From Spirochaetota bacterium (GTDB lineage Bacteria > Spirochaetota > UBA4802 > UBA5550): a stretch of 64,000 nt of DNA. Positions within the stretch are counted from its first letter, which is position 1. Every line of letters starts with the position of its first letter. Both the position numbers and the translations under genes were made by a program. Positions 1 through 64,000 of the stretch are shown one piece after another. The stretch lies in the NCBI GenBank assembly GCA_963664815.2, contig CAXXHB010000003.1, positions 480,001-544,000 of the forward strand, read 5' to 3'. The notes under the pieces were generated by a model. It was not told where the DNA came from and did not search any database. It saw nothing but the letters and a program-made list of their open reading frames with translations.

Positions 1-1089
1 AAAGGATGGTATATAAATTCAAGCCAGACTTATAATGCAGGCGATACATTTATGATATATAGTAACGTTACATTGTACGCGAAGTGGCTTTACGGGTACG
101 GTATAACCTATGACGGCAATGGAAGCGATTCCGGTACAGTGCCTGTTGATACCCTTTATGCGGCTGGTGACAGTGTTCCGATAAAAAGCAACACAGGGAG
201 TCTTGCCAGAACAGGATACCTGTTTCAGGGATGGCATACTTCGGCAGGTGATTCCTATTATCCGGGTGGGAATCCATTAACAATGAGCACTTCAGGAGCT
301 GTTCTTTACGCAAGCTGGGGAGATCGGCAGATTTTCACAGGTTATGGCACGATAAATATTTACGGGGACTGTACTGTCACTGTAAAAGCCTGGGGCGGCG
401 GCGGACAGGGGGGATATTATAACGGAAATACCGGTGGTGGAGGGGGATATTCATATTCTGCATTTACTGCTGAAAATGGTGACGTGCTCCATGTCGTAGT
501 TGGAGCCGGAGGTGGGAATACAAAAACTTCCGGTATGCCTGGCCTCGGGGAATCCAACGGTTATCAAGGCGGCGATGCATCGCTTGTAGTCCTTTACAGG
601 GGTGGGTTATATAATTTAAAATGCTGTGCCGGCGGCGGAGGGGGCAGCAGTTACAGCAACGGGTATAAAGGAGGTGCGGGGGGAGGTTCTTATGGCCAGG
701 CTGGTACGGGCAGTAATTCTGGTGGAGGAGATGGAAATGGCGGAGCAGGTTATTCCGGAATACCGGCTACTTATGGAAGCAATATGCTTAAATCTTCAGC
801 AACTCTTGAAGGATTGGGCGGAAAAGGGGGACGCCCGGTCTCAAATCTTGGAGGTTCTGGCGGCGGCGGATATGGCGGTGGAGGTACGAGTTGTTACAAT
901 TTAGGTTATAATGCAGGAAGTGGCGGCGGCGGATACTGCGAAGGTACAGGATACTCAACTCTTACAGGCACGAATTCAAAACCGGGTAACAGTACAGATT
1001 CAGATCTGCCCTCAGGATATGCAATCGGCGGTGCACAGAATACAAATGGCGGGAACGGTTATGTTATTGTTTCCATAGTGTATAACTGA
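1..1089 (+). CDS. 5'-truncated surface protein: InlB B-repeat (Listeria/Bacteroides repeat) domains plus C-terminal glycine-rich domain
   Basis: Frame 1 is open from base 1 (KGWYINSS...). Repeats end VTLYAKW / AVLYASW with a GYLFQGW core. C-terminal VKAWGGGGQGG...GGNGYVIV Gly-rich domain. Confidence 0.75.
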   Translation, partial: KGWYINSSQTYNAGDTFMIYSNVTLYAKWLYGYGITYDGNGSDSGTVPVDTLYAAGDSVPIKSNTGSLARTGYLFQGWHTSAGDSYYPGGNPLTMSTSGAVLYASWGDRQIFTGYGTINIYGDCTVTVKAWGGGGQGGYYNGNTGGGGGYSYSAFTAENGDVLHVVVGAGGGNTKTSGMPGLGESNGYQGGDASLVVLYRGGLYNLKCCAGGGGGSSYSNGYKGGAGGGSYGQAGTGSNSGGGDGNGGAGYSGIPATYGSNMLKSSATLEGLGGKGGRPVSNLGGSGGGGYGGGGTSCYNLGYNAGSGGGGYCEGTGYSTLTGTNSKPGNSTDSDLPSGYAIGGAQNTNGGNGYVIVSIVYN

Positions 1090-1214
1090 ATCTTTATACA
1101 TTTATTGTTTCGAAGGATTAATGAATTACTGAAAATTCTGAATATATAGTGTTTTAAAATATGCGGGGCATTCGTTAAAGGGCATGGAGTCTGCAAAAGA
1201 GTTATGAAAACATC

Positions 1215-1310
1215 AGTGAAATATATATCATGAACGCTGATGGTTCAGGCCAGACAAACATCTCTAATAATTCTGCAAGCGATACAACACCTTCCTGGTC
1301 GCCATATTAG
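1215..1310 (+). pseudogene. 3' remnant of a TolB-like (PD40 repeat) gene
   Basis: Translates SEIYIMNADGSGQTNISNNSASDTTPSWSPY*, a typical PD40 blade. In-frame TAA at 1176-1178 and no credible start. Confidence 0.6.
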
Positions 1311-1385
1311 TTCAGGAATGTGTATGTTGCTGATACGATTATTTAGTGATGTTCGCGTATAATTTCAAGCGCTTAATGTCTTTTG

Positions 1386-1643
1386 CTATTCAGGCTTCTT
1401 ATAATGTGCGCTATATCTGTCAATAACGGTTTTAATCATTGTCTGGTATGGAACCCCGGCTTTTTTTGCTTTTTCTTTGAAAAAATCAACGCTTGATTTA
1501 CTCAGGGAAATAGTAATCTTAACATTATCTTCTTTTTTTATTAATAGTTCCGGAGCTGGCAGAAAATCTTCAATAGTTTCTGAAGACATTATTGATTCTG
1601 CTAATTCCGGAGGAGCTGATTTATAAGTTGTTTTCTTTTTCAT
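1386..1643 (-). CDS. BrnA/CopG-like RHH antitoxin
   Basis: VKITISLSKSSVDFFKEKAKKAGVPYQTMIK ribbon-helix-helix. Overlaps the toxin 3' end. Confidence 0.8.
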   Translation of the reverse strand: MKKKTTYKSAPPELAESIMSSETIEDFLPAPELLIKKEDNVKITISLSKSSVDFFKEKAKKAGVPYQTMIKTVIDRYSAHYKKPE

Positions 1644-1899
1644 ATTTTTTTCTCCCTTCCCGCCAGTAACCGGCTCCGAATATTCTTATTCTGTTATTTC
1701 TTACTGTAAAACGTACGGTCATTATTTTATCTTCGACCAGTCCAAAGCAGAAATATCTTTTTTCAGCTTTTGTTGTATGTTTTGCATCAACAGCTATAAC
1801 TCTTTTTTTGTCAAAAAATGCATTCTGAGCATCAAAAAATGACACGTCATGTTTTGAAATGTTTTCTCTGTTTTTATTTTCATCCCACTCAAAATTCAT
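1621..1899 (-). CDS. brnT: BrnT-family (DUF497) toxin
   Basis: MNFEWDENKNRENISKHDVSF...EKRY...FTVRNNRIRIFGA. Start placed at ATG 1899 from family length and promoter position (ORF track gives 1911). Confidence 0.85.
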   Translation of the reverse strand: MNFEWDENKNRENISKHDVSFFDAQNAFFDKKRVIAVDAKHTTKAEKRYFCFGLVEDKIMTVRFTVRNNRIRIFGAGYWREGRKKYEKENNL

Positions 1900-1906
1900 A
1901 TGTACC

Positions 1907-1934
1907 ATCATACATATTATAAGCCATATGTCAA
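1907..1934 (-). promoter_or_regulatory. sigma70-type promoter of brnTA
   Basis: Minus strand TTGACA (1934-1929), 16-nt spacer, TATGAT (1912-1907). Confidence 0.55.
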
Positions 1935-2227
1935 ATTTTATGCCGCCGGTTTTTATAAAAAAACTGTGTTTTCTGACCGGACGTACGGGTCGGTTGGTTC
2001 TTTCCGCCTGACTATGACTCTGTTCCGGGATACTGTAATATCGGCATATTTTTGAGGTTTTTAAACAGATGAGTTGTTATCAAAATTGTAAATTCCGGCA
2101 GCGGGGTCTTCAGTGGTTATTTATACGCTATATTTTTGTCTGAGAGTTTGCATACCCGGTCAAAAACCGGTTTTTCCGGTTAATCTTTTGGCCGGGTGTA
2201 TCATCCGCTGAAGATCCCGCTGTCATG

Positions 2228-5200
2228 TCAGGCGGGAATTGTCAGGATAAAGATGTTGCCCCCTTCAGGATTGCGTTTTGTCGCAATACGGCCGTTAAGT
2301 TCCCTGACCCCCTTTCTGACACCGGAAAGGCTGAACCCGGTTGAACGCCCCGCATCAAAGAGCTGATTAAGATCCTCCCTGTCAAGCCATTGCCCTGAAT
2401 CGGTGATCCTTATTATAATGGAGCCATTCTCTTTATCTGTGCTTACCCCTATCTGCCCGTTTTCACCGGACAGGAACACCGCATTGGTAATAAGATCGCT
2501 CACTACGGATGAGAGTACAGCCGGATTCCCTGTAAATGACGGGCCTCCCGGTGTTATTATGAATTCGCTCCTGGCGCCGTGGTTTCTCTTCACCGCCTCC
2601 ACCGCGTCGGCAATAATTGCGTCAAGGGATTCATCTTCCCCGTCTCCCAGAAGGTTGAGGGCATCAATTAAAGCCCTCCTGGCTCTTCCCCTGTTTTCCT
2701 TTTTAATGTTTTCAAGATCAAGGGAGATGTTAAAACCGGACGTACGTTCCTCAACAAGCCTGTTCTGCTTCTTCAGATTTTCGTTTGTATCAATAACCTG
2801 GTATGTCTTGATGGGGTGATCAATCCCCTTGACCATTACATCCTCCTTTTCAAGACAGTAGTATTTATGTGAAACAAGGGAATACGTTTCATGAGAGATG
2901 AGCACCTGGTCTGTATCGGCCGAGCTTTCAAGCCTGCTTGCAAGGTTTACCTGCGACCCGATAATCGTGTAATCCATCCTTGCCTCGCTGCCGAAATTCC
3001 CCACTGTGCAGTAACCTGTACTTATGCCCATTCTCACATGGAACGGTTCAGCTATTCCATGCTCAAACCAGCGGTTCTGCAGGTATCTGAGCCGCGATTT
3101 CATCTCCACGGCCATGTCCACAGCCGCAACTGCGTCCATCTGTTCGCCCCTGCTATCCGGATCGCCGAAAAATACAAGTATGGCGTCGCCTATGAATTTG
3201 TCAATCGTGGCGCCATATTTTATGGCGATTTGCGACATCTCGTTCAGATAACTATTGAGAAGTTCGGTTAGTGATTCGGTCTCCATTCTTTCAGTTGTCT
3301 GTGTAAAATTCTTTATGTCGGAGAAGAATACTGTGAGCTTTTTCCTGGTGGATGCGATTTTCACATCCTGCTTTCCCGTTAAGATCATATCCCTGATCTG
3401 GGGCGAAAGATATTTTGACAGATTTCCCGAGAGTGATTCAAGTATTGAATTCATGTCGTTGAGCTTGTTCATGGTCTCCTGCAGCTCGCTGGTTCTTTCG
3501 TCAACTTTCTTCTCAAGATTTTCGGTGAAGTCCCTCAGCGTCACAATCATGCTGTTGAAAGTTTTTGCAAGCATGCCTATTTCATCATGTGTGCTGGTGT
3601 CGATCCTCACGTTATAGTTTCCCGATGAAACCGCCTCTGTGGAGGAGATCAGGTGTTTAATGGGATTTGTAATGTTTTTCGAAAGAAATACAACTATTAA
3701 TATGGCGATCGGCGTTATAATAAAAAATCCCATGAGAAAGTTTAACCTTGTCCCCGCAGTAATACTGTTGATTGTTTCCATGAGTTCGGATTTACTTTTA
3801 TTTATATCATCAATGTATGTACCAGTGCCAAGCCACATGTTTGTCCCCGGAACGTTCATTGCTGTGCCAAGCTTGGGATATATGCCTTCGACTCCGGGCT
3901 TACTCCAGTAGAATTCAAGGAACATGCTTTTATTTTTGGCCGCTTCATCAAGTTCCCTTATGATGTACTGCTTACCCTCCGGGTCCTGCATGTCCCACAG
4001 GTTCTTACCCTCAAGATTTTTATTCAGCCCGTGAATCAGGTTTTTGCCGGTTCCGGCCTCGTATGCGTAGAAATACCCGTCTGTGCCGAACCGCAGCTGC
4101 CTCAGAACATCCTGTGTAAGCTTTAACCTCTCAGCCTGAGGGAGTTTATTCATGCCGTTGATCACAGTTGCAAGAGATACGGCCATCTCCGTGTTGTTCC
4201 GGAGCATGAAGCGGTATTTATCGGTCAGCAGGGTCTCGGACTTTTTCATCATATAATCGCTGTACCCTGTGAATGAAAAATTAAATATAAAGTATATCAC
4301 GGCAAAGCTCACAACAAGAGTTGCTATGAGAAATGTGAGAAGTTTGGCAAGAATGCTGTTTTTTCTTGGGAACCTGTCTTTAATGCTGTTCTTCATCCGG
4401 ACCAGGAGTTCCATGAGAGATGCGGGATCTGCGCTGTTTTTAAAATATCCGCGCCATTTGTAAAAAAGATCAGCCATTACCACGATTCCGAGAACAGCTA
4501 TAAAAATTATGAGGAACGCGTTCATTCTCAGATTAAAAGCCTCCGTGGGATTCTGTACTTTGGAGGCTTTTTCAAAGAAGATAAAGACCATCTGCCACGC
4601 CGCTATGTATGATGTTATCAGCATGAAGAGCATGGGGATTACTGTTATCCATATATATTTAACCTTGTCAGTCTTGATCAGAAGAGTGGTGCCTATACCC
4701 AGCGCGGTTGCTGCCAGAATCTGGTTTGCGATACCGAACATGGGCCATATTGTTGAGATGTTGCCGGTGAACAGAAGATAACACCACATAAGAACAATTA
4801 TAAGGCTTGTAACGATAATGTTGATTTCATTTTTATGATTTGAAAAGGGTTTATAGATTCTGCCCCCTATCTCCTGAAGCATGAATCTGCCGACCCTGGT
4901 TCCGGCATCAACAAGAGTCAGAATAAACAGGGCTATAAACATGAGCGAGTAGTTATACCAGTATGGCAAAGCGGCCTTCCCGCCGAAAAGTGATGAAAGC
5001 AGAACCGACATCCCTGCGGCAATCGAAACCGCACCCCCTGTCCTCCCCTGTAGTTCCAGCCCTATGATCTGCGAAAGATCCTTAACCCTTGATACGGGAA
5101 ACCCTATTGATGCCAGCATGTCAGGTGATAACTTTGTATTAATGGCGAAATAATCGCCGGGGATAAGCACAGATGCGGCAATAAGCGCTATCACCGCCAC

Positions 5201-6328
5201 AAAACCTTCAACCAGCATTGAACCGAAACCTATGAGGGGAATGTCCTTTTCGGACATAATCATTTTCGGCGTAGTGCCGGAAGAGATCAGCCCGTGAAAT
5301 CCTGAAATCGCGCCGCAGGCAATGGTAATAAACAGAAAGGGGAAAAGGGTTCCGGGAATAATGGGGCCGCCCCCTGCTATGTATTGTGTGGCTTTTGGCA
5401 TCTCCATAACCGGCATGTTTATAACGATTGCAGCCGCAAGGAGAATAAATGTTCCCACTTTAAGGTATGCCGAAATGTAATCCCTGGGAACAAGGAGCAG
5501 CCAGATCGGCAGGGCCGAGGAGAGGAAACAGAGAATTCCCAGATAAATAATAAGCCTGTTTTTATCAATTGTAAAAATATGGGCAATGGATGAGCCTGGT
5601 ATGCTGCTCCCCAGCAGAACCGCTGCAAGGAGCAGCAGCGCGCCGACTATGCTCACCTCCATTATCTTCCCATGCCTTAAAAAGCGCATATAGATCCCCA
5701 TGAATATGGCGATGGGGAATGTGAGCATGAGAGTGAATGTACCCCAGGAATTCATATTCAGGGAATTTACAACTGACAGCGCTGCGCCGGCAACAGCGAC
5801 AATGACATTGAACACGATTATTAATGCCAGCACAATTCCGCTGAGAGAGCCGATTTCATCCCTTGCTATCTGCGCAAGGGAATGACCCTTGTGCCTGGCT
5901 GAAGCGGCAAGTATAACCATATCATGAACCGCACCGGCAAGCGTGGCGCCGACAAGAATCCATAAGAACCCGGGAAGGTACCCGAACTGTGCGGCCAGCG
6001 TGGGACCTATAAGAGGCCCTGCCCCTGCTATTGCCGCGAAATGATGCCCGAAGAGAACCCACTTATTCATCGGGTAATAATCCACGCCGTCACGCTCCGT
6101 TTCGGATGGCATCAGGTTTGTCTCGTCAAATGCCAGAACCTTTGAGGCGATAAAGGCGCCGTAAAATCTGTATGTTATTATAAAAATGCAGGCAGTAGCT
6201 ACAATAAGCCAGACCGCATTGACTTTTTCACCGGGATTAAGAAACCCCGCGATTACGGCAAGGGATACAGCCGCAATAAAAGATACTATAACCCATATAA
6301 GTTTTTTAAAGATCTTAACTGCCGACAT
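2228..6328 (-). CDS. Fusion protein: CstA-family transporter + single Cache domain + HAMP + class III adenylate cyclase + degenerate HATPase_c
   Basis: CstA motifs FGHHFAAIAGAGPLIGP, FITIACGAISGFH, DAGTRVGRF, IWPMFGIANQ (~aa 1-630). TM, then Cache (LRFGTDGYFYAY, GKNLWDMQDPEGKQYIIREL, WLGTGTYIDD), then TM. HAMP (PIKHL...DEIGMLAKTFNSM). Cyclase (FFSDIKNFT, DKFIGDA, DYTIIGSQVNLASRLE). C-terminal LITNAV / ITDSG / GNIFILTIP. Confidence 0.9.
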   Translation of the reverse strand: MSAVKIFKKLIWVIVSFIAAVSLAVIAGFLNPGEKVNAVWLIVATACIFIITYRFYGAFIASKVLAFDETNLMPSETERDGVDYYPMNKWVLFGHHFAAIAGAGPLIGPTLAAQFGYLPGFLWILVGATLAGAVHDMVILAASARHKGHSLAQIARDEIGSLSGIVLALIIVFNVIVAVAGAALSVVNSLNMNSWGTFTLMLTFPIAIFMGIYMRFLRHGKIMEVSIVGALLLLAAVLLGSSIPGSSIAHIFTIDKNRLIIYLGILCFLSSALPIWLLLVPRDYISAYLKVGTFILLAAAIVINMPVMEMPKATQYIAGGGPIIPGTLFPFLFITIACGAISGFHGLISSGTTPKMIMSEKDIPLIGFGSMLVEGFVAVIALIAASVLIPGDYFAINTKLSPDMLASIGFPVSRVKDLSQIIGLELQGRTGGAVSIAAGMSVLLSSLFGGKAALPYWYNYSLMFIALFILTLVDAGTRVGRFMLQEIGGRIYKPFSNHKNEINIIVTSLIIVLMWCYLLFTGNISTIWPMFGIANQILAATALGIGTTLLIKTDKVKYIWITVIPMLFMLITSYIAAWQMVFIFFEKASKVQNPTEAFNLRMNAFLIIFIAVLGIVVMADLFYKWRGYFKNSADPASLMELLVRMKNSIKDRFPRKNSILAKLLTFLIATLVVSFAVIYFIFNFSFTGYSDYMMKKSETLLTDKYRFMLRNNTEMAVSLATVINGMNKLPQAERLKLTQDVLRQLRFGTDGYFYAYEAGTGKNLIHGLNKNLEGKNLWDMQDPEGKQYIIRELDEAAKNKSMFLEFYWSKPGVEGIYPKLGTAMNVPGTNMWLGTGTYIDDINKSKSELMETINSITAGTRLNFLMGFFIITPIAILIVVFLSKNITNPIKHLISSTEAVSSGNYNVRIDTSTHDEIGMLAKTFNSMIVTLRDFTENLEKKVDERTSELQETMNKLNDMNSILESLSGNLSKYLSPQIRDMILTGKQDVKIASTRKKLTVFFSDIKNFTQTTERMETESLTELLNSYLNEMSQIAIKYGATIDKFIGDAILVFFGDPDSRGEQMDAVAAVDMAVEMKSRLRYLQNRWFEHGIAEPFHVRMGISTGYCTVGNFGSEARMDYTIIGSQVNLASRLESSADTDQVLISHETYSLVSHKYYCLEKEDVMVKGIDHPIKTYQVIDTNENLKKQNRLVEERTSGFNISLDLENIKKENRGRARRALIDALNLLGDGEDESLDAIIADAVEAVKRNHGARSEFIITPGGPSFTGNPAVLSSVVSDLITNAVFLSGENGQIGVSTDKENGSIIIRITDSGQWLDREDLNQLFDAGRSTGFSLSGVRKGVRELNGRIATKRNPEGGNIFILTIPA

Positions 6329-6439
6329 TATATTACTCCTGTACCAGTTACGGAATATTTAAACGTATTTTGAAGACATATGCATCTCCCGGACAAATCC
6401 GGGCCGGTTTGTTCAATCAATTGATTTATCGAACTGTTT

Positions 6440-6468
6440 ATCATAACTTTTCCGGATGAGGTTGTCAA
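6440..6468 (-). promoter_or_regulatory. sigma70 promoter driving the CstA-cyclase fusion
   Basis: Minus strand TTGACA (6468-6463), 17-nt spacer, TATGAT (6445-6440). AGGAG RBS lies upstream of ATG 6328. Confidence 0.75.
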
Positions 6469-6473
6469 TGGGT

Positions 6474-6512
6474 GTGTAGTGAACTGTGCGTATAGTGTAA
6501 TGAACTGTGCGT
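6474..6512 (-). promoter_or_regulatory. LytTR-type direct-repeat operator
   Basis: GTGTAGTGAACTGTGCGT (6474-6491) and GTGTAATGAACTGTGCGT (6495-6512), period 21. Minus-strand cores ACAGTTCAT / ACAGTTCAC with a 12-nt spacer fit the LytTR consensus [TA][AC][CA]GTTN[AG][TG] (second core has one mismatch). Confidence 0.75.
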
Positions 6513-6667
6513 CCTGTTCGAATTTTTTCTTAGATGCAGCGTAAAATTTCATACCACAGCTCGCCGTCAATTACCGCATTTTGTGCGTAATTATGGAGTG
6601 TTTTCCATTTTTCAGGTCCCCTTTAATATCTTGACGTGAAGGCTACACTTCTGCGATTATTTCACTC

Positions 6668-9547
6668 ATGATCAGGCATCTTATGAAAAAAACAATACCC
6701 GGGATATCTGCCCTCTGTTTATTAATTCTCCTGTCCTGCTCAGCCGGGGGTTTGCCCGACAATAGGCAGCCGGCCGTAAATGGTACAATAAACTTCACTG
6801 CTGCTGATTCTGAAAAGAATCCGGTCAATCTTGACGGCCGGTGGGAGTTCTACTGGAACCGCCTTCTTGAGCCCCGTGATTTTTCCGGAAACCCGGAGCA
6901 GGATGGCAGGGTATATATTAATGTGCCGGGGTTGTGGAAGGGGCTCAGGGTTAATAACACTGATCTGCCTGGCGATGGTTACGCCACATACCGCCTTAAG
7001 ATAAATAACAGCAGAGGAAAATCCGTCACATCAAAGACCAGTTCTCTGGAAATATCCGGCATATGCTCCGCGTACAGGCTCTGGATAAATGGTGTCCTGC
7101 TGTCGCAAAGGGGCATTGTAGACATGTCCAGGGATGCCCGTGAACAGTTCATCTTTATATACCACACAAGGATAGTATCTTTCCAGCTCAGAGAGGGTAT
7201 TAACGAAATCGTTATACAGGTGCTTAACTATCATCTTGAGTCCGGCGGCATAGTTAACGCACCTCGCCTGGGGGACGGGGAAACCGAATTGCGGAAACAG
7301 CTGCATACCGGCATTGCAGATATGATTGTGATAAGCCTGCTGCTTTTTGTTTCCATTTACAATATACTGCTGTTTCTGTACAACAAAAAAGACCGTGCGG
7401 CGCTCTACATGGGACTCTTCAGCCTGGTATGGACAATAAACCTGTTCAACCTTCTTACACCTGTTATAAACGATTATTTTTCAAATAACAGGATACCCTA
7501 CCTGGTGGATGCGATCACCATAATGATCATCGCCCCCCTTTTAGTCATGTCAATACACGCCCTCTATCCGGAGGATGCTTTTCCTGAGATTTATAAGCCG
7601 TTTCTGCGGACAGCTCTGGCATATGCGGGAGTTTCCATCATACTTGTACTTGTTTCGGGGTTCAAAGCATCGGAGGGTATAATAGCGGTTTACTATTACT
7701 ATGGTATAGTGGCCATGATATTTTTCGCCTGGGTTTTAGTCAGGATACTGTATAACCGCAGGAACGATGCAATGCTTTTTTTTATCGGTTTTGTCTCTTT
7801 CTTCATTGTGTCGATAAACGACATACTCTGCACACTGCATGTCATCGATACAGTATTTGTTTTTCAGTACGGAATGCTGATATTCTGCTTTACCACCTCA
7901 CTGGTTGTTTCACGCAGATTTGCATTGGCGCTGAAGAAGGTGGAAAATCTTACCATGGTACTGGAAGAAAAGAACATGGCCCTTCTTGAAATGGACAGAC
8001 TCAAGAACGAGTTTCTGGCCAGCACCTCCCATGAGCTGAGGACTCCGCTTCACGGAATGATAGGCCTGTCCGAATCGATGATGCAGGGGACTGCCGGAGA
8101 CCTCCCCGCCATGGCAGTGGAGAATCTTTCACTCATAGCTTCAAGCGGGCACCGTCTCGCCGGTATGGTCAATGATCTGCTGGACATGGCAAGAATACAG
8201 GATGAAATGATGAGCCTTAACCTCAGGCCGGTGGACCTCTTTTCACTCACCGATATGGTCGTAAAGCTTTCACTTCCGCTGGTCGGCGGAAAACCGCTTG
8301 AAATAATAAACAGTATCGAACCGGGAATACCTGCGGTTATGGCAGATGAAGAGCGTATAAGGCAGGTGATGCACAACCTTGTGGGAAACGCCGTGAAGTT
8401 CACCGGCAGAGGAACAGTGACTGTTTCTGCATCGGTGGTTACTCAGGATGAACAGGATATTACACAGTGCAAAATGGTCGAGGTGCGCGTCACGGATACT
8501 GGTATAGGAATTCCACCGGAGTATCGCGAGGCCATATTTGAGCCGTATCGCCAGGTTGATGGCGGTGACACGCGCAGGTACTCAGGTACGGGTCTGGGGC
8601 TTGCCATAGCAAAAAGTATTATTGAACTGCACAAGGGCATAATCAGTGTAAATTCAGGGGAGGGGGGTTCTGTCTTTTCATTCACTCTGCCTGTGTCACC
8701 TGATCAGTCCGGGGCGGATGATCCGGCCGCATCTGAAAGCTTTGATGATACAGCTCTATTCAATGGTGACCTGGAGAGATCATTATCCGTTAAAGCTTCA
8801 GATGGCGAGGTGTTCGACGGAAGCCCGGTGCTCCTGGTCGTGGATGATGACCCGGTGAATGTGCGTATTCTGCAGAATTTTTTTGAATCAAAGAACTGCG
8901 CTGTAAAAACGGCCTTCGACGGAATAAGCGCTCTTGATATTCTGCAAAACGACAGTACAATCGACCTGGTGCTCCTTGATATCATGATGCCGGGTATCTC
9001 CGGTTACGAAGTGTGTAAAAGAGTGCGCCTGGAACATTCTGCAGATGTGCTGCCGGTAATAATGCTCACTGCTAAAAACATGATGTCCGACATAGACGCC
9101 GCGTTTCTGGCCGGCGCCAATGATTACATAGTAAAGCCTTTCAGGATTGCGGAGCTTATGGCCCGCGTAAAGACCATGCTCAAACTGAAGAATATCAGCC
9201 GTACGGAAGCAGAGAGCATCACGATACAGTCATGGAACAACGAATACACTATCAGGTTCGCTGATATTGTCTACATCACCTCACACTCCAGGAACATCAC
9301 TGTACATGCAGTTAAACGCGACTTTGAACTAGCTGTTTTAATGAAGGACATTATTCACCGTCTCCCCCCGGATAATTTCATACGCATACATAAGAGCTAT
9401 GTGGTGAATATAAACTATATTTACAATCTCCAGCATGTGATTTCCGGGAGGTACAAGGCAAGGCTTAAGGATGAGGACGAAACGGATCTGCCGGTTGGGC
9501 CTTCATTCCTTGAAGAGCTGAGGATGAAAATTCACGATAAGAAATAA
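6668..9547 (+). CDS. Single-chain hybrid sensor/regulator: extracytoplasmic beta-sandwich + 7TM (7TMR-DISM-like) + HisKA + HATPase + receiver + LytTR
   Basis: LDGRWEFYWNRLL...INVPGLW, about 7 hydrophobic helices, FLASTSHELRTPL, NLVGNAVKFT, DTGIGI, GTGLGLAI, VVDDD...LLDIMMP...KPF. LytTR: DIVYITS...FIRIHKSYVVNINYI. Confidence 0.9.
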   Translation: MIRHLMKKTIPGISALCLLILLSCSAGGLPDNRQPAVNGTINFTAADSEKNPVNLDGRWEFYWNRLLEPRDFSGNPEQDGRVYINVPGLWKGLRVNNTDLPGDGYATYRLKINNSRGKSVTSKTSSLEISGICSAYRLWINGVLLSQRGIVDMSRDAREQFIFIYHTRIVSFQLREGINEIVIQVLNYHLESGGIVNAPRLGDGETELRKQLHTGIADMIVISLLLFVSIYNILLFLYNKKDRAALYMGLFSLVWTINLFNLLTPVINDYFSNNRIPYLVDAITIMIIAPLLVMSIHALYPEDAFPEIYKPFLRTALAYAGVSIILVLVSGFKASEGIIAVYYYYGIVAMIFFAWVLVRILYNRRNDAMLFFIGFVSFFIVSINDILCTLHVIDTVFVFQYGMLIFCFTTSLVVSRRFALALKKVENLTMVLEEKNMALLEMDRLKNEFLASTSHELRTPLHGMIGLSESMMQGTAGDLPAMAVENLSLIASSGHRLAGMVNDLLDMARIQDEMMSLNLRPVDLFSLTDMVVKLSLPLVGGKPLEIINSIEPGIPAVMADEERIRQVMHNLVGNAVKFTGRGTVTVSASVVTQDEQDITQCKMVEVRVTDTGIGIPPEYREAIFEPYRQVDGGDTRRYSGTGLGLAIAKSIIELHKGIISVNSGEGGSVFSFTLPVSPDQSGADDPAASESFDDTALFNGDLERSLSVKASDGEVFDGSPVLLVVDDDPVNVRILQNFFESKNCAVKTAFDGISALDILQNDSTIDLVLLDIMMPGISGYEVCKRVRLEHSADVLPVIMLTAKNMMSDIDAAFLAGANDYIVKPFRIAELMARVKTMLKLKNISRTEAESITIQSWNNEYTIRFADIVYITSHSRNITVHAVKRDFELAVLMKDIIHRLPPDNFIRIHKSYVVNINYIYNLQHVISGRYKARLKDEDETDLPVGPSFLEELRMKIHDKK

Positions 9548-9618
9548 AAAAAACCTTGTTTTGTTGCAAGAATATTTATATTATAAAACCAGAGCTGCAG
9601 TTAAAGTGAGGATTAAAT

Positions 9619-9975
9619 ATGAAAATTTTCTTTTCTCTTTTAATGTCATTTATTGTTACCCTGTCCCTTGGGGGATGTAAAAAAAATACGGTTGTTCAGG
9701 AAAAAGCGCCTGTGCTGACAGTGGAGGATTTTAAGTATGTCCGGAATAGTATAGGGCCTTTCAGTTCATTTGATGCAGGAATAAAAAAGGCTGTTCAGAA
9801 GCTCGGAAAACCTCATAAAAAAGAGGGGAGAAGATCATACTGGTACGTGAAGGATGATAAGGCATGTACCGAGTTTTTCATTGAGGAGATGGGGGGAAAT
9901 ATGATAGGAGGGACCGGTATTACACCGATGGAGCCGGGTACCTATATGTTCAGCAATTGTCCGGTAAAATATTAA
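9619..9975 (+). CDS. Hypothetical lipoprotein
   Basis: Signal peptide with lipobox LGGC; GAGG RBS. Confidence 0.65.
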   Translation: MKIFFSLLMSFIVTLSLGGCKKNTVVQEKAPVLTVEDFKYVRNSIGPFSSFDAGIKKAVQKLGKPHKKEGRRSYWYVKDDKACTEFFIEEMGGNMIGGTGITPMEPGTYMFSNCPVKY

Positions 9976-10021
9976 GAATGATACAGTATGGAATATTTAA
10001 AAAATATAGAATTTAATACAT

Positions 10022-10054
10022 AAAAAAGGCTGCCTTCAAGGGCAGCCTTTTTTT
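10022..10054. terminator. Bidirectional intrinsic terminator
   Basis: AAAAAAGGCTGCC-TTCAAG-GGCAGCCTTTTTTT between convergent genes. Confidence 0.8.
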
Positions 10055-10124
10055 ACATAAAAGAAGTTTCAATAACATGATTTTTACGGGGTTAAAGGGA
10101 ACAGCCCCGTAAAAATCGGAAATT

Positions 10125-11993
10125 CTATTCTTCGAGTGATCCTGTAAATGTGTTGTCAGATGCCTTGGTTGTTGCCCCTTCATTAAACTTGATAGCTTCA
10201 ACTCTTCCGAATACTTTCGGGAATTCATTTCCAAGGTAGAACTGTGCAGAGAGAACTCTTCCTGAATAATATGCTGCTTCGCTGTTTTCTGAGAGGAGTT
10301 TTTCCCTGTCAGCGCCTTTAAGATCTCCAACAAGAGCTTTCATCTTGGGAACAGATACTGTTAAACTCCAGAGATGACACCATGCAATAGCCACCATGTA
10401 CATAACATCAAGGAAAGGTGTGGCATGTGCAAAAATAGAAAGGAACTGGCCTTTGCCGAGCATCCCTTTGAAAATCTCGAGAAGTTCATCAACCTCTTTG
10501 ATCCCTCTTGAGAGAAGGTCAATATATTTGTCTTCAACGATACCTTTGGCTTTTGCTATAACACCTTCCATTCTTGATTTAAGAACAGAATAGTTGTACT
10601 GATTTTTGTTCATGAGAATTTTTCTCATTATAAGGTCCATTGCCTGGATTCCGTTTGTTCCTTCATAGAGGCAGAGGATCTTGGAGTCTGCCATGTGTCT
10701 TGCAACAGGGTAGTCTCTGCAGTATCCGTATCCGCCATATACCTGCATTGCCATTGATGTGATTTCAACGCCCTTATCTGTACATCCTGCTTTACAGATA
10801 GGAACAAGAAGTTCAAGCATTGCGCTGGCTTCTTTGCTGATTGTGGGATCGCTGCTCTTCATGATGTCATTCTGCATGTAAAGGAAGTCGATGAGAATTC
10901 TCTGTCCCTCGATGTGTGATTTCATCCAGAGGAGCATTCTTTTAACGTCGGGATGTTTGCTGATGGAAACAAGAGGAGCATCAGGATTCATCATCTGGAT
11001 TACATCAACGCCCTGGAGCCTGTTTTTCGCGTATGTTACAGCATGCATATATGCTGCAGATGCGTTTCCATGAGCCTGCATTGAAACACCGCAGCGCTCT
11101 TCGTTCATCATCTGGAACATGATTTTCATACCCTGGCGCTCTTCGCCGAGAAGGTATCCGATACAGTCGTTGTTGTCGCCGAAAGCGAGCTGTGAAGTAG
11201 CCTGGCCGTGGAGACCCATCTTGTGCTCAACGCCGGTACATGTTACATCGTTAAATTTTCCCATTGAACCGTCAGGATTAACGCGGTATTTGGGGACTAT
11301 AAAGATTGATATACCCTTTGTTCCCTTGGGATCCCCTTCAATTCTTGCAAGTACAGGGTGAACCATGTTTTTGTAGTGGTCATTTTCACCTGAGGAGATG
11401 AATATTTTCTGGCCGGTAATTTTATATGTTCCATCGGGCTGTTTTACAGCTTTGGTTTTAAGGTTACCTACATCTGATCCTGCATCCGGTTCTGTAAGGC
11501 ACATTGTTCCGCCCCATTCCCCTGTCATGATCTTGTCGCCATAGAGTTTACTCTGCTCCGGAGTTCCGAATGTAAAGTAGAGTTCCATTGCTCCGTGAGA
11601 AAGTCCGGGATACATTCCGAAAGGCATGTTTGCCGCACATACATATTCCATAACGGCCGAGTTAACCGCAAAGGGCATACCCATTCCGCCATGTTTAGGG
11701 GTAACAGCAACTCCCATAAAACCTGCTTCGTAGAATGCGTCAAGCGCCCCGTGAAAGCATTTGGGTATTGTTACCGCTTTGGTAACCGGGTCCCATTTAA
11801 CTCCCTCATTATCACCCTCTTCGGCAGTGGGATAGATAACGTTGACGGAAATCTGTTCCGCGAGATCAATTACCGCTTCAAAGGTATCATGATCAAAATC
11901 ACCAAATTCCGGGTACTTTACGAGTTTGTCAATTTCGAACATTTCAAATAAAACAAACTTGACATCTCTTGTGTCGACCAACGTATTAAGCAT
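10125..11993 (-). CDS. Acyl-CoA dehydrogenase (long, ~600-aa subfamily)
   Basis: GTMCLTEPDAGSDVG, GQKIFISSGE, EHKMGLHG, QVYGGYGY, LYEGTNGIQAMDL. Confidence 0.92.
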   Translation of the reverse strand: MLNTLVDTRDVKFVLFEMFEIDKLVKYPEFGDFDHDTFEAVIDLAEQISVNVIYPTAEEGDNEGVKWDPVTKAVTIPKCFHGALDAFYEAGFMGVAVTPKHGGMGMPFAVNSAVMEYVCAANMPFGMYPGLSHGAMELYFTFGTPEQSKLYGDKIMTGEWGGTMCLTEPDAGSDVGNLKTKAVKQPDGTYKITGQKIFISSGENDHYKNMVHPVLARIEGDPKGTKGISIFIVPKYRVNPDGSMGKFNDVTCTGVEHKMGLHGQATSQLAFGDNNDCIGYLLGEERQGMKIMFQMMNEERCGVSMQAHGNASAAYMHAVTYAKNRLQGVDVIQMMNPDAPLVSISKHPDVKRMLLWMKSHIEGQRILIDFLYMQNDIMKSSDPTISKEASAMLELLVPICKAGCTDKGVEITSMAMQVYGGYGYCRDYPVARHMADSKILCLYEGTNGIQAMDLIMRKILMNKNQYNYSVLKSRMEGVIAKAKGIVEDKYIDLLSRGIKEVDELLEIFKGMLGKGQFLSIFAHATPFLDVMYMVAIAWCHLWSLTVSVPKMKALVGDLKGADREKLLSENSEAAYYSGRVLSAQFYLGNEFPKVFGRVEAIKFNEGATTKASDNTFTGSLEE

Positions 11994-12388
11994 ATAAGCC
12001 TCCCATATTTTTATATTTATAGAAAAGTTTAACGGGGCTGACTAAAAAAGTGAAAGTCCCCTGCATTGATGGGGGCTGACTTGTCAGACAATCCCGGATA
12101 GACGAAAAGCAAATATATTGTTACTTTCACCTGCCATAAAGTTAATTTGTATGTAATTTTTGTAAACTGATTTTTATTGAGTCTATAATTTGTTGTTTAT
12201 ATATACTGCGCATGCGTATGCGGAATGAATATAAGATAAATACATTTAAAGCGTATTGACAGACTGAAAATATGTCAAATAAGCGAAGTCATGTAACTGA
12301 TTTATCTGATTATATCTGTATGTGATATGTAAAACTGTAGAAAAATCATAACTGAAGAAAAGTTCAGTGCAGTATAAAAAGAAAAATT

Positions 12389-12490
12389 ACCCCTCCCGTC
12401 GAGGGAGGGGTCAGGAGAGTGTGATTGAAAATTCAGATTAAATCAATACTTCTCTCAACCTCTCCTGAATTGATACCCCGAAAGGGGTTA
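12389..12490. repeat. REP-like GC palindrome / structured intergenic element
   Basis: ACCCCTCCC-GTCGA-GGGAGGGGT followed by CAGGAGAG...CTCTCCTG and ACCCC-GAAA-GGGGT stems. Confidence 0.5.
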
Positions 12491-12497
12491 GTCTTTA

Positions 12498-14663
12498 TTA
12501 AATCATTTTAGAACTTCTCAGAGCGGATAGAAGCACTTTGCGCATAATTTTTTCTTTACGGTTTGAGGGCTTATCAAGCTGCATCCTCCTGAGGAAGGGT
12601 TCTGCCTTTGCAGGAACCGGTTTAAACATCTCGGCCAGAAGTCCTTTAAGGACATCTGATTTTTTCCTGCTGGTAAGTCCCTTCAGCGCTGCCCCGAGAA
12701 CCATCTCCTCCATGGTGAAATCTGTCCCGAAGGGGAATGCAGGGAAATAACCCCTGGCCTGGTAAGGCTTCAGCATTGCTTCCAGCTTCTGGGGGGTATT
12801 GTGCCTGTATTCATCGGCAAGTTTGAAATCGGGTGCCAGCTTCCCGTTAAGCTTGGCTTTCTGTATAAGTTCATCCTGGAAGCGGGAATCTGTTATTTTC
12901 AGAATCTCTTCAATGACCTTTGAATCCTGGAGTCCTCTTACGCTGGCTATACCGTATTCGGTAACTATAATATCCCTCAGGTGCCTTGGAATTGTAGTAT
13001 GGCCGTAGTTGTAGACTATATTGGATTTTGTGTTTTCCCCGGAACCCCTTGTGCTCTTGATCATCATAATAAGCCTTCCGTCGGGGATTGCATGTGCCAT
13101 TGAAACAAAATTATACTGTCCGCCGACTCCGCTTATAAGACGGCCGTCTTCAAGCTGATCGGATGTAATGGCTCCAAGCAGATGCGCCATCATCCCTGCG
13201 TTTACGAAACGCCCCTCTTTTCTCTGGAGTACGCGGAGTTCCTCATCCCCGTAAAGCTGGTTTACCTTTTCAACGCCCGACATTCCAAATTGGGTTCTCT
13301 CCTCCTCGCTCATTGCGTTCAGGGCGTCGTAGAAGGAGTGAGGCCCCAGGAAGAATGCCCCGAGCAGTACCTTGCCGTTTTTAAGCCGGTCGCCGAGGAA
13401 TATTTTAATCTCTTCCAGGTTCTTCTTCTCGTAGAAGTCTGCCGAAACTTTTATGTTCCCGTCACTGATAAAACCATCTTTGAATGTGAGCCCTTTTTTC
13501 AGTATGCCGAACGTTGTCAGCATTTTAAAATCCTTCTCTCTCAGCCTCGGGTAAATACCCTCAACCTCTATAAGGAGTTCCAGGATGTTTGAAGGGATGC
13601 TGTCGCCCGTGAGCTTTCCGGATTTGAAAAGCCTCATGATGCCGAGGTTGTCGTAGACCTTGCGTTTAATAACACCCTCTTTGTACAGCTGAAGCAAGCC
13701 GTTGACGATCATCTCCGAGGAACCGTATAACCCTTCTTCGAATGTACCGGTACCGCCGATTTTATCTATAACGCTCTTGTGCCGGTCGAGGATACCATTC
13801 TCCTTCAGCAGCCTGTTGTAATCTTCATTGTGTTTGTGGCGCATTATAAGGCTTGAGGCAATTGCGTCTCCCAGTGATCCTATCCCTATCTGGAGTGTGC
13901 CGCCGTCCTTGACAAGTGTGCTTACGTAAAGCCCTATGGCGTGGTTGGCAATTCCTATTGAATCGTTGGGGGTGCCGAAAAGGTTTGTCTTGAATTCGGG
14001 CCCCTCGAAAATAATATCATATGTATCAGCTTCAATAACCGCGTCGCCATACATAAACGGCACTGTGGGGTTAACCTCTCCCAGTATTACAACCTTGCCC
14101 CCCCTGTCCCGTATCTTGTTAAGCTCCTCGAAAGCCTGAAACGCAATATCCGTGGCACACCCCATTGAGTAGGCCTTCTGCCCGTCACGGTCGGCCGTCG
14201 TAAGAATCTGCCCGAAAACGTTGCACCCGAAATCGATGGCATCTCTCACTATATGAGCGTAGTTAGAGTAAAGGTGGTTCCTCTGGGCTTCGGGGATGCG
14301 CAGGGCGCTGCCGGCCTTGTAGAAGAATTCATAAATTGAAACGTTTTTCGGGAGCTTGCCGCTGTGGAAATCGGCAATGTAGTCATAGACAGGTACTCCG
14401 TCAAAAATCCTGTCAAGCAGGGGCTCTGCAAATCTTTTTTCCATATCGCTTTTTGTTTTTGGTCGTTCAAGCGAGAGGCTTGTAACTATCTTCAGTTTAA
14501 TCGAGGGATCTTCCTTTGCCCTCCTGTAAAGCTCGTTGATAAACCTTGTCGGGTTACCAATTCCCAGGGGCATGGCGAAAGTGATATCCTTCTCCATGTA
14601 GTTGATGATATCATCAACCCCCTTCCTTACATCACTGTAGACTTCACCTTTCTTTCCGTTCAT
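12498..14663 (-). CDS. Acetyl-CoA hydrolase/CoA-transferase family protein
   Basis: DGGTLQIGIGSLGDA, SGVGGQYNFV, TTIPRHLRDIIVTEYGIA. Confidence 0.85.
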   Translation of the reverse strand: MNGKKGEVYSDVRKGVDDIINYMEKDITFAMPLGIGNPTRFINELYRRAKEDPSIKLKIVTSLSLERPKTKSDMEKRFAEPLLDRIFDGVPVYDYIADFHSGKLPKNVSIYEFFYKAGSALRIPEAQRNHLYSNYAHIVRDAIDFGCNVFGQILTTADRDGQKAYSMGCATDIAFQAFEELNKIRDRGGKVVILGEVNPTVPFMYGDAVIEADTYDIIFEGPEFKTNLFGTPNDSIGIANHAIGLYVSTLVKDGGTLQIGIGSLGDAIASSLIMRHKHNEDYNRLLKENGILDRHKSVIDKIGGTGTFEEGLYGSSEMIVNGLLQLYKEGVIKRKVYDNLGIMRLFKSGKLTGDSIPSNILELLIEVEGIYPRLREKDFKMLTTFGILKKGLTFKDGFISDGNIKVSADFYEKKNLEEIKIFLGDRLKNGKVLLGAFFLGPHSFYDALNAMSEEERTQFGMSGVEKVNQLYGDEELRVLQRKEGRFVNAGMMAHLLGAITSDQLEDGRLISGVGGQYNFVSMAHAIPDGRLIMMIKSTRGSGENTKSNIVYNYGHTTIPRHLRDIIVTEYGIASVRGLQDSKVIEEILKITDSRFQDELIQKAKLNGKLAPDFKLADEYRHNTPQKLEAMLKPYQARGYFPAFPFGTDFTMEEMVLGAALKGLTSRKKSDVLKGLLAEMFKPVPAKAEPFLRRMQLDKPSNRKEKIMRKVLLSALRSSKMI

Positions 14664-14907
14664 CTTTTACCTCATAATGATTTTAAGTATATTTGATTAT
14701 ATAAAATGGATAAGCTTCTATCCATAAATTGGATTCAGGTTAAAGCAACAGCTTCGCTGTAAAGAAATTTCCCCCCGCTTTTCAGGGGAGGAAACAGTTG
14801 ATGATTCAAACAGTTATTCCTGTATAGATTACCGGCCTTTTCAATCATGGATCCGGTGAAAACTGCCCTGTTAATATAGCCCCGCAGCGTGGCGGGTAAT
14901 ACTGATA

Positions 14908-15408
14908 CTACTTTTCAGCTTCAGGATTCATGCCGAGAAGCTTTGCAAAGACAAGGACTCCCCCTGTAAAGAAAACTCCGCCCGCCGCAAGGACAATAAG
15001 CCACTGGACGGTTGGCTGCTCCTTGCCGAATATAAGCGCGATGGTGAAATAAACAAAGGCATAGTTGTTGAATAAAAGATGAGCAACATCTCCCAGCGCA
15101 ATTATAAGGAAAACACAGATGAAAACTACAAGAAGCGTTCCGCCGGTGGCGCCAAGTGACGGGGCAATCAGTTCAACAGCATGAGGAACCGATGCCGCAA
15201 GCAGAAGCCCGACAGCGGCTCCGATAAAGATGTTGGCAAGGTTTTTAACATCCCCCTTCTGCTCAAAGAAAAAAAGCAGTGTAAGAAAAGCCGGCCATCC
15301 CTGGGTAATTTTAAATGCACCGAGACCTACAAGCGTAACGCATAGCCATGCAGCGACAATAACTCCGGCAATGATTGTTTCCTTTTTGAATCCTTTCTTT
15401 TCCGCCAT
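14908..15408 (-). CDS. Small multi-pass membrane protein (DUF1097-like)
   Basis: 5-6 hydrophobic helices, GWPAFL motif, AAGGAG RBS. Confidence 0.6.
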   Translation of the reverse strand: MAEKKGFKKETIIAGVIVAAWLCVTLVGLGAFKITQGWPAFLTLLFFFEQKGDVKNLANIFIGAAVGLLLAASVPHAVELIAPSLGATGGTLLVVFICVFLIIALGDVAHLLFNNYAFVYFTIALIFGKEQPTVQWLIVLAAGGVFFTGGVLVFAKLLGMNPEAEK

Positions 15409-15424
15409 AAACAGTTCTCCTTAA

Positions 15425-15468
15425 ATGTAGTGTTGGTTAAATGAATGTTCATTTAATTAACACTACAT
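15425..15468. promoter_or_regulatory. 44-bp near-perfect inverted repeat upstream of the membrane-protein gene (operator or UTR hairpin)
   Basis: ATGTAGTGTT-GG-TTAAATGAA-TG-TTCATTTAA-TT-AACACTACAT. Confidence 0.55.
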
Positions 15469-15858
15469 GCAGACATAATGATGCTTTTGTCAATATTAAA
15501 ACCGTCTGTACGGTCTTAATATTTAAGCAAAAAAGTAACCTCTCTGAATAAGGAGTGTTATCCAGGGTATAATTTCGATAATAGTGATAAATTCAAATTC
15601 CTGTTACAGGGTTTTAAGTAAAAAACCTGTAAAACAATCATTTCTGTAAAGACGGAAGACGTTAATACATGAGCAAATTTCTGCTTCGTAAAAGGTATAT
15701 ATATTTGTTGAGAATCACGGCCTGCGGAACTTCTGCCTGACGGTAATATTCCGCATATCATGAAGGTTAAAGGCCACTGCTGCCCGGAAAACTGATTCTG
15801 CGGCAGCAATAAAACCATTATGCACACGGCGGGAGTGTTGTCATTAACCCGGGTTAAT

Positions 15859-16461
15859 TTATATTAATTTAATTCTTTTTCTGAGCCTTGAAAGGGCTAC
15901 ATCGGTTATACGCAGATATGATGCGATGTGGTATTGCGGCAGCCTGCGGACAATCTCCGGGTGTTTTTTTATGAACCTTAAATACTGTACTTCGGGAGAA
16001 TCAAGGACACCACTCTCTCTTGCTTCAATCTGGATAAGAGAGTTTTCCGCTATTAAACGGCCGAGCCTCTCCCAGCACTTGTGTCTTTCATACAGCTCGT
16101 CAATTTTTGATCTCCATAAAAGGCCGGCAACAGTATCTTCAAGGGCCTGGATATAAAACCTGCTGGGTAAAGATTTGATCATGGAGCCTATGGAACCGAC
16201 CAGGTTATTTTCAATGGCAAATCCCCTGTTGAACTCCTTGCCCGTGTCGGTTAAATAGTAGATGCGTACCAGCCCTTTGACAATAATAAATGAATGGTCT
16301 GCAACGGTATCAGCAGTAAGAAGGTATTCGTTCTTTTTAAAACGCTGAATGGTGATACAGTTTATGGCATAGTTCCACTCCTCATCGGGGATATGAGTAT
16401 ATGTTTCAAAAACATCTCTTATTTGCAGAAGTGCATCATCCATAGTCGGTTTCCGTTTCAC
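15859..16461 (-). CDS. Crp/Fnr-family cNMP-binding transcriptional regulator
   Basis: IVKGLVRIYY...GKE, PSRFYIQALED, PQYHIASYLRITDVALSRLRK HTH. Confidence 0.85.
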   Translation of the reverse strand: MKRKPTMDDALLQIRDVFETYTHIPDEEWNYAINCITIQRFKKNEYLLTADTVADHSFIIVKGLVRIYYLTDTGKEFNRGFAIENNLVGSIGSMIKSLPSRFYIQALEDTVAGLLWRSKIDELYERHKCWERLGRLIAENSLIQIEARESGVLDSPEVQYLRFIKKHPEIVRRLPQYHIASYLRITDVALSRLRKRIKLI

Positions 16462-17079
16462 TGGAAATTATTTAACATAAAATGAATTATGTTAAGTTAT
16501 ATAAACCCTTATATATAAGATAAGACATTATGGCCGTATTTTAAAAGCCAGTCATATGCCGGTCAAGCTGATTTATTCCGACAGGATTTAAAAAAACATG
16601 GCCGGCCTGCAGCTTTTTTTTGCGCAGAAAATTTTATTGTATTATATAAGATATAGCAGTTTAAAAGAGCTAAATATTTTTTTAATCCAGGGGGTATTTA
16701 TGCCCCTCACCCGTCTTGATGAAATGAAACGGGGAGAGGGGAAATGATCGATACCGGGGGGTTAGCCAACCTTCTGTTCATTTGCAATATCAAATGTTAT
16801 CTTAAGGCCGGTTACTTTTCATATAAAGTTTCAGGCGATATTTCAACAGACCAATTTTCCCATGAAAGTGTCCCGTAATCTATCGGAAATTGCCTGAATT
16901 TTTCCATGTTGCGGATATTTATGGATATATCGGTGCACAGTATAATTAATGTACAGGATATTCTATGTCATACTGGTTCCGGTATTATAAGTCATATTTT
17001 CTGCTTGAAATCTGCAGTAATATAACAGTAATATAATAGAAAATAAAACTGTTGGTAATATACAGTTTACAGGAATAAT

Positions 17080-17478
17080 ATGGATATCGATAGAAAAGTA
17101 ATGTATTGGATTAAAAGCGCTGAAAGCGATTTTGAAGCTTCGACAGCTCTTTTTAATAATGCCAGTTATCTGCAGATGGCTTTCTTCTGTCATCTTGCCG
17201 TAGAGAAATATTTAAAAGCATACCACTGGTATAAACTTCATACGGAACCGACTTATACCCATAATCTTTTAAAACTGTCAAAAGATAACGGTTTGTTTGA
17301 GTATTTGTCAAATGAGCAAAAGGAGTTTATGGCTGCACTCATCCCTTTGAATCTAAAAGGCAGGTATCCAGATGATCAGGACACAATATTATTGAATCTT
17401 ACATCAGCTGATTTTGAAGATATACTACATAAAACGAAGGAGCTCCTGGAATGGATCAGAAAGTATTTAACAGAGTGA
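17080..17478 (+). CDS. HEPN domain protein
   Basis: WIKSAESD, FFCHLAVEKYLKA, THNLLKL, RYP motifs; paired with an MNT gene. Confidence 0.85.
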   Translation: MDIDRKVMYWIKSAESDFEASTALFNNASYLQMAFFCHLAVEKYLKAYHWYKLHTEPTYTHNLLKLSKDNGLFEYLSNEQKEFMAALIPLNLKGRYPDDQDTILLNLTSADFEDILHKTKELLEWIRKYLTE

Positions 17479-17768
17479 AACTTTTCGCATCAAATATTCA
17501 GGCATTATTTCCGGTTAAAATGATTATACTATACGGTTCTTATGCCAGGGGCACAGAGCGTCCCGACAGTGATATTGATGTGGCTGTTGTAGTCAATGAG
17601 CTGAATGACAACTGGCTTAAGGTAAACAGTAAACTTTTTCTGATGTCATCAGATATAGATGATAAAATAGAACCAAACCTGATTATATGCAAAGATAATA
17701 AAAGTGAATTTCTGGAAAGCATTCTGAAATATGGAATTGTCATTTATGATGATTCAAAAGTTGCATAA
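17451..17768 (+). CDS. Minimal nucleotidyltransferase (MNT) antitoxin
   Basis: LYGSYARGTERPDSDIDVAVV (GS-x-DxD). Overlaps the HEPN gene. Confidence 0.88.
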   Translation: MDQKVFNRVKLFASNIQALFPVKMIILYGSYARGTERPDSDIDVAVVVNELNDNWLKVNSKLFLMSSDIDDKIEPNLIICKDNKSEFLESILKYGIVIYDDSKVA

Positions 17769-17947
17769 GCGACTTTTATCTCTAAAAAGAAGTACAGCTT
17801 TGTACATGATGCCTTAGATGCAGGTAAAATACATGTTTTTACATATAAAGTGCTGTCTGTATCCCCACTTCTCCCTTTTCAATATATCAGAGGGGAGAAG
17901 GGGGATAAGGGCGTTGAGTTAATTAACTGAATTTATAACAGTAAAAA

Positions 17948-18036
17948 GATAGGGAGCAGTATCGAAGGAGTATGCTATGTAGTACGGAGAGGGTACAGAT
18001 TGGCTTCAGAGCGGGTACAGGGTGGATACGGTTAGG
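17948..18036. repeat. Degenerate ~11-bp-period tandem array (8 units)
   Basis: GATAGGGAGCA GTATCGAAGGA GTATGCTATGTA GTACGGAGAGG GTACAGATTGG CTTCAGAGCGG GTACAGGGTGG ATACGGTTAGG. Confidence 0.55.
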
Positions 18037-18054
18037 ATTGTTTAAGTTATAATA

Positions 18055-18390
18055 TCACAATTCCGTTTCAGAAAGCCGGGCCGGTCTGGTTTCCGGGGCT
18101 TTTTCATGTTTATGAGACTTCATATACTGTTTAATAAACAGATTGTGCCCGTGTATCCTCAGCTTGCGGGATTTTTTCCTGTATACCTGTTTTTCGTCCT
18201 CGCTTAAAAGCTTCCATGCGGCCATAGCCTCGGCGAAAAGCGACCTGTGGCAATGCTGGGCTTCTGTATCGGGGTTTGCCGGAACTACATATTTTCTTGA
18301 ACAGAGTTTGTCGCCCCACATGTAATATACAACATCTCCGTTGCGCCCCCCTATACCGTTGAGTAATGATGAAACCTTTCCTTTAGCCAT
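18055..18390 (-). CDS. Small basic hypothetical protein (DUF6266-like N-terminus)
   Basis: GIGGRNGDVVYY...PANPDTEAQ...RSLF...WKLLSEDEKQVY; GGAGG RBS. Confidence 0.65.
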   Translation of the reverse strand: MAKGKVSSLLNGIGGRNGDVVYYMWGDKLCSRKYVVPANPDTEAQHCHRSLFAEAMAAWKLLSEDEKQVYRKKSRKLRIHGHNLFIKQYMKSHKHEKAPETRPARLSETEL

Positions 18391-18678
18391 ATGCCCCTCC
18401 CTACTGCCGTTATCTGCTTCGGCTGCAGATTTTCCCTTTTTTGCGGGAAGCTTTGTTGTATTTATTGTTTTATATACGATGCAAAAGAGTGGAAAATGAA
18501 AGATTTTTTTGTGTAATTACAAAATTAATGTTTAAGATCAATAAGGTATTTAAGTGCAATATACAACAAAAAAGTGCCAAATTGCGTCCAGAGAGGCATA
18601 ACTTACTTGACAGATGTTTATATATATGTTTGAATAAAAGCGCCGCACCCACGCGGCATTTTTCCACAGGAGACTTAA

Positions 18679-20301
18679 ATGCCTACACTTCACTGGATAG
18701 GAAAGGACAAGGTAGTAAACCATCACCAGGATGTCCCTTTTCGCATACTTGAACATAAATATGGATTTGCCGATGGAAGGGAATCGAAGAAAGAGACCGG
18801 CAGCGGTAATAAAATAATCCACGGCGATAATCTTGAAGCGCTGAAGACGTTGCTTCCTGAATACGAGGGACGCATAAAATGCATATACATAGACCCGCCC
18901 TACAATACAGGCAACGAAAGCTGGGTGTACAATGACAACGTAAATGACCCGCGCATAAAGAAGTGGCTCGGTGAGGTAGTGGGCAAAGAGGGTGAAGACC
19001 TTTCTCGTCACGACAAGTGGCTCTGCATGATGTACCCCAGAGTTAAACTTCTTCAAAAGCTTATGGCTAAAGATGGACTATTTATGATGAGTTTAGATGA
19101 TAATGAAGTAGCGAATGGTTTACTATTATTAAATGAAATTTTTGGTGCATCAAGTAAACTCGCTTGTGCTCCATGGCTTTCAGAACCGAGTGGAGGTAAA
19201 GAAAAGACAAGATTACGCGGTGGGCATGAATATATATTAATTTATCATAATGGAGATTCATCGTGTATAACACGAGAAGAAAGATCAACGGGTGAACTTA
19301 ATCAAAAAGATAAATGGGGAGTTTATCGTAAAGGGCGTGAATTGCGAAAATGGGGTGGTACTTCTTTAAGAAACGACAGAGAGAATCAATGGTTTGAACT
19401 TAAAACACCAAACGGAGTAAGTGTATTTCCTTATCGAAATGATGGTAAGGAAGGTCATTGGAGATGGGGTAAAGAACAAAAAATGAAACCTATTCTTCAA
19501 GATCCTGATGTTGCACATTGGGAGATGTGCCCTTATGATGAAGGTGTTGAAGTAGATGGTAAAAAAGAAAGATGGGTCCCATTTGAAAAAATCAGAGATG
19601 TGAAAAAGACAGTTGGATGGGGTACTTGGCTAGATAAAGTTGGATATAATTCAGATGGAACAAAAGTTTTAAAAGAGATATTTGGAGAAAAAACTTTTGA
19701 TACACCGAAACCTCCATCATTATTGGAATGGCTTATATCTTTACATCAAGATGATGATTTAATCATCCTCGACTCCTTTGCCGGAAGCGGCACCACTGCC
19801 CACGCTGTTCTTAACCTGAATAAAGAAGATGGCGGAAACCGTAAGTATATTCTCATTGAGATGGAGGACTATGCAGAGACTATTACAGCAGAGCGCGTTA
19901 AGCGCGTAATGAAGGGCTACAGTGATGTGACTGGTACAGGGGGTTCTTTCGATTACTATACTCTTGGCGAGCCACTCTTTGATGAGGACAAAAATATAAA
20001 TGAAAATCTCCCTGTGGAAAAGATACGGCAGTATGTCTATTACACGGAAACAGGTTTTCCTCTACACAAAACGAAGCATGATGACAATGAGTTTTTCCTT
20101 TCATTGTACGAAGGGGCAGCATACTACTTCTACTACAAAAAAGGTGAAACAACAGCGCTTGATTATGAGTTCCTTGCCACAATAAAGACACAAGCTGAGC
20201 TTTATGTTATATATGCTGACAACTGCCTGTTGCCTGATTCTTTTATGAAAGAGAAGAATATTATATTTAAAAAGATCCCCAGGGATGTGGCAAGGGTGTA
20301 A
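18679..20301 (+). CDS. mod: Type III R-M methyltransferase (Mod)
   Basis: MPTLHWIGK, IIHGDNLEALK, IYIDPPYNTG, TPKP, LDSFAGSGTTAHAV. Confidence 0.92.
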   Translation: MPTLHWIGKDKVVNHHQDVPFRILEHKYGFADGRESKKETGSGNKIIHGDNLEALKTLLPEYEGRIKCIYIDPPYNTGNESWVYNDNVNDPRIKKWLGEVVGKEGEDLSRHDKWLCMMYPRVKLLQKLMAKDGLFMMSLDDNEVANGLLLLNEIFGASSKLACAPWLSEPSGGKEKTRLRGGHEYILIYHNGDSSCITREERSTGELNQKDKWGVYRKGRELRKWGGTSLRNDRENQWFELKTPNGVSVFPYRNDGKEGHWRWGKEQKMKPILQDPDVAHWEMCPYDEGVEVDGKKERWVPFEKIRDVKKTVGWGTWLDKVGYNSDGTKVLKEIFGEKTFDTPKPPSLLEWLISLHQDDDLIILDSFAGSGTTAHAVLNLNKEDGGNRKYILIEMEDYAETITAERVKRVMKGYSDVTGTGGSFDYYTLGEPLFDEDKNINENLPVEKIRQYVYYTETGFPLHKTKHDDNEFFLSLYEGAAYYFYYKKGETTALDYEFLATIKTQAELYVIYADNCLLPDSFMKEKNIIFKKIPRDVARV

Positions 20302-20344
20302 ATTATGGCAATATGGTTATTAAAAAAGATTTCATGGAGGCTTT

Positions 20345-22522
20345 ATGACAGACAGAAACACAAATGAAATGAAGAGTATAAACTGTCATACAAATGATCT
20401 TTACCTTGATCCCAATAACTACAGGTTTATTGATAATAAAGATTATAGAAGAGTTTCAGAAAAAGATATCCATGCTGATACTATTCAGAAGAGGACAAAT
20501 TCTTTTTTAACGGGTAAAAACAATGAAAATATTCAGGATCTGATAACAAGTTATAAAGTAAACGGAATTCTCCCTGTAAATCAGATTCAGGTTAAGAGAG
20601 TAGAATTAAATACAACTGAAAGTTACTTTCTGGTACTGGAGGGTAACAGAAGGGTTGCTGCATTAAAATTTCTTTATTCTGAGTATAAAGAGAAAGGAAA
20701 TGACATAGGGAAGCTGACGGTAGAAGATTTTGAAAAAATTCCGGTAATTGAACATGCTGATGATTATGTGGTTAACCATATGATTGTAATGGGGCTCGAG
20801 CATATCGCCGGCAAGAAAAAATGGAGCCCGGTTAATCAGGCACAACTCATTGAAGATTTGATTAATCAGCATAATATGACAGAAGATGAAATATGTGATT
20901 CACTCGGGATAACAAAATATATCCTCCGCAGAACACGGAGGGCACTTGGCTTTGTAAACCGGTATAAGAGCAGCGATTACGGGGACCAGTTTACCAGCTC
21001 TATGTATTCAATCTTTGAAGAGATGATTAAAAGCCCTGATATTAAAAACTGGCTTGAGTGGGATGACAATGTAATGAGTCCCGGTAATTCTTCTAATGAA
21101 GAACGTTTTTTTTCATGGATTTCAAGAGAAGAAGAAATAGAAAGAGATGAAAATACCGGAGAAGAAATTTCAAGAAAAATAAAGGAGCCGATTATTACCA
21201 AATCTCAGGAAATACGGGATTTAGCTAAATATATCAAAGAACAATCAGCAATTGAAAGGATGGAAGAGCTGAGAAGTGTCACACAGGGATTTGCCTTCAG
21301 TGATGCTGTTGGTGAAAGTAAATTTAAAAATGCCATGGAAAATTTACAGCAGGATGTGGGGGTAGTTTTTAATTTTTCAGAACATATGAAACCGGATCAT
21401 ATTGAGGATATAAAAAAACTCAGAAATAAAATAGACAGATTGCTGCCGACATCAAACGGGAATATCACACCCTATGCGGGAACAGCTCCGATTTTTAGTA
21501 TTGAAATAAAAGGATTTTTAAAGCAGCTTCATATTAAGCGGTACAGGAGATTAATTGAACTTAAAATTAGTCACATCAACAGAATTAATATCTTTGCAGG
21601 TAAAAATAACAGCGGTAAAACTTCCATGCTTGAAGCTGTTTACCTGCTGTCTCAGCTGAATGATATTAATGCAATACTTGAACTTGAAAGATACAGGGGA
21701 AAATTCGGGGAATCCTTTAATCCAAAATGGCTTTCAAGAAATATTTCTGAAGAAATTGAAATTGATGCAGTTAACTGCGATGAAAAAGAAATATCATTAA
21801 CAATGACCCAGGAACAGACAACGGAGTATATTGATAAGTCAGCTTATATAACAACAATTATTGCAGATTCAGAAATAAACGGGAATTCGCTCCAGAGCAG
21901 TATAAATCTTTTTTCGAATAAGGAAGCAGAGGTCTTTTTTCAGAAAAGCAATGTACTCTGTTATTCAGCATTCACCAGTCCATACAGACATAATGACGCT
22001 CTTTTAAGAAGAGCTCACATGCTTGCAGTAAAGAATAAATTTATTGATGATATAATTAATTTTATCAGGGATTATATAGATCCGGAAATTGTACGAATTG
22101 AAATGGTGAATATTGAAGGCGAAAGCAGGTTCTATGTTCATTCCAAAATGTTTGCTGAAAGTATAGATATTACTAAATATGGAGAGGGAGTGCAGCGTAT
22201 TTTTGAAATAGCTCTTCTCTTCGGGTACTGCCAGAATGGGATTCTCTGCATTGATGAATTTGAAAGCGCTATCCATGCCGGACTGCTTAAAGAATTTTCT
22301 AAATTCGTCCAGCAACTGGCGGATCGTTATAATGTCCAGGTGTTTCTGTCAACTCACAGCAAAGAGTGTATTGATGCGTTTATAAACAATCAATATAAAA
22401 ACGATGAAATTACCGGATATACGTTGAGAGAAAAGCAGGATGGCTCGATAGAATGTAAATATGTTGATGGACTCAGGCTTGAAAGCCTCATAGAAAGTAT
22501 CAATTTTGATATGAGGGGCTGA
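20345..22522 (+). CDS. ParB/Srx-like N-terminal domain fused to AAA_15/AAA_21 ABC-type ATPase
   Basis: LYLDPNNYRF and VLEGNRRVAALK (ParB-like). Walker A GKNNSGKT, signature YGEGVQR, Walker B CIDEFESAIH, H-loop STHS. Confidence 0.8.
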   Translation: MTDRNTNEMKSINCHTNDLYLDPNNYRFIDNKDYRRVSEKDIHADTIQKRTNSFLTGKNNENIQDLITSYKVNGILPVNQIQVKRVELNTTESYFLVLEGNRRVAALKFLYSEYKEKGNDIGKLTVEDFEKIPVIEHADDYVVNHMIVMGLEHIAGKKKWSPVNQAQLIEDLINQHNMTEDEICDSLGITKYILRRTRRALGFVNRYKSSDYGDQFTSSMYSIFEEMIKSPDIKNWLEWDDNVMSPGNSSNEERFFSWISREEEIERDENTGEEISRKIKEPIITKSQEIRDLAKYIKEQSAIERMEELRSVTQGFAFSDAVGESKFKNAMENLQQDVGVVFNFSEHMKPDHIEDIKKLRNKIDRLLPTSNGNITPYAGTAPIFSIEIKGFLKQLHIKRYRRLIELKISHINRINIFAGKNNSGKTSMLEAVYLLSQLNDINAILELERYRGKFGESFNPKWLSRNISEEIEIDAVNCDEKEISLTMTQEQTTEYIDKSAYITTIIADSEINGNSLQSSINLFSNKEAEVFFQKSNVLCYSAFTSPYRHNDALLRRAHMLAVKNKFIDDIINFIRDYIDPEIVRIEMVNIEGESRFYVHSKMFAESIDITKYGEGVQRIFEIALLFGYCQNGILCIDEFESAIHAGLLKEFSKFVQQLADRYNVQVFLSTHSKECIDAFINNQYKNDEITGYTLREKQDGSIECKYVDGLRLESLIESINFDMRG

Positions 22523-22523
22523 T

Positions 22524-23390
22524 ATGAATAAAGTATCTTTTGTATTATGTGAGGGCCCTCATGATGTTGCTTTTTTATACAGAATTCTGAAAACAGAAGG
22601 GTATGTGAATTTTGGTTCTAAAATAGCAGATTTTCCTGCACCAATTAACAGGTATCTTTTAACTTCGTTATCCAGAATCAGTTTTGATGATTTGAGTATT
22701 GAAGAGGCAAGGAAACTCCCTTTGCCTTCTGAAGCAATGTATTATAATGATTCTTATCTTCTTTTGTTTGCCCTTGGCGGAGATTCAAAGAAAGGCGTCA
22801 GGCAGGAGATATTAAAAAAAATAAATTCACTGGTGGCTGTTTCTGATGATGCTATAAATCCTGGAGAGGGGATTGAGTTCTCTCTTTTATACTTTTTTGA
22901 TGCTGATGATAAAGGTGTCTCGAATCGGCTGGCTGGTTTAAAAAATGAAATAACTGAAGTTCTCGGTATAATTAATGATTCTGCTTTTTTTGAAACAAAT
23001 GGGGGCATAAGCAATATCAATGGTGTTAAATACGGAGCCTATATTTTTTCTTCATCTGAAGAGAAAGGAAAGCTTGAGAATATCCTTGTACCTTTGATGA
23101 AAAAGGATAATGAAACTTTGTTTGAAAAAGCAGATGAATATCTCAGCTTAAAAGATGAAAAACGTTTAAGGAAGCTGGAAATATCAAGTAATAATGGAGA
23201 ATTAACAGAAAACAGGGGCAAGAAATTAACATTCGATCCTATGAAATCACAAATCTGTATTGCTGGGCAATTGCAGAATTCAGGTAAATCTAATGTTGTC
23301 ATAATAAAGGATTGCGATTATATAACGATGGATAAAATTAAACAATCTGAAAAGTGCAATGAAATAATTGAGTTTTTCAGAAAGATATAG
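22524..23390 (+). CDS. TOPRIM-fold (DUF3226-like) putative nuclease
   Basis: LCEGPHD, GG, FFDADD, GKLE motifs; starts 1 nt after the ATPase stop. Confidence 0.7.
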   Translation: MNKVSFVLCEGPHDVAFLYRILKTEGYVNFGSKIADFPAPINRYLLTSLSRISFDDLSIEEARKLPLPSEAMYYNDSYLLLFALGGDSKKGVRQEILKKINSLVAVSDDAINPGEGIEFSLLYFFDADDKGVSNRLAGLKNEITEVLGIINDSAFFETNGGISNINGVKYGAYIFSSSEEKGKLENILVPLMKKDNETLFEKADEYLSLKDEKRLRKLEISSNNGELTENRGKKLTFDPMKSQICIAGQLQNSGKSNVVIIKDCDYITMDKIKQSEKCNEIIEFFRKI

Positions 23391-23483
23391 AATCAGTTAG
23401 TTCCATTTTGGAACATGCTGAATAAATAGAAAAAACCAGTTATCCGGAATTTCAGGAATGCTGATTATATAAGGGTATAATAA

Positions 23484-26102
23484 ATGGAACTGAAACCATA
23501 TCAGAAGAAGGTGCTGACTGACCTTGAACAGTACCTTGAATATGTGCAGGCATATAAAAGAATTGATCAGGCTTTCAATGAATTCTGGAAAGATCGCGTT
23601 GGTGCATACAATCCCCTTTCCGGTGAGGGTATGGAACCATATAAAAATAATGTTCCGGGTGCGCCCAATGTATGCATAAAGGTTCCAACCGCAGGTGGCA
23701 AAACCTTTATAGCCGCCAATGCGCTTAAAGTAATTTTTGACGCTTTTAATTATGATAAAACAAAGGCTGTTGTGTGGCTTGTCCCTTCGGTAACAATCCT
23801 CGATCAGACGATAAAAAATCTATCTGATATAAGTCATCCATACAGGCAGAGGATAAATACTCATTTCGGCGGCAAGGTTGAAGTTTATACCAAGGATGCA
23901 CTTCTTCAGGGGGCGGGATTCAGCCCGGCTTCGGTTAATGAGCAGCTTTCAATACTTATACTCAGTTTTGATTCCCTCCGGAGCAGGAAAAAAGAGGACA
24001 GGAAGATATATCAGGAGAACGGCCAGCTAGCATCATTTGCAGAGTCAGGGGATACCTGGCATCTGCTTGAAAATACCGATGATACGGCACTGATAAATGT
24101 TATTCGTAAGCTGAATCCGGTAGTTATAGTTGATGAGAGTCATAACGCGGAGAGTGAACTCAGCGTGGAGATGCTGAAGAATCTCAATCCGTGCTTTATC
24201 CTTGACCTCACTGCGACACCGCGGAATAACAGCAATATTATAAGCTATGTAAACGCATTTGAACTAAAACGGGAGAATATGGTGAAACTCCCTGTTATTG
24301 TATATAACCATCATGATAAAACAGAGGTGGTGAACAGCGCCCTTCAGCTGCAGAGACGGCTTGAACTCCTTGCACAGAAAGAGGAGAAAAACGGCGGCAG
24401 GTATATACGCCCCATGGTGCTCTTTCAGGCACAGCCGCGTACAGGTGAAGATAATACTACATTTGAAAAACTGAAACAGAAGCTGGTTGAACTTCAGATT
24501 CCCGAAGAGCAGATAAAGATTAAAACGGCCGATATTAATGAACTTAAAAATATTGACCTGCATGACCGCAACTGTCCGGTGCGGTATATAATAACTGTAA
24601 ATGCCCTTAAAGAGGGATGGGACTGTCCATTCGCCTATATACTCGCTTCACTTGCGGACAGGTCATCGAACGTTGATGTGGAACAGATCCTCGGAAGGGT
24701 TCTTCGCCAGCCGTATGTTATAAAACACAGCGAGGCAATGCTTAACCTGTCGTATGTGCTCACTGCTTCGGTAAAATTTATGGATACTCTTCAGAATATT
24801 GTGCAGGGGCTTAACAGAGCCGGTTTCAGCAGTAAAGATTATAAGGTTGCCGACAGCCAGTTAACTGACATTAAGAAAACTGCGGAGTCTCCGGCGGAGC
24901 AGCTTACTCTTCAGTATGATGAAGAACAGAAAGTGGATTCATCAATAGATGAAATTGATACAGAAAGAATCACAGCTGCCTCTGAATCTGAAAAAGGGGA
25001 AGCGGACAGCGCTGTGTCTGAAATTGAAAAAACGGCAGTTCAGCAGGACAGGGAATACGAGAGGGCTGTGATGAAAACAAATGACAGCAGCATTGCTAAC
25101 CAGTATGGTGACAAAATCAAGACAGCCGTGGCGAAGGAGCATTTTATTGATGTTATAAAAGATGTGAAGATTCCGCAGTTTTTCCTTGAAGTGGGTGATA
25201 TGGGAATTTTTGGTACTGAAACATCTGTTCCTCTTTCAAGAGAGAGTCTTCTCAAGGATTTCCCCCTGAGTAAGGGTAATACAGAGATAAATTTTGATGA
25301 GGTATCAACTGATCTTTACAAGGTTGATCTTGAAAAGCGGAGTGAAGCAGATTATACTCCTGCTTTCATGAAACTTGATAAGTCTATAAGCCCCCAGATT
25401 CTTAAATTTATTCTTTCTGCCCCGAAAGAGCGGCAGGTTAAAGAGATAGCAGTAAGAATTGTTGAGATGATCGGTAATATGTGGCCTGTATCAGATGATG
25501 AATTATTCAAATATGTAAAAAGGGTTGTTGAAGATTTGAGCCCTGAACAGATTGTTGATCTTATGAACAGGGAATATACCTATAAAGACCGTATAAAAGA
25601 TAAGATACAGCTTCTAACCTCTGAATATGCTGAAAAGACGTTTAATAAATTTATTGATACTGATAAAATAAAAATCAAGGAATCATATAAAATACCGGAA
25701 GCTCAATATCCCGGTGATACAGAAGATTACGGGATTGCCAAATCTCTTTATGGGAAAGAGTTCAGGATGAATGAGTTTGAGAAGAGGGCCATTAATGATG
25801 TAGCTAATCTTGATAATATAATGTTGTGGACTAAGAATCCGGATAAAAAAGGTCTGCGGATTAATGGATTTATCAATCATTATCCTGATTTTATAGTTAT
25901 AACAAAATCCGGAAAAGTGCTTGTAATTGAAACAAAAGGTGATGACAGGGACAATACTGATACGATGCAGAAGATAAAGCTTGGTAAAACCTGGGCAAAT
26001 AAAGCAGGTGAAAAGTATAAGTACTTCATGATCTTTGATAAAAAAAGCATGGAAGGGGCTTATACTCTTTCTGATGCATTGAAGATAATTGCGGAATTGT
26101 AA
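23484..26102 (+). CDS. res: Type III R-M restriction subunit (Res): SF2 helicase + PD-(D/E)xK nuclease
   Basis: KVPTAGGKT, VDESHN, LTATP, LKEGWD, QILGRVLR, HYPDF...VIETKG. Confidence 0.9.
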   Translation: MELKPYQKKVLTDLEQYLEYVQAYKRIDQAFNEFWKDRVGAYNPLSGEGMEPYKNNVPGAPNVCIKVPTAGGKTFIAANALKVIFDAFNYDKTKAVVWLVPSVTILDQTIKNLSDISHPYRQRINTHFGGKVEVYTKDALLQGAGFSPASVNEQLSILILSFDSLRSRKKEDRKIYQENGQLASFAESGDTWHLLENTDDTALINVIRKLNPVVIVDESHNAESELSVEMLKNLNPCFILDLTATPRNNSNIISYVNAFELKRENMVKLPVIVYNHHDKTEVVNSALQLQRRLELLAQKEEKNGGRYIRPMVLFQAQPRTGEDNTTFEKLKQKLVELQIPEEQIKIKTADINELKNIDLHDRNCPVRYIITVNALKEGWDCPFAYILASLADRSSNVDVEQILGRVLRQPYVIKHSEAMLNLSYVLTASVKFMDTLQNIVQGLNRAGFSSKDYKVADSQLTDIKKTAESPAEQLTLQYDEEQKVDSSIDEIDTERITAASESEKGEADSAVSEIEKTAVQQDREYERAVMKTNDSSIANQYGDKIKTAVAKEHFIDVIKDVKIPQFFLEVGDMGIFGTETSVPLSRESLLKDFPLSKGNTEINFDEVSTDLYKVDLEKRSEADYTPAFMKLDKSISPQILKFILSAPKERQVKEIAVRIVEMIGNMWPVSDDELFKYVKRVVEDLSPEQIVDLMNREYTYKDRIKDKIQLLTSEYAEKTFNKFIDTDKIKIKESYKIPEAQYPGDTEDYGIAKSLYGKEFRMNEFEKRAINDVANLDNIMLWTKNPDKKGLRINGFINHYPDFIVITKSGKVLVIETKGDDRDNTDTMQKIKLGKTWANKAGEKYKYFMIFDKKSMEGAYTLSDALKIIAEL

Positions 26103-26173
26103 AAATAAAAACTTACGGCAGAATATTAAACAAAATTATTAATAATATACTCTGCAGACTATAACTTATATTT

Positions 26174-28594
26174 ATGAATATTTCCGAAAGAAAAGAATTA
26201 ATAAACAGCAGACTCCGTGAAATTGAGGAAGAAAGAATCCTCCTCGAAAAAGAATTGCAGGAACTCTCAACAGCAGAAACCCGTCCTGATATTATTGTTA
26301 TTCCCGCCTCATCAGCAATCCCTGATACTCCTGAAGAAAAGATTTCATTATTCCTTGAATTATTCAGGTGCCGAGAGGATGTATATCCGCATCGGTGGGA
26401 GAATAGTAAAACCGGGAAGAGCGGGTATTCACCGGTATGCGCCAATGAATGGAAACGCGGAATCTGCAATAAAATTCAGACTAAGTGTTCAGATTGTTTA
26501 TCCCGAGCCAGTTTACCTCTTGATGCTGAAGCTGTCAGATCACATCTTGAAGGTAAAGAAGTTATCGGTACTTATGCTATTCGTGAAGATGATACAACTA
26601 TATTTCTTGCGGCAGATTTTGACGGGACAGACTGGCATGATGATGTCATGCGGTATAAAAAAGCAGCAAATGAATTCGGTATTGATACTGCAGTTGAAAT
26701 CTCCCGTTCCGGTGAAGGTGCTCATGCATGGATATTCTTTACAGAACCTGTTACTGCTTTTTTAGCCAGGCGGCTGGGTACAGTTATAATGACAAGGGCA
26801 TTATCACTGTCAGGAAGTTTTAGTCTTGCCAGTTATGACAGGTTTTTTCCTAATCAGGACTATATCCCTGATGGAGGCTTTGGGAATCTCATTGCTCTTC
26901 CATTGCAATATATATCGAGAAAAGATGGCAGAACATTGTTTGTTAACGATGAATTCATACCGTTTCATAATCAGTGGGAGTATCTGGCGGGAGTAAAAAG
27001 ACTGTCGCGGGTAATGGCAGAAAGTATTCTTGATAATATCATCAGTTCAAAGGATCAGTTTGAACTGAGTAATTCGGATGAGAATGACATCAATTATGCG
27101 GAGAAAGATATTGACCTGTTAGCTGATGAAATAAATGAGAATATATATAATGGTACAGCCGAGATTCAGATTTCATCAATGTTGTCTATTGATGCACAGA
27201 ATTTGCCGTCAGGACTTTTATCTGCATTGCGCAGAATTACAACTTTTGCCAATCCTAAATTCTTTGAATTGCAGAGAATGAGGTTTTCAACATGGAATAC
27301 CCCCCGATATATCTGCTGTGCAGAATATGATGGAAGAATTGTTAAACTCCCAAGGGGTACACTTGATGTTTGCAGTGAGTTATTGGAACAGGCAGGAGCA
27401 TCGGTTATAATTAAAGATATAAGACCCCGGCATAACATGCTGAATATTACATTTAAAGGTGATCTCCGTGAAGATCAGAAAAAGGCAGTTGACGAAATAA
27501 TAAAGAATGAATTCGGGATACTTGTGTCACCACCCGGAACTGGTAAAACAGTAATTGGATGCAGTTTGATTGCCCGGAGGGGAGTATCAACATTAATACT
27601 GGTTCACAGGAAACAGCTTATAGATCAGTGGAAAGAACGCCTTGTGGAATTTCTGGATATTGATAAAAAAAGTATCGGTGTAATTGGTGGTGGAAGCAGT
27701 AAGAGTAAAGGAACTATTGATATAGCAATGCTGCAGACCATTTCACGGAAAAATGATGTCAATGAACTGCTTGCCGGATATGAGCAGATAATAATTGATG
27801 AATGTCATCATATACCTGCAGTATCATTTGAAGCAGCATTAAAAGATATACCCGCACGGTATGTAGTCGGACTCACAGCTACTCCATACAGGAAGGATGG
27901 TCTTCAGGCTATACTTTTTATGCAATGCGGACCCGTGAGATATATGATTGAAGAAACGAATGATCTTGATCTGAAAAAAAGAGTAATAGTAAGAGAGTCA
28001 TCCTTTAATCTGCCTGAGCATTCACGTACATTACCAATCTATGAAATATGGGAACATCTTGTAAATGATGATGACAGATTGGAACTAGTAGTAAGTGATA
28101 TAGTTTCTGCCATTAAAACCGGCAGAATTCCTCTTGTATTATCCGATCGGAAAGATCATTTATACAGGCTCAAGGAGAAGCTTGATGCCGAACATGATAT
28201 TCAGGGTGTAAAGGGTTTTATGCTTGAAGGAGTTCTTGGAAAAAAAGCAAGAGCTGCGATGATTATGGATATTAATGATTTGATTAAAAACGGAGACAAA
28301 ACATACATAATCTCAACAGGATCGCTAATTGGTGAAGGATTTGACATGCCGCAGCTTGATACACTCTTCCTGACAATGCCTCTTTCTTTTAAAGGGCGCA
28401 TAATACAGTATGCTGGGAGGCTGCACAGATCTTTCACAGGAAAGAAAGAAGTAATAATTTATGATTATTGCGATTCAAATATTGGTTTGACTGCTTCTAT
28501 GTTTAAAAAACGAGTGTCAGTATATAAAAACATCGGATATCAGATTGATTTAACCGGTAACCAGAAAATTGACAAATGGATTAATCATAACTGA
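26174..28594 (+). CDS. Archaeo-eukaryotic primase (TOTE-type) domain fused to SF2 helicase
   Basis: Cys cluster (VCANEW...C...CSDC), AADFD, ISRSGEGAHAW, GFGNLIALPLQ. Helicase motifs PPGTGKT, IIDECHH, LTATP, GEGFD, QYAGRLHR. Confidence 0.8.
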   Translation: MNISERKELINSRLREIEEERILLEKELQELSTAETRPDIIVIPASSAIPDTPEEKISLFLELFRCREDVYPHRWENSKTGKSGYSPVCANEWKRGICNKIQTKCSDCLSRASLPLDAEAVRSHLEGKEVIGTYAIREDDTTIFLAADFDGTDWHDDVMRYKKAANEFGIDTAVEISRSGEGAHAWIFFTEPVTAFLARRLGTVIMTRALSLSGSFSLASYDRFFPNQDYIPDGGFGNLIALPLQYISRKDGRTLFVNDEFIPFHNQWEYLAGVKRLSRVMAESILDNIISSKDQFELSNSDENDINYAEKDIDLLADEINENIYNGTAEIQISSMLSIDAQNLPSGLLSALRRITTFANPKFFELQRMRFSTWNTPRYICCAEYDGRIVKLPRGTLDVCSELLEQAGASVIIKDIRPRHNMLNITFKGDLREDQKKAVDEIIKNEFGILVSPPGTGKTVIGCSLIARRGVSTLILVHRKQLIDQWKERLVEFLDIDKKSIGVIGGGSSKSKGTIDIAMLQTISRKNDVNELLAGYEQIIIDECHHIPAVSFEAALKDIPARYVVGLTATPYRKDGLQAILFMQCGPVRYMIEETNDLDLKKRVIVRESSFNLPEHSRTLPIYEIWEHLVNDDDRLELVVSDIVSAIKTGRIPLVLSDRKDHLYRLKEKLDAEHDIQGVKGFMLEGVLGKKARAAMIMDINDLIKNGDKTYIISTGSLIGEGFDMPQLDTLFLTMPLSFKGRIIQYAGRLHRSFTGKKEVIIYDYCDSNIGLTASMFKKRVSVYKNIGYQIDLTGNQKIDKWINHN

Positions 28595-28795
28595 TAGCAC
28601 TCGCTTTAAAATAGATACGTAAATAATCGGATATAAAATGAACATTGAATATATCATGTAATGCGTGTTAAAGTTGCAAAAATACAGAAAATTAAATAAT
28701 CAACTCAAACCTAATCATCACTTCCGTAAAATTTTTTACTTGAAAAAAACAATATGAAATATGAAAAGTTTAATATAATGAAAGAGGGATTTTTT

Positions 28796-29467
28796 ATGAA
28801 AAAACTTTTAATTGTCTGTTGTATGGTAATGTTTACATCTTCTCTTTTTGCTTTTGACCGGGGGGAAAAATACATTTACGGAGGCTTCGGACTTGGAGTA
28901 TCTGTTGGATGGTATAAACCTATAAGCGGAGCTGAAGCAGGAACAAAAACTGGGGGGAGCCCTTATCTTTTCAATGATCTGGAAAACAGGGAATGCCTGG
29001 CATGGAACATAGGGGCCGGCGGAGAATATTTCCTTTTAGAGAACCTCGCCCTTCTTGGTGGTATTTATTATGAATCACTCCCTATTAAAGGTGTATATCC
29101 CAAAAAAACAGCTTCAAGTGACCTGGAAATTACAACTGATTTCAAATACCTGTCTATCCCGGCAGGTTTTCACTATTACTTTCTGAAATATTTCCTGATT
29201 GGCGGCGGGCTCTATTATTCAAAAGTTCTTTCAGATGATACAACGGTAAAGTGTGGTTCATATGAAGAGACCGGCAGGCTTAAATCAAAAGATGACGTAG
29301 GGGCTTTTCTGGATCTGGGAACAGCGTTGAAGATTACCGAAACGGGCAATTTAATTATTTTTGCACGCGCCAAGACCGGCCGGACAGTGTCGGACAAAGA
29401 TGATTACAGGACTGATGTTCAGGTTTCCAGTTTAACCTTTAACGCTGCTTACGGCATCAGCTTTTAG
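28796..29467 (+). CDS. Outer-membrane beta-barrel (porin-family) protein
   Basis: Signal peptide MKKLLIVCCMVMFTSSLFA after a GAGGG RBS, YLSIP motif, terminal Phe. Confidence 0.7.
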   Translation: MKKLLIVCCMVMFTSSLFAFDRGEKYIYGGFGLGVSVGWYKPISGAEAGTKTGGSPYLFNDLENRECLAWNIGAGGEYFLLENLALLGGIYYESLPIKGVYPKKTASSDLEITTDFKYLSIPAGFHYYFLKYFLIGGGLYYSKVLSDDTTVKCGSYEETGRLKSKDDVGAFLDLGTALKITETGNLIIFARAKTGRTVSDKDDYRTDVQVSSLTFNAAYGISF

Positions 29468-29528
29468 TTGCCTGTCTTTATTCCGGAAGAGATTACATTT
29501 TCATCAGTTGAATAGAAAGGGATAAAAA

Positions 29529-30371
29529 ATGAAATACTACCACGTGGATGTTTTTTCTTCGGAACCGATGAGCGGTAACGGATTGACCGTTGTATTTCCA
29601 GGCAGGGAGATGGATGAAAAAACTCTTTTAAAAATTACAGGAGAGTTCAGACAGTTTGAAACAGTCTTTTTATATGCTGAGAAAAACGGATCGTTTCCTT
29701 TGCGGATATTTACCGTTGAAGAGGAACTTGAATTTGCAGGACATCCTCTGCTTGGGACTGCAGCCATAATACACAGAGAGTTTTACCCGGGTATTAAAAC
29801 GAAAAAAATAACCGTGAATATAAAAGGGAGGGAGCTGGTTCTTGAATCGGAGCTCAGCGGAAAGAACTGTTCGGTTACCATGAATCAGGGTTATCCGGAT
29901 TTTATAAACACTATTTCAGCAGTTGATTACCATGAGATTGTGCAGTCTCTGAATTTAACTCCCGGGGATATAGACTCCCGCTATCCCATGGAAGTTGTCT
30001 CCACCGGTCTTCCGTATTTACTGGTACCGTTAAGATTCGGCATTGACAGATGCAGAATTACAGATAAGGATTTTGAGCAGACATTAAGAGCCTTAGGGGC
30101 AAAATTTGTGTACTTATATGATACTGCCACCCTTGAATGCAGGACATGGGATAATTCCGGATTGGTGGAGGATGTGGCAACAGGGAGTGCGGCCGGTCCA
30201 CTGTGTGCGTATCTTGTTAAACATAAGATAAGAAAGGAAAATGAAAAAATATATCTTTTACAGGGTAAGTATGTAAACAGGCCATGTATGCTGGAGTGTA
30301 TGGTATCTTCCGGGGAAGTCTCTATAAAGGGGTCTGTTTCATTTTTTGCTCATGGTGAGCTTTATATTTAG
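29529..30371 (+). CDS. PhzF-family isomerase
   Basis: VDVFS...GN, RIFTVEEELEFAGHP, STGLP, EDVATGSAAG. Confidence 0.9.
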   Translation: MKYYHVDVFSSEPMSGNGLTVVFPGREMDEKTLLKITGEFRQFETVFLYAEKNGSFPLRIFTVEEELEFAGHPLLGTAAIIHREFYPGIKTKKITVNIKGRELVLESELSGKNCSVTMNQGYPDFINTISAVDYHEIVQSLNLTPGDIDSRYPMEVVSTGLPYLLVPLRFGIDRCRITDKDFEQTLRALGAKFVYLYDTATLECRTWDNSGLVEDVATGSAAGPLCAYLVKHKIRKENEKIYLLQGKYVNRPCMLECMVSSGEVSIKGSVSFFAHGELYI

Positions 30372-30939
30372 ATATACAGGATTCAAATATATCATATTAT
30401 TTTACTATTGAATTAAATTGTCATTCAGTCAATTTAATGGAGTGATAACGATAGAGAATTTAAAATCTGTTAAAAAAGTTAAAATTTCTCTCTCCGGTTT
30501 TGCGTTTCACCGGAGAATGCATTCGGAATGGCTGTGTACTAATCATTCCGGGATATGGAGCAGCAAAGTAAGGTGAAGAATACTTTGCAGTATTCTGAAA
30601 TACCACAAGAGGTTAAAGAATTTTGGAAACAATAAGTTCATTGAAGAGTTTAAGATGCTGGAAAGAATAAAAAAACAGTATAAGTTTGTTTTGATTTATT
30701 GGTGAATTTTTTTTGAAATTGTAAGAAAAAAATATATCTTATTTATTACCTGCGGCAGGAATTTTTAATAATTTTTTTGTAGAAATATTTTCTGTAATAT
30801 AAACTTATAAATTCCTGTGTCCACTCATCGACAGGAATAACTGCGGGGCAGTGGAGGGAAATTAATGAAATTCCGCCCTGGTCTGGAATATTTGCTTTTT
30901 TCAGGCGCTGTGTCAGTATTGTAATCCGGTTTATAACCT

Positions 30940-31596
30940 ATGAAAAAAATTTATAATTATAAACGTATAAGCAGAACAAACCGAATCCATGACCGGATTT
31001 TTGATCTGGGGAATGCAGGTTCGTTTACGGAGATCAGGATCAAACTGCCGGAGCCCCCGGATGAGTGCAGTATTGAAGGCACTTCTTTCAGAAGTGTCCA
31101 TATAATTAAATCGTGGAATGACAGCCGTATATTCACGGCTTACAGGAGCAGTGAATATACTGATATTCTTCTTATCGTATGGGAGGAGTACCCATTTTAT
31201 CCGCATATCGAGGAGGGTGGGGATTTCATGCTTCAGGTTCTTGCTTCAGATAAAGCGGTAAAGCATCTGATTATTGACAACACCTATGTGCGGTCAGGAT
31301 GGATGGATGAGAAGATGAGCAATTACCTGAATAACGGCTGGTTTCCCGGCCTTGTTGAACTGGGGCTTGAAGCTTTCTGCCACCTGCAGGCTGAAAGTTA
31401 TCTGGGAGAACTTTCTTTTAAAAGTTTTGGAGAGCTTGTATCAGGGAGCATAAGCGATATTGCTCAAAATCTTGATAAAAAACCCTTCGCTTATTTTCCG
31501 GTTAAAACATCAGAAATGAGTCAAGATGGCAGGATTGATGCTGATGTTCGAAATATAGCGCTTAAAAAAGCGCTGGATATAATTAAATCACTTTAA
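30940..31596 (+). CDS. Hypothetical protein (possible STAS/SEC14-like C-terminal domain)
   Basis: 218-aa ORF; LIIDNT...W...WFPGLVELGL pattern. Confidence 0.5.
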   Translation: MKKIYNYKRISRTNRIHDRIFDLGNAGSFTEIRIKLPEPPDECSIEGTSFRSVHIIKSWNDSRIFTAYRSSEYTDILLIVWEEYPFYPHIEEGGDFMLQVLASDKAVKHLIIDNTYVRSGWMDEKMSNYLNNGWFPGLVELGLEAFCHLQAESYLGELSFKSFGELVSGSISDIAQNLDKKPFAYFPVKTSEMSQDGRIDADVRNIALKKALDIIKSL

Positions 31597-31953
31597 AGGA
31601 AAATCTCCCGCCGGAATTACCTGCTGTCTTGCCGCTAATTTGCCGCTTTACCGGGTGCCGGTATAATAAAAAAATGAATTGCAGAAAACATATCACAGGT
31701 TCGAATATTACAATATTCCGGGTGTCAGCCATTTTTAATACTGGAGATTTTGTATTAAATAAATCAGATTATTTATTTTTTATAAAACATGCTATAGCGC
31801 ATAACGGATTATTCAGGCAATGTCATCTCGAATGCATACTATGGCAAAGTTCAGCACAGGGGAGGGCGTTTAAAAAGAGACAGATGGCGGACTGATTTAA
31901 TAGTTATGCGTTGTTTGGAATATAATGAGTAAGATAATATAAGGAATAAGAGT

Positions 31954-32538
31954 TTGAAGAATATTGGAATACTGGTTTTTAATAACATTGAACTGCTGGA
32001 CTTTGCAGGACCTTATGAAGTTTTTTCAGTAACCGATGAGCTGAATGATTATAAATTATGCCGGACATTTACCGTGGAGGAAAACGGCAAGATTATAAAA
32101 ACGGTAAACGGCCTGCAGGTTGTTCCTGATTATTCATTTACTGATTGTCCGGAAATTGATGTTCTGGTGATTCCCGGCGGAGTTGGTACAAAAGAGATTA
32201 TCATGAAAGATAATATTCTGAAATGGGTGCTTCAGACAAGTGAAAAATCAGAAATAACTTTTTCTGTCTGCTCCGGATCAAGAATTCTGGGTAAAACCGG
32301 TTTGCTGGATAACATCGAATATATAACACATCATGAAGTTATTGATGATATGAGGAAAATAGCGCCGGAAGGAGTACTGCAGACCGGTAAGCGTTATACT
32401 GATTCAGGTAAAATATTGACTTCAGCCGGAATTTCAGCCGGTATTGATCTTTCACTATATATAATAGAAAAGATGTACGGCAGGGATATTATGGAGAAAA
32501 CAAAAACATACATGGAATATGGTGACTGGAGGAGATAA
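31954..32538 (+). CDS. DJ-1/PfpI family protein
   Basis: ELLDFAGPYEVF, IPGG, SVCSG, TSAGISAGID. Confidence 0.88.
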   Translation: MKNIGILVFNNIELLDFAGPYEVFSVTDELNDYKLCRTFTVEENGKIIKTVNGLQVVPDYSFTDCPEIDVLVIPGGVGTKEIIMKDNILKWVLQTSEKSEITFSVCSGSRILGKTGLLDNIEYITHHEVIDDMRKIAPEGVLQTGKRYTDSGKILTSAGISAGIDLSLYIIEKMYGRDIMEKTKTYMEYGDWRR

Positions 32539-32546
32539 AAATACAG

Positions 32547-32990
32547 GTGGAAACTATAAATAAAAATGAGTATATAGTCAGGTTTGGTTGTGAAAATATG
32601 GATTTTATCAAAGTAACTGAAATGCTGTCAAAGGCATTCTGGAGTACCGGTATAAAGATGGATGAGGTTATTAAAGGCGCTTCAAACTCCGCGCTGATAA
32701 CAGGTGTCTTTTACCGGGGGGAACAGATCGGTTATGCCAGGGTTGCCTCCGATAAGACGAGGTTTGCATATATAATGGATGTTTATGTGGATGAAAGATA
32801 CCGGCGAAATGGTATCGGACAGCTGATGATCAATAGTATTCTTGCAAATGATGAGCTGAGTGATGTTTACCACTGGTTGCTGATAACTAAAGATGCCCAT
32901 GGAGTTTACAGCAAGTCTGGATTTAAGACTCTCAGCAGGCCGGGTGACTGGATGGAAATCAGGTATGACAGAAGTACAAGGCATGCCTGA
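32547..32990 (+). CDS. GNAT acetyltransferase
   Basis: QIGYARV, DVYVDERYRRNGIG, DAHGVY. Confidence 0.88.
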   Translation: METINKNEYIVRFGCENMDFIKVTEMLSKAFWSTGIKMDEVIKGASNSALITGVFYRGEQIGYARVASDKTRFAYIMDVYVDERYRRNGIGQLMINSILANDELSDVYHWLLITKDAHGVYSKSGFKTLSRPGDWMEIRYDRSTRHA

Positions 32991-33037
32991 TGGGTGGTTC
33001 TGGACAATATATGTGTTTTATAATTAAGGGGGGATAA

Positions 33038-33682
33038 ATGAAGATAACTGTTTTCGGGGCAAATGGCGCCATTGGCAGAATTGTAACAGGGTATGCTCTC
33101 CGCAATGGAGATATTGTTACTGCATATGTCAGGAAGGCAGACAGCCTGGATAGCAATGCCGATAATTTAAAAGTCATTACAGGAGATTTGTTAAACCGGC
33201 CTCTGATAGAAAAGGCCGTTAAAGACTCAGATGTTGTAATAAGCACTTTGGGACCCGATATGGATATATCAAGGAAAAATAAAGGTACCCCTATAGCAGA
33301 CGGGCATGAAGAAATAATAAATGCCATGGAAAAAACCGGGAAGAAGAGATTTATTACGCTGGCAACCCCCACTATCCGTTCGGATGATGATGTAAAGAGT
33401 TTCTGTACAGTTGTACCTCCACTTATGGCTAAAATACTTTTTCCCAATGCGTATCGTGACATGAAAAAAGCAGAAGCGCTGATTAAAAAATCATCTCTGG
33501 ACTGGACTGTTGTAAGAATGATAAATCCCAATGCCACGCATAAAGATTCCGGTTATAATATTTCAACGGGGGGTGCACACGCGAAGATGGCTGTTTCAAG
33601 GGAAAACGTTGGTCTGTTTATATATAATACAGCAATGGATAAATCTTATATCAGGAAAATGCCGATAGTATTTAATAAATAA
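33038..33682 (+). CDS. NAD(P)H-binding (flavin/biliverdin reductase-like) protein
   Basis: VFGANGAIG, DVVISTLG, LDWTVVR. Confidence 0.85.
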   Translation: MKITVFGANGAIGRIVTGYALRNGDIVTAYVRKADSLDSNADNLKVITGDLLNRPLIEKAVKDSDVVISTLGPDMDISRKNKGTPIADGHEEIINAMEKTGKKRFITLATPTIRSDDDVKSFCTVVPPLMAKILFPNAYRDMKKAEALIKKSSLDWTVVRMINPNATHKDSGYNISTGGAHAKMAVSRENVGLFIYNTAMDKSYIRKMPIVFNK

Positions 33683-33723
33683 TCCGTGTCTGGCGAATAA
33701 AGTTTTATTTATGAGGTAATTAT

Positions 33724-34395
33724 ATGTTTATAGGTCATTACGGCATAGGTTTCATGCTTAAAAGAAAATTCAGGGATTTTCCCTTATGGCTGTTTTTTTT
33801 AATGTTACAGCTTCCTGATTTAATTGCCTTTATTCTTGTGTTTTTCGGAGTTGAAAGAGCTGCCTACAGGGATAACATCAACCCATTTTTACGAAATGAA
33901 TTTGTTCTTACCTACTCGCACTCTCTGGCTGGAACAATAATATTGTGTATCCTGGTTTATGCATTGTTTATTAATATTAAAGACAGGACATGGGCATCCA
34001 TTGCAGCCTTATCTGTCTTTTCACACTGGGTTATTGATTTTATAGTTCATACCTCCGACATGTCGGTTTTCTTCGGATCGGTTAAAGTCGGTCTTGGTCT
34101 CTGGGAGTACCCCTGGATAAGTTATGGTCTTGAAATTCTTCTGGTGGCAGGCGGATGGCTGGCTCTTAAATACAGAAATATATTTTCTTATCTGCTTCTT
34201 ATAGTTCTTGCAGGTAGCTTTACAGGTATGATTTTCGGAAGTGAACCGGAGTTGATCAGGGAAGAACAGTCTCTGAGATCCTTAATCCTTCTGGTGTCAA
34301 ATATACTGTTTATTGTGCTGGCCTATGACAGCGAAAGAAAACAGGCTGTATCATTATCAAGTGTAACTGACGGGATGTTAAGAGGAAGAGAATAA
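33724..34395 (+). CDS. Membrane metal-dependent hydrolase-like protein
   Basis: MFIGHY, QLPD, YSHSL, SHWVIDFIVH, GLGLW. Confidence 0.7.
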   Translation: MFIGHYGIGFMLKRKFRDFPLWLFFLMLQLPDLIAFILVFFGVERAAYRDNINPFLRNEFVLTYSHSLAGTIILCILVYALFINIKDRTWASIAALSVFSHWVIDFIVHTSDMSVFFGSVKVGLGLWEYPWISYGLEILLVAGGWLALKYRNIFSYLLLIVLAGSFTGMIFGSEPELIREEQSLRSLILLVSNILFIVLAYDSERKQAVSLSSVTDGMLRGRE

Positions 34396-34485
34396 AAATT
34401 TATGCAGAGTTTTTTCTTAATAATGAGTAATGGAATAAAAGCCGATCTGAAAGTGAAATTTAATCTGATAAAATGGTAAAATAAA

Positions 34486-35340
34486 ATGGAAAGCCTGATA
34501 TTAAACGGTAAGATAATCGCCGAATCAATTGAGAAATCTATCAGTTCCAGGATCAATGATCTGAGGATTAATAATCCGGAAGCTGCTCCTGTCCTTGCTA
34601 CAATACTGGTTGGCAATGATCCGGCCTCTGAAACATATGTAAAGATGAAGGGTAACGCATGCATCAGAGTCGGTATGAAATCAAAGAAAATCCTGCTGCC
34701 GGAAGAGACGACAACTGAAGATCTGATTTCCGAAATAGAACTGTTGAATAATGATCCGGATGTTCATGGGATCCTGCTGCAGCATCCGGTTCCGGATCAT
34801 ATCAATGAGAGACTCTGTTTTGACAGAATATCCCCGGATAAAGATGTGGATGGAGTAACCAGTCTGGGATTCGGTAAAATGAGTATGGGTGAAAAGGCAT
34901 ACGGAAGCGCCACTCCTGCCGGAATTATTAAAATAATTGAATACTATAATCTTGATATGGAAGGCAAAAATGCAGTTGTTATAGGGAGAAGCCCCATACT
35001 GGGGAAGCCGATGGCTATGATGCTGCTGAATAAAAATGCCACGGTAACAATCTGCCACTCCAGAACAAAAAATCTTCCTGAAATAGTTAAAAATGCGGAT
35101 GTTATAGTCGGTGCTATCGGAAAACCGAAGTTTATTAAATCGGACTGGATCAGGGAGGGGGCGATACTGCTTGATGCCGGCTATCATCCTGAATATAAAT
35201 GCGGGGATATTGACCTTGAAAATGCAGCGCATATCTGCAGCGCCTATACACCGGTTCCGGGGGGTGTCGGGCCAATGACAATTGCCACACTGATGCAGCA
35301 TACTCTGGATGCCTATGAAATGGCGCAAATGAATAAATAA
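34486..35340 (+). CDS. folD: Methylenetetrahydrofolate dehydrogenase/cyclohydrolase
   Basis: GNDPASETYVKMK, GILLQHP, KDVDG, GRSPILGKP, TPVPGGVGPMT. Confidence 0.95.
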   Translation: MESLILNGKIIAESIEKSISSRINDLRINNPEAAPVLATILVGNDPASETYVKMKGNACIRVGMKSKKILLPEETTTEDLISEIELLNNDPDVHGILLQHPVPDHINERLCFDRISPDKDVDGVTSLGFGKMSMGEKAYGSATPAGIIKIIEYYNLDMEGKNAVVIGRSPILGKPMAMMLLNKNATVTICHSRTKNLPEIVKNADVIVGAIGKPKFIKSDWIREGAILLDAGYHPEYKCGDIDLENAAHICSAYTPVPGGVGPMTIATLMQHTLDAYEMAQMNK

Positions 35341-35417
35341 AAAACCTGGTATATATATTTAAACTGCCCGGAAAATTAAGAATGAACGCTTCCTGCAGTT
35401 TATTATAATGAGGATAT

Positions 35418-35789
35418 ATGAAAATCGGAGAATTTTCAGAAAAAACAGGATTATCAATTCATACCATTCATTACTATGAAAAGATTGGATTGATAAAAAA
35501 GAATTCGAAAGACAGAAGCGGTCACCGTATATATTCAGAATATGATGTAGAATGGGTAAAGTTTATCTCCTGTCTTAAGGCAACCGAGATGCCGCTTGAG
35601 CAGATTCTGCATTTTATTTCACTTATTGAAAAGGGAGATTCCACAATACCTGAACGATTTTCGATTCTACAGGAGCAGAGGAAAAATCTTGAACAGAAGA
35701 TTTCCCTGCTTAATACCCATCTTTCCCATATTGACTATAAAATTAAAAATTTTAAATTAATATTTAAAAAATTCACTATGCCCTCTTGA
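35418..35789 (+). CDS. MerR-family regulator (AdhR/NmlR-like)
   Basis: MKIGEFSEKTGLSIHTIHYYEKIGL, SGHRIY, CLKATEMPL. Confidence 0.9.
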   Translation: MKIGEFSEKTGLSIHTIHYYEKIGLIKKNSKDRSGHRIYSEYDVEWVKFISCLKATEMPLEQILHFISLIEKGDSTIPERFSILQEQRKNLEQKISLLNTHLSHIDYKIKNFKLIFKKFTMPS

Positions 35790-35816
35790 CATAGAGTCAA
35801 CTCCACATTGTACGAA
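35786..35816 (+). promoter_or_regulatory. MerR-type long-spacer promoter/operator for the SDR gene
   Basis: TTGACA (35786-35791), a 19-nt spacer containing the dyad TAGAGT-CA-ACTCCA, then TACGAA. Confidence 0.7.
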
Positions 35817-35869
35817 TGATTCATCCTGACATTTATGTCATGATGAATTTATATTTCAGGAGGGGACAT

Positions 35870-36604
35870 ATGTATGTATTAAACGGATCACGTGTACTGA
35901 TTTCAGGAGGATCATCAGGAATAGGTCTTGAAACTGCGCGGTTGCTTGCATCACTGGGCGCTGAAGTAATCATTGCATCGAGGGACGAAAAGAATCTTGA
36001 GAAAGCTGCCGCAGGAATCAGGGGAAAGGTTTCTGTAACAGCATTTGATGCAGGAAACGAAGATGAATGCGTAAAAGCACTTCAGAAAACAGGAAAGATT
36101 GATCATCTTGTGCTGACATTAAGCGGAGGGAAAGGTGGAGGGCCATTTGCGTCACTTAAATCAACCGATCTCAGGCAGGCATTTGACGGCAAATTCTGGG
36201 CGCATTTTACCCTTGCACAGCAATCGCTTCCTTATCTTAATGAAAAGGGATCAATAACTTTTGTTACGGCTATATCTGCCAGGGCTTCAAATCCCGGTAC
36301 ATCAGGACTTTCAGCGATAAATGCGGCTATTGAAGGCCTTGTTAAGCCTCTGGCCGTCGAATTAAAACCGCTGAGGATAAATGCAGTTTCTCCCGGTGTG
36401 ATAGACACCCCCTGGTGGAATATGTACAATGAAGAGATGAAAGAATCAATTTTCAGAGAATTTTCCGGGCAGACACCTGTGGGGAGAATCGGCAGACCGG
36501 GAGATGTTGCTGAGGCAATAACATTTTTAATAGGAAACACATTTATGACCGGAACAGTCATCGAATGTGACGGAGGGCTTCATCTTTCCGGCAGCAGGCT
36601 CTGA
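35870..36604 (+). CDS. Short-chain dehydrogenase/reductase
   Basis: ISGGSSGIG, INAVSPGVIDT, DGG. ATG 35870 follows an AGGAGG RBS. Confidence 0.88.
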   Translation: MYVLNGSRVLISGGSSGIGLETARLLASLGAEVIIASRDEKNLEKAAAGIRGKVSVTAFDAGNEDECVKALQKTGKIDHLVLTLSGGKGGGPFASLKSTDLRQAFDGKFWAHFTLAQQSLPYLNEKGSITFVTAISARASNPGTSGLSAINAAIEGLVKPLAVELKPLRINAVSPGVIDTPWWNMYNEEMKESIFREFSGQTPVGRIGRPGDVAEAITFLIGNTFMTGTVIECDGGLHLSGSRL

Positions 36605-36697
36605 ATCGCTGATTTCAGTCACAAAGCATTTTATCCAATGGTTTGCGACTGAAATATTATAATATAATCAATATTGTGTGTCATTAAGGAGTTTTGT

Positions 36698-36991
36698 ATG
36701 TCAGCTTTTGTAATTTCAGAAGTAATAATTTTAAATGAAGAAGCAGCAGATCAGTATCGCAAACTTGCAGCTTCATCTATTGCAAAATTCGGAGGTGAAT
36801 ATTTGGTTCGTGGAGCAGATCCGGTTATTATTCAGGGTGAAAAAACTGACGCTAAAATGGTTATTGTTGAATTTCCATCTATGGAAAGAGTTCAGGAGTG
36901 GTATTCATCTCCTGATTATGCCAGAGCGCTGGAATACCGGGATAAAGCATTAAGTCGCAGATTGATGTTTGTCGAAGGTATTAATAACTGA
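36698..36991 (+). CDS. DUF1330 family protein
   Basis: FGGEYLVRG, IVEFPS...WYSSPDY; AAGGAG RBS. Confidence 0.85.
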   Translation: MSAFVISEVIILNEEAADQYRKLAASSIAKFGGEYLVRGADPVIIQGEKTDAKMVIVEFPSMERVQEWYSSPDYARALEYRDKALSRRLMFVEGINN

Positions 36992-37148
36992 ATAATTCCT
37001 GTTGTTAAAAAACGGTGATATCAGGAACATTTAACGGCAGTTCCCGATCTGCTGCTGATATCAGATTTTGTTCAGCAGATAAAATAAAAATTGAAATAAT
37101 CAGCTGCATTATTTAAAGTATATCATAATAAACCACGGCGGTAATGAA

Positions 37149-40100
37149 TTGCTGGATAAGAATGTAATCTGTATTATTAACGCGATAAATGTACCGGTAC
37201 TTGTTGCTGACGACACCGGAATTATTGCTGCCGGTAATAAAGCAGCTTTTTCATTTTTCAATAAAAATACTTTCACAGGTTTTGATATAACCCTGTTCCT
37301 CCCTTCAGTTTCAATTGCTGATAACAAAGTACTTCAATCTCTTGATTACGGGGAATCGCTGTATTTTTTTGAAACCTCTGCTCTTGTGAATGATAAGATA
37401 AAAGATGCTGATGTTGATGTAGTCCCATATAAAAGCGGAGATTTCAGGTACTATATATGTACCATCAAGGATATTATGATATACGCAGGACTGCAGAACA
37501 GCATAAACAAATTCAGCACAATAGTTGAGAACAGTCCCGCTTCGGTTCTAATAACAGATACAAACGGAAATATTGAATTTCTCAATAATAATTTTCAACA
37601 GCTTTCAGGATACAGCTACGAAGAGCTTATAGGCAAAAATATAAGCATCCTGAGGTCGCATTTTCATAAAAAAGATTTCCTGCCAAGCATAAGGGGGACG
37701 CTGAAGAAGGGTGATAAGTGGAAGGGTGAACTGTTGAATATTTCGAAAAACGGGGAACCATACTGGATACTGGCTACGATATCTCCAATATTCAACAAGA
37801 ATAATGAAATATCTAATTATATCTCCATACAGGAGGATATTACATACCTGAAAAAAATAGAGGAGGAACTCAAACAGTCGGAGGAGAAGTTCAGAGTCCT
37901 TTTTGAAACGCTCCCTGAGGGGATTGTAGTTACAGATCTTTCGGGTGTTATAATTCAGGTTAATCAGGCATATCTCAACATTCACGGGAATAACGGACGG
38001 GACGAGATCGTTGGAAGGAATATATATGATGTAGCTGATAATAAGGTTACATCCCTGCTTCATACTCTTCTTGATGAGGCTGAAAAAAACGGGTATAGTT
38101 CAGTCGGCAGTTACGAATTGAAAAAACCTGATAAAGTATACGTTGAGACACAGGCGGCCATAATGACCGGAGAGACAGGTCCTATCGGTTTTGTCGTGCT
38201 TACTGGTGACAATACAAGCAGGAAAAATTCAGAAACCGCCCTTCGCGAGAGTGAAGCGCGGAATCGCGCTCTTATTGAGGCTGTACCCGATATTATGTTC
38301 AGGGTAAACAACCAGGGGGTCTATCTTGATAAAATGCTCGGGAATAAAATTCACGAGGTGTTCCCCGAAAGCATGGCTGTCGATTTTGTAAAATATATAT
38401 CTGAAGCGGTAAAGTCAAGGGAGATACAGATATTTGAATATCCCGTTGTGACCTCGGGCAGAGATGAATTCTATGAATCTCGGTTTATCGCCATTGAGGA
38501 CGACGAGGTGCTTATAATACTCAGAAACGTAACAGAAAAGCATGTGGCGATGGTGCAGATTGAAGATGCCCGCAGGGATGCGGAGCTTGCAAACAGGTCA
38601 AAGAGCGAATTCCTTGCCAATATGAGCCATGAGATAAGAACACCCCTCAACAGTATTACCGGTTTTATAGAACTTCTCATGCGCAGCAGGCTCAACAACG
38701 AGCAGAGGGAATACCTGGAAATTATAAAGAAAAGCGCCGGGAATCTTCTGGATATAATTAATGATATACTTGATTTTTCGAAGATTGAAAGTCACAAACT
38801 GGAGCTCAGTAAAATAGAATTTAATCCCTTCACGGAGTTTGAATCTGTTGTGAGGCTTTTTAATGTAAAGGCCGGAGAAAAGGGGATGAGGTTTTATTCA
38901 TTCATTGATCCTCGGATACCGGAGGGTGTTATTTCCGATCCGCTGAGGATAAAGCAGATACTGTCAAACCTTTTAAGTAATGCGATAAAGTTCACACCGG
39001 AAGACGGGATTGTTTCTATTGAGATCAACCTGTCGCGCAATAAAGACGGATTCTGTCTTATAAATTTTTCCGTTTCAGATACCGGGATAGGAATTCCTGA
39101 CAGGAAGCAGAAACAGATATTTGAAGCCTTTACCCAGGCGGACAGTTCAATTACGCGACGCTTCGGCGGAACAGGTCTGGGTCTGAGCATAAGTGCCAAT
39201 CTTGCCAGACTCATGGGAAGCGAAATTGTTGTTGAAAGTATTATGGGAGTGGGGAGTAAATTCTATTTTACGCTTGAAGCGGAAGTTAATGCCGATTCAT
39301 CCCCTGCCGATATTTTCAGAAATACCGGTATTAATGCCTGTGTCGTTACGGGTAGCACGGAAGATCTTTCGTTTAAAAGCCTGGAGGCATATCTTCTTGC
39401 ATGCGGCTGCAGAATAAGTATCTGCGGCAATTTCTCCGGGGTTGATGCCGGTTGTGATATAATATTCATAGTGAAGCCGCAGCTGCCGCTGAATGAATTC
39501 AGAGATTATTATACTGGAAAACCGGTTATTATTATATCTGATAAAGGTGATGCGGATGATTATTCGGCGGAGATCAGTCATATAGTTTCTGAAACTCTCA
39601 ATCATCCCCTGGTACCGGAAATATTGTTTAAAATCCTGTCCCGTGTTGCAGGATTACATAAGTCCATGGACGATATATCCGGAGAGTCTGATACCGGGGT
39701 AAACCTCAGGTTTTCAGGGAAAGTCCTTGTGGGAGAGGATAACAGTATCAATCAGAAGCTTATGATGCTTCTGCTGAAAGATTACGGGCTTGAGGTCGAC
39801 CTTGCAGGAAATGGATTTACCGTTTTTGAGAAATTCAGGAGAGGGAAATATAACCTGGTGCTGATGGATGTGAATATGCCTGCAGCTGACGGTATTGAAA
39901 CAACTCATATGATACGTGATTACGAGAGAGAAAGCGGTGCGGTGGAAACTCCTGTAGTCGCGCTGACGGCAAAGGCGCTTAAAGGAGACAGGGATCTTAT
40001 TGAAAACAGCGGTATGAATGATTATCTGGCCAAGCCTGTGGAGATGGATAAACTTGAGGCGGTGTTGCTGAAATACCTGCCATGTATAAAACTGGAAAGG

Positions 40101-40466
40101 CCTGTTAATGCTGATGGAAAAGACCAGATTGACGAGGCTGCACCTGTTTATTATGATCTTAAGAAAACCGCCGCCGAACTGAAAATACCGGTAAATGTAC
40201 TTCTTAATATCGGTCGGGATTTTATCGAAGATACCATGAAAGTTGTTGAAGAAATCAGAGCGTCAGTTGATAACCTGTCATACGGTGAAATATCGGCCCT
40301 CTCGCATAAATCCAGGGGTGCGGCGGCTAACCTTCGTTTTGTTAAAGTCTCGGAATATTTCCTGGAACTGGAGGAAAAAGCCTCCGGTATGGAAAAAGAT
40401 TTTGACTATACCATGGTACTGGATAATATAATTAATGAGATTAACCATTTAAAGAATTATTTCTGA
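37149..40466 (+). CDS. Cytoplasmic multi-PAS hybrid histidine kinase with receiver and HPt
   Basis: PAS repeats, FLANMSHEIRTPL, NAIKFT, GGTGLGL, GEDN...LMDVNMP...KP, HKSRGAAANL. Confidence 0.9.
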   Translation: MLDKNVICIINAINVPVLVADDTGIIAAGNKAAFSFFNKNTFTGFDITLFLPSVSIADNKVLQSLDYGESLYFFETSALVNDKIKDADVDVVPYKSGDFRYYICTIKDIMIYAGLQNSINKFSTIVENSPASVLITDTNGNIEFLNNNFQQLSGYSYEELIGKNISILRSHFHKKDFLPSIRGTLKKGDKWKGELLNISKNGEPYWILATISPIFNKNNEISNYISIQEDITYLKKIEEELKQSEEKFRVLFETLPEGIVVTDLSGVIIQVNQAYLNIHGNNGRDEIVGRNIYDVADNKVTSLLHTLLDEAEKNGYSSVGSYELKKPDKVYVETQAAIMTGETGPIGFVVLTGDNTSRKNSETALRESEARNRALIEAVPDIMFRVNNQGVYLDKMLGNKIHEVFPESMAVDFVKYISEAVKSREIQIFEYPVVTSGRDEFYESRFIAIEDDEVLIILRNVTEKHVAMVQIEDARRDAELANRSKSEFLANMSHEIRTPLNSITGFIELLMRSRLNNEQREYLEIIKKSAGNLLDIINDILDFSKIESHKLELSKIEFNPFTEFESVVRLFNVKAGEKGMRFYSFIDPRIPEGVISDPLRIKQILSNLLSNAIKFTPEDGIVSIEINLSRNKDGFCLINFSVSDTGIGIPDRKQKQIFEAFTQADSSITRRFGGTGLGLSISANLARLMGSEIVVESIMGVGSKFYFTLEAEVNADSSPADIFRNTGINACVVTGSTEDLSFKSLEAYLLACGCRISICGNFSGVDAGCDIIFIVKPQLPLNEFRDYYTGKPVIIISDKGDADDYSAEISHIVSETLNHPLVPEILFKILSRVAGLHKSMDDISGESDTGVNLRFSGKVLVGEDNSINQKLMMLLLKDYGLEVDLAGNGFTVFEKFRRGKYNLVLMDVNMPAADGIETTHMIRDYERESGAVETPVVALTAKALKGDRDLIENSGMNDYLAKPVEMDKLEAVLLKYLPCIKLERPVNADGKDQIDEAAPVYYDLKKTAAELKIPVNVLLNIGRDFIEDTMKVVEEIRASVDNLSYGEISALSHKSRGAAANLRFVKVSEYFLELEEKASGMEKDFDYTMVLDNIINEINHLKNYF

Positions 40467-40480
40467 ATGAGGAGTTTTAT

Positions 40481-41215
40481 ATGAATACTGTTCTTGCTAT
40501 TGATGACGATAAGACAACACTCGGCATACTTGAATCACAGCTTAACGGGCTCGGATACAGGGTTTTCACTGAACGGGCTGCAATAAAGGGTGTTGAGATA
40601 GCCAAAGGCTTCAATCCGGATGTGATAATTCTTGATCTGCACATGCCGGTTATGGATGGTTTTGAAGTTCTTGGCGCGCTTAAAAGAGATAAAATTACGC
40701 ATAATATTCCGGTCATAATGCTGACCTCGGACAAGGGGAAAGAGACTGTTGTTGAAGCAATGAGGCATGGAGTTGTCGATTACATTGTTAAACCGTATAA
40801 TCCTGACAAGCTTAATCTTAAAATTATGGCGGCAATAAATTATGGCGGCATGAAGAAACAGCAGAACACTGACGTATTTATAGAAGTAAACAGAAAGAGT
40901 GATATGTCTGTGATCATGATGAGAGGAAATATCACTGAAAAGGGATTTGCAAATGATGTGAGAACTGTTTTCAATAGTTTTTTTATGAAGCAGGTTAATG
41001 GCAAGGTATGTATTTTTGACATAAGAAACGTAAATGAAATGGAGAGTCAGGATATTGAAGAGTTTGTAAGAATTATAAATATGTTTCCTGATTCCAAAAA
41101 AAAGATTGTTGCCGGAAGACATTATGGAGCTATAGTATCAACTACCAATCTGGATGAACTTGCTGAACTGTTTCTCTCATTCGGTGACCTTGAACTGGCA
41201 ATGAATACAATCTGA
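40481..41215 (+). CDS. Response regulator (receiver + STAS-like C-terminal domain)
   Basis: IDDD, ILDLHMP, KP; C-terminal VIMMRG...CIFDIRNVNEMES. Confidence 0.75.
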   Translation: MNTVLAIDDDKTTLGILESQLNGLGYRVFTERAAIKGVEIAKGFNPDVIILDLHMPVMDGFEVLGALKRDKITHNIPVIMLTSDKGKETVVEAMRHGVVDYIVKPYNPDKLNLKIMAAINYGGMKKQQNTDVFIEVNRKSDMSVIMMRGNITEKGFANDVRTVFNSFFMKQVNGKVCIFDIRNVNEMESQDIEEFVRIINMFPDSKKKIVAGRHYGAIVSTTNLDELAELFLSFGDLELAMNTI

Positions 41216-41276
41216 GCACACATATCGGCTCACATAATCTGTTGACAGCAGAAACCATGATTGTATCTGTTGTATT

Positions 41277-42389
41277 ATGAAATTTAATGTAATAAAAAAA
41301 GATCCCGGAACGGCTGCCAGGGTATGTGAGCTTGAAACATCAAGAAGTACAATAAAAACCCCTGTTTTTATGCCGGTTGCAACACGAGGGGCAATCCGTG
41401 CCTTAACCCTTGCAGATATTGAAAGCATCGGTTTTGATATAATTCTGTCAAACACATACCATATATACATGCGCCCGGGAACAGATGTTATTTCCTCTGC
41501 CGGTGGGCTTCATAAATTCATGAATTATAAAAAGTCTCTCCTTACGGATTCCGGGGGATTCCAGGTGTTCTCACTCAGTAACCTCTGCAAGGTAAGAGAA
41601 GATGGTGTTGAATTTAATTCCCACCTTGACGGATCAAAACACTTTTTTACAGCAGAGAAGGTTCTTGATATCCAGAGAGTAATAGGCTCAGATATTATGA
41701 TGGTGCTTGACCAGTGTACCGATTATCCCATTGAAAAACAGAGGGCCATCGCCGCAATGGAGAGAACAATATCATGGGCTGAACGATCGATAGCTTATTA
41801 TAATGATACATTTAACAAAGATGTTCAGGCATGTTTTGCGATTGTGCAGGGGAGTATATTCAGCGACCTCAGAAAAGAGTGTGCAGAGAGGCTTGTGGAA
41901 CTGGATTTTCCCGGATATGCAATAGGGGGATTGTCGGTGGGTGAACCGAAGGAGATATATCGTGATATTACTGAAAATCTGCTTCCTCACATGCCGGAGA
42001 ACAAACCAAGATATATGATGGGGGTAGGGAGCCCTCTTGAAATACTCTTTGCCATAAGACATGGCGTGGATATGTTTGACTGCGTTATGCCCACCCGCAT
42101 TGCCAGGAATGGAACACTGTACACATCTGCCGGGCGGGTAAATATAAAAGCTGCGCAGTATGAAAAAGATTTCGGCCCGCTTGATGAAAACTGCGATTGC
42201 TATGTCTGCAGAAATTTTTCCAGGGCTTATCTTCGCCATATCTTCAGAGCTGGTGAGATTGCATCACTTATATATAATACCTTCCATAACCTCTATTTTA
42301 TGAAACAATTTATGGATGATATACGCCAATCAATAGCAGATGGACGATTCGGTGAAATAGAGACTAAATGGCTCAGAGTGTTCAGTTAA
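41277..42389 (+). CDS. tgt: Queuine tRNA-ribosyltransferase
   Basis: TPVFMPV, TDSGGFQVFS, GGLSVGE, DMFDCVMPTR, CDCYVC...H zinc site. Confidence 0.96.
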   Translation: MKFNVIKKDPGTAARVCELETSRSTIKTPVFMPVATRGAIRALTLADIESIGFDIILSNTYHIYMRPGTDVISSAGGLHKFMNYKKSLLTDSGGFQVFSLSNLCKVREDGVEFNSHLDGSKHFFTAEKVLDIQRVIGSDIMMVLDQCTDYPIEKQRAIAAMERTISWAERSIAYYNDTFNKDVQACFAIVQGSIFSDLRKECAERLVELDFPGYAIGGLSVGEPKEIYRDITENLLPHMPENKPRYMMGVGSPLEILFAIRHGVDMFDCVMPTRIARNGTLYTSAGRVNIKAAQYEKDFGPLDENCDCYVCRNFSRAYLRHIFRAGEIASLIYNTFHNLYFMKQFMDDIRQSIADGRFGEIETKWLRVFS

Positions 42390-42614
42390 ATTTTAATAAA
42401 CTTCTTAATCTGATATCAATAACAGGATTTTTTATGGTATATTGTTTTCATATAATGATATTTAATGATATTATTCTGAAAGAAGGATAAAAAACCAGTT
42501 TTTCTATTTTAATATTATATGGCATTTTTTTTAAAACTGAAAATTTTAGTATTGAAAATATCGGTATTTTTAAATAAACTATATTAATCCATATAGAGGA
42601 TGAGCTTATAAAGC

Positions 42615-42644
42615 TTGACAGGTTATTTAACGAGAGATTATAGT
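42615..42644 (+). promoter_or_regulatory. Putative sigma70 promoter of the STAS-LysM genes
   Basis: TTGACA-N18-TATAGT. Confidence 0.45.
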
Positions 42645-42673
42645 GTCTGATTATAGAAGGGGTGTAAGGAGGA

Positions 42674-43018
42674 ATGATCTCTATGGACATAAGTTCCAGA
42701 ACAAAAGGGGAGGTCGTCATACTTGATATTTCCGGGGAGATAGATTTATATAACGCACCGGAGATTAAAGATATTATTAATAAATTAATTGAACAGAAAA
42801 GATATAATGTCGTGATAAATCTGAAAGATGTGACATATATTGATTCTTCAGGTATAGGTGCGCTTATTTCCAGTCTGTCAAATCTGAAGAAGTATCAGGG
42901 CGGATTAAAGATAATTAATGTTTTTGCCTCGGTTCGCAAGGTTTTTGAACTCACAAAGCTTACATCGTTTTTTGATATCTATGATAACGAAGAAGATTCC
43001 ATAAAGTCTTTTCAGTAA
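42674..43018 (+). CDS. STAS anti-sigma-factor antagonist
   Basis: GEIDLYNAP, VTYIDSSGIGALI. Confidence 0.92.
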   Translation: MISMDISSRTKGEVVILDISGEIDLYNAPEIKDIINKLIEQKRYNVVINLKDVTYIDSSGIGALISSLSNLKKYQGGLKIINVFASVRKVFELTKLTSFFDIYDNEEDSIKSFQ

Positions 43019-43075
43019 TAATTTATTTATTGTTAAGAAACATTAAAAAAGATATTTAAATACAGAGGTTTACAT

Positions 43076-44344
43076 ATGAAATTAAGATTAGTAACTGGAT
43101 TAGTATTGTTTTTAACTTTTTTTCTCGCTGCCTGTGAAGATAAAATTCCGATTAAAGAATTCTCAAAGGCAAAAGAGGCTATAGTTCTGGCTCAGTCTGT
43201 TAAAGCTGAACAATTCAGCCCGTTGGAATTTAAAGAAGCTAATGATCAGCTCTTCAAGGCTCAGGAAGTTTTAATAAAAGATGAAAAGCTTGATGATTCA
43301 ATAAAGAATTCTGAGAAGTCTTATGAGAAAGCTATGGAAGCTTATAATAAGTCAGTTGTGCTTTATGCTGCTGAAGCATTGAAAAAAGCCGACGATGCTA
43401 TTATAGCTGCCGAAGCGGTTTATGCAGAAAAACTCTCTCCGGATCTCTTTGTTCAATCAAGGAGTATTTATACTTCAGCTAATGAAAAATTTGAAGCAAA
43501 AGACTATATAGCTTCATGTAAGCTTTCTGAAGAGGCTTACAAAAAAGCAGTAAAAGCAAAAGAGGAGTCTCTGGACAATAAATACCAGCTTCAGGTTAAA
43601 ATTGATGAAGTTCGTGCCACTCTCTCAAAAGTTCAGCAGTATGATTATGAGGGTTATGCGGCTGAAAACTATAACGTTGCAAGTGTGAAGACTGAAGAGG
43701 CTGAATCAAATTACAAGCAGGATGCGCTGAAATCAGGTTTTGAATCAATTGAAGCTGCAAAGATTAATGCTGATGAAGCTTATAAATTAACAATGGATGG
43801 AGTTACCGCTAAAAAGCTCAGTGAAGCTGAAAATGTAGTTGGTGAAGCAGAAAATTCAAAAGGGGCCAAGGTAGCCGAAGAGGATCTATCTGCAGCCAGG
43901 GAAGCACTTAATAATGCAAGAAACCTTAAAAAAAGCGGAAATTATGAAGAATCTATAACTTATTCCAATGAAGCTATAAGGCTTGGAAACAGTGTTATAG
44001 AAGAGGGTAAAAAATCCACTGTTGCAACTGTAAAAAGTCAGGGTGAAACCGGCGATAAATCAAAAACCGGTGATAAAGATAAGGCTGTCGATAAAGGCAA
44101 AACTGCTGATAAGGTTAAATCTGCCGGTAAAACAAAAAGTGAATTTGCCGGAGAAGATGAAAATTACTATTACTATAAAGTAAAAAGCTGGGAAAAATAT
44201 CAGGATTGTCTCTCCCGCATAGCTCTGCACTATTATAAAAATGCGAAAGCCTGGAAGAGAATTCATGAAGCTAATAAGAGCAAAATTGCAAACCCGGATT
44301 TAATCAGGCCAGGCTGGGTTATAAAAGTACCGAAAAAGAAGTAA
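43076..44344 (+). CDS. Helical lipoprotein with C-terminal LysM (LipL71/LruA-like)
   Basis: Lipobox LAAC, Ala-rich helical repeats, DCLSRIA...IANPDLIRPGWVIKVP. Confidence 0.75.
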   Translation: MKLRLVTGLVLFLTFFLAACEDKIPIKEFSKAKEAIVLAQSVKAEQFSPLEFKEANDQLFKAQEVLIKDEKLDDSIKNSEKSYEKAMEAYNKSVVLYAAEALKKADDAIIAAEAVYAEKLSPDLFVQSRSIYTSANEKFEAKDYIASCKLSEEAYKKAVKAKEESLDNKYQLQVKIDEVRATLSKVQQYDYEGYAAENYNVASVKTEEAESNYKQDALKSGFESIEAAKINADEAYKLTMDGVTAKKLSEAENVVGEAENSKGAKVAEEDLSAAREALNNARNLKKSGNYEESITYSNEAIRLGNSVIEEGKKSTVATVKSQGETGDKSKTGDKDKAVDKGKTADKVKSAGKTKSEFAGEDENYYYYKVKSWEKYQDCLSRIALHYYKNAKAWKRIHEANKSKIANPDLIRPGWVIKVPKKK

Positions 44345-44361
44345 AAAAAATGTAATACAGG

Positions 44362-45369
44362 TTGGTACATACTTTATCAATTATGAGCCAGAGATATAAT
44401 AAAAGTGATTTTGGCGACGTGGAAAACGACAAAAATCCTGATACGGTTCTTTCTAATTTGAACGATGAAGTGATCGATGAGCTTCAGGATGATTCGGAAC
44501 TAAAAAATGATGATAACGTAAAAAACTCCGGGAAGGATTTTACCGATTCATCAATTTCATGGTATCTGGATCAGATCAACAGGATTCCACTCCTTACAAG
44601 GGAGCAGGAGGATACTCTTGCCAGGTTGTCCAGAGATGGAAGTGAAAAAGCGAAGGATGAATTGATTAAATCCAATCTTCGGTTTGTTGTTTCTATCGCG
44701 AAAAAATATCAGACAAGCGGTATTTCACTTCTTGATCTTATTAATGAAGGTAATCTTGGTCTGATTAAAGCAGCCGAGAAATTTGATCCTGACAGGGGGT
44801 TTCATTTTATATCATACGCAGTATGGTGGATAAGGCAGTCAATAATGCTGGCTATCTCTCAGAAAGCGTCTCTTATAAGACTCCCTCTTAACAGAACGGC
44901 TGACCTGCAGAAAATAGAAAGAGTTCATAAAAAACTGGAAAACAAATTCGGTCGCGAACCCTCGGCAAGTGAAATAGCCGAGGAACTCGACATGGATAAT
45001 GAAGAGATAAATCACCTCCGTAATATAACACAGGATTTTGTATCGCTTGATTCCACTCTCGGTGATTCGGAAGATACAACCATCCTTGACCTGATAGTTG
45101 ATCCCAAGGCCGATTCCCCGGATGAACAGGTATTTGAAGAATCGCTGATAAGTTCTCTGAATGAGGTTCTGGCCACTCTTACAGATTCAGAAAAGGAGAT
45201 CCTCTGCATGAGGTACGGTCTTAACGGTTATGAGCCTATGTCTCTCCAGCAGATAGGGGATAAGTTTAATCTTTCCAAGGAGAGGATAAGGCAGATTGAA
45301 AAAAAAGCAATAAGACGGCTACGTCACCCTTCAAGAAGCAGTAAATTAAAAAGTTTTATGCAGGATTAA
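44362..45369 (+). CDS. RpoD/RpoS-like sigma70 factor (no region 1.1; start may be 44383)
   Basis: NLRFVVSIAKKY, DLINEGNLGL, FISYAVWWIRQ, SKERIRQIE. Confidence 0.9.
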   Translation: MVHTLSIMSQRYNKSDFGDVENDKNPDTVLSNLNDEVIDELQDDSELKNDDNVKNSGKDFTDSSISWYLDQINRIPLLTREQEDTLARLSRDGSEKAKDELIKSNLRFVVSIAKKYQTSGISLLDLINEGNLGLIKAAEKFDPDRGFHFISYAVWWIRQSIMLAISQKASLIRLPLNRTADLQKIERVHKKLENKFGREPSASEIAEELDMDNEEINHLRNITQDFVSLDSTLGDSEDTTILDLIVDPKADSPDEQVFEESLISSLNEVLATLTDSEKEILCMRYGLNGYEPMSLQQIGDKFNLSKERIRQIEKKAIRRLRHPSRSSKLKSFMQD

Positions 45370-45371
45370 AA

Positions 45372-46448
45372 ATGAGATATCTTTTTGCCGGTTTAATTGC
45401 AGGATTTCTTGCTGGCTTTTTCTTCTTTCAGGGCGTTTCCGCATCTGAGATAGTTCCGGAATTCTATAGTCCGCTCCCGGCACTGGATATGACTATGAAC
45501 TCAGATAACCGCAATGTTCCGGAATCCTTTATTATTCCGGTTGCAGAAAAGGTATTTCTTGTCAATATGGAGGGGAGTGCAGTCAGACAGGTTGAAAGCA
45601 AAGACTCTCTGCTTGAAGTCAGTGGTGACGGAAATTTTTACATCCGCTATGGATCGGTAAGTACAAAAATTGATTTTTTCGGCATTAATGGAGAAAGATA
45701 CTGGCAGAAGGATTCAATGGAGAAGCCTTTTTTGTCATACAGCGGGAAACTGATCTTTCTGCTTAATGGAGATCACAGCGGGATAAGAATTTTTGACAGA
45801 AATGGTAATGTTACTGGTGCCGGACAGATAACAGGACGGTTATGTACATCGGTTGAATTTGCTGAAAAGAATGATTTCGGCGCGTGTGGCTTTATTGACG
45901 GGTCATATCATTTTATTAATAAAGATGGTATCGTAATTCACAGCGGGATGGCTCCTGCCGGATCTGCGGTAAAAGGGATTAAAATAAGCAATAACGGCAG
46001 ATTCGGGTTTGTGCATTACGGAAATACGGTGAAGGATGGCGTAAGAGTTGTCAATATAGAAGATAATGATTTTGAGGATTCAGCAGTAGAAAATGTTCAT
46101 TATGTTAAAACAGCAATGAATGTATCAGATGAAGGGTGTGCTGTTTTTTTTGACAATGATAAAGTACTTGTTTATGATGATGACTGTGATATCAGGTTCA
46201 GACTGAGTGTCCCGAAGAAACGACCCGGTTATTCAACACTTTCAATGGAGAATGGTATCTATGTGCTGGGGTATACAAAAAGCACAGGGGAATCACAGCT
46301 TGTAGTATTTCGCAATAACGGTGAGGTTTTCTATACTAAGGAGTATCCCGGTGAATCTTTTTTAAGCAGCACAATCAGAAACAGACTCATATTTTCAAGA
46401 GGTTCTGATAATCTGTTTGCTTATAAAATCCATCTTCAAGGAGAGTGA
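45372..46448 (+). CDS. Exported hypothetical protein (beta-propeller-like)
   Basis: N-terminal hydrophobic segment; repeated S-x-D/N-G turn motifs. Confidence 0.55.
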   Translation: MRYLFAGLIAGFLAGFFFFQGVSASEIVPEFYSPLPALDMTMNSDNRNVPESFIIPVAEKVFLVNMEGSAVRQVESKDSLLEVSGDGNFYIRYGSVSTKIDFFGINGERYWQKDSMEKPFLSYSGKLIFLLNGDHSGIRIFDRNGNVTGAGQITGRLCTSVEFAEKNDFGACGFIDGSYHFINKDGIVIHSGMAPAGSAVKGIKISNNGRFGFVHYGNTVKDGVRVVNIEDNDFEDSAVENVHYVKTAMNVSDEGCAVFFDNDKVLVYDDDCDIRFRLSVPKKRPGYSTLSMENGIYVLGYTKSTGESQLVVFRNNGEVFYTKEYPGESFLSSTIRNRLIFSRGSDNLFAYKIHLQGE

Positions 46449-47259
46449 TAATTTCTGACAGATCCTTTGCCAGTATATCATTACATCTTTTTATTGCGCC
46501 ATTCAGTAATATTTCCGCCTTCTCTTTTGCTGTGTTTAAGGCAGCCTCCAAATATAATCTTTCAATCCTGTCACCGGTATTATTCAGCATCTTAAGAATT
46601 GAATACAGCCTGAACCTGTCCATTCCCCAGTGAACTGCTGACAACTGATCGCTGTGTCCTGCATATCTTGTTATCAGATTTTCTTTAATAAGACCGATCT
46701 CTTCGAAAGGCGTTATCCTGAGCCAGAGATCGTAGTCCTCACAGGCTGGAAGGTCTTCGTCAAATAAACCGTATTTTTCAAAAATGGTTCGTGAAATACA
46801 GACTGATGACGGACTTATAAGACATAATTGAAGAGAGGGGATAAAAATTTTACCCTCCGGTTTAATATGTTTCGAACCGGGGTTTACCCTGACGCCGTTT
46901 CTTATCCATATATCTCCGGTCTGATGTACCGGTATATTCCTGTTGTTTTCCATGAATTCTTTGTGCTTGTGAAGTTTGTTTTTATGCCATGTATCATCAG
47001 AGTCGAGAAGGGTAATATTCGGAGAGTTTGATATTGAGATACCTTTATTCCGGGCAGAGCTTACACCGGAATTGTCCTGATAAATATATATAAGCCGGCC
47101 GTAATACTCGTCGGCAATAACTGAAGTTCCATCATCAGATCCGTCGTCTACCACGATAAGTTCAAAATCCCTTTCATTCTGGGCCAGAACGGATTCTACA
47201 GCATTAATCAGTTGTGCTTTCCTGTTATATGATGGAATAATAACACTGAAAAGAGGCAT
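46387..47259 (-). CDS. Glycosyltransferase family 2
   Basis: SVIIPSYNR, VVDDGSDD, LDSDD, EDYDLWLR. Confidence 0.9.
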   Translation of the reverse strand: MPLFSVIIPSYNRKAQLINAVESVLAQNERDFELIVVDDGSDDGTSVIADEYYGRLIYIYQDNSGVSSARNKGISISNSPNITLLDSDDTWHKNKLHKHKEFMENNRNIPVHQTGDIWIRNGVRVNPGSKHIKPEGKIFIPSLQLCLISPSSVCISRTIFEKYGLFDEDLPACEDYDLWLRITPFEEIGLIKENLITRYAGHSDQLSAVHWGMDRFRLYSILKMLNNTGDRIERLYLEAALNTAKEKAEILLNGAIKRCNDILAKDLSEIITLLEDGFYKQTDYQNLLKI

Positions 47260-47688
47260 TTATAAATAGTATAGTTCCTTGTCGGAAATTATGGTAAAAC
47301 CGGCCTCTTTCAGAAATTTTTCAGTCATTGGAACATCTTCAACCTGAAAAACAAATACCGCGCGGTTTTTTTCACGTATTGTAAAACCATATGCGTCTTC
47401 TATATTTATATTTTTACTTGATAACAGGGATGTTGCCTTATGAAGCCCGCCGGGGGAGTCGTCAATTATTATTGCAACAATATCTTTTAGTGTTGAAGCG
47501 ATACCTTCTTTATTCAGGCATTCATTGCCCTCTGAGGGCTTATCGAGAAGAAGTTTTATTATGCCGTAATCGCCCGAATCGGATATGGTTATTGCTCTTA
47601 TGTTGATATTGTTCCTGCTCAAGACTTCTGTCACCCGGCTTATTTTGCCAGGTTTGTTTTCTGCAAATACAGATACCTGATGCGGCAT
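47260..47688 (-). CDS. Tandem ACT-domain protein
   Basis: QVSVFAENKPG, NINIRAI, DSPGGL; downstream of paaK. Confidence 0.88.
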   Translation of the reverse strand: MPHQVSVFAENKPGKISRVTEVLSRNNINIRAITISDSGDYGIIKLLLDKPSEGNECLNKEGIASTLKDIVAIIIDDSPGGLHKATSLLSSKNINIEDAYGFTIREKNRAVFVFQVEDVPMTEKFLKEAGFTIISDKELYYL

Positions 47689-47697
47689 ACCATCCTC

Positions 47698-48993
47698 CTA
47701 TATTATCCTTTTATCTATTACTCGTTTTGCTTTACCTTCACTGGGCGGAAGAGATCCCGGTTCCATGAATTCAATTCTCGGATTAATTACTATAAGTGCG
47801 CGGAGTTTTTCGACTATTTCTCTGTTCAGTTTTTTCAGTGTCTTAATATCGCCCTGAAAGAGCTTGGAATATAATTCAACCTGAATATGCATTCTGTCAA
47901 GGCCATCTTCCCGATCAAGGACTATAACGTAATTATTTCCGACTTCAGGAATGTTCATCAGAACTGACTCTATCTGTGACGGGAATACGTTTACTCCGCC
48001 GACAATAATCATATCGTCGCTACGTCCCTTAATCCTTTCAATTCTTCTGTGGGTCTTGCCGCATTTGCACTGTTCCGGGATAATCCGGGTCAGATCTCTT
48101 GTGCGGTATCTTATGATAGGCATGGCTTCCCTGTTTATATGTGTAAGTACAAGCTCGCCCTCTTCGCCATCGGGAAGCTGTTCACCGGTTTCAGGATCAA
48201 TTATTTCTGCAATATAATAGTCTTCGGCAATATGCATTCCGCTTTTATAGACACAGTCTGCAGCAACTCCCGGTCCGTTCATTTCAGAGAGACCGTACAT
48301 GTTGTAAGCATCGAGTCCCCATAGATTTTCAAGTTTCTCCTTTGTCGCCTCGGAATATGGTTCTGCACCAAAGAAGGCTTTTTTTATTGTAAGATCATGC
48401 GGATTAATCCCGTGTTCTTTGATGACCTCCACAAGGTGAAGCGCATAACTTGGAGTAATATGGATAACCGTCGAGTTAAAGTCCTGAATCAGCTGAATCT
48501 GCCTGAGGCTGTTTCCGGTTGAAGATGGTATTACCATACAGCCGAGTCTTTCGGCCCCATAATGCAGCCCAAGGCCGCCTGTGAATAATCCATAGCCCAT
48601 CATATTCTGGAAAACATCCTCTCTTCTTACTCCGGCACTGTACAATGCCCTTGCTACCTGGTCAGCCCAGTTGTTAACGTCATTCATGGTATGAAAAATT
48701 ACCGTCGATTTTCCGGTAGTACCGGATGATGCGTGAATTCTTACAATCTCAGATTTAGGAACAGCTACCATGCCGTCAGGATAACTCAGGCGGAGATCAT
48801 TTTTTGTAGTAAACGGGAGGTCCTTTATATAATCAAGAGTTTTGATTTTTGAAATATCAATTTTTTTTTCGGCAAAAAGCTTGCTGTAGTATGGTGTTGC
48901 AGATGCTGTTTTTAATGCTTTATCAAATCTCTCCATCTGCATTGCTTCAAGCTCTTTACGGGGGAGAGTTTCAATCTTTTCATGTAGATACAT
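47698..48993 (-). CDS. paaK: Phenylacetate-CoA ligase family
   Basis: HASSGTTGK, YGLFTGGLG, GAEPYS, YGLSE, RYRTRD, GKAKRVID. Confidence 0.9.
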   Translation of the reverse strand: MYLHEKIETLPRKELEAMQMERFDKALKTASATPYYSKLFAEKKIDISKIKTLDYIKDLPFTTKNDLRLSYPDGMVAVPKSEIVRIHASSGTTGKSTVIFHTMNDVNNWADQVARALYSAGVRREDVFQNMMGYGLFTGGLGLHYGAERLGCMVIPSSTGNSLRQIQLIQDFNSTVIHITPSYALHLVEVIKEHGINPHDLTIKKAFFGAEPYSEATKEKLENLWGLDAYNMYGLSEMNGPGVAADCVYKSGMHIAEDYYIAEIIDPETGEQLPDGEEGELVLTHINREAMPIIRYRTRDLTRIIPEQCKCGKTHRRIERIKGRSDDMIIVGGVNVFPSQIESVLMNIPEVGNNYVIVLDREDGLDRMHIQVELYSKLFQGDIKTLKKLNREIVEKLRALIVINPRIEFMEPGSLPPSEGKAKRVIDKRII

Positions 48994-49212
48994 TTTAATA
49001 ACCCTGTATTATTATAATCATAATTAGAATTCAGAACGGTAAATTCATAGAGATAATGACGTATACATGTTGATAATCCCCGCTTAACATATATATGTCA
49101 ATAATAACTCCGGGAATCATCTTTTTTTTGCCTTATTGACCATTGTAAAATTGACTTTACATTATGATGCACGCTTTTGATAATGATAAAAAAAGCAATC
49201 CTGGAGGTTTAA

Positions 49213-49905
49213 ATGAATATTTTAATTTTCGGGCCCAATGGAAGTGGAAAAGGGACTCAGGGCGCGATTGTACAAAAAATGTATAATGTAACGCATGTGG
49301 AATCGGGTGGATTATTCAGAGATAATATCAAGGGCGGAACTGAACTGGGGAAAAGAGCAAAAGAATTTATTGATAAAGGTGATCTTGTACCGGACAGTAT
49401 TACCATCCCTATGATACTCGACAGGCTGAAGAGAGATGACTGTAAAAAAAACGGATGGTTGCTTGACGGATTTCCCAGAAACCCTGAGCAGGCAGCAGCA
49501 TTGAAAAAGTCTCTTGATGCGGAATCGATTAAAATTGACTATATTATTGAAATATCGCTTGATAGGGAAACTGCCAAGAAAAGAATAATGGGGAGAAGAT
49601 TATGTGAAAAAGACAATAATCATCCCAATAATATATATATTGATGCAATAAAGCCCGAAGCGCGAGATGGAGTATTTGTCTGCCGTGTATGCGGCGGGGC
49701 TCTTTCAACAAGAGCAGACGATCAGGATGAGAATGCAATTAATAAAAGGCATGAGATTTATTATGACTCAGTCCAGGGAACAATGGCAGCGGTAAAATAT
49801 TTTGAAAAGATTGCCCGGGAAAGCAAAGATACAAAGTTTATTGTTCTTGATGGAACCCCAGGGGTGAGTGAAGTAAGCGAAGCTCTTAAAAAGCATTTAA
49901 ACTAA
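49213..49905 (+). CDS. adk: Adenylate kinase
   Basis: GPNGSGKGTQ, GWLLDGFPR, metal-binding LID, RADD. Confidence 0.95.
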   Translation: MNILIFGPNGSGKGTQGAIVQKMYNVTHVESGGLFRDNIKGGTELGKRAKEFIDKGDLVPDSITIPMILDRLKRDDCKKNGWLLDGFPRNPEQAAALKKSLDAESIKIDYIIEISLDRETAKKRIMGRRLCEKDNNHPNNIYIDAIKPEARDGVFVCRVCGGALSTRADDQDENAINKRHEIYYDSVQGTMAAVKYFEKIARESKDTKFIVLDGTPGVSEVSEALKKHLN

Positions 49906-49952
49906 GAACTGTCTAAGACTGAAAAAGAACATCAGCATTGAATTCAGATTTT

Positions 49953-49979
49953 TATGCCCGCTGTCAGCGGGCATATTTT
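49953..49979 (+). terminator. Intrinsic terminator after adk
   Basis: TATGCCCGCT-GTC-AGCGGGCATA-TTTT. Confidence 0.65.
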
Positions 49980-50152
49980 GCTTTTTGTTGAAAACGTGAA
50001 AATTGGCCCACTATTGAAGTATATTTCTATTTAACATATCATTGCTTTTAGCTTAAATTTAATTCTCCACATCTTCCATATTCTTTATTTTATTTGACAT
50101 TGATAAAAAATTATGTTTAAATGACTTTATAATAATAAAAAAGGGGTGCACC

Positions 50153-50545
50153 ATGGAAAAAAAATATAAACTGGCTGTTATTTTAAATATTATACCGGCA
50201 ATGATTAATATTCTGGCTTCAGTGTATCTCTTTTTTAATTTTTCACCAATGCAGTTTTCAGGATATGTGACCGGGACTATACTTGGAATTATTCTTTCTG
50301 CCATCTGGCTGATTCAGGTAAGGAAAGCGTTTGGATCTCACGCAGTTAAGCTTCTTAAAATTACTTTCAAGGGATTTTTTGTCAAAATCGTTTTATTTAT
50401 TATATTTATAATTGGAGTTTACAACCTGTTCACTTTCAGCAGAATATTTTTTGCCATCTCCTTTTTCATAGCATTATTATTAAGCGCTGTTATTGAATTA
50501 TGGTTTTATGCTTCTTTGATTAATGATAATGACAAAAAAGGATGA
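50153..50545 (+). CDS. Small 4-TM membrane protein (AtpI-like topology)
   Basis: Four hydrophobic helices; no ATP synthase operon adjacent. Confidence 0.5.
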   Translation: MEKKYKLAVILNIIPAMINILASVYLFFNFSPMQFSGYVTGTILGIILSAIWLIQVRKAFGSHAVKLLKITFKGFFVKIVLFIIFIIGVYNLFTFSRIFFAISFFIALLLSAVIELWFYASLINDNDKKG

Positions 50546-50579
50546 TTCAAAAATATTATAACAGGGATTAATAATTATT

Positions 50580-52175
50580 ATGAAAAATCTAGAGACATTC
50601 AGCAAAGAAGAACTAATTAAGATTATTGAAACCTCAAACCTTCAGGACGAAATTAATTTTGATAGTTCAGATTTCAAATCCCTTGAATTCAGTTCTATTG
50701 TAGAATCTGCTTATGATATAATCTACGTTATTGACAGAGATCTTAATACACAATATATGAACAAAGCCTGGAGAGATATGTTTCCCGATAGAGAACAATC
50801 CCCGGGTAAAAATTTTCGAACTTACCTTCGTGAAATAGAACTCGAAAGAGGTAATTTCGTAGTAGATTCTGTATTGAACAAGGGGCAGGTTTTCAGAAAT
50901 GAACTTCTAAAGATAGTTGAGAATGGAAAACCATACTATTTTATGACAAACTTTTCCCCGATAAAGAAAAAAAACGGTGAAATAGTTGCATTGATCGGCG
51001 TGATGAGAAATTATACCGATCAGTACCAGATACAGAAGAAACTGAAAGAAAACACGATTATCCTGGAGCAAAAGGTTCAGGAACAGATTAAACAGGCTGA
51101 AGAATTAAAAAACCTCCGTGATCTGAATGAAGAGATTATAAACAATGCACCTATCGGTATGTTTATGGTAGATCCATCAGGAATAGTAATAAATGAAAAT
51201 CCGATGCTCAGTAAAATAATGGTCAGGGATCAGAACTCTCTTATTGCTGTAAATATCATAAAATATAAAGGATTTGTAGATTCAGGATTCACAGACATGT
51301 TTTATCAGGCTCTGGAAACCAAAAAAACAATTAAGGCAAATGAAAAAAAATATACACCAATATCCGGGCGTAAGGAACTTGTTGTAAATGCTACTTTTGA
51401 TCCCATCATTAATCGTTCAGGGGCTGTGGAACATGTTCTGATAATGATTGAGGATGTAACAGAGCAGGTGGAAACAAGAAACAAGGTGAGCAGGTTTGAA
51501 AAAATGAGCGCCCTTGGAATTCTGGCATCAGGTGTTGCTTCAGAGCTTAAAAGTCACATAAATAAAATGGTAATGGATCTGAATTTTATTGATACAAATG
51601 TTGATGAATACAGCCCTGCAGTTGAATATATTGATTCGCTGAAAAAGGAACTTGAAAGGATAAAGAACATATCCGAGCAGCTTCTGAGTCTTGCGGTTAT
51701 TGATGAAAGGGATAAGGAAAAATGTGAATTGAACAAAGTTATCATGAATCATCCTGTCGATGTTTTTATAAACAAAATAAGAAATGATGGTCATGAGGTT
51801 GATATTCTTCTTCCTGAAGTAAGCCCGGAAATCTTTGCAACACCAAACCAGATCCAGCAGATGCTTCTCCAGTTTCTGGAGAATGCTGAAGATGCATTGA
51901 TTGACGGCGGGAAGATTTCACTTAAAGTAGAGACAATAAAAACCGAAGAAAATGTATATGCTGCAATAACCTTAACTGACACGGGAGTTGGAATTCCCAA
52001 AGAAAATATAAATAAAATTTTCCAGCCGTTCTTTACAACTAAAGGTAAAAAAGGAACCGGCCTTGGAATGATGATAGCGACTAATATCATCAATAATATC
52101 GGCGGATCGATCGGAGTTAGAAGTAATCCCGGCGAAGGGACTTCAATAAAAGTAATTCTGCCGCAGATTAATTAA
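50580..52175 (+). CDS. PAS-PAS histidine-kinase-like protein with atypical H-box
   Basis: Two PAS domains. LGILASGVASELKSH in place of GVAHE..NP. ENAEDA, DTGVGI, PFFTTK, GTGLG. Confidence 0.82.
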   Translation: MKNLETFSKEELIKIIETSNLQDEINFDSSDFKSLEFSSIVESAYDIIYVIDRDLNTQYMNKAWRDMFPDREQSPGKNFRTYLREIELERGNFVVDSVLNKGQVFRNELLKIVENGKPYYFMTNFSPIKKKNGEIVALIGVMRNYTDQYQIQKKLKENTIILEQKVQEQIKQAEELKNLRDLNEEIINNAPIGMFMVDPSGIVINENPMLSKIMVRDQNSLIAVNIIKYKGFVDSGFTDMFYQALETKKTIKANEKKYTPISGRKELVVNATFDPIINRSGAVEHVLIMIEDVTEQVETRNKVSRFEKMSALGILASGVASELKSHINKMVMDLNFIDTNVDEYSPAVEYIDSLKKELERIKNISEQLLSLAVIDERDKEKCELNKVIMNHPVDVFINKIRNDGHEVDILLPEVSPEIFATPNQIQQMLLQFLENAEDALIDGGKISLKVETIKTEENVYAAITLTDTGVGIPKENINKIFQPFFTTKGKKGTGLGMMIATNIINNIGGSIGVRSNPGEGTSIKVILPQIN

Positions 52176-52193
52176 AAGGGGAGCTTAAATAGT

Positions 52194-53669
52194 ATGATCA
52201 GTAATAGAGTTGATGTAATCAAGATCTTTGAGGGTGAAGGTTATAATATTATAACTCCCGAAAAAAAACCTGGCGTTAATGAATTTGCTGAGGATGTCTT
52301 TCCGAAAAATGAACAGTCTGATCAGCCTGTTCAACCAATGGATTTTAAAGAGAGTATCAGAAAAAATGATCCTTATACCGTAACACCTGTATTGAAGATG
52401 ATACCTGAGGGCGAATATGATATTCAGACTATTGTGGAATATCTCAACTGGCATATGGGTAATATAGGAGATGTTGTTATCGGCAGAGGTGAAATAATAA
52501 GGCAGGCAATTTTTGCAATTCTTACAGGTGAGCATATGCTTCTTCTCAGCCGAACCGGTATGGCGAAATCATACCTTGCTACTTCTGTATTTAATATTTT
52601 TGAAGGAGCCAGAATCTTTTCCGCTCAGGCGAGTAAAGACCAGACACCTGATAACTATTTCGGGCCTTATAATATTGATGAATTCAGAAAGGGCAGGATA
52701 CGACACAACATAAAAGGGTCGGTAATTGAGGCTAACCTTGTTTTTCTTGATGAGTTTTTTGATGCAAGTGATGTTGTACTTCGTTCGCTTCTTTCAGTTT
52801 TGAATGAAAGAAAATTTATCAATGGTTCTGAACAGATTGATGCCGCAGTTCATACAACTATCGCCACAGCCAATTACATGAGAATGAATGAAGTCACAGA
52901 GGCTGTTCTGGACAGGTTTACCTATAAATCAATCATACCTGAAGATAATAATATATACAATCAGCTTCTGATCGACCAGACATACACAGTCAGCAGGGGT
53001 AAACCGATAGAACCTGATAAAAAACTGTTTTTCAATCAGATATTGTTTCTGCATGATATAATAACAAACAGAAACCGTGATATCAAAGTAGAAGTCCCCG
53101 AGTTTATCTATTTTATGAAAAACGTTTTTGTAACCAAATTTGTCAGCGAGATGAGAAAGAATGATCAGAATTTTTTTATAAGTCCCAGAAAGCAGGCAAA
53201 ACTGAGTGACTTTTTAAGGGCATCTGCGCTTGTCAATAATCGTTTTATTGCCAATATGGATGATGTCAAGGATATGTTTCTTGCCCTATGTACATTAAAC
53301 AGTTATACATCAATTAAAAACCTGGATAAGTCGGAAAAAGATTTATACCTCGATGTATATCAGAAAACAATGAATCACTTTAAAGCTAATGGCGCTCTGG
53401 CACAGATTGAATTTCTGCTGGGAATAAGAGCCATATTTGAAGAAATAAAAAATGATCCGGAGAAAAGGGATCTGATCCTGAAAAAAAGCACGCTTCTTGA
53501 TAATATTAAGAATCTGCTTAAAATGGTATTTACGGGAAGACGGAATGAATCTGAAGAGGAGATAACTCTTGATTCCCTGAAAAAAAGTGTATTTGATGTA
53601 AACTCTTCTGTTGAAGAAGTGAATGAACTTAAAAATGGTATTCTGAAGGAATACAGAGAATTGACATAG
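52194..53669 (+). CDS. MoxR/RavA-like AAA+ ATPase
   Basis: GEHMLLLSRTGMAKS, FGP, VFLDEFF, LLSVLNER, AVLDRF. Confidence 0.85.
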   Translation: MISNRVDVIKIFEGEGYNIITPEKKPGVNEFAEDVFPKNEQSDQPVQPMDFKESIRKNDPYTVTPVLKMIPEGEYDIQTIVEYLNWHMGNIGDVVIGRGEIIRQAIFAILTGEHMLLLSRTGMAKSYLATSVFNIFEGARIFSAQASKDQTPDNYFGPYNIDEFRKGRIRHNIKGSVIEANLVFLDEFFDASDVVLRSLLSVLNERKFINGSEQIDAAVHTTIATANYMRMNEVTEAVLDRFTYKSIIPEDNNIYNQLLIDQTYTVSRGKPIEPDKKLFFNQILFLHDIITNRNRDIKVEVPEFIYFMKNVFVTKFVSEMRKNDQNFFISPRKQAKLSDFLRASALVNNRFIANMDDVKDMFLALCTLNSYTSIKNLDKSEKDLYLDVYQKTMNHFKANGALAQIEFLLGIRAIFEEIKNDPEKRDLILKKSTLLDNIKNLLKMVFTGRRNESEEEITLDSLKKSVFDVNSSVEEVNELKNGILKEYRELT

Positions 53670-53679
53670 GATATTTGAA

Positions 53680-55344
53680 ATGATCTCTCAGAATAATGGA
53701 GACGATTTTTTCGGATACTGGGATTCTCTCGGATTTTTTGACAATATCCAGGTTATCCTCCCTCCACAGTTTATGCTCTTGTTTGAGATAGCCCGCACTC
53801 TATTTAGTGACCGGAGTTCTCTGGATGTATTAAATGCCATTGAACAGATCTCTGCTGAAGAAAAGCTTCATGTACCGGACAGGGAGGAAACCATTTCCAT
53901 TAACAGGCTTGAGAGACAGGCACCGCTGAGCGATAAGATGGAAATTGAAACCTACAAGAATATTATAGATCTGAAACGGACTCTGCCGCGTGAGCTTGCG
54001 CATGATGATGATATCTTCAATGCGAAGCTGTTTACCAAAACTTTAATGGTGCAGAAGTTTTATGAATCTGACAGTGATAACTTCAAGCCTATATCCACAA
54101 TGAAAAACGAGAAAGGGAGAGAGGCCAATCAGTTTGAGCAGCTATTTTATATTCTCCTTGATACCTCGAGATCCATGGATATGAGAATGAGGGGATTTTA
54201 TGCAAAGTGTATTGTTTCTGAATTCCTCAGACGTAAACTTGACAGTAATGCCAAACTGTTTTTCAGAACTTTTGACTCAAATGTGGGTGATCTTTATAAA
54301 ATTGAGAAGAGAGAAGACTACCCTTACCTGATAGAGAAAGTTCTTTTTTCAACAACAGGCGGCGTAAGTACAAATCTCCAGAAAGCTGTATTTCAGGCTG
54401 TTAACGATATTAATTACACAAAAGACATGGTAACAGCTGAAATACTTGTGGTTACCGATGGAATCAGTAAAATTGATGTTCACGAGATGAATGAAAAGCT
54501 CGGAAAGGTAAAACTGCACGTTTTAAAAATCGGGGATGACATGCCAGAACCTGATTTTTATGAGATGAAATCGGGATTTGCCAATGAGAGAGTTGATTTT
54601 GATCCGTCATCCATCAATATAAAAGAAATAAAAAACAGGATGCAGAATCCAAAGGATGATGATAAACCTCTGACAACTGCTGAACAGAGAATTTATCGCA
54701 TGATGCTTGATTATTCAAATAATGTATTTAAAGATCTGAAGAGAGTGGCAAAGAATTTTATTGAAGTCGGTGATATTAAGAATGATCATCTTTATGATGT
54801 ATCTTATGAGAATCTGGAGAATATTTTTCACTGGATAAAGAAGCTTGAGTTTGCAGATATTAAATATATGAAAATTGATGAAAAGGAGCGTATTTATAAA
54901 CAGACCTATTTTCTGGGGCAGTATATAAAGATGCTTTATGATCATGATACTAAAAATAAAGCTGAACTTAAATCTCTTCTGGAGAGAATTGCAAAAATAA
55001 AAACCAGGCTTATGGAAGACACCGAGCTGTTTCTGTATATTGTAAAAGCCGGGAAATACCATGAAGACAAAAAGAAACTGAAGCTTGACAGAAAAGAAGC
55101 GCGTAAACTGATGAAACAGATGTCAAGTCAGAATAAGAATATTACTGTTAAGGATATGAAACGGGCTCAGCTTACTTTCAGTTTTGAACCGGGGCAAGGG
55201 AGTTCCGGAAAACTTTTCCTTTTTCTCCTGATAAAACTGGGGCAGCTTTTATGGGGGATTGTAACATTTCCTGTAAACCGTTTGAAGAGTGAAAAACCGG
55301 AAAAATTCAAAGAGATTATATATCCCGATGAAAAGAAAAAATAA
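53680..55344 (+). CDS. vWA-domain partner (ViaA-like)
   Basis: MIDAS DTSRS, GGVSTN, VTDG; directly downstream of the AAA+ gene. Confidence 0.78.
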   Translation: MISQNNGDDFFGYWDSLGFFDNIQVILPPQFMLLFEIARTLFSDRSSLDVLNAIEQISAEEKLHVPDREETISINRLERQAPLSDKMEIETYKNIIDLKRTLPRELAHDDDIFNAKLFTKTLMVQKFYESDSDNFKPISTMKNEKGREANQFEQLFYILLDTSRSMDMRMRGFYAKCIVSEFLRRKLDSNAKLFFRTFDSNVGDLYKIEKREDYPYLIEKVLFSTTGGVSTNLQKAVFQAVNDINYTKDMVTAEILVVTDGISKIDVHEMNEKLGKVKLHVLKIGDDMPEPDFYEMKSGFANERVDFDPSSINIKEIKNRMQNPKDDDKPLTTAEQRIYRMMLDYSNNVFKDLKRVAKNFIEVGDIKNDHLYDVSYENLENIFHWIKKLEFADIKYMKIDEKERIYKQTYFLGQYIKMLYDHDTKNKAELKSLLERIAKIKTRLMEDTELFLYIVKAGKYHEDKKKLKLDRKEARKLMKQMSSQNKNITVKDMKRAQLTFSFEPGQGSSGKLFLFLLIKLGQLLWGIVTFPVNRLKSEKPEKFKEIIYPDEKKK

Positions 55345-55373
55345 AAAGAAATATTATTTTACTGCTTATATTG

Positions 55374-55405
55374 AAAAAAGCTGACAGTTATCTGTCAGCT
55401 TTTTT
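55374..55405. terminator. Bidirectional intrinsic terminator
   Basis: AAAAAAGCTGACAG-TTAT-CTGTCAGCTTTTTT between convergent genes. Confidence 0.85.
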
Positions 55406-55408
55406 AAT

Positions 55409-56380
55409 TCAGTTTACTTTATTTTTATACCAGTCAACTGTTTCAGATAAAATATCGATATTATCCTTCTTCGGCGACCAGCCTGTAATTGTTTTCAATC
55501 TGTGGCAGTCGAGATATACGCTATGAAATATAAAAAGAAAATGTTCCTTTGTAAAATAATTCACATTGGAAGATTTCGAAAGCATGGCATACCATATTGC
55601 CTTTGGTTTGGTTATATGCTTAATTGCAAAGTCTAGTTTTTTCTTTTCTTTGATTTTAACCAACTGTTCAATCTGAGTCGGCACATTATCTGAACCTACA
55701 TTGAAAGATCGGCCATATGCTTTATCGCCGGATTTATAAACCTTATAGAATGCCTCTGCTGCATCATCCGGAGATAAAAGCTGAAATTTTGTGTCTCCGT
55801 CGCCTGAAATGTACATTACATTGTCATTTCCCAATCCCATTGCCATATAAAGGGTTATCAGAATCGACGAATTTTTTACTTCAGGACCGGTAATAACCGA
55901 AGGCCGTATTACGGTAAGGTTCATTTTATATTTTTTAGCAAAAGCTTCACAGAGAATTTCAGCTTTGAGTTTATCTTTACCATAAGCAGTATAGGGTTTT
56001 TTTCTGTCTTCTTCTTTCAGCGGAAAGGATTTTGTTTTACCGTAGATAGCATATGTTGACAGGAATATGAACCTCTTAATTTTTAGTTTTCTGGCTACCA
56101 AAAGCAGGTTTTTAGTACCGGTTATGTTAATTTTTTTCATTTTCCCGCGTCCGATTTTCTGTGCCCTGCTTTTATCAAGGAGGTGTATGATTGTATCAAC
56201 ATCTTTGCATGCAAGGATAAGTCGCTTGGTAGTAAAAAGGTCACCCTGGATAAATTCGATATTATCCGGTAAACTTTCAGGTTTGTATTGATCATAACAT
56301 CTTACTTTTTCGCCATTCATGGTAAATTTCTCAACCAGTGCTTTCCCCAGCAGGGAGTTTGAACCAGTGATAAGTATCAT
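55409..56380 (-). CDS. NAD-dependent epimerase/dehydratase
   Basis: MILITGSNSLLG after a GGAGG RBS; FLST; YGKDK (YxxxK). Confidence 0.82.
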   Translation of the reverse strand: MILITGSNSLLGKALVEKFTMNGEKVRCYDQYKPESLPDNIEFIQGDLFTTKRLILACKDVDTIIHLLDKSRAQKIGRGKMKKINITGTKNLLLVARKLKIKRFIFLSTYAIYGKTKSFPLKEEDRKKPYTAYGKDKLKAEILCEAFAKKYKMNLTVIRPSVITGPEVKNSSILITLYMAMGLGNDNVMYISGDGDTKFQLLSPDDAAEAFYKVYKSGDKAYGRSFNVGSDNVPTQIEQLVKIKEKKKLDFAIKHITKPKAIWYAMLSKSSNVNYFTKEHFLFIFHSVYLDCHRLKTITGWSPKKDNIDILSETVDWYKNKVN

Positions 56381-56698
56381 AATCAGCCTCCATAAAATCG
56401 ATAATATTATCAGTGATAATTCCGGAACATATTTTGATGTAAAAATCAAATTATATTTACCAACCACAAATAGCAGCAGGGAATAAATACTGATTATTAA
56501 TACATCTCTTCTTAGAATATATATATAAATCTTAAAGTCAAGACAGTATTTATAAGATAATTTTTTTTTAATTCAAAAAAAGTAAGAGTGGGGGGATCTC
56601 TATCATAAGGAGTGTCATTTCTTTGACATAGATATGACTTTAGTATTTTACGATTGAAATAGAACCTGATCTGTCACATCGACAGGCCCAATACATCG

Positions 56699-56800
56699 CA
56701 TTTCGATGAAGTGAAAGTGACTGGAAATCTGGTACTTGCAGTAAATTTAAGATTTCTCAGACTTGTACTGAGTCTGTGGAAGAATGCGTTAAAAGTGACA
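56699..56800. repeat. Degenerate REP-like palindromic element
   Basis: CATTTCG...GAAATCT...AGATTTCTC...CTTGTACTGAG...AAAGTGAC, resembling GTCATTTCGA/GAAATGAC-type intergenic repeats. Confidence 0.4.
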
Positions 56801-56922
56801 AGGCCTGATTATTTTGTAAAATGCTATAAATGCAATAATAAATATTGATAAAACTCTCTTTTCCACGATCAGCTATTCAGGGTTATAATCTCACATCGGT
56901 AAAAATATGCATTAAGTCGATT

Positions 56923-57813
56923 TTAATCTGAAATCAGAAATGGTTTTATTAAAAAACGGATTCTTTTTACAGAGAAGAGTATTCCTTCAACCCTTCCGTA
57001 TATATTTTCATTTTTGATTATAACAAACCGTGAGATATCGTTCCTGTCATCTGGCATGGCAAAGTATTCATCTTTCTTCAGGTTGGCATCAGTTTTATAC
57101 TTTTCACTGTTTTGTTTCACAGGATATCTGAGGTTTGTTTCTGATTCGGAGATCACGTCAAAATCAGTCAGGAAAAATTTTTTCAGTTCGTTATCTGTAA
57201 AAATTGACTGATGCAGTTCAGATCCCTGAACTGATAAACGTCCATTCCTGTAGGAGATATTTTCACCAGGCTGTCCGACAATTCTTATTATACCGGAATT
57301 GCTGTCGTTTAAGATAATCATTTCACTTTTATTATAAAAGCTGTTCCCTATTTTTTTGATTGCTACAACATCACCTTTTTCTATGACCGGAGGAAAATCA
57401 ATTTTCACAGTCCTGATTGAAAAAGATGCTGAAAATATTAAAATTGAAATCAGAGTTATTATAATATTGGCAAGAGCAAAAAGTATAATAAACCGGGCTG
57501 AAGTAAACCTGGAGATTACCAGTTTCTTTTTTTTAAGGCTGATAATAAAAGCAATCACTGGTGAGATGATGGTAACCAGGAGAAAAAATATAACTGAAAA
57601 TGATATTTCTGAAAGGTATGAACTCTTTGCATTCGTGAGAGAATAAAATGGAACAGCAATAGCTGATGCCACTCTGACCAGAGACAGAGCAATCCCTCTC
57701 TGTGTAAATCCGGAATAAATTTCACCCGCCCCGGTTATGAATAACGACATGATGAAAGATATATATGGGTTTGGAATTCTCTCTCTTCCCGAAATAATAA
57801 TTTTGTTACTCAA
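56923..57813 (-). CDS. Signal peptidase I (S26)-like membrane protein, catalytic residues apparently lost
   Basis: N-terminal TM bundle (SLFITGAGEIYSG); boxes PVIEKGD, RIVGQPGE, PDDRN, IYGRV. Confidence 0.65.
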   Translation of the reverse strand: MSNKIIISGRERIPNPYISFIMSLFITGAGEIYSGFTQRGIALSLVRVASAIAVPFYSLTNAKSSYLSEISFSVIFFLLVTIISPVIAFIISLKKKKLVISRFTSARFIILFALANIIITLISILIFSASFSIRTVKIDFPPVIEKGDVVAIKKIGNSFYNKSEMIILNDSNSGIIRIVGQPGENISYRNGRLSVQGSELHQSIFTDNELKKFFLTDFDVISESETNLRYPVKQNSEKYKTDANLKKDEYFAMPDDRNDISRFVIIKNENIYGRVEGILFSVKRIRFLIKPFLISD

Positions 57814-58012
57814 GGAAATTTGACTCCTGTTCTGCTGTAGTGATGTAAGTCAGCCTGTTCAGCAGCTTTGCTGCTGTTCCACTGTTTTTCATAAACTATT
57901 GTATCGTACTCTTCAGGTCAAACAGATTTTATATTTCTGAATATTAGTTGACTTGACTGTATTCTGCTTTATCATTTGATAATCGGTATGGACAGTTTCC
58001 GGAGGCTTAAAA

Positions 58013-60064
58013 TTGAACATAAAAAAATGCAGTAAAACAATATATATACGGACAGCATTAATACTTATAATGCTTTCTTCCGCAATGGTTTCAGATGCCC
58101 AGAACGCTATTTCTCTGAACAGAGACGGCTGGGTCAGTTTTAAAAAGACGGAGTATGACAGGGCTTTGTTCAGTTTCACCAGTTCTCTCAGGCTGAATTC
58201 AAAATATTCCGATTCAATGATAGGGGCGGCTAAATCATACTATGCGCTTGGAGTCTATGACCGGGCTCTCGAGATGTTCGCTGACGCACTGAAGCTTGAC
58301 GGTAATTCTGTTGATGCTCTCAACGGGATAGGAATGATTCTGTCCGAAACCGGAAGATTCACTGATGCTATAAGTTATTTTGAAAAAGCCGGCAAGATAT
58401 CCGGGGACTCGTTGGATTCCCAGTATGGTATTGCACACGTATATTACAAAATGGATAAAAGGCTCTGGGCAAAAAGAAAACTTGAAAATATATTTAAAAT
58501 CAATCCATATCACTTCCAGTCTCTTCTGCTTATGGCTGACATAAAAACAGATGAGGGGCGGCTTAAAGAGGCAAGGTCTTATGTTGAAAAAGCAATGGAT
58601 TCTGCCGGAGAATCTCCCGACGGGCATATAAAATACGGAAGTATTCTTCTGAAAAATTATATGAATACAGGTGAAACCGATTTACTTGATGAAGCGCGTG
58701 AATCATACAACAGGGCCCTCGCCATTAATCCGTCTAATTTCAGGGCTAATATGGATATGGGGCTGATCTCGCTTATGGAGATTGATGATTTTAATTTTAA
58801 CAGTGCACTTGGAGGAGGGGGAAATCCGGATTTAATAAAAGGGAAGAGAGACGCGGCGGTATCATACATCCTTAAAGCCGCTGAAGTAAATAAAAGCCGT
58901 CCCGTATTGTACAGCCTTGCGCTTGCATACGATATGTCCGGGGACAAGAATGGAGCCCTGGAGCATATGCTTGATGCATATAAAAAATATCCTTCTGATG
59001 CATTGCTCAAAGGTAAACTTGAAGATTTTCTTGTTCTTAATGAATACAAAAGCGCCCATCCCGCGCGGATAATGCTTTCTAACGAAAATATTGAACTGTC
59101 AAAAATAAACAGCAGGGATAATCTGCATACAAATGTGATTTATTACCTGAGAAGATCACTTCTGATGAATCCCCTTAACAGAGAGGTTCGTGAAGAGCTT
59201 ATAAATTACTATACCATACTCGATTACAATAAACTGATAATCGATGAAATGAAGAATATAATGATGCAGTATCCCGAGTTTAAATACCAGGATATGCTGA
59301 ATCTTGCAATCATGAAAAGGAGAGACCGGCTTTATGTGAGAGAGGGCTACGGCAGTGATGAAGTCCCGCGTGATGTTCCGTCTGTTCTTGTTCTTAATTT
59401 TGACACTGCAGGTAAAATTACAGATCACCCCGATTCCGGGAAAACAGCGGCAAGGAATCTGACTTTTGCACTTCAGCAGTATGGAAGGATGAAAACCCCG
59501 GGGCTCGGCGAAAGAGAAGCTCTTGTCGGCAACCTTAAAACCGGAGGGGAGAGTCTTTTCAGCACTATAAAAAAGATAAAGGAAATATCTGATAAAAGGG
59601 AGCAGAAGTTTGATTACCTGATTTTCGGAGAGATTTCAGAGGTGGATGATTATATCAGTATAACATTGCGGATAATGGATCTGAACAGGGGATATATTAT
59701 ATATGAGATAACCGAATCGAAAAAAGGGAGGGAGAATCTTAATCTGTTGTCTTTACTGATTGCCGGAAAAATTTATGATATCATACCATACAGCGGGAAG
59801 GTACTTAAAGTCAAAGAGAAGGGGATACTGCTTAACCTTGGATTGTTCGACGGGATAAAAGATGGAACGGAACTTGTAATTTACAGGGACAGCAGCTCGC
59901 GTCTCAGCAATGAAACAATAAGATACGCTGAAATTTTTACTGTGAAAGAAACGGATACTTTTATATCATATGCCGAACCCGACAGACCGGATATTCTGCG
60001 CGAGATAGATTCGACAAATAAAATTTATCCTTTGTTAAAGAGAAGAGCAAGAAAAATTGAATAA
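58013..60064 (+). CDS. Exported TPR-repeat protein with CsgG/TolB_N-like C-terminal region
   Basis: Signal peptide, multiple TPRs, VLVLNF...YLIFGEI...LNLGLFDGIKDG. Confidence 0.72.
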   Translation: MNIKKCSKTIYIRTALILIMLSSAMVSDAQNAISLNRDGWVSFKKTEYDRALFSFTSSLRLNSKYSDSMIGAAKSYYALGVYDRALEMFADALKLDGNSVDALNGIGMILSETGRFTDAISYFEKAGKISGDSLDSQYGIAHVYYKMDKRLWAKRKLENIFKINPYHFQSLLLMADIKTDEGRLKEARSYVEKAMDSAGESPDGHIKYGSILLKNYMNTGETDLLDEARESYNRALAINPSNFRANMDMGLISLMEIDDFNFNSALGGGGNPDLIKGKRDAAVSYILKAAEVNKSRPVLYSLALAYDMSGDKNGALEHMLDAYKKYPSDALLKGKLEDFLVLNEYKSAHPARIMLSNENIELSKINSRDNLHTNVIYYLRRSLLMNPLNREVREELINYYTILDYNKLIIDEMKNIMMQYPEFKYQDMLNLAIMKRRDRLYVREGYGSDEVPRDVPSVLVLNFDTAGKITDHPDSGKTAARNLTFALQQYGRMKTPGLGEREALVGNLKTGGESLFSTIKKIKEISDKREQKFDYLIFGEISEVDDYISITLRIMDLNRGYIIYEITESKKGRENLNLLSLLIAGKIYDIIPYSGKVLKVKEKGILLNLGLFDGIKDGTELVIYRDSSSRLSNETIRYAEIFTVKETDTFISYAEPDRPDILREIDSTNKIYPLLKRRARKIE

Positions 60065-60724
60065 TCAGCTGAGTGGTATAAGTACTTTCGCATAGGTTTT
60101 ATCTATACCATTAGTTGTAACGGCAAAATTTTTATGTGTAATGTTTATATTTTTAAGAAGTACAACAACCATTGAAAGTCCCAGGCCCATCCCTTCCGCT
60201 TCAGGATCGGGATTTTCCATAAAGAACTCTGCGATGTTGTCGTACTTTGATGATTTTTTTATCCTTTCATTAATCCTGTCCATCTCCTTTTTTGTAAGAG
60301 GAATATTGTTTATTACCTCCACAGACAGGTGCTTTTTATATACTTTCAGATAAATTCTTGTCGATAATCCATATTTCTTTGTTTTAAGCCCGTACTCAAG
60401 CAGCGACTTTTCATTTAGTATTGATCTTACTTTTTTTACTATATCACCGGAGTCATTGATATCCTTTATTTCACCCTCAAGCATAAGAATTTTTTTTGCA
60501 TTTGCCTTTGTTGCATTTGAAATAAGTTCTTTGATACATGAATACACTGGTGTAAAAAGGTCGTAACGGTTATGTTTTTCCAGTATTTTTGCCAGCGCGA
60601 ATTTAATTTTCTCTTCAGTCCTTTCTAGAACTGAATAGGTAATAAATACAATGTCGCTTTCATTTTTTACAGCGGTAATTATTTCGTTCTGATGTTGTTC
60701 ACTTACAAAATTTTGTGTCTGCAC
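60065..60724 (-). CDS. Stand-alone GHKL/HATPase-like protein (anti-sigma kinase-like)
   Basis: KELISNATKAN (N-box) and EGMGLGL (G-box); no HisKA. Confidence 0.6.
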   Translation of the reverse strand: MQTQNFVSEQHQNEIITAVKNESDIVFITYSVLERTEEKIKFALAKILEKHNRYDLFTPVYSCIKELISNATKANAKKILMLEGEIKDINDSGDIVKKVRSILNEKSLLEYGLKTKKYGLSTRIYLKVYKKHLSVEVINNIPLTKKEMDRINERIKKSSKYDNIAEFFMENPDPEAEGMGLGLSMVVVLLKNINITHKNFAVTTNGIDKTYAKVLIPLS

Positions 60725-61022
60725 TTTCTAATATGTCCTGCCGGATAATTCATTTATATATTGATCGTCATAATTGCCCTGTTTCTTTAGAAACCTGAAG
60801 CAGGCTGCGAATATCGCTGACCGCATATTCGCAGAAAAGCGGAGATTTTATAAAAAACATATAATATAATATCAGAGATTATTTATTGATTTTTTTCAAG
60901 TATAAAATATTACTGTAAGTAATTAAATAAACTAAGTATTTATAAAGCACCGATATACCATGTTTCAGTTGCTGTTATGGCTTTATCAGTGGAAAGATTC
61001 CGGGATCTGGAGATAATAAGCT

Positions 61023-62039
61023 ATGAAATCACTATTTGACATGACAGGGACTGAAAAAGCTGCTGCTCTTCTTATGATTCTCGGCCCTGAGATAGCTTCT
61101 GAAATTCTGCGTCATCTTGATGAGGATAGCATTGAAAAACTATCCGCAGGAATGGTCAGAATGCAGTCTCTTCCTGAAACAGAAAGAGAGGAACTGATCG
61201 GTGAATTTATTATTGAACTAAGGAAAAGTTCAAAAAATCCTTCGGGGGGAATAAACAGGGCCAGAAAGATGATTGTTGACGCATTTGGAGAAGAGAAGGC
61301 CGATGAGCTGATGAAGAAAATCGAGAATCGTGATACTGAATCGGGTTTTAAATTTTTAAACGAGCTTGAGGACACACAGCTGGTTAATCTGTTGAAGGAT
61401 GAACAACCGCAGATAATAGCCCTTGTAATAAAATTTATCTCTCCGCAGAAAGCCGGAATGATTCTGAAAAATCTCCCGCCGGAAAAATCGAGGGAAACGG
61501 GTGTAAAAATTGCAAGAATGAAAAATCCATCTTCAGAGGCAGCTGTTGCAGTAGCGCGGACTTTAAAAAGAAGGAGCAGGGAAATTCAAAAGAATGAAAA
61601 TGGAATGATTATAATGGGGGGAATGGAATCACTGGCGGCCATGATGAGCCATATGAGCAGCGAGCAGGAGAGAAATCTTCTTAAAAGTATAGATTCAGTT
61701 GTTCCGCATATATCAAAAGAGATTAAGGAATTAATTTTTACATTTGAAAATATTATTAATCTTTCGAACAAAGAGGTTCGTATCCTTATTGATGAAATAA
61801 ATGATGATTACACAATTGCAAGATCATTAAAGGGTGCAGGTGATGAAATAAGATTCAAAATTCTGAGAAATATGAGCCAGAACAGGGCTGAGGGTATTCT
61901 TACAGAGATGAATGAAATGGGTGCGATCAGGCTGAAAGATGTTGAAGAATGTCGTGATTACATAGTCGGCATAATGCGGGAGCTAAATGAGAACGGGGTA
62001 ATTGTAATCAGGAGAGATGGAGAGGTTTATGTTGAGTAA
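61023..62039 (+). CDS. fliG: Flagellar motor switch protein FliG (paralogue)
   Basis: TGTEKAAALL, GGI, EQPQIIAL, FTFENI, NMSQNRA. Confidence 0.88.
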   Translation: MKSLFDMTGTEKAAALLMILGPEIASEILRHLDEDSIEKLSAGMVRMQSLPETEREELIGEFIIELRKSSKNPSGGINRARKMIVDAFGEEKADELMKKIENRDTESGFKFLNELEDTQLVNLLKDEQPQIIALVIKFISPQKAGMILKNLPPEKSRETGVKIARMKNPSSEAAVAVARTLKRRSREIQKNENGMIIMGGMESLAAMMSHMSSEQERNLLKSIDSVVPHISKEIKELIFTFENIINLSNKEVRILIDEINDDYTIARSLKGAGDEIRFKILRNMSQNRAEGILTEMNEMGAIRLKDVEECRDYIVGIMRELNENGVIVIRRDGEVYVE

Positions 62040-62456
62040 TCAGCACCTGTCGCTGATCCATTCAGAACCATCATCGTAGAATTCCTTTTTCCATATAGGA
62101 ACTCTTTTTTTAATTTCATCAATGATGTATCTTGAGGCTTTATATGATGAATCTCTGTGGGGTGATGAAACAAGGATCAATATGGATGCTTCGCCAAGAG
62201 TTACCCGGCCGTATCTATGTATGATAATTATTCTGCTGATTTCATTATCTGATGAAGCTTCGTCGGCTATTTTATTTAATTCTTTTACAGCCATTTCATT
62301 GTATATTTCATAATCTATGCAGGTTACATTTTTACCGCGGGAGATGTCTCTTACTTTTCCGATAAAAATAAGGTCAGATCCATCACTGGTTGTTGTTCCT
62401 GTTTTTAATACCAGGTTAAGATCAATAATCTCTTTCTGGACAAGTATTGTTTTCAT
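62040..62456 (-). CDS. moaE: Molybdopterin synthase catalytic subunit
   Basis: FIGKVR, IHRYG, SSPHR, PIWKKE. Confidence 0.92.
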   Translation of the reverse strand: MKTILVQKEIIDLNLVLKTGTTTSDGSDLIFIGKVRDISRGKNVTCIDYEIYNEMAVKELNKIADEASSDNEISRIIIIHRYGRVTLGEASILILVSSPHRDSSYKASRYIIDEIKKRVPIWKKEFYDDGSEWISDRC

Positions 62457-62457
62457 T

Positions 62458-62703
62458 TCAACCGCCGCTTACTGGCGGGAAAATGGCCATTATATCGCCC
62501 TCTGAAAGAGTTCTCTCAACACTGCAATACTCTTCATTTACTGCGATAAGAAGAGTATCTTTTTTCTCTGAGAGTTCCTGATTTCCTTTTATGAAAAGAT
62601 CTAATACTTCATTAACTTTTATTGAATCGGAAACAATGAGTTCCTTTTCATTAAAACCGCAGATATCCCTTACTGATGCAAAGACTTTTATTTTAATTCT
62701 CAT
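62458..62703 (-). CDS. moaD: Molybdopterin synthase sulfur carrier
   Basis: FA...AVNEEY...FPPVSGG C-terminus. Confidence 0.93.
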   Translation of the reverse strand: MRIKIKVFASVRDICGFNEKELIVSDSIKVNEVLDLFIKGNQELSEKKDTLLIAVNEEYCSVERTLSEGDIMAIFPPVSGG

Positions 62704-62705
62704 AA

Positions 62706-63005
62706 CTACGCTTTTTTCTGACTTTTTTCTCTTTTTACCATAAATACATAGTGTTTAACATAGGGCTGAAGGCCTTCGGGAAATACAGATGTATCAGCTG
62801 TTTTAGGGTCACTGATTAGTGTGTCAATATCAGCTTTAGGAAGATCTTCTTCGCAAGCATCAATAAGCACCTTAAATCTTTTAATAATTTCACTATCAAC
62901 AGCATCTAAGGACATTTTATGCATATGTGTGTAAAGCTTCGTAAGATTTGTTTTTTTAACATTTTTTCTGACTTTCTTTACAGTGCTTTTTGCCTTTGCC
63001 GGCAT
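62706..63005 (-). CDS. Small basic hypothetical protein
   Basis: MPAKAK... after an AGGGGG RBS; 2 nt from the moaD start, so probably co-transcribed. Confidence 0.6.
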   Translation of the reverse strand: MPAKAKSTVKKVRKNVKKTNLTKLYTHMHKMSLDAVDSEIIKRFKVLIDACEEDLPKADIDTLISDPKTADTSVFPEGLQPYVKHYVFMVKREKSQKKA

Positions 63006-63166
63006 AAAAACCCCCTGAATCTTGATATTGGTGACGATGTTAGTGTACAAGAATATGCTGTAAACACAATTTTTTATTTTTTAAAGGGTACGTTTTAAAA
63101 AAGAATAGCGATTGAGACAATTCCGGCCGATTAATTATTATCATATTCTCAAAGAGGATTATTTGT

Positions 63167-63298
63167 ATGAAATGCTCAAGATGCGGCAAAGAGATTAATA
63201 TAATGAATCATTTTTATATCCCTGTAAAAAGCAGAAATGAGGGTATCAGGTATTGCATCGCCTGCGCAAGAGAAGAGCGGATTATTACACTTGTCTGA
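63167..63298 (+). CDS. 43-aa zinc-finger microprotein (not in the ORF track)
   Basis: MKCSRCGKEINIMNHFYIPVKSRNEGIRYCIACAREERIITLV*; two CxxC motifs; AGAGGA RBS. Confidence 0.65.
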   Translation: MKCSRCGKEINIMNHFYIPVKSRNEGIRYCIACAREERIITLV

Positions 63299-63356
63299 TC
63301 TGTATTATTGTTTTTTTTATCTGCTGTTTCCCGGTTTTCTCACACAGGATGTATAA

Positions 63357-64000
63357 ATGAGATCCGGCTTTTCAGATACGCCGTTTTTAATTTTCGTAAT
63401 TATAATGCTTCTTTCGTTTCCTGGATGCTCCATATTCAGGGGCTGCAACTCATCATCTGAAACAAAAAAATTTTTTAATCAGGGGGAAATTAATTCCGGG
63501 AAAAGAATAATTTCACTCTCGCCATCTGTCACAGGCCAGATTATTGACCTGGGAGCCGAAGAGAATATTGTCGGAGTGACCCCATATCATCCCGCGCTTA
63601 AAAAGGAGATTACCGTTGTCGGCACATATATAACTCCATCCATAGAGAAAATAGTAACACTAAAGCCTGACATTATTTTTATGTCGGAAGAGGATGGTGA
63701 GATTCAGAAAAATTCTTTTTTTGAAAAATTCGGATTGAAATATCACATGTTCAGGAGAAACAGCAGCTTTAAATCTATCTGTGACAACTATAGAGATTTA
63801 GCCATGATAATTGACCGGGGTGATTATGCTGAAAAGAAAATTAATGATTATAAAAGCAGATTAAAAAGGGTTAAAAAAAATGATCTGAATCTCCGGGTAG
63901 CTTTTCTTGTTTCAGCAAAACCATTAATAACTGTTTCAAAACTCTCCTTTATCTCCGGGATTATTAAAGATGCAGGAGGTATTAATGTATTTGATGAACT
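63357..64000 (+). CDS. BtuF/helical-backbone ABC substrate-binding protein (3'-truncated)
   Basis: RIISLSPSVTGQIIDLG, IVGVT, PSIEKIVTLKPDII; open to the window end. Confidence 0.8.
   Translation, partial: MRSGFSDTPFLIFVIIMLLSFPGCSIFRGCNSSSETKKFFNQGEINSGKRIISLSPSVTGQIIDLGAEENIVGVTPYHPALKKEITVVGTYITPSIEKIVTLKPDIIFMSEEDGEIQKNSFFEKFGLKYHMFRRNSSFKSICDNYRDLAMIIDRGDYAEKKINDYKSRLKRVKKNDLNLRVAFLVSAKPLITVSKLSFISGIIKDAGGINVFDE

Follow-up and report, generated by a model that had tools for sequence, protein, structure and literature searches.

The window, i.e., the whole 64-kb stretch of DNA that we analysed, comes from a Spirochaetota genome (hereafter G000) and contains two divergent multidomain genes, P0001 on the minus strand (2228..6328) and P0002 on the plus strand (6668..9547). 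The region between them carries a putative operator and, just below it, a sigma-70-type promoter. In a comparison with four DNA runs, contigs carried this stretch unchanged, one contig covering positions 2000-9800 of the window without differences; one of the runs may be the source sample itself. A search for RNA runs over the same positions found none.

The CstA-cyclase fusion

P0001 (1366 aa, the coordinates including the stop codon) was delimited from its open reading frame and translation, and Pfam resolves it into successive domains, all read on the minus strand: a CstA transporter module (residues 37-574, 4607..6220; PF02554, 652 bits), a periplasmic sCache_2 sensor domain (696-860, 3749..4243; PF17200, 93.9 bits, and PF08269, sCache_2/dCache_2), a HAMP domain (881-933, 3530..3688; PF00672, 55 bits), a CyaB-like class III nucleotidyl cyclase domain (995-1178, 2795..3346; PF00211, Guanylate_cyc, 100.8 bits) and a C-terminal HATPase_c domain (1269-1365, 2234..2524; PF02518, 47.7 bits). 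The reading frame and the Pfam domains thus confirm the CstA, Cache and cyclase content that a first-pass annotation had read in this gene, and they add the HATPase_c tail, which was absent from that description.

The CstA part is a full-length family match, covering positions 1-558 of the 560 of the PF02554 profile. Its NCBIfam CstA score (548 bits) lies under the equivalog cut-off of 1188, which places P0001 in the CstA family without making it orthologous to E. coli CstA; a stand-alone CstA of 650 aa in another genome (G035) is 53% identical to the module. The sCache_2 domain lies between two hydrophobic segments, at about 663-681 and 864-882, as placed by a crude hydropathy count. Its nearest solved structures are 2QHK/4EXO (81 bits), whose pocket is described as containing pyruvate (PMC5062169), followed by 4K08 and 5G4Y. 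A Tyr, a His (in LIHG) and a Lys (in PKLG) of the P0001 domain align with residues in the 2QHK and 4K08 chains; in PscD, a Tyr, a His and a Lys are described as binding the carboxylate (PMC5062169). By its nearest structures, the predicted sensor would belong to the carboxylate-binding sCache_2 group.

The catalytic domain aligns in its entirety with that of Pseudomonas CyaB (3R5G, 259.8 bits), and the FFSDI, KFIGDA and NLASRLE stretches are identical or near-identical between the two, supporting a close relationship of the predicted cyclase to the adenylate cyclase CyaB. As in other members of the family, these stretches would supply the metal-binding Asp, the substrate Lys and the transition-state Asn/Arg. 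The HATPase_c tail is more degenerate. When aligned with P0003, P0004 and the unfused P0241, it retains the N-box Asn and the D-x-G motif, and no G2-box glycine motif was seen in it; with no HisKA domain found in P0001 by Pfam, the tail does not qualify as a histidine kinase.

We found four CstA-cyclase fusion sequences overall: two in G000, one on a 39.5-kb Logan contig (P0004) and one in a genome of another genus (G088, contig C72), where the gene is broken into two reading frames, which may stem from an error in the MAG or from decay. The second G000 copy, at G000:C3:2259594-2263685, is 80% identical to P0001. Among the copies, identity reaches 88-89% over the first ~500 residues and falls to about 73% from residue 514 on. 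The modules also exist separately, since unfused counterparts match them end to end: a CstA of 650 aa, a Cache-HAMP-cyclase protein of 577 aa and the latter with HATPase_c at 737 aa. The architecture forms a single 50%-identity cluster among 1.84 billion representatives and is present in 2 of the 122 genomes of the order, and no description of such a fusion was found in the literature covered, i.e., papers open without subscription. Taken together, these observations support a fusion that is real, intact and essentially undescribed, which upholds this part of the first-pass reading.

This same rarity, together with the split G088 frames and the degenerate HATPase_c tail, could also be expected if P0001 were not a working transporter-coupled cyclase, with CstA reduced to a mere membrane anchor or sensor, or with the whole protein a decaying evolutionary accident. 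We hold this to be improbable. Indeed, the two G000 fusions are both full-length and intact and yet only 80% identical, which indicates long divergence without disruption; moreover, the transporter module is the most conserved part of the fusion and matches the whole Pfam model, and the cyclase motifs align with those of CyaB. In G000 as a whole, Guanylate_cyc has 10 matches and cNMP_binding about 23.

A single-chain sensor-regulator and its putative operator

P0002 (959 aa) starts with a lipoprotein-type signal and a periplasmic jelly-roll-like domain, followed by 7TMR-DISM_7TM (218-416), HisKA (446-512), HATPase_c (560-677), Response_reg (723-835; PF00072, 102 bits) and a LytTR DNA-binding domain (860-955, at 9245..9532 on the plus strand; PF04397, 71 bits, also recovered in the genome scan). 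The database gene call uses an alternative start, the ATG at 6683, which gives a protein of 954 aa (P0390). Pfam therefore bears out the proposed 7TM-HK-REC-LytTR makeup: periplasmic sensor, transmembrane region, HisKA, HATPase_c, receiver and DNA-binding domain are held together in one polypeptide, and the LytTR domain follows a receiver with a phospho-acceptor Asp. In 16 family members, H455, N570/N574, D610/G612/G614, G640/G642/G644, D771, T801 and K823 are invariant. The periplasmic domain matches Glyco_hydro_2_N at 19.7 bits, below the cut-off of 28, and more distant members of the family carry PF07696, 7TMR-DISMED2, in their sequences.

Among the best 120 matches, about 90 clusters share the five Pfam domains of P0002. 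In the literature open without subscription, we found no description of a hybrid two-component protein with a LytTR output. A separate search of genome contigs with conserved peptides of the family, which were generic kinase motifs (TSHELRTPL, [IV]MLTAKNM), mostly returned unrelated hybrid kinases, the sole full member being L044, from a Spirochaetota MAG.

The putative operator (6474..6512, minus strand) was delimited by repeat search, scans and cross-genome conservation. It consists of two direct-repeat half-sites, a distal one at 6495-6512 and a proximal one at 6474-6491, which read ACGCACAGTTCATTACAC and ACGCACAGTTCACTACAC on the minus strand. Each copy is 18 nt long, the copies are 94% identical and their period is 21 nt; the exact 12-mer TGAACTGTGCGT occurs within the 64-kb window only at these two half-sites. 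The repeat ends 5 nt before the -35 of the promoter identified by promoter search (6440..6468, minus strand), with TTGACA at 6468-6463 and TATGAT at 6445-6440. With a 17-nt spacer and 11 of 12 consensus positions matched, this promoter scores highest among the sigma-70 candidates of 1900-10100, a rank it shares with one other site, and, lying on the minus strand, it faces the CstA fusion. Transcription is predicted to start near 6433, which puts the half-site centres at about -71 and -50. We thus find, as first annotated, a LytTR-type direct repeat just upstream of a TTGACA-N17-TATGAT promoter directed at the fusion, with the repeats about two helical turns apart and upstream of the -35, which is the geometry of a LytTR operator.

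In a shuffle control at 2 mismatches, 15 of 100 shuffles reached the observed repeat count, so that the repeat pair of one window, taken alone, is weak evidence. The genome-wide and cross-genome comparisons put it well beyond chance. Scanning G000 with ACAGTTCA-N11-15-ACAGTTCA and at most one mismatch per half gave 17 matches, only 3 of which have common flanks and, 11 nt past the second ACAGTTCA core, an ATTGACA (8 nt if counted from the end of the whole half-site). All three fall in a stretch of about 14 kb, and each neighbours a different one of the three 7TM-HK-REC-LytTR paralogues. The relaxed pattern, run on both strands over 10.4 Mb of G000, gave 17 matches, of which 3 are real, the same three sites. 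Across the family, the element can be written as two CGCACMGTTCAYTCC half-sites followed 8 nt further by ATTGACA, and it adjoins about 21 of the 28 family members examined in the Spirochaetota order: 18 of these 28 full-length members were counted by script with a relaxed pattern, and L033, L037 and L040 were added by a wider scan. One further member has a degenerate operator recognised by eye, and 6 of the 28 have none by the pattern used.

The distance from operator to TTGAC is fixed across the family sites, and a -10-like hexamer (at least 4 of 6 matches) lies 16-19 nt off at 17 of 23 of them, against 14% of random positions. In G093, which carries the closest orthologue of P0002 (71% identical in protein), the intergenic region has diverged from that of the window except in the operator block and the -35. 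This conserved island clearly points to purifying selection on the operator relative to its flanks. Moreover, in the clade made of P0002 and the regulators of G093 and G034, the operator always lies 131-158 nt upstream of its own regulator gene, in divergent orientation. Recurrence beside family members and conservation against G093 both uphold the earlier identification of a LytTR operator, and very likely the repeat is the operator of the LytTR regulator family of P0002, placed to activate the P0001 promoter.

Which regulator the operator serves must be weighed. The two paralogues HK1 and HK2 are encoded 5-15 kb upstream. The core sequences of the three G000 operators barely differ, so that these paralogues could bind the window site alongside P0002 or in its place. 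The operator would then be real, but served mainly by these paralogues or by all three proteins, P0002 not being its dedicated regulator. Consistent with this, all three sites have the same half-site core (GCACAGTTCA / ACAGTTYA) and lie equally far from the -35, the REC-LytTR parts of the three paralogues are 61-65% identical, and, hinting at a cascade, the site that follows HK1 is at the same time the one before HK2. However, the window and G093 sites have in common a characteristic half-site end and spacer (ATTAC...TATACG), where the sites of HK1 and HK2 have ATTCC...GGAAGA, and the constant operator-regulator arrangement in the P0002, G093 and G034 clade argues that each regulator serves the adjacent site. 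We consider mainly paralogous control unlikely.

The operator could also be read from its other side. The repeats might chiefly mediate autoregulation of the divergent P0002 gene, or be a relic, with P0001 expressed constitutively. Its promoter, near consensus, may indeed fire without an activator, and promoters that depend on AgrA are described as typically suboptimal (PMC4227749). The apparently recent arrival of the fusion gene at the operator, with homology to the other fusion copies ending about 30 nt above the ATG, also fits this alternative, as do L037 and L040, where the operator heads an operon whose last gene is the regulator. On the contrary, in every scanned site the half-sites and TTGAC keep a constant distance and orientation to the target and not to the regulator, an order that the search pattern itself requires. 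The candidate promoter of P0002 (6631..6660, plus strand; TTGACG-18-GATTAT with a TG), which comes from the promoter search and the G093 comparison, has the operator about 119 nt upstream of its -35, too far for classical activator contact, and the operator is clearly under purifying selection relative to its flanks. Autoregulation or relic status is, in our view, slightly less probable still than control by the paralogues. The distance from TTGAC to ATG is itself kept between P0002 and G093, and from it we infer that the P0002 mRNA, with a predicted start near 6667, may have little or no leader.

Targets of the operator and a proposed circuit

The first-pass annotation had made linkage of regulator and fusion in related genomes a test of its reading, and the pair was not linked there. 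CstA is the target in the window only, the remaining 22 operator sites facing other genes. The family is usually aimed at genes for repeat proteins of the secreted or surface type, and at another cyclase operon; cyclase genes are the target at 6 of 23 operators, an unexpected and recurrent association which suggests a general link between P0002-type sensors and cyclic-nucleotide signalling. The orthologous operators of G093 and G034 face unrelated genes, the G093 regulator pointing the same operator at an NHL-repeat lipoprotein; no homologue of this lipoprotein was found in the window, and G000 has a single weak match elsewhere (E 2e-7). Conversely, no operator was found upstream of the second G000 fusion, by eye or by pattern (L009 8816-9593), nor at the G088 copy. 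To see whether the downstream genes of the window (cNMP-binding protein, DUF1097, CoA-transferase, acyl-CoA dehydrogenase) accompany the fusion or its regulator in other places, we ran tblastn on L156, L009, L142, L041 and L157, which gave no matches.

Since the pairing is unlinked in relatives, the circuit is best seen as a lineage-specific rewiring and not as a conserved module. By these comparisons, only G000 pairs this regulator with the fusion, and the wiring is recent: the operator-regulator pair would be ancestral to a clade, and the fusion would have become its target only in this lineage. The whole arrangement looks like a recently rewired nutrient-to-messenger circuit.

The best explanation, which we hold to be probable, is that P0002 acts as a single-polypeptide two-component system that activates, through the operator, a transporter-sensor-cyclase. 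The periplasmic domain and the 7TMR-DISM membrane module of P0002 would control its HisKA/HATPase_c kinase, phosphoryl transfer would run from H455 to D771 of its own receiver domain, and the LytTR domain, as a dimer, would bind the two half-sites, centred about -50 and -71, and switch on transcription of P0001 from the divergent promoter. The latter would be an end-to-end fusion of a complete CstA transporter, of the pyruvate or peptide type, with a complete TM-sCache_2-TM-HAMP-adenylate cyclase receptor and a HATPase_c tail. Once induced, it could turn an extracellular small carboxylate (via Cache), CstA transport, or both, into cAMP, a signal that the many cNMP-binding proteins of G000 might read. 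In this scheme we infer DNA binding by P0002 itself, activation rather than repression, the ligands, transport and the coupling between modules, the ligand and transport of P0001 being suggested by family resemblance.

A more ambitious joint reading, which we put forward tentatively and regard as rather doubtful, would make P0001 the first CstA-family transceptor and the Spirochaetota 7TMR-DISM-HK-REC-LytTR proteins membrane-tethered factors for adjoining promoters, repeatedly wired to cyclases. CstA flux and Cache ligand binding may then jointly gate the cyclase, a pyruvate-type carboxylate being reported as cAMP, and family members may be confined to promoters adjoining their own genes. If true, this would add a tier of signalling where the output of one sensory system is the transcription of a further sensor, one that makes a second messenger.

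The analysis offers a defined predicted operator (~15 nt twice, at a fixed distance to the -35) for an uncharacterised Spirochaetota family of single-chain sensor-regulators. To our knowledge, hardly any binding sites of transcription factors have been described in this phylum. P0001 would represent a nutrient transporter naturally joined to a second-messenger synthase, which bears on whether CstA transporters signal, and the CstA-Cache-cyclase protein is a possible biosensor scaffold. The case also illustrates how a conserved regulator-operator cassette may capture a new target gene.

Comparison with known systems

In E. coli, the LytS/LytTR pair BtsS/BtsR induces the CstA-family pyruvate/H+ symporter BtsT, and cstA is under the control of cAMP-CRP (PMC7730263, PMC10653868). 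The window recalls this system in that a LytTR output is aimed at a CstA-family transporter gene, with a pyruvate-type carboxylate and cAMP as common themes. However, the idea that the BtsS/BtsR-BtsT logic is here compressed into two polypeptides is not borne out. P0002 has a HisKA-type 7TMR-DISM kinase with fused receiver and LytTR domains instead of a LytS-type kinase and a separate regulator, and no LytS-type domain (5TM-Lyt, GAF, His_kinase PF06580) was found in it by Pfam; P0001, unlike BtsT, carries its own sensor and cyclase; the regulator-CstA linkage was found in one genome only, and the family targets are mostly other genes. The resemblance is one of analogy, not homology.

As a single chain, P0002 resembles the Bacteroides HTCS, in which sensor kinase, receiver and DNA-binding domain form one membrane polypeptide. 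Another precedent is Vibrio ChiS, a hybrid kinase that contacts DNA directly while embedded in the membrane. Like them, P0002 would unite every signalling step, periplasmic sensing and DNA binding included, in a single membrane protein acting on promoters close by. It differs by its LytTR output, in place of the AraC-type domain of HTCS and the ChiS-type HTH, by its 7TMR-DISM sensor with a DISMED2-like periplasmic domain, and by an operator that is a LytTR-style direct repeat. LytTR would thus be added to the few output domains on record for hybrid two-component proteins tethered to the membrane.

AgrA occupies a pair of direct repeats located just before P2/P3 (PMC4227749). The operator of the P0002 family also places two direct repeats directly above the -35, but its half-site is longer, with about 15 conserved nt (CGCACMGTTCAYTCC), and its proximal centre is nearer -50 than -60; unlike AgrA, P0002 is predicted to be membrane-tethered. 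The ACAGTT core resembles the AgrA and general LytTR consensus.

For P0001, the nearest counterparts are the transceptors CbrA and CrbS, which couple an SSS transporter to a histidine kinase, and Ks-Amt5, which couples Amt to a histidine kinase (PMC13022988, PMC5764959). P0001 likewise joins a full transporter module to a cytoplasmic signalling enzyme in one chain, but with a CstA transporter, a class III adenylate cyclase as output, and a periplasmic Cache domain and HAMP between the two. Its catalytic domain can be aligned over its full length with that of P. aeruginosa CyaB, which has a MASE2 membrane domain, whereas the N-terminal modules of P0001 are CstA, sCache_2 and HAMP and its C-terminus is prolonged by the HATPase_c tail.

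The divergent locus and its regulator

The fusion gene P0001 (2228-6328, minus strand) and the regulator gene P0002 (6668-9547, plus strand) are divergent ORFs separated by a 339-nt intergenic region. The window corresponds to G000:C3:480001-544000; the genome, G000, comprises 5.2 Mb in three contigs with 37-41% G+C, and the named relatives of its proteins all carry the Spirochaetota label. What the first-pass annotation had observed here was right in every point: ORFs, domains, repeat and promoter were all found again in their places. The gap between a surface-protein operon and the fusion gene holds a type II toxin-antitoxin pair, BrnT/BrnA (1386-1911, minus strand; 96 and 85 aa); downstream, 17080-20301 encodes a HEPN-domain protein together with a DNA methylase (N6_N4_Mtase), which may form a defence or mobile island.

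P0002 (959 aa) carries, according to Pfam, the domains 7TMR-DISM_7TM (residues 218-416), HisKA (446-512), HATPase_c (560-677), Response_reg (723-835) and LytTR (860-955). Its N-terminus has a lipoprotein-like signal (LLSC), and its periplasmic part (~190 residues) gives a sub-threshold match alone, to the family 2 glycosidase sugar-binding domain; 7TMR-DISMED2 is present in more distant relatives. Across 16 aligned family members, the phospho-acceptor H455 (in SHELRTPL), the N, G1 and G2 boxes and the receiver residues D771 (the Asp), T801 and K823 are invariant, and P0002 is therefore fully equipped for an internal His-to-Asp relay to its DNA-binding domain. P0002 is a single-chain two-component system by its sequence.

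Proteins of the same architecture (~950-1050 aa) were found in 35 of the 122 genomes searched in this Spirochaetota order, using the REC-LytTR part of P0002 as the query (E <= 1e-50). Databases name them only "response regulator", "ATP-binding protein", "7TM-DISM domain-containing protein" or, by transfer, "ChiS". P0002 belongs to a sizeable family of Spirochaetota regulators of the membrane-tethered HK-REC-LytTR type, which has a well-defined operator and is undescribed as far as the open-access literature goes. Another unusual LytTR architecture is encoded in G000: in a 1308-aa protein (L011 6117-10043, i.e., G000:C3:2206117-2210043), an AAA_16/STAND-like NTPase occupies the N-terminus and a LytTR domain the C-terminus.

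The putative operator and its target genes

The intergenic region contains an 18-nt direct repeat (6474-6512; copies at 6474-6491 and 6495-6512, one mismatch, 21-nt period), whose copies read ACGCACAGTTCATTACAC and ACGCACAGTTCACTACAC on the minus strand. Five nucleotides beyond it, on the minus strand, lies a TTGACA-17-TATGAT promoter (6468..6440), which matches sigma-70 at 11/12 and is one of the two best such matches in 1900-10100; the repeat-promoter element therefore faces P0001, as had been claimed. The half-site centres fall at about -71 and -50 relative to a predicted start near 6433. Being near consensus, this promoter might fire without an activator. On the P0002 side, a TTGAC lies just 5' of the start codon, at a distance conserved in G000 (6623-6670) and in the relative G093 (L142 ~12300-12340), which suggests a P0002 mRNA with little or no leader.

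We scanned G000 for two ACAGTTCA cores with at most one mismatch each, 11-15 nt apart, and obtained 17 matches. Only three of them, the window site, C3:472643 and C3:475675, have in common extended flanks (GACGCACAGTTCATT...) and an ATTGACA located 11 nt past the second ACAGTTCA core, i.e., 8 nt past the full half-site. A relaxed operator pattern also gave 17 matches in 10.4 Mb (G000, both strands), and here too only those three are real, so that the background is about 1.3 per Mb of strand. The two other operators lie directly past the stop codons of two tandem P0002 paralogues, HK1 (963 aa) and HK2 (973 aa), both 7TM-HK-REC-LytTR. C3:472643 precedes HK2, and C3:475675 precedes a FecR-domain/fn3-beta-barrel/Big_2-Flg_new operon extending into the window (L010 5748-8639, 8750-11671 and 11847-17089 for HK1, HK2 and the operon; G000:C3:469748-481089, reaching window 1-1089). 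The HK1-operator-HK2 order makes a cascade or feed-forward possible, and the three operators are similar enough to permit cross-talk among the three paralogues. The HK2-operator-operon arrangement is also kept in the congener G004.

We extended this census to 28 full-length family members and their flanks. With a scripted pattern, 18 of the 28 proved to have the operator in the interval -700/+250 nt; at L033, L037 and L040, it overlaps the called stop or heads the operon containing the regulator gene, and at one further member a degenerate copy was found by eye. The pattern detected no operator at 6/28 (L039, L143, L147, L148, L149 and L157). These counts come from related genomes, which are not independent samples, and the pattern was derived from the sites later counted, the independent checks being the G000 background rate and the G093 footprint. 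The family consensus is CGCAC(A/C)GTTCA(T/C)TCC, 8 nt, GCAC(A/C)GTTCAYTCC, 8 nt, ATTGAC. A TATAAT-like hexamer (at least 4/6) lies 16-19 nt downstream at 17 of the 23 pattern-defined sites; within these loci, 14% of randomly chosen positions have one. Aligned with that of G093, which has the closest orthologue (protein 71% identical), the G000 intergenic region has diverged everywhere but in the operator block, in the -35 and in a short segment at the candidate promoter of P0002 itself. This footprint is the strongest single result for the operator. Furthermore, paired direct repeats upstream of the promoter, as at P0001, are the known arrangement for LytTR regulators; AgrA, for instance, is described as binding two direct repeats directly upstream of P2 and P3 (PMC4227749). 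Given a conserved family element in an AgrA-type arrangement, we regard the repeat as the putative operator of the regulator family, a reading that is well supported. A 50-nt operator stretch (6479-6528) was also matched, with three differences, by a 3057-nt contig of another organism (run X3), which hints at more family operators in that sample.

Each G000 operator adjoins a regulator gene, as do those of most relatives, and this pattern would fit a membrane-tethered factor acting locally. Large secreted or surface repeat proteins are the products of most genes that follow the 23 pattern-defined operators; their domains include Listeria-Bacteroides repeat/Flg_new, Big_2, fn3, PKD, FG-GAP, NHL, DUF285, PD40 and Lcl_C. 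The targets further include a paralogous regulator gene. G027:C17:1-32000 (L035/L036) carries four regulator genes and four large Flg_new-repeat genes in alternation, an operator joining each pair; this array is a tandemly amplified regulator-operator-target unit.

Unexpectedly, cyclase genes are operator targets in five genomes from three families (G006, G025, G054, G089 and G061), where the first or second operator-facing gene encodes a ~575-aa cyclase-domain protein. It is followed by two conserved proteins of ~365 and ~380 aa matching no Pfam family, and these three-gene sets lie at L033 11389-15367, L043 12915-17071, L146 2491-6522, L145 8514-11430 and L151 1698-4643. The ~575-aa cyclases keep the FSDIK, IGDA and NSxSRxE stretches, with Ser before IGD, whereas P0001 and CyaB have Lys. 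As 6 of the 23 operators, the window's included, face a Guanylate_cyc gene, transcriptional control of nucleotide cyclases by this family is recurrent. The window is a variant on this theme: the place of the cyclase target is taken there by a different cyclase, which is CyaB-like and comes already fused to CstA and Cache.

The CstA-cyclase fusion protein

In P0001 (1366 aa), Pfam confirmed the CstA (residues 37-574, 652 bits, essentially the whole model), sCache_2/dCache_2 (696-860) and Guanylate_cyc (995-1178) domains of the first-pass annotation, which had missed the C-terminal HATPase_c (1269-1365); a HAMP domain spans 881-933. A word-index search of 5.8 billion clusters, seeded in CstA and, separately, in residues 600-1366, retrieved with either seed only two proteins of the same architecture: P0003, a G000 paralogue (C3:2259594-2263685, 80% identical), and P0004, from a Logan contig (78%). 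When 1.84 billion representatives were searched exhaustively by HMMER (residues 400-1366), a single cluster covered the CstA-to-cyclase junction; the next match, P0241 (737 aa, Cache-HAMP-cyclase-HATPase_c, 56%), is unfused, as is P0242 (578 aa), without the HATPase_c tail. Among the 122 genomes of the order, a full-length match came only from G000 (two copies) and from G088, of the same family and another genus; six of the seven other same-genus genomes searched (73-97% complete) gave no match at 1e-80, and the seventh is not among the matches listed. The G088 gene (L156 463-4484, G088:C72) is in two frames, split near residue 505, with a stretch of N towards its 3' end, and may reflect either decay of the gene or an error in the MAG. 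The CstA-sCache_2-HAMP-adenylate cyclase-HATPase_c fusion is nearly unique among the sequences searched, and no description of it was found in the open-access literature.

In relatives, CstA occurs on its own (650 aa, 53% identical, aligned to P0001 residues 5-630), and so does Cache-HAMP-cyclase (577 aa, 54-56%, residues ~647-1230); thus, in P0001 complete genes are joined end to end. The four fusion sequences are about equidistant (73-89% by region), and the two G000 copies therefore do not result from recent duplication. The CstA part (first ~500 residues) is the best conserved, at 88-89% among the copies against ~73% from residue 514 on.

The cyclase domain matches Pseudomonas CyaB (3R5G) with 259.8 bits, including the FFSDI, KFIGDA and NLASRLE stretches. 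The solved structures closest to the Cache domain are 2QHK/4EXO (81 bits), 4K08 and 5G4Y. Pyruvate is reported in the 4EXO pocket, acetate in that of 4K08 and C2/C3 carboxylates as ligands of PscD (5G4Y), with carboxylates described as the apparent speciality of single Cache domains (PMC5062169); E. coli BtsT and CstA, members of the CstA family, are described as pyruvate transporters (PMC7730263). By analogy with these relatives, a small-carboxylate theme is plausible for both modules. The HATPase_c tail has no HisKA partner and keeps the Asn and D-x-G; its alignment revealed no G2 motif. G000 totals 10 Guanylate_cyc matches, three CstA genes and ~23 cNMP_binding matches, the latter offering many possible readers for a cAMP output. 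A candidate local reader is a 200-aa cNMP-binding protein encoded 6 kb away from the regulator gene (15859-16461, minus strand), as the first in a series of minus-strand genes; the others encode DUF1097, acetyl-CoA hydrolase/transferase and acyl-CoA dehydrogenase proteins (14908-15408, 12498-14663 and 10125-11993). This series was not found beside the remaining fusion copies or the regulator's orthologues.

The regulator-fusion pair and known systems

In a quick maximum-likelihood tree of 28 regulators, P0002 clusters with its G093 (support 100) and then its G034 (97) counterparts. In all three, the operator is upstream of, and divergent from, its own regulator gene, 131-158 nt from its start. 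The gene it faces is P0001 in the window, an NHL-repeat lipoprotein gene (382 aa) in G093 and, in G034, genes whose products (702, 799 and 617-626 aa) fall into no clear family. Upstream of P0003 and the G088 fusion gene, no operator was found; the upstream regions of these two and of P0001 are alignable only over ~30 nt before the ATG. Hence, the linkage in relatives on which the first-pass annotation had staked its proposal does not hold, and its "self-contained circuit", a fair description of this one locus, does not extend to a conserved system. On these comparisons, the pair is not a conserved module. The simplest reading is that a clade-ancestral regulator-operator cassette newly came to target the fusion gene in the G000 lineage. 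The lack of conserved pairing does not weaken the case for operator control of P0001 in G000.

The E. coli background invoked at first, i.e., induction of btsT by BtsS/BtsR and dependence of cstA on cAMP-CRP, agrees with the source (PMC7730263). The proposal that this logic is compressed at our locus did not stand, the likeness being functional only: the kinase of P0002 is of another class, the DNA-binding regulator is fused on, and the usual targets are not CstA genes. Overall, the observation is confirmed and its interpretation partly supported. Single-chain HK-REC-DNA-binding proteins have known analogues in the hybrid two-component systems of Bacteroides, and Vibrio ChiS, described as a membrane hybrid kinase with direct DNA binding, is another analogue of P0002. 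The P0001/P0002 locus is a variant of hybrid one-chain two-component systems and of transporter-signalling fusions, both already known.
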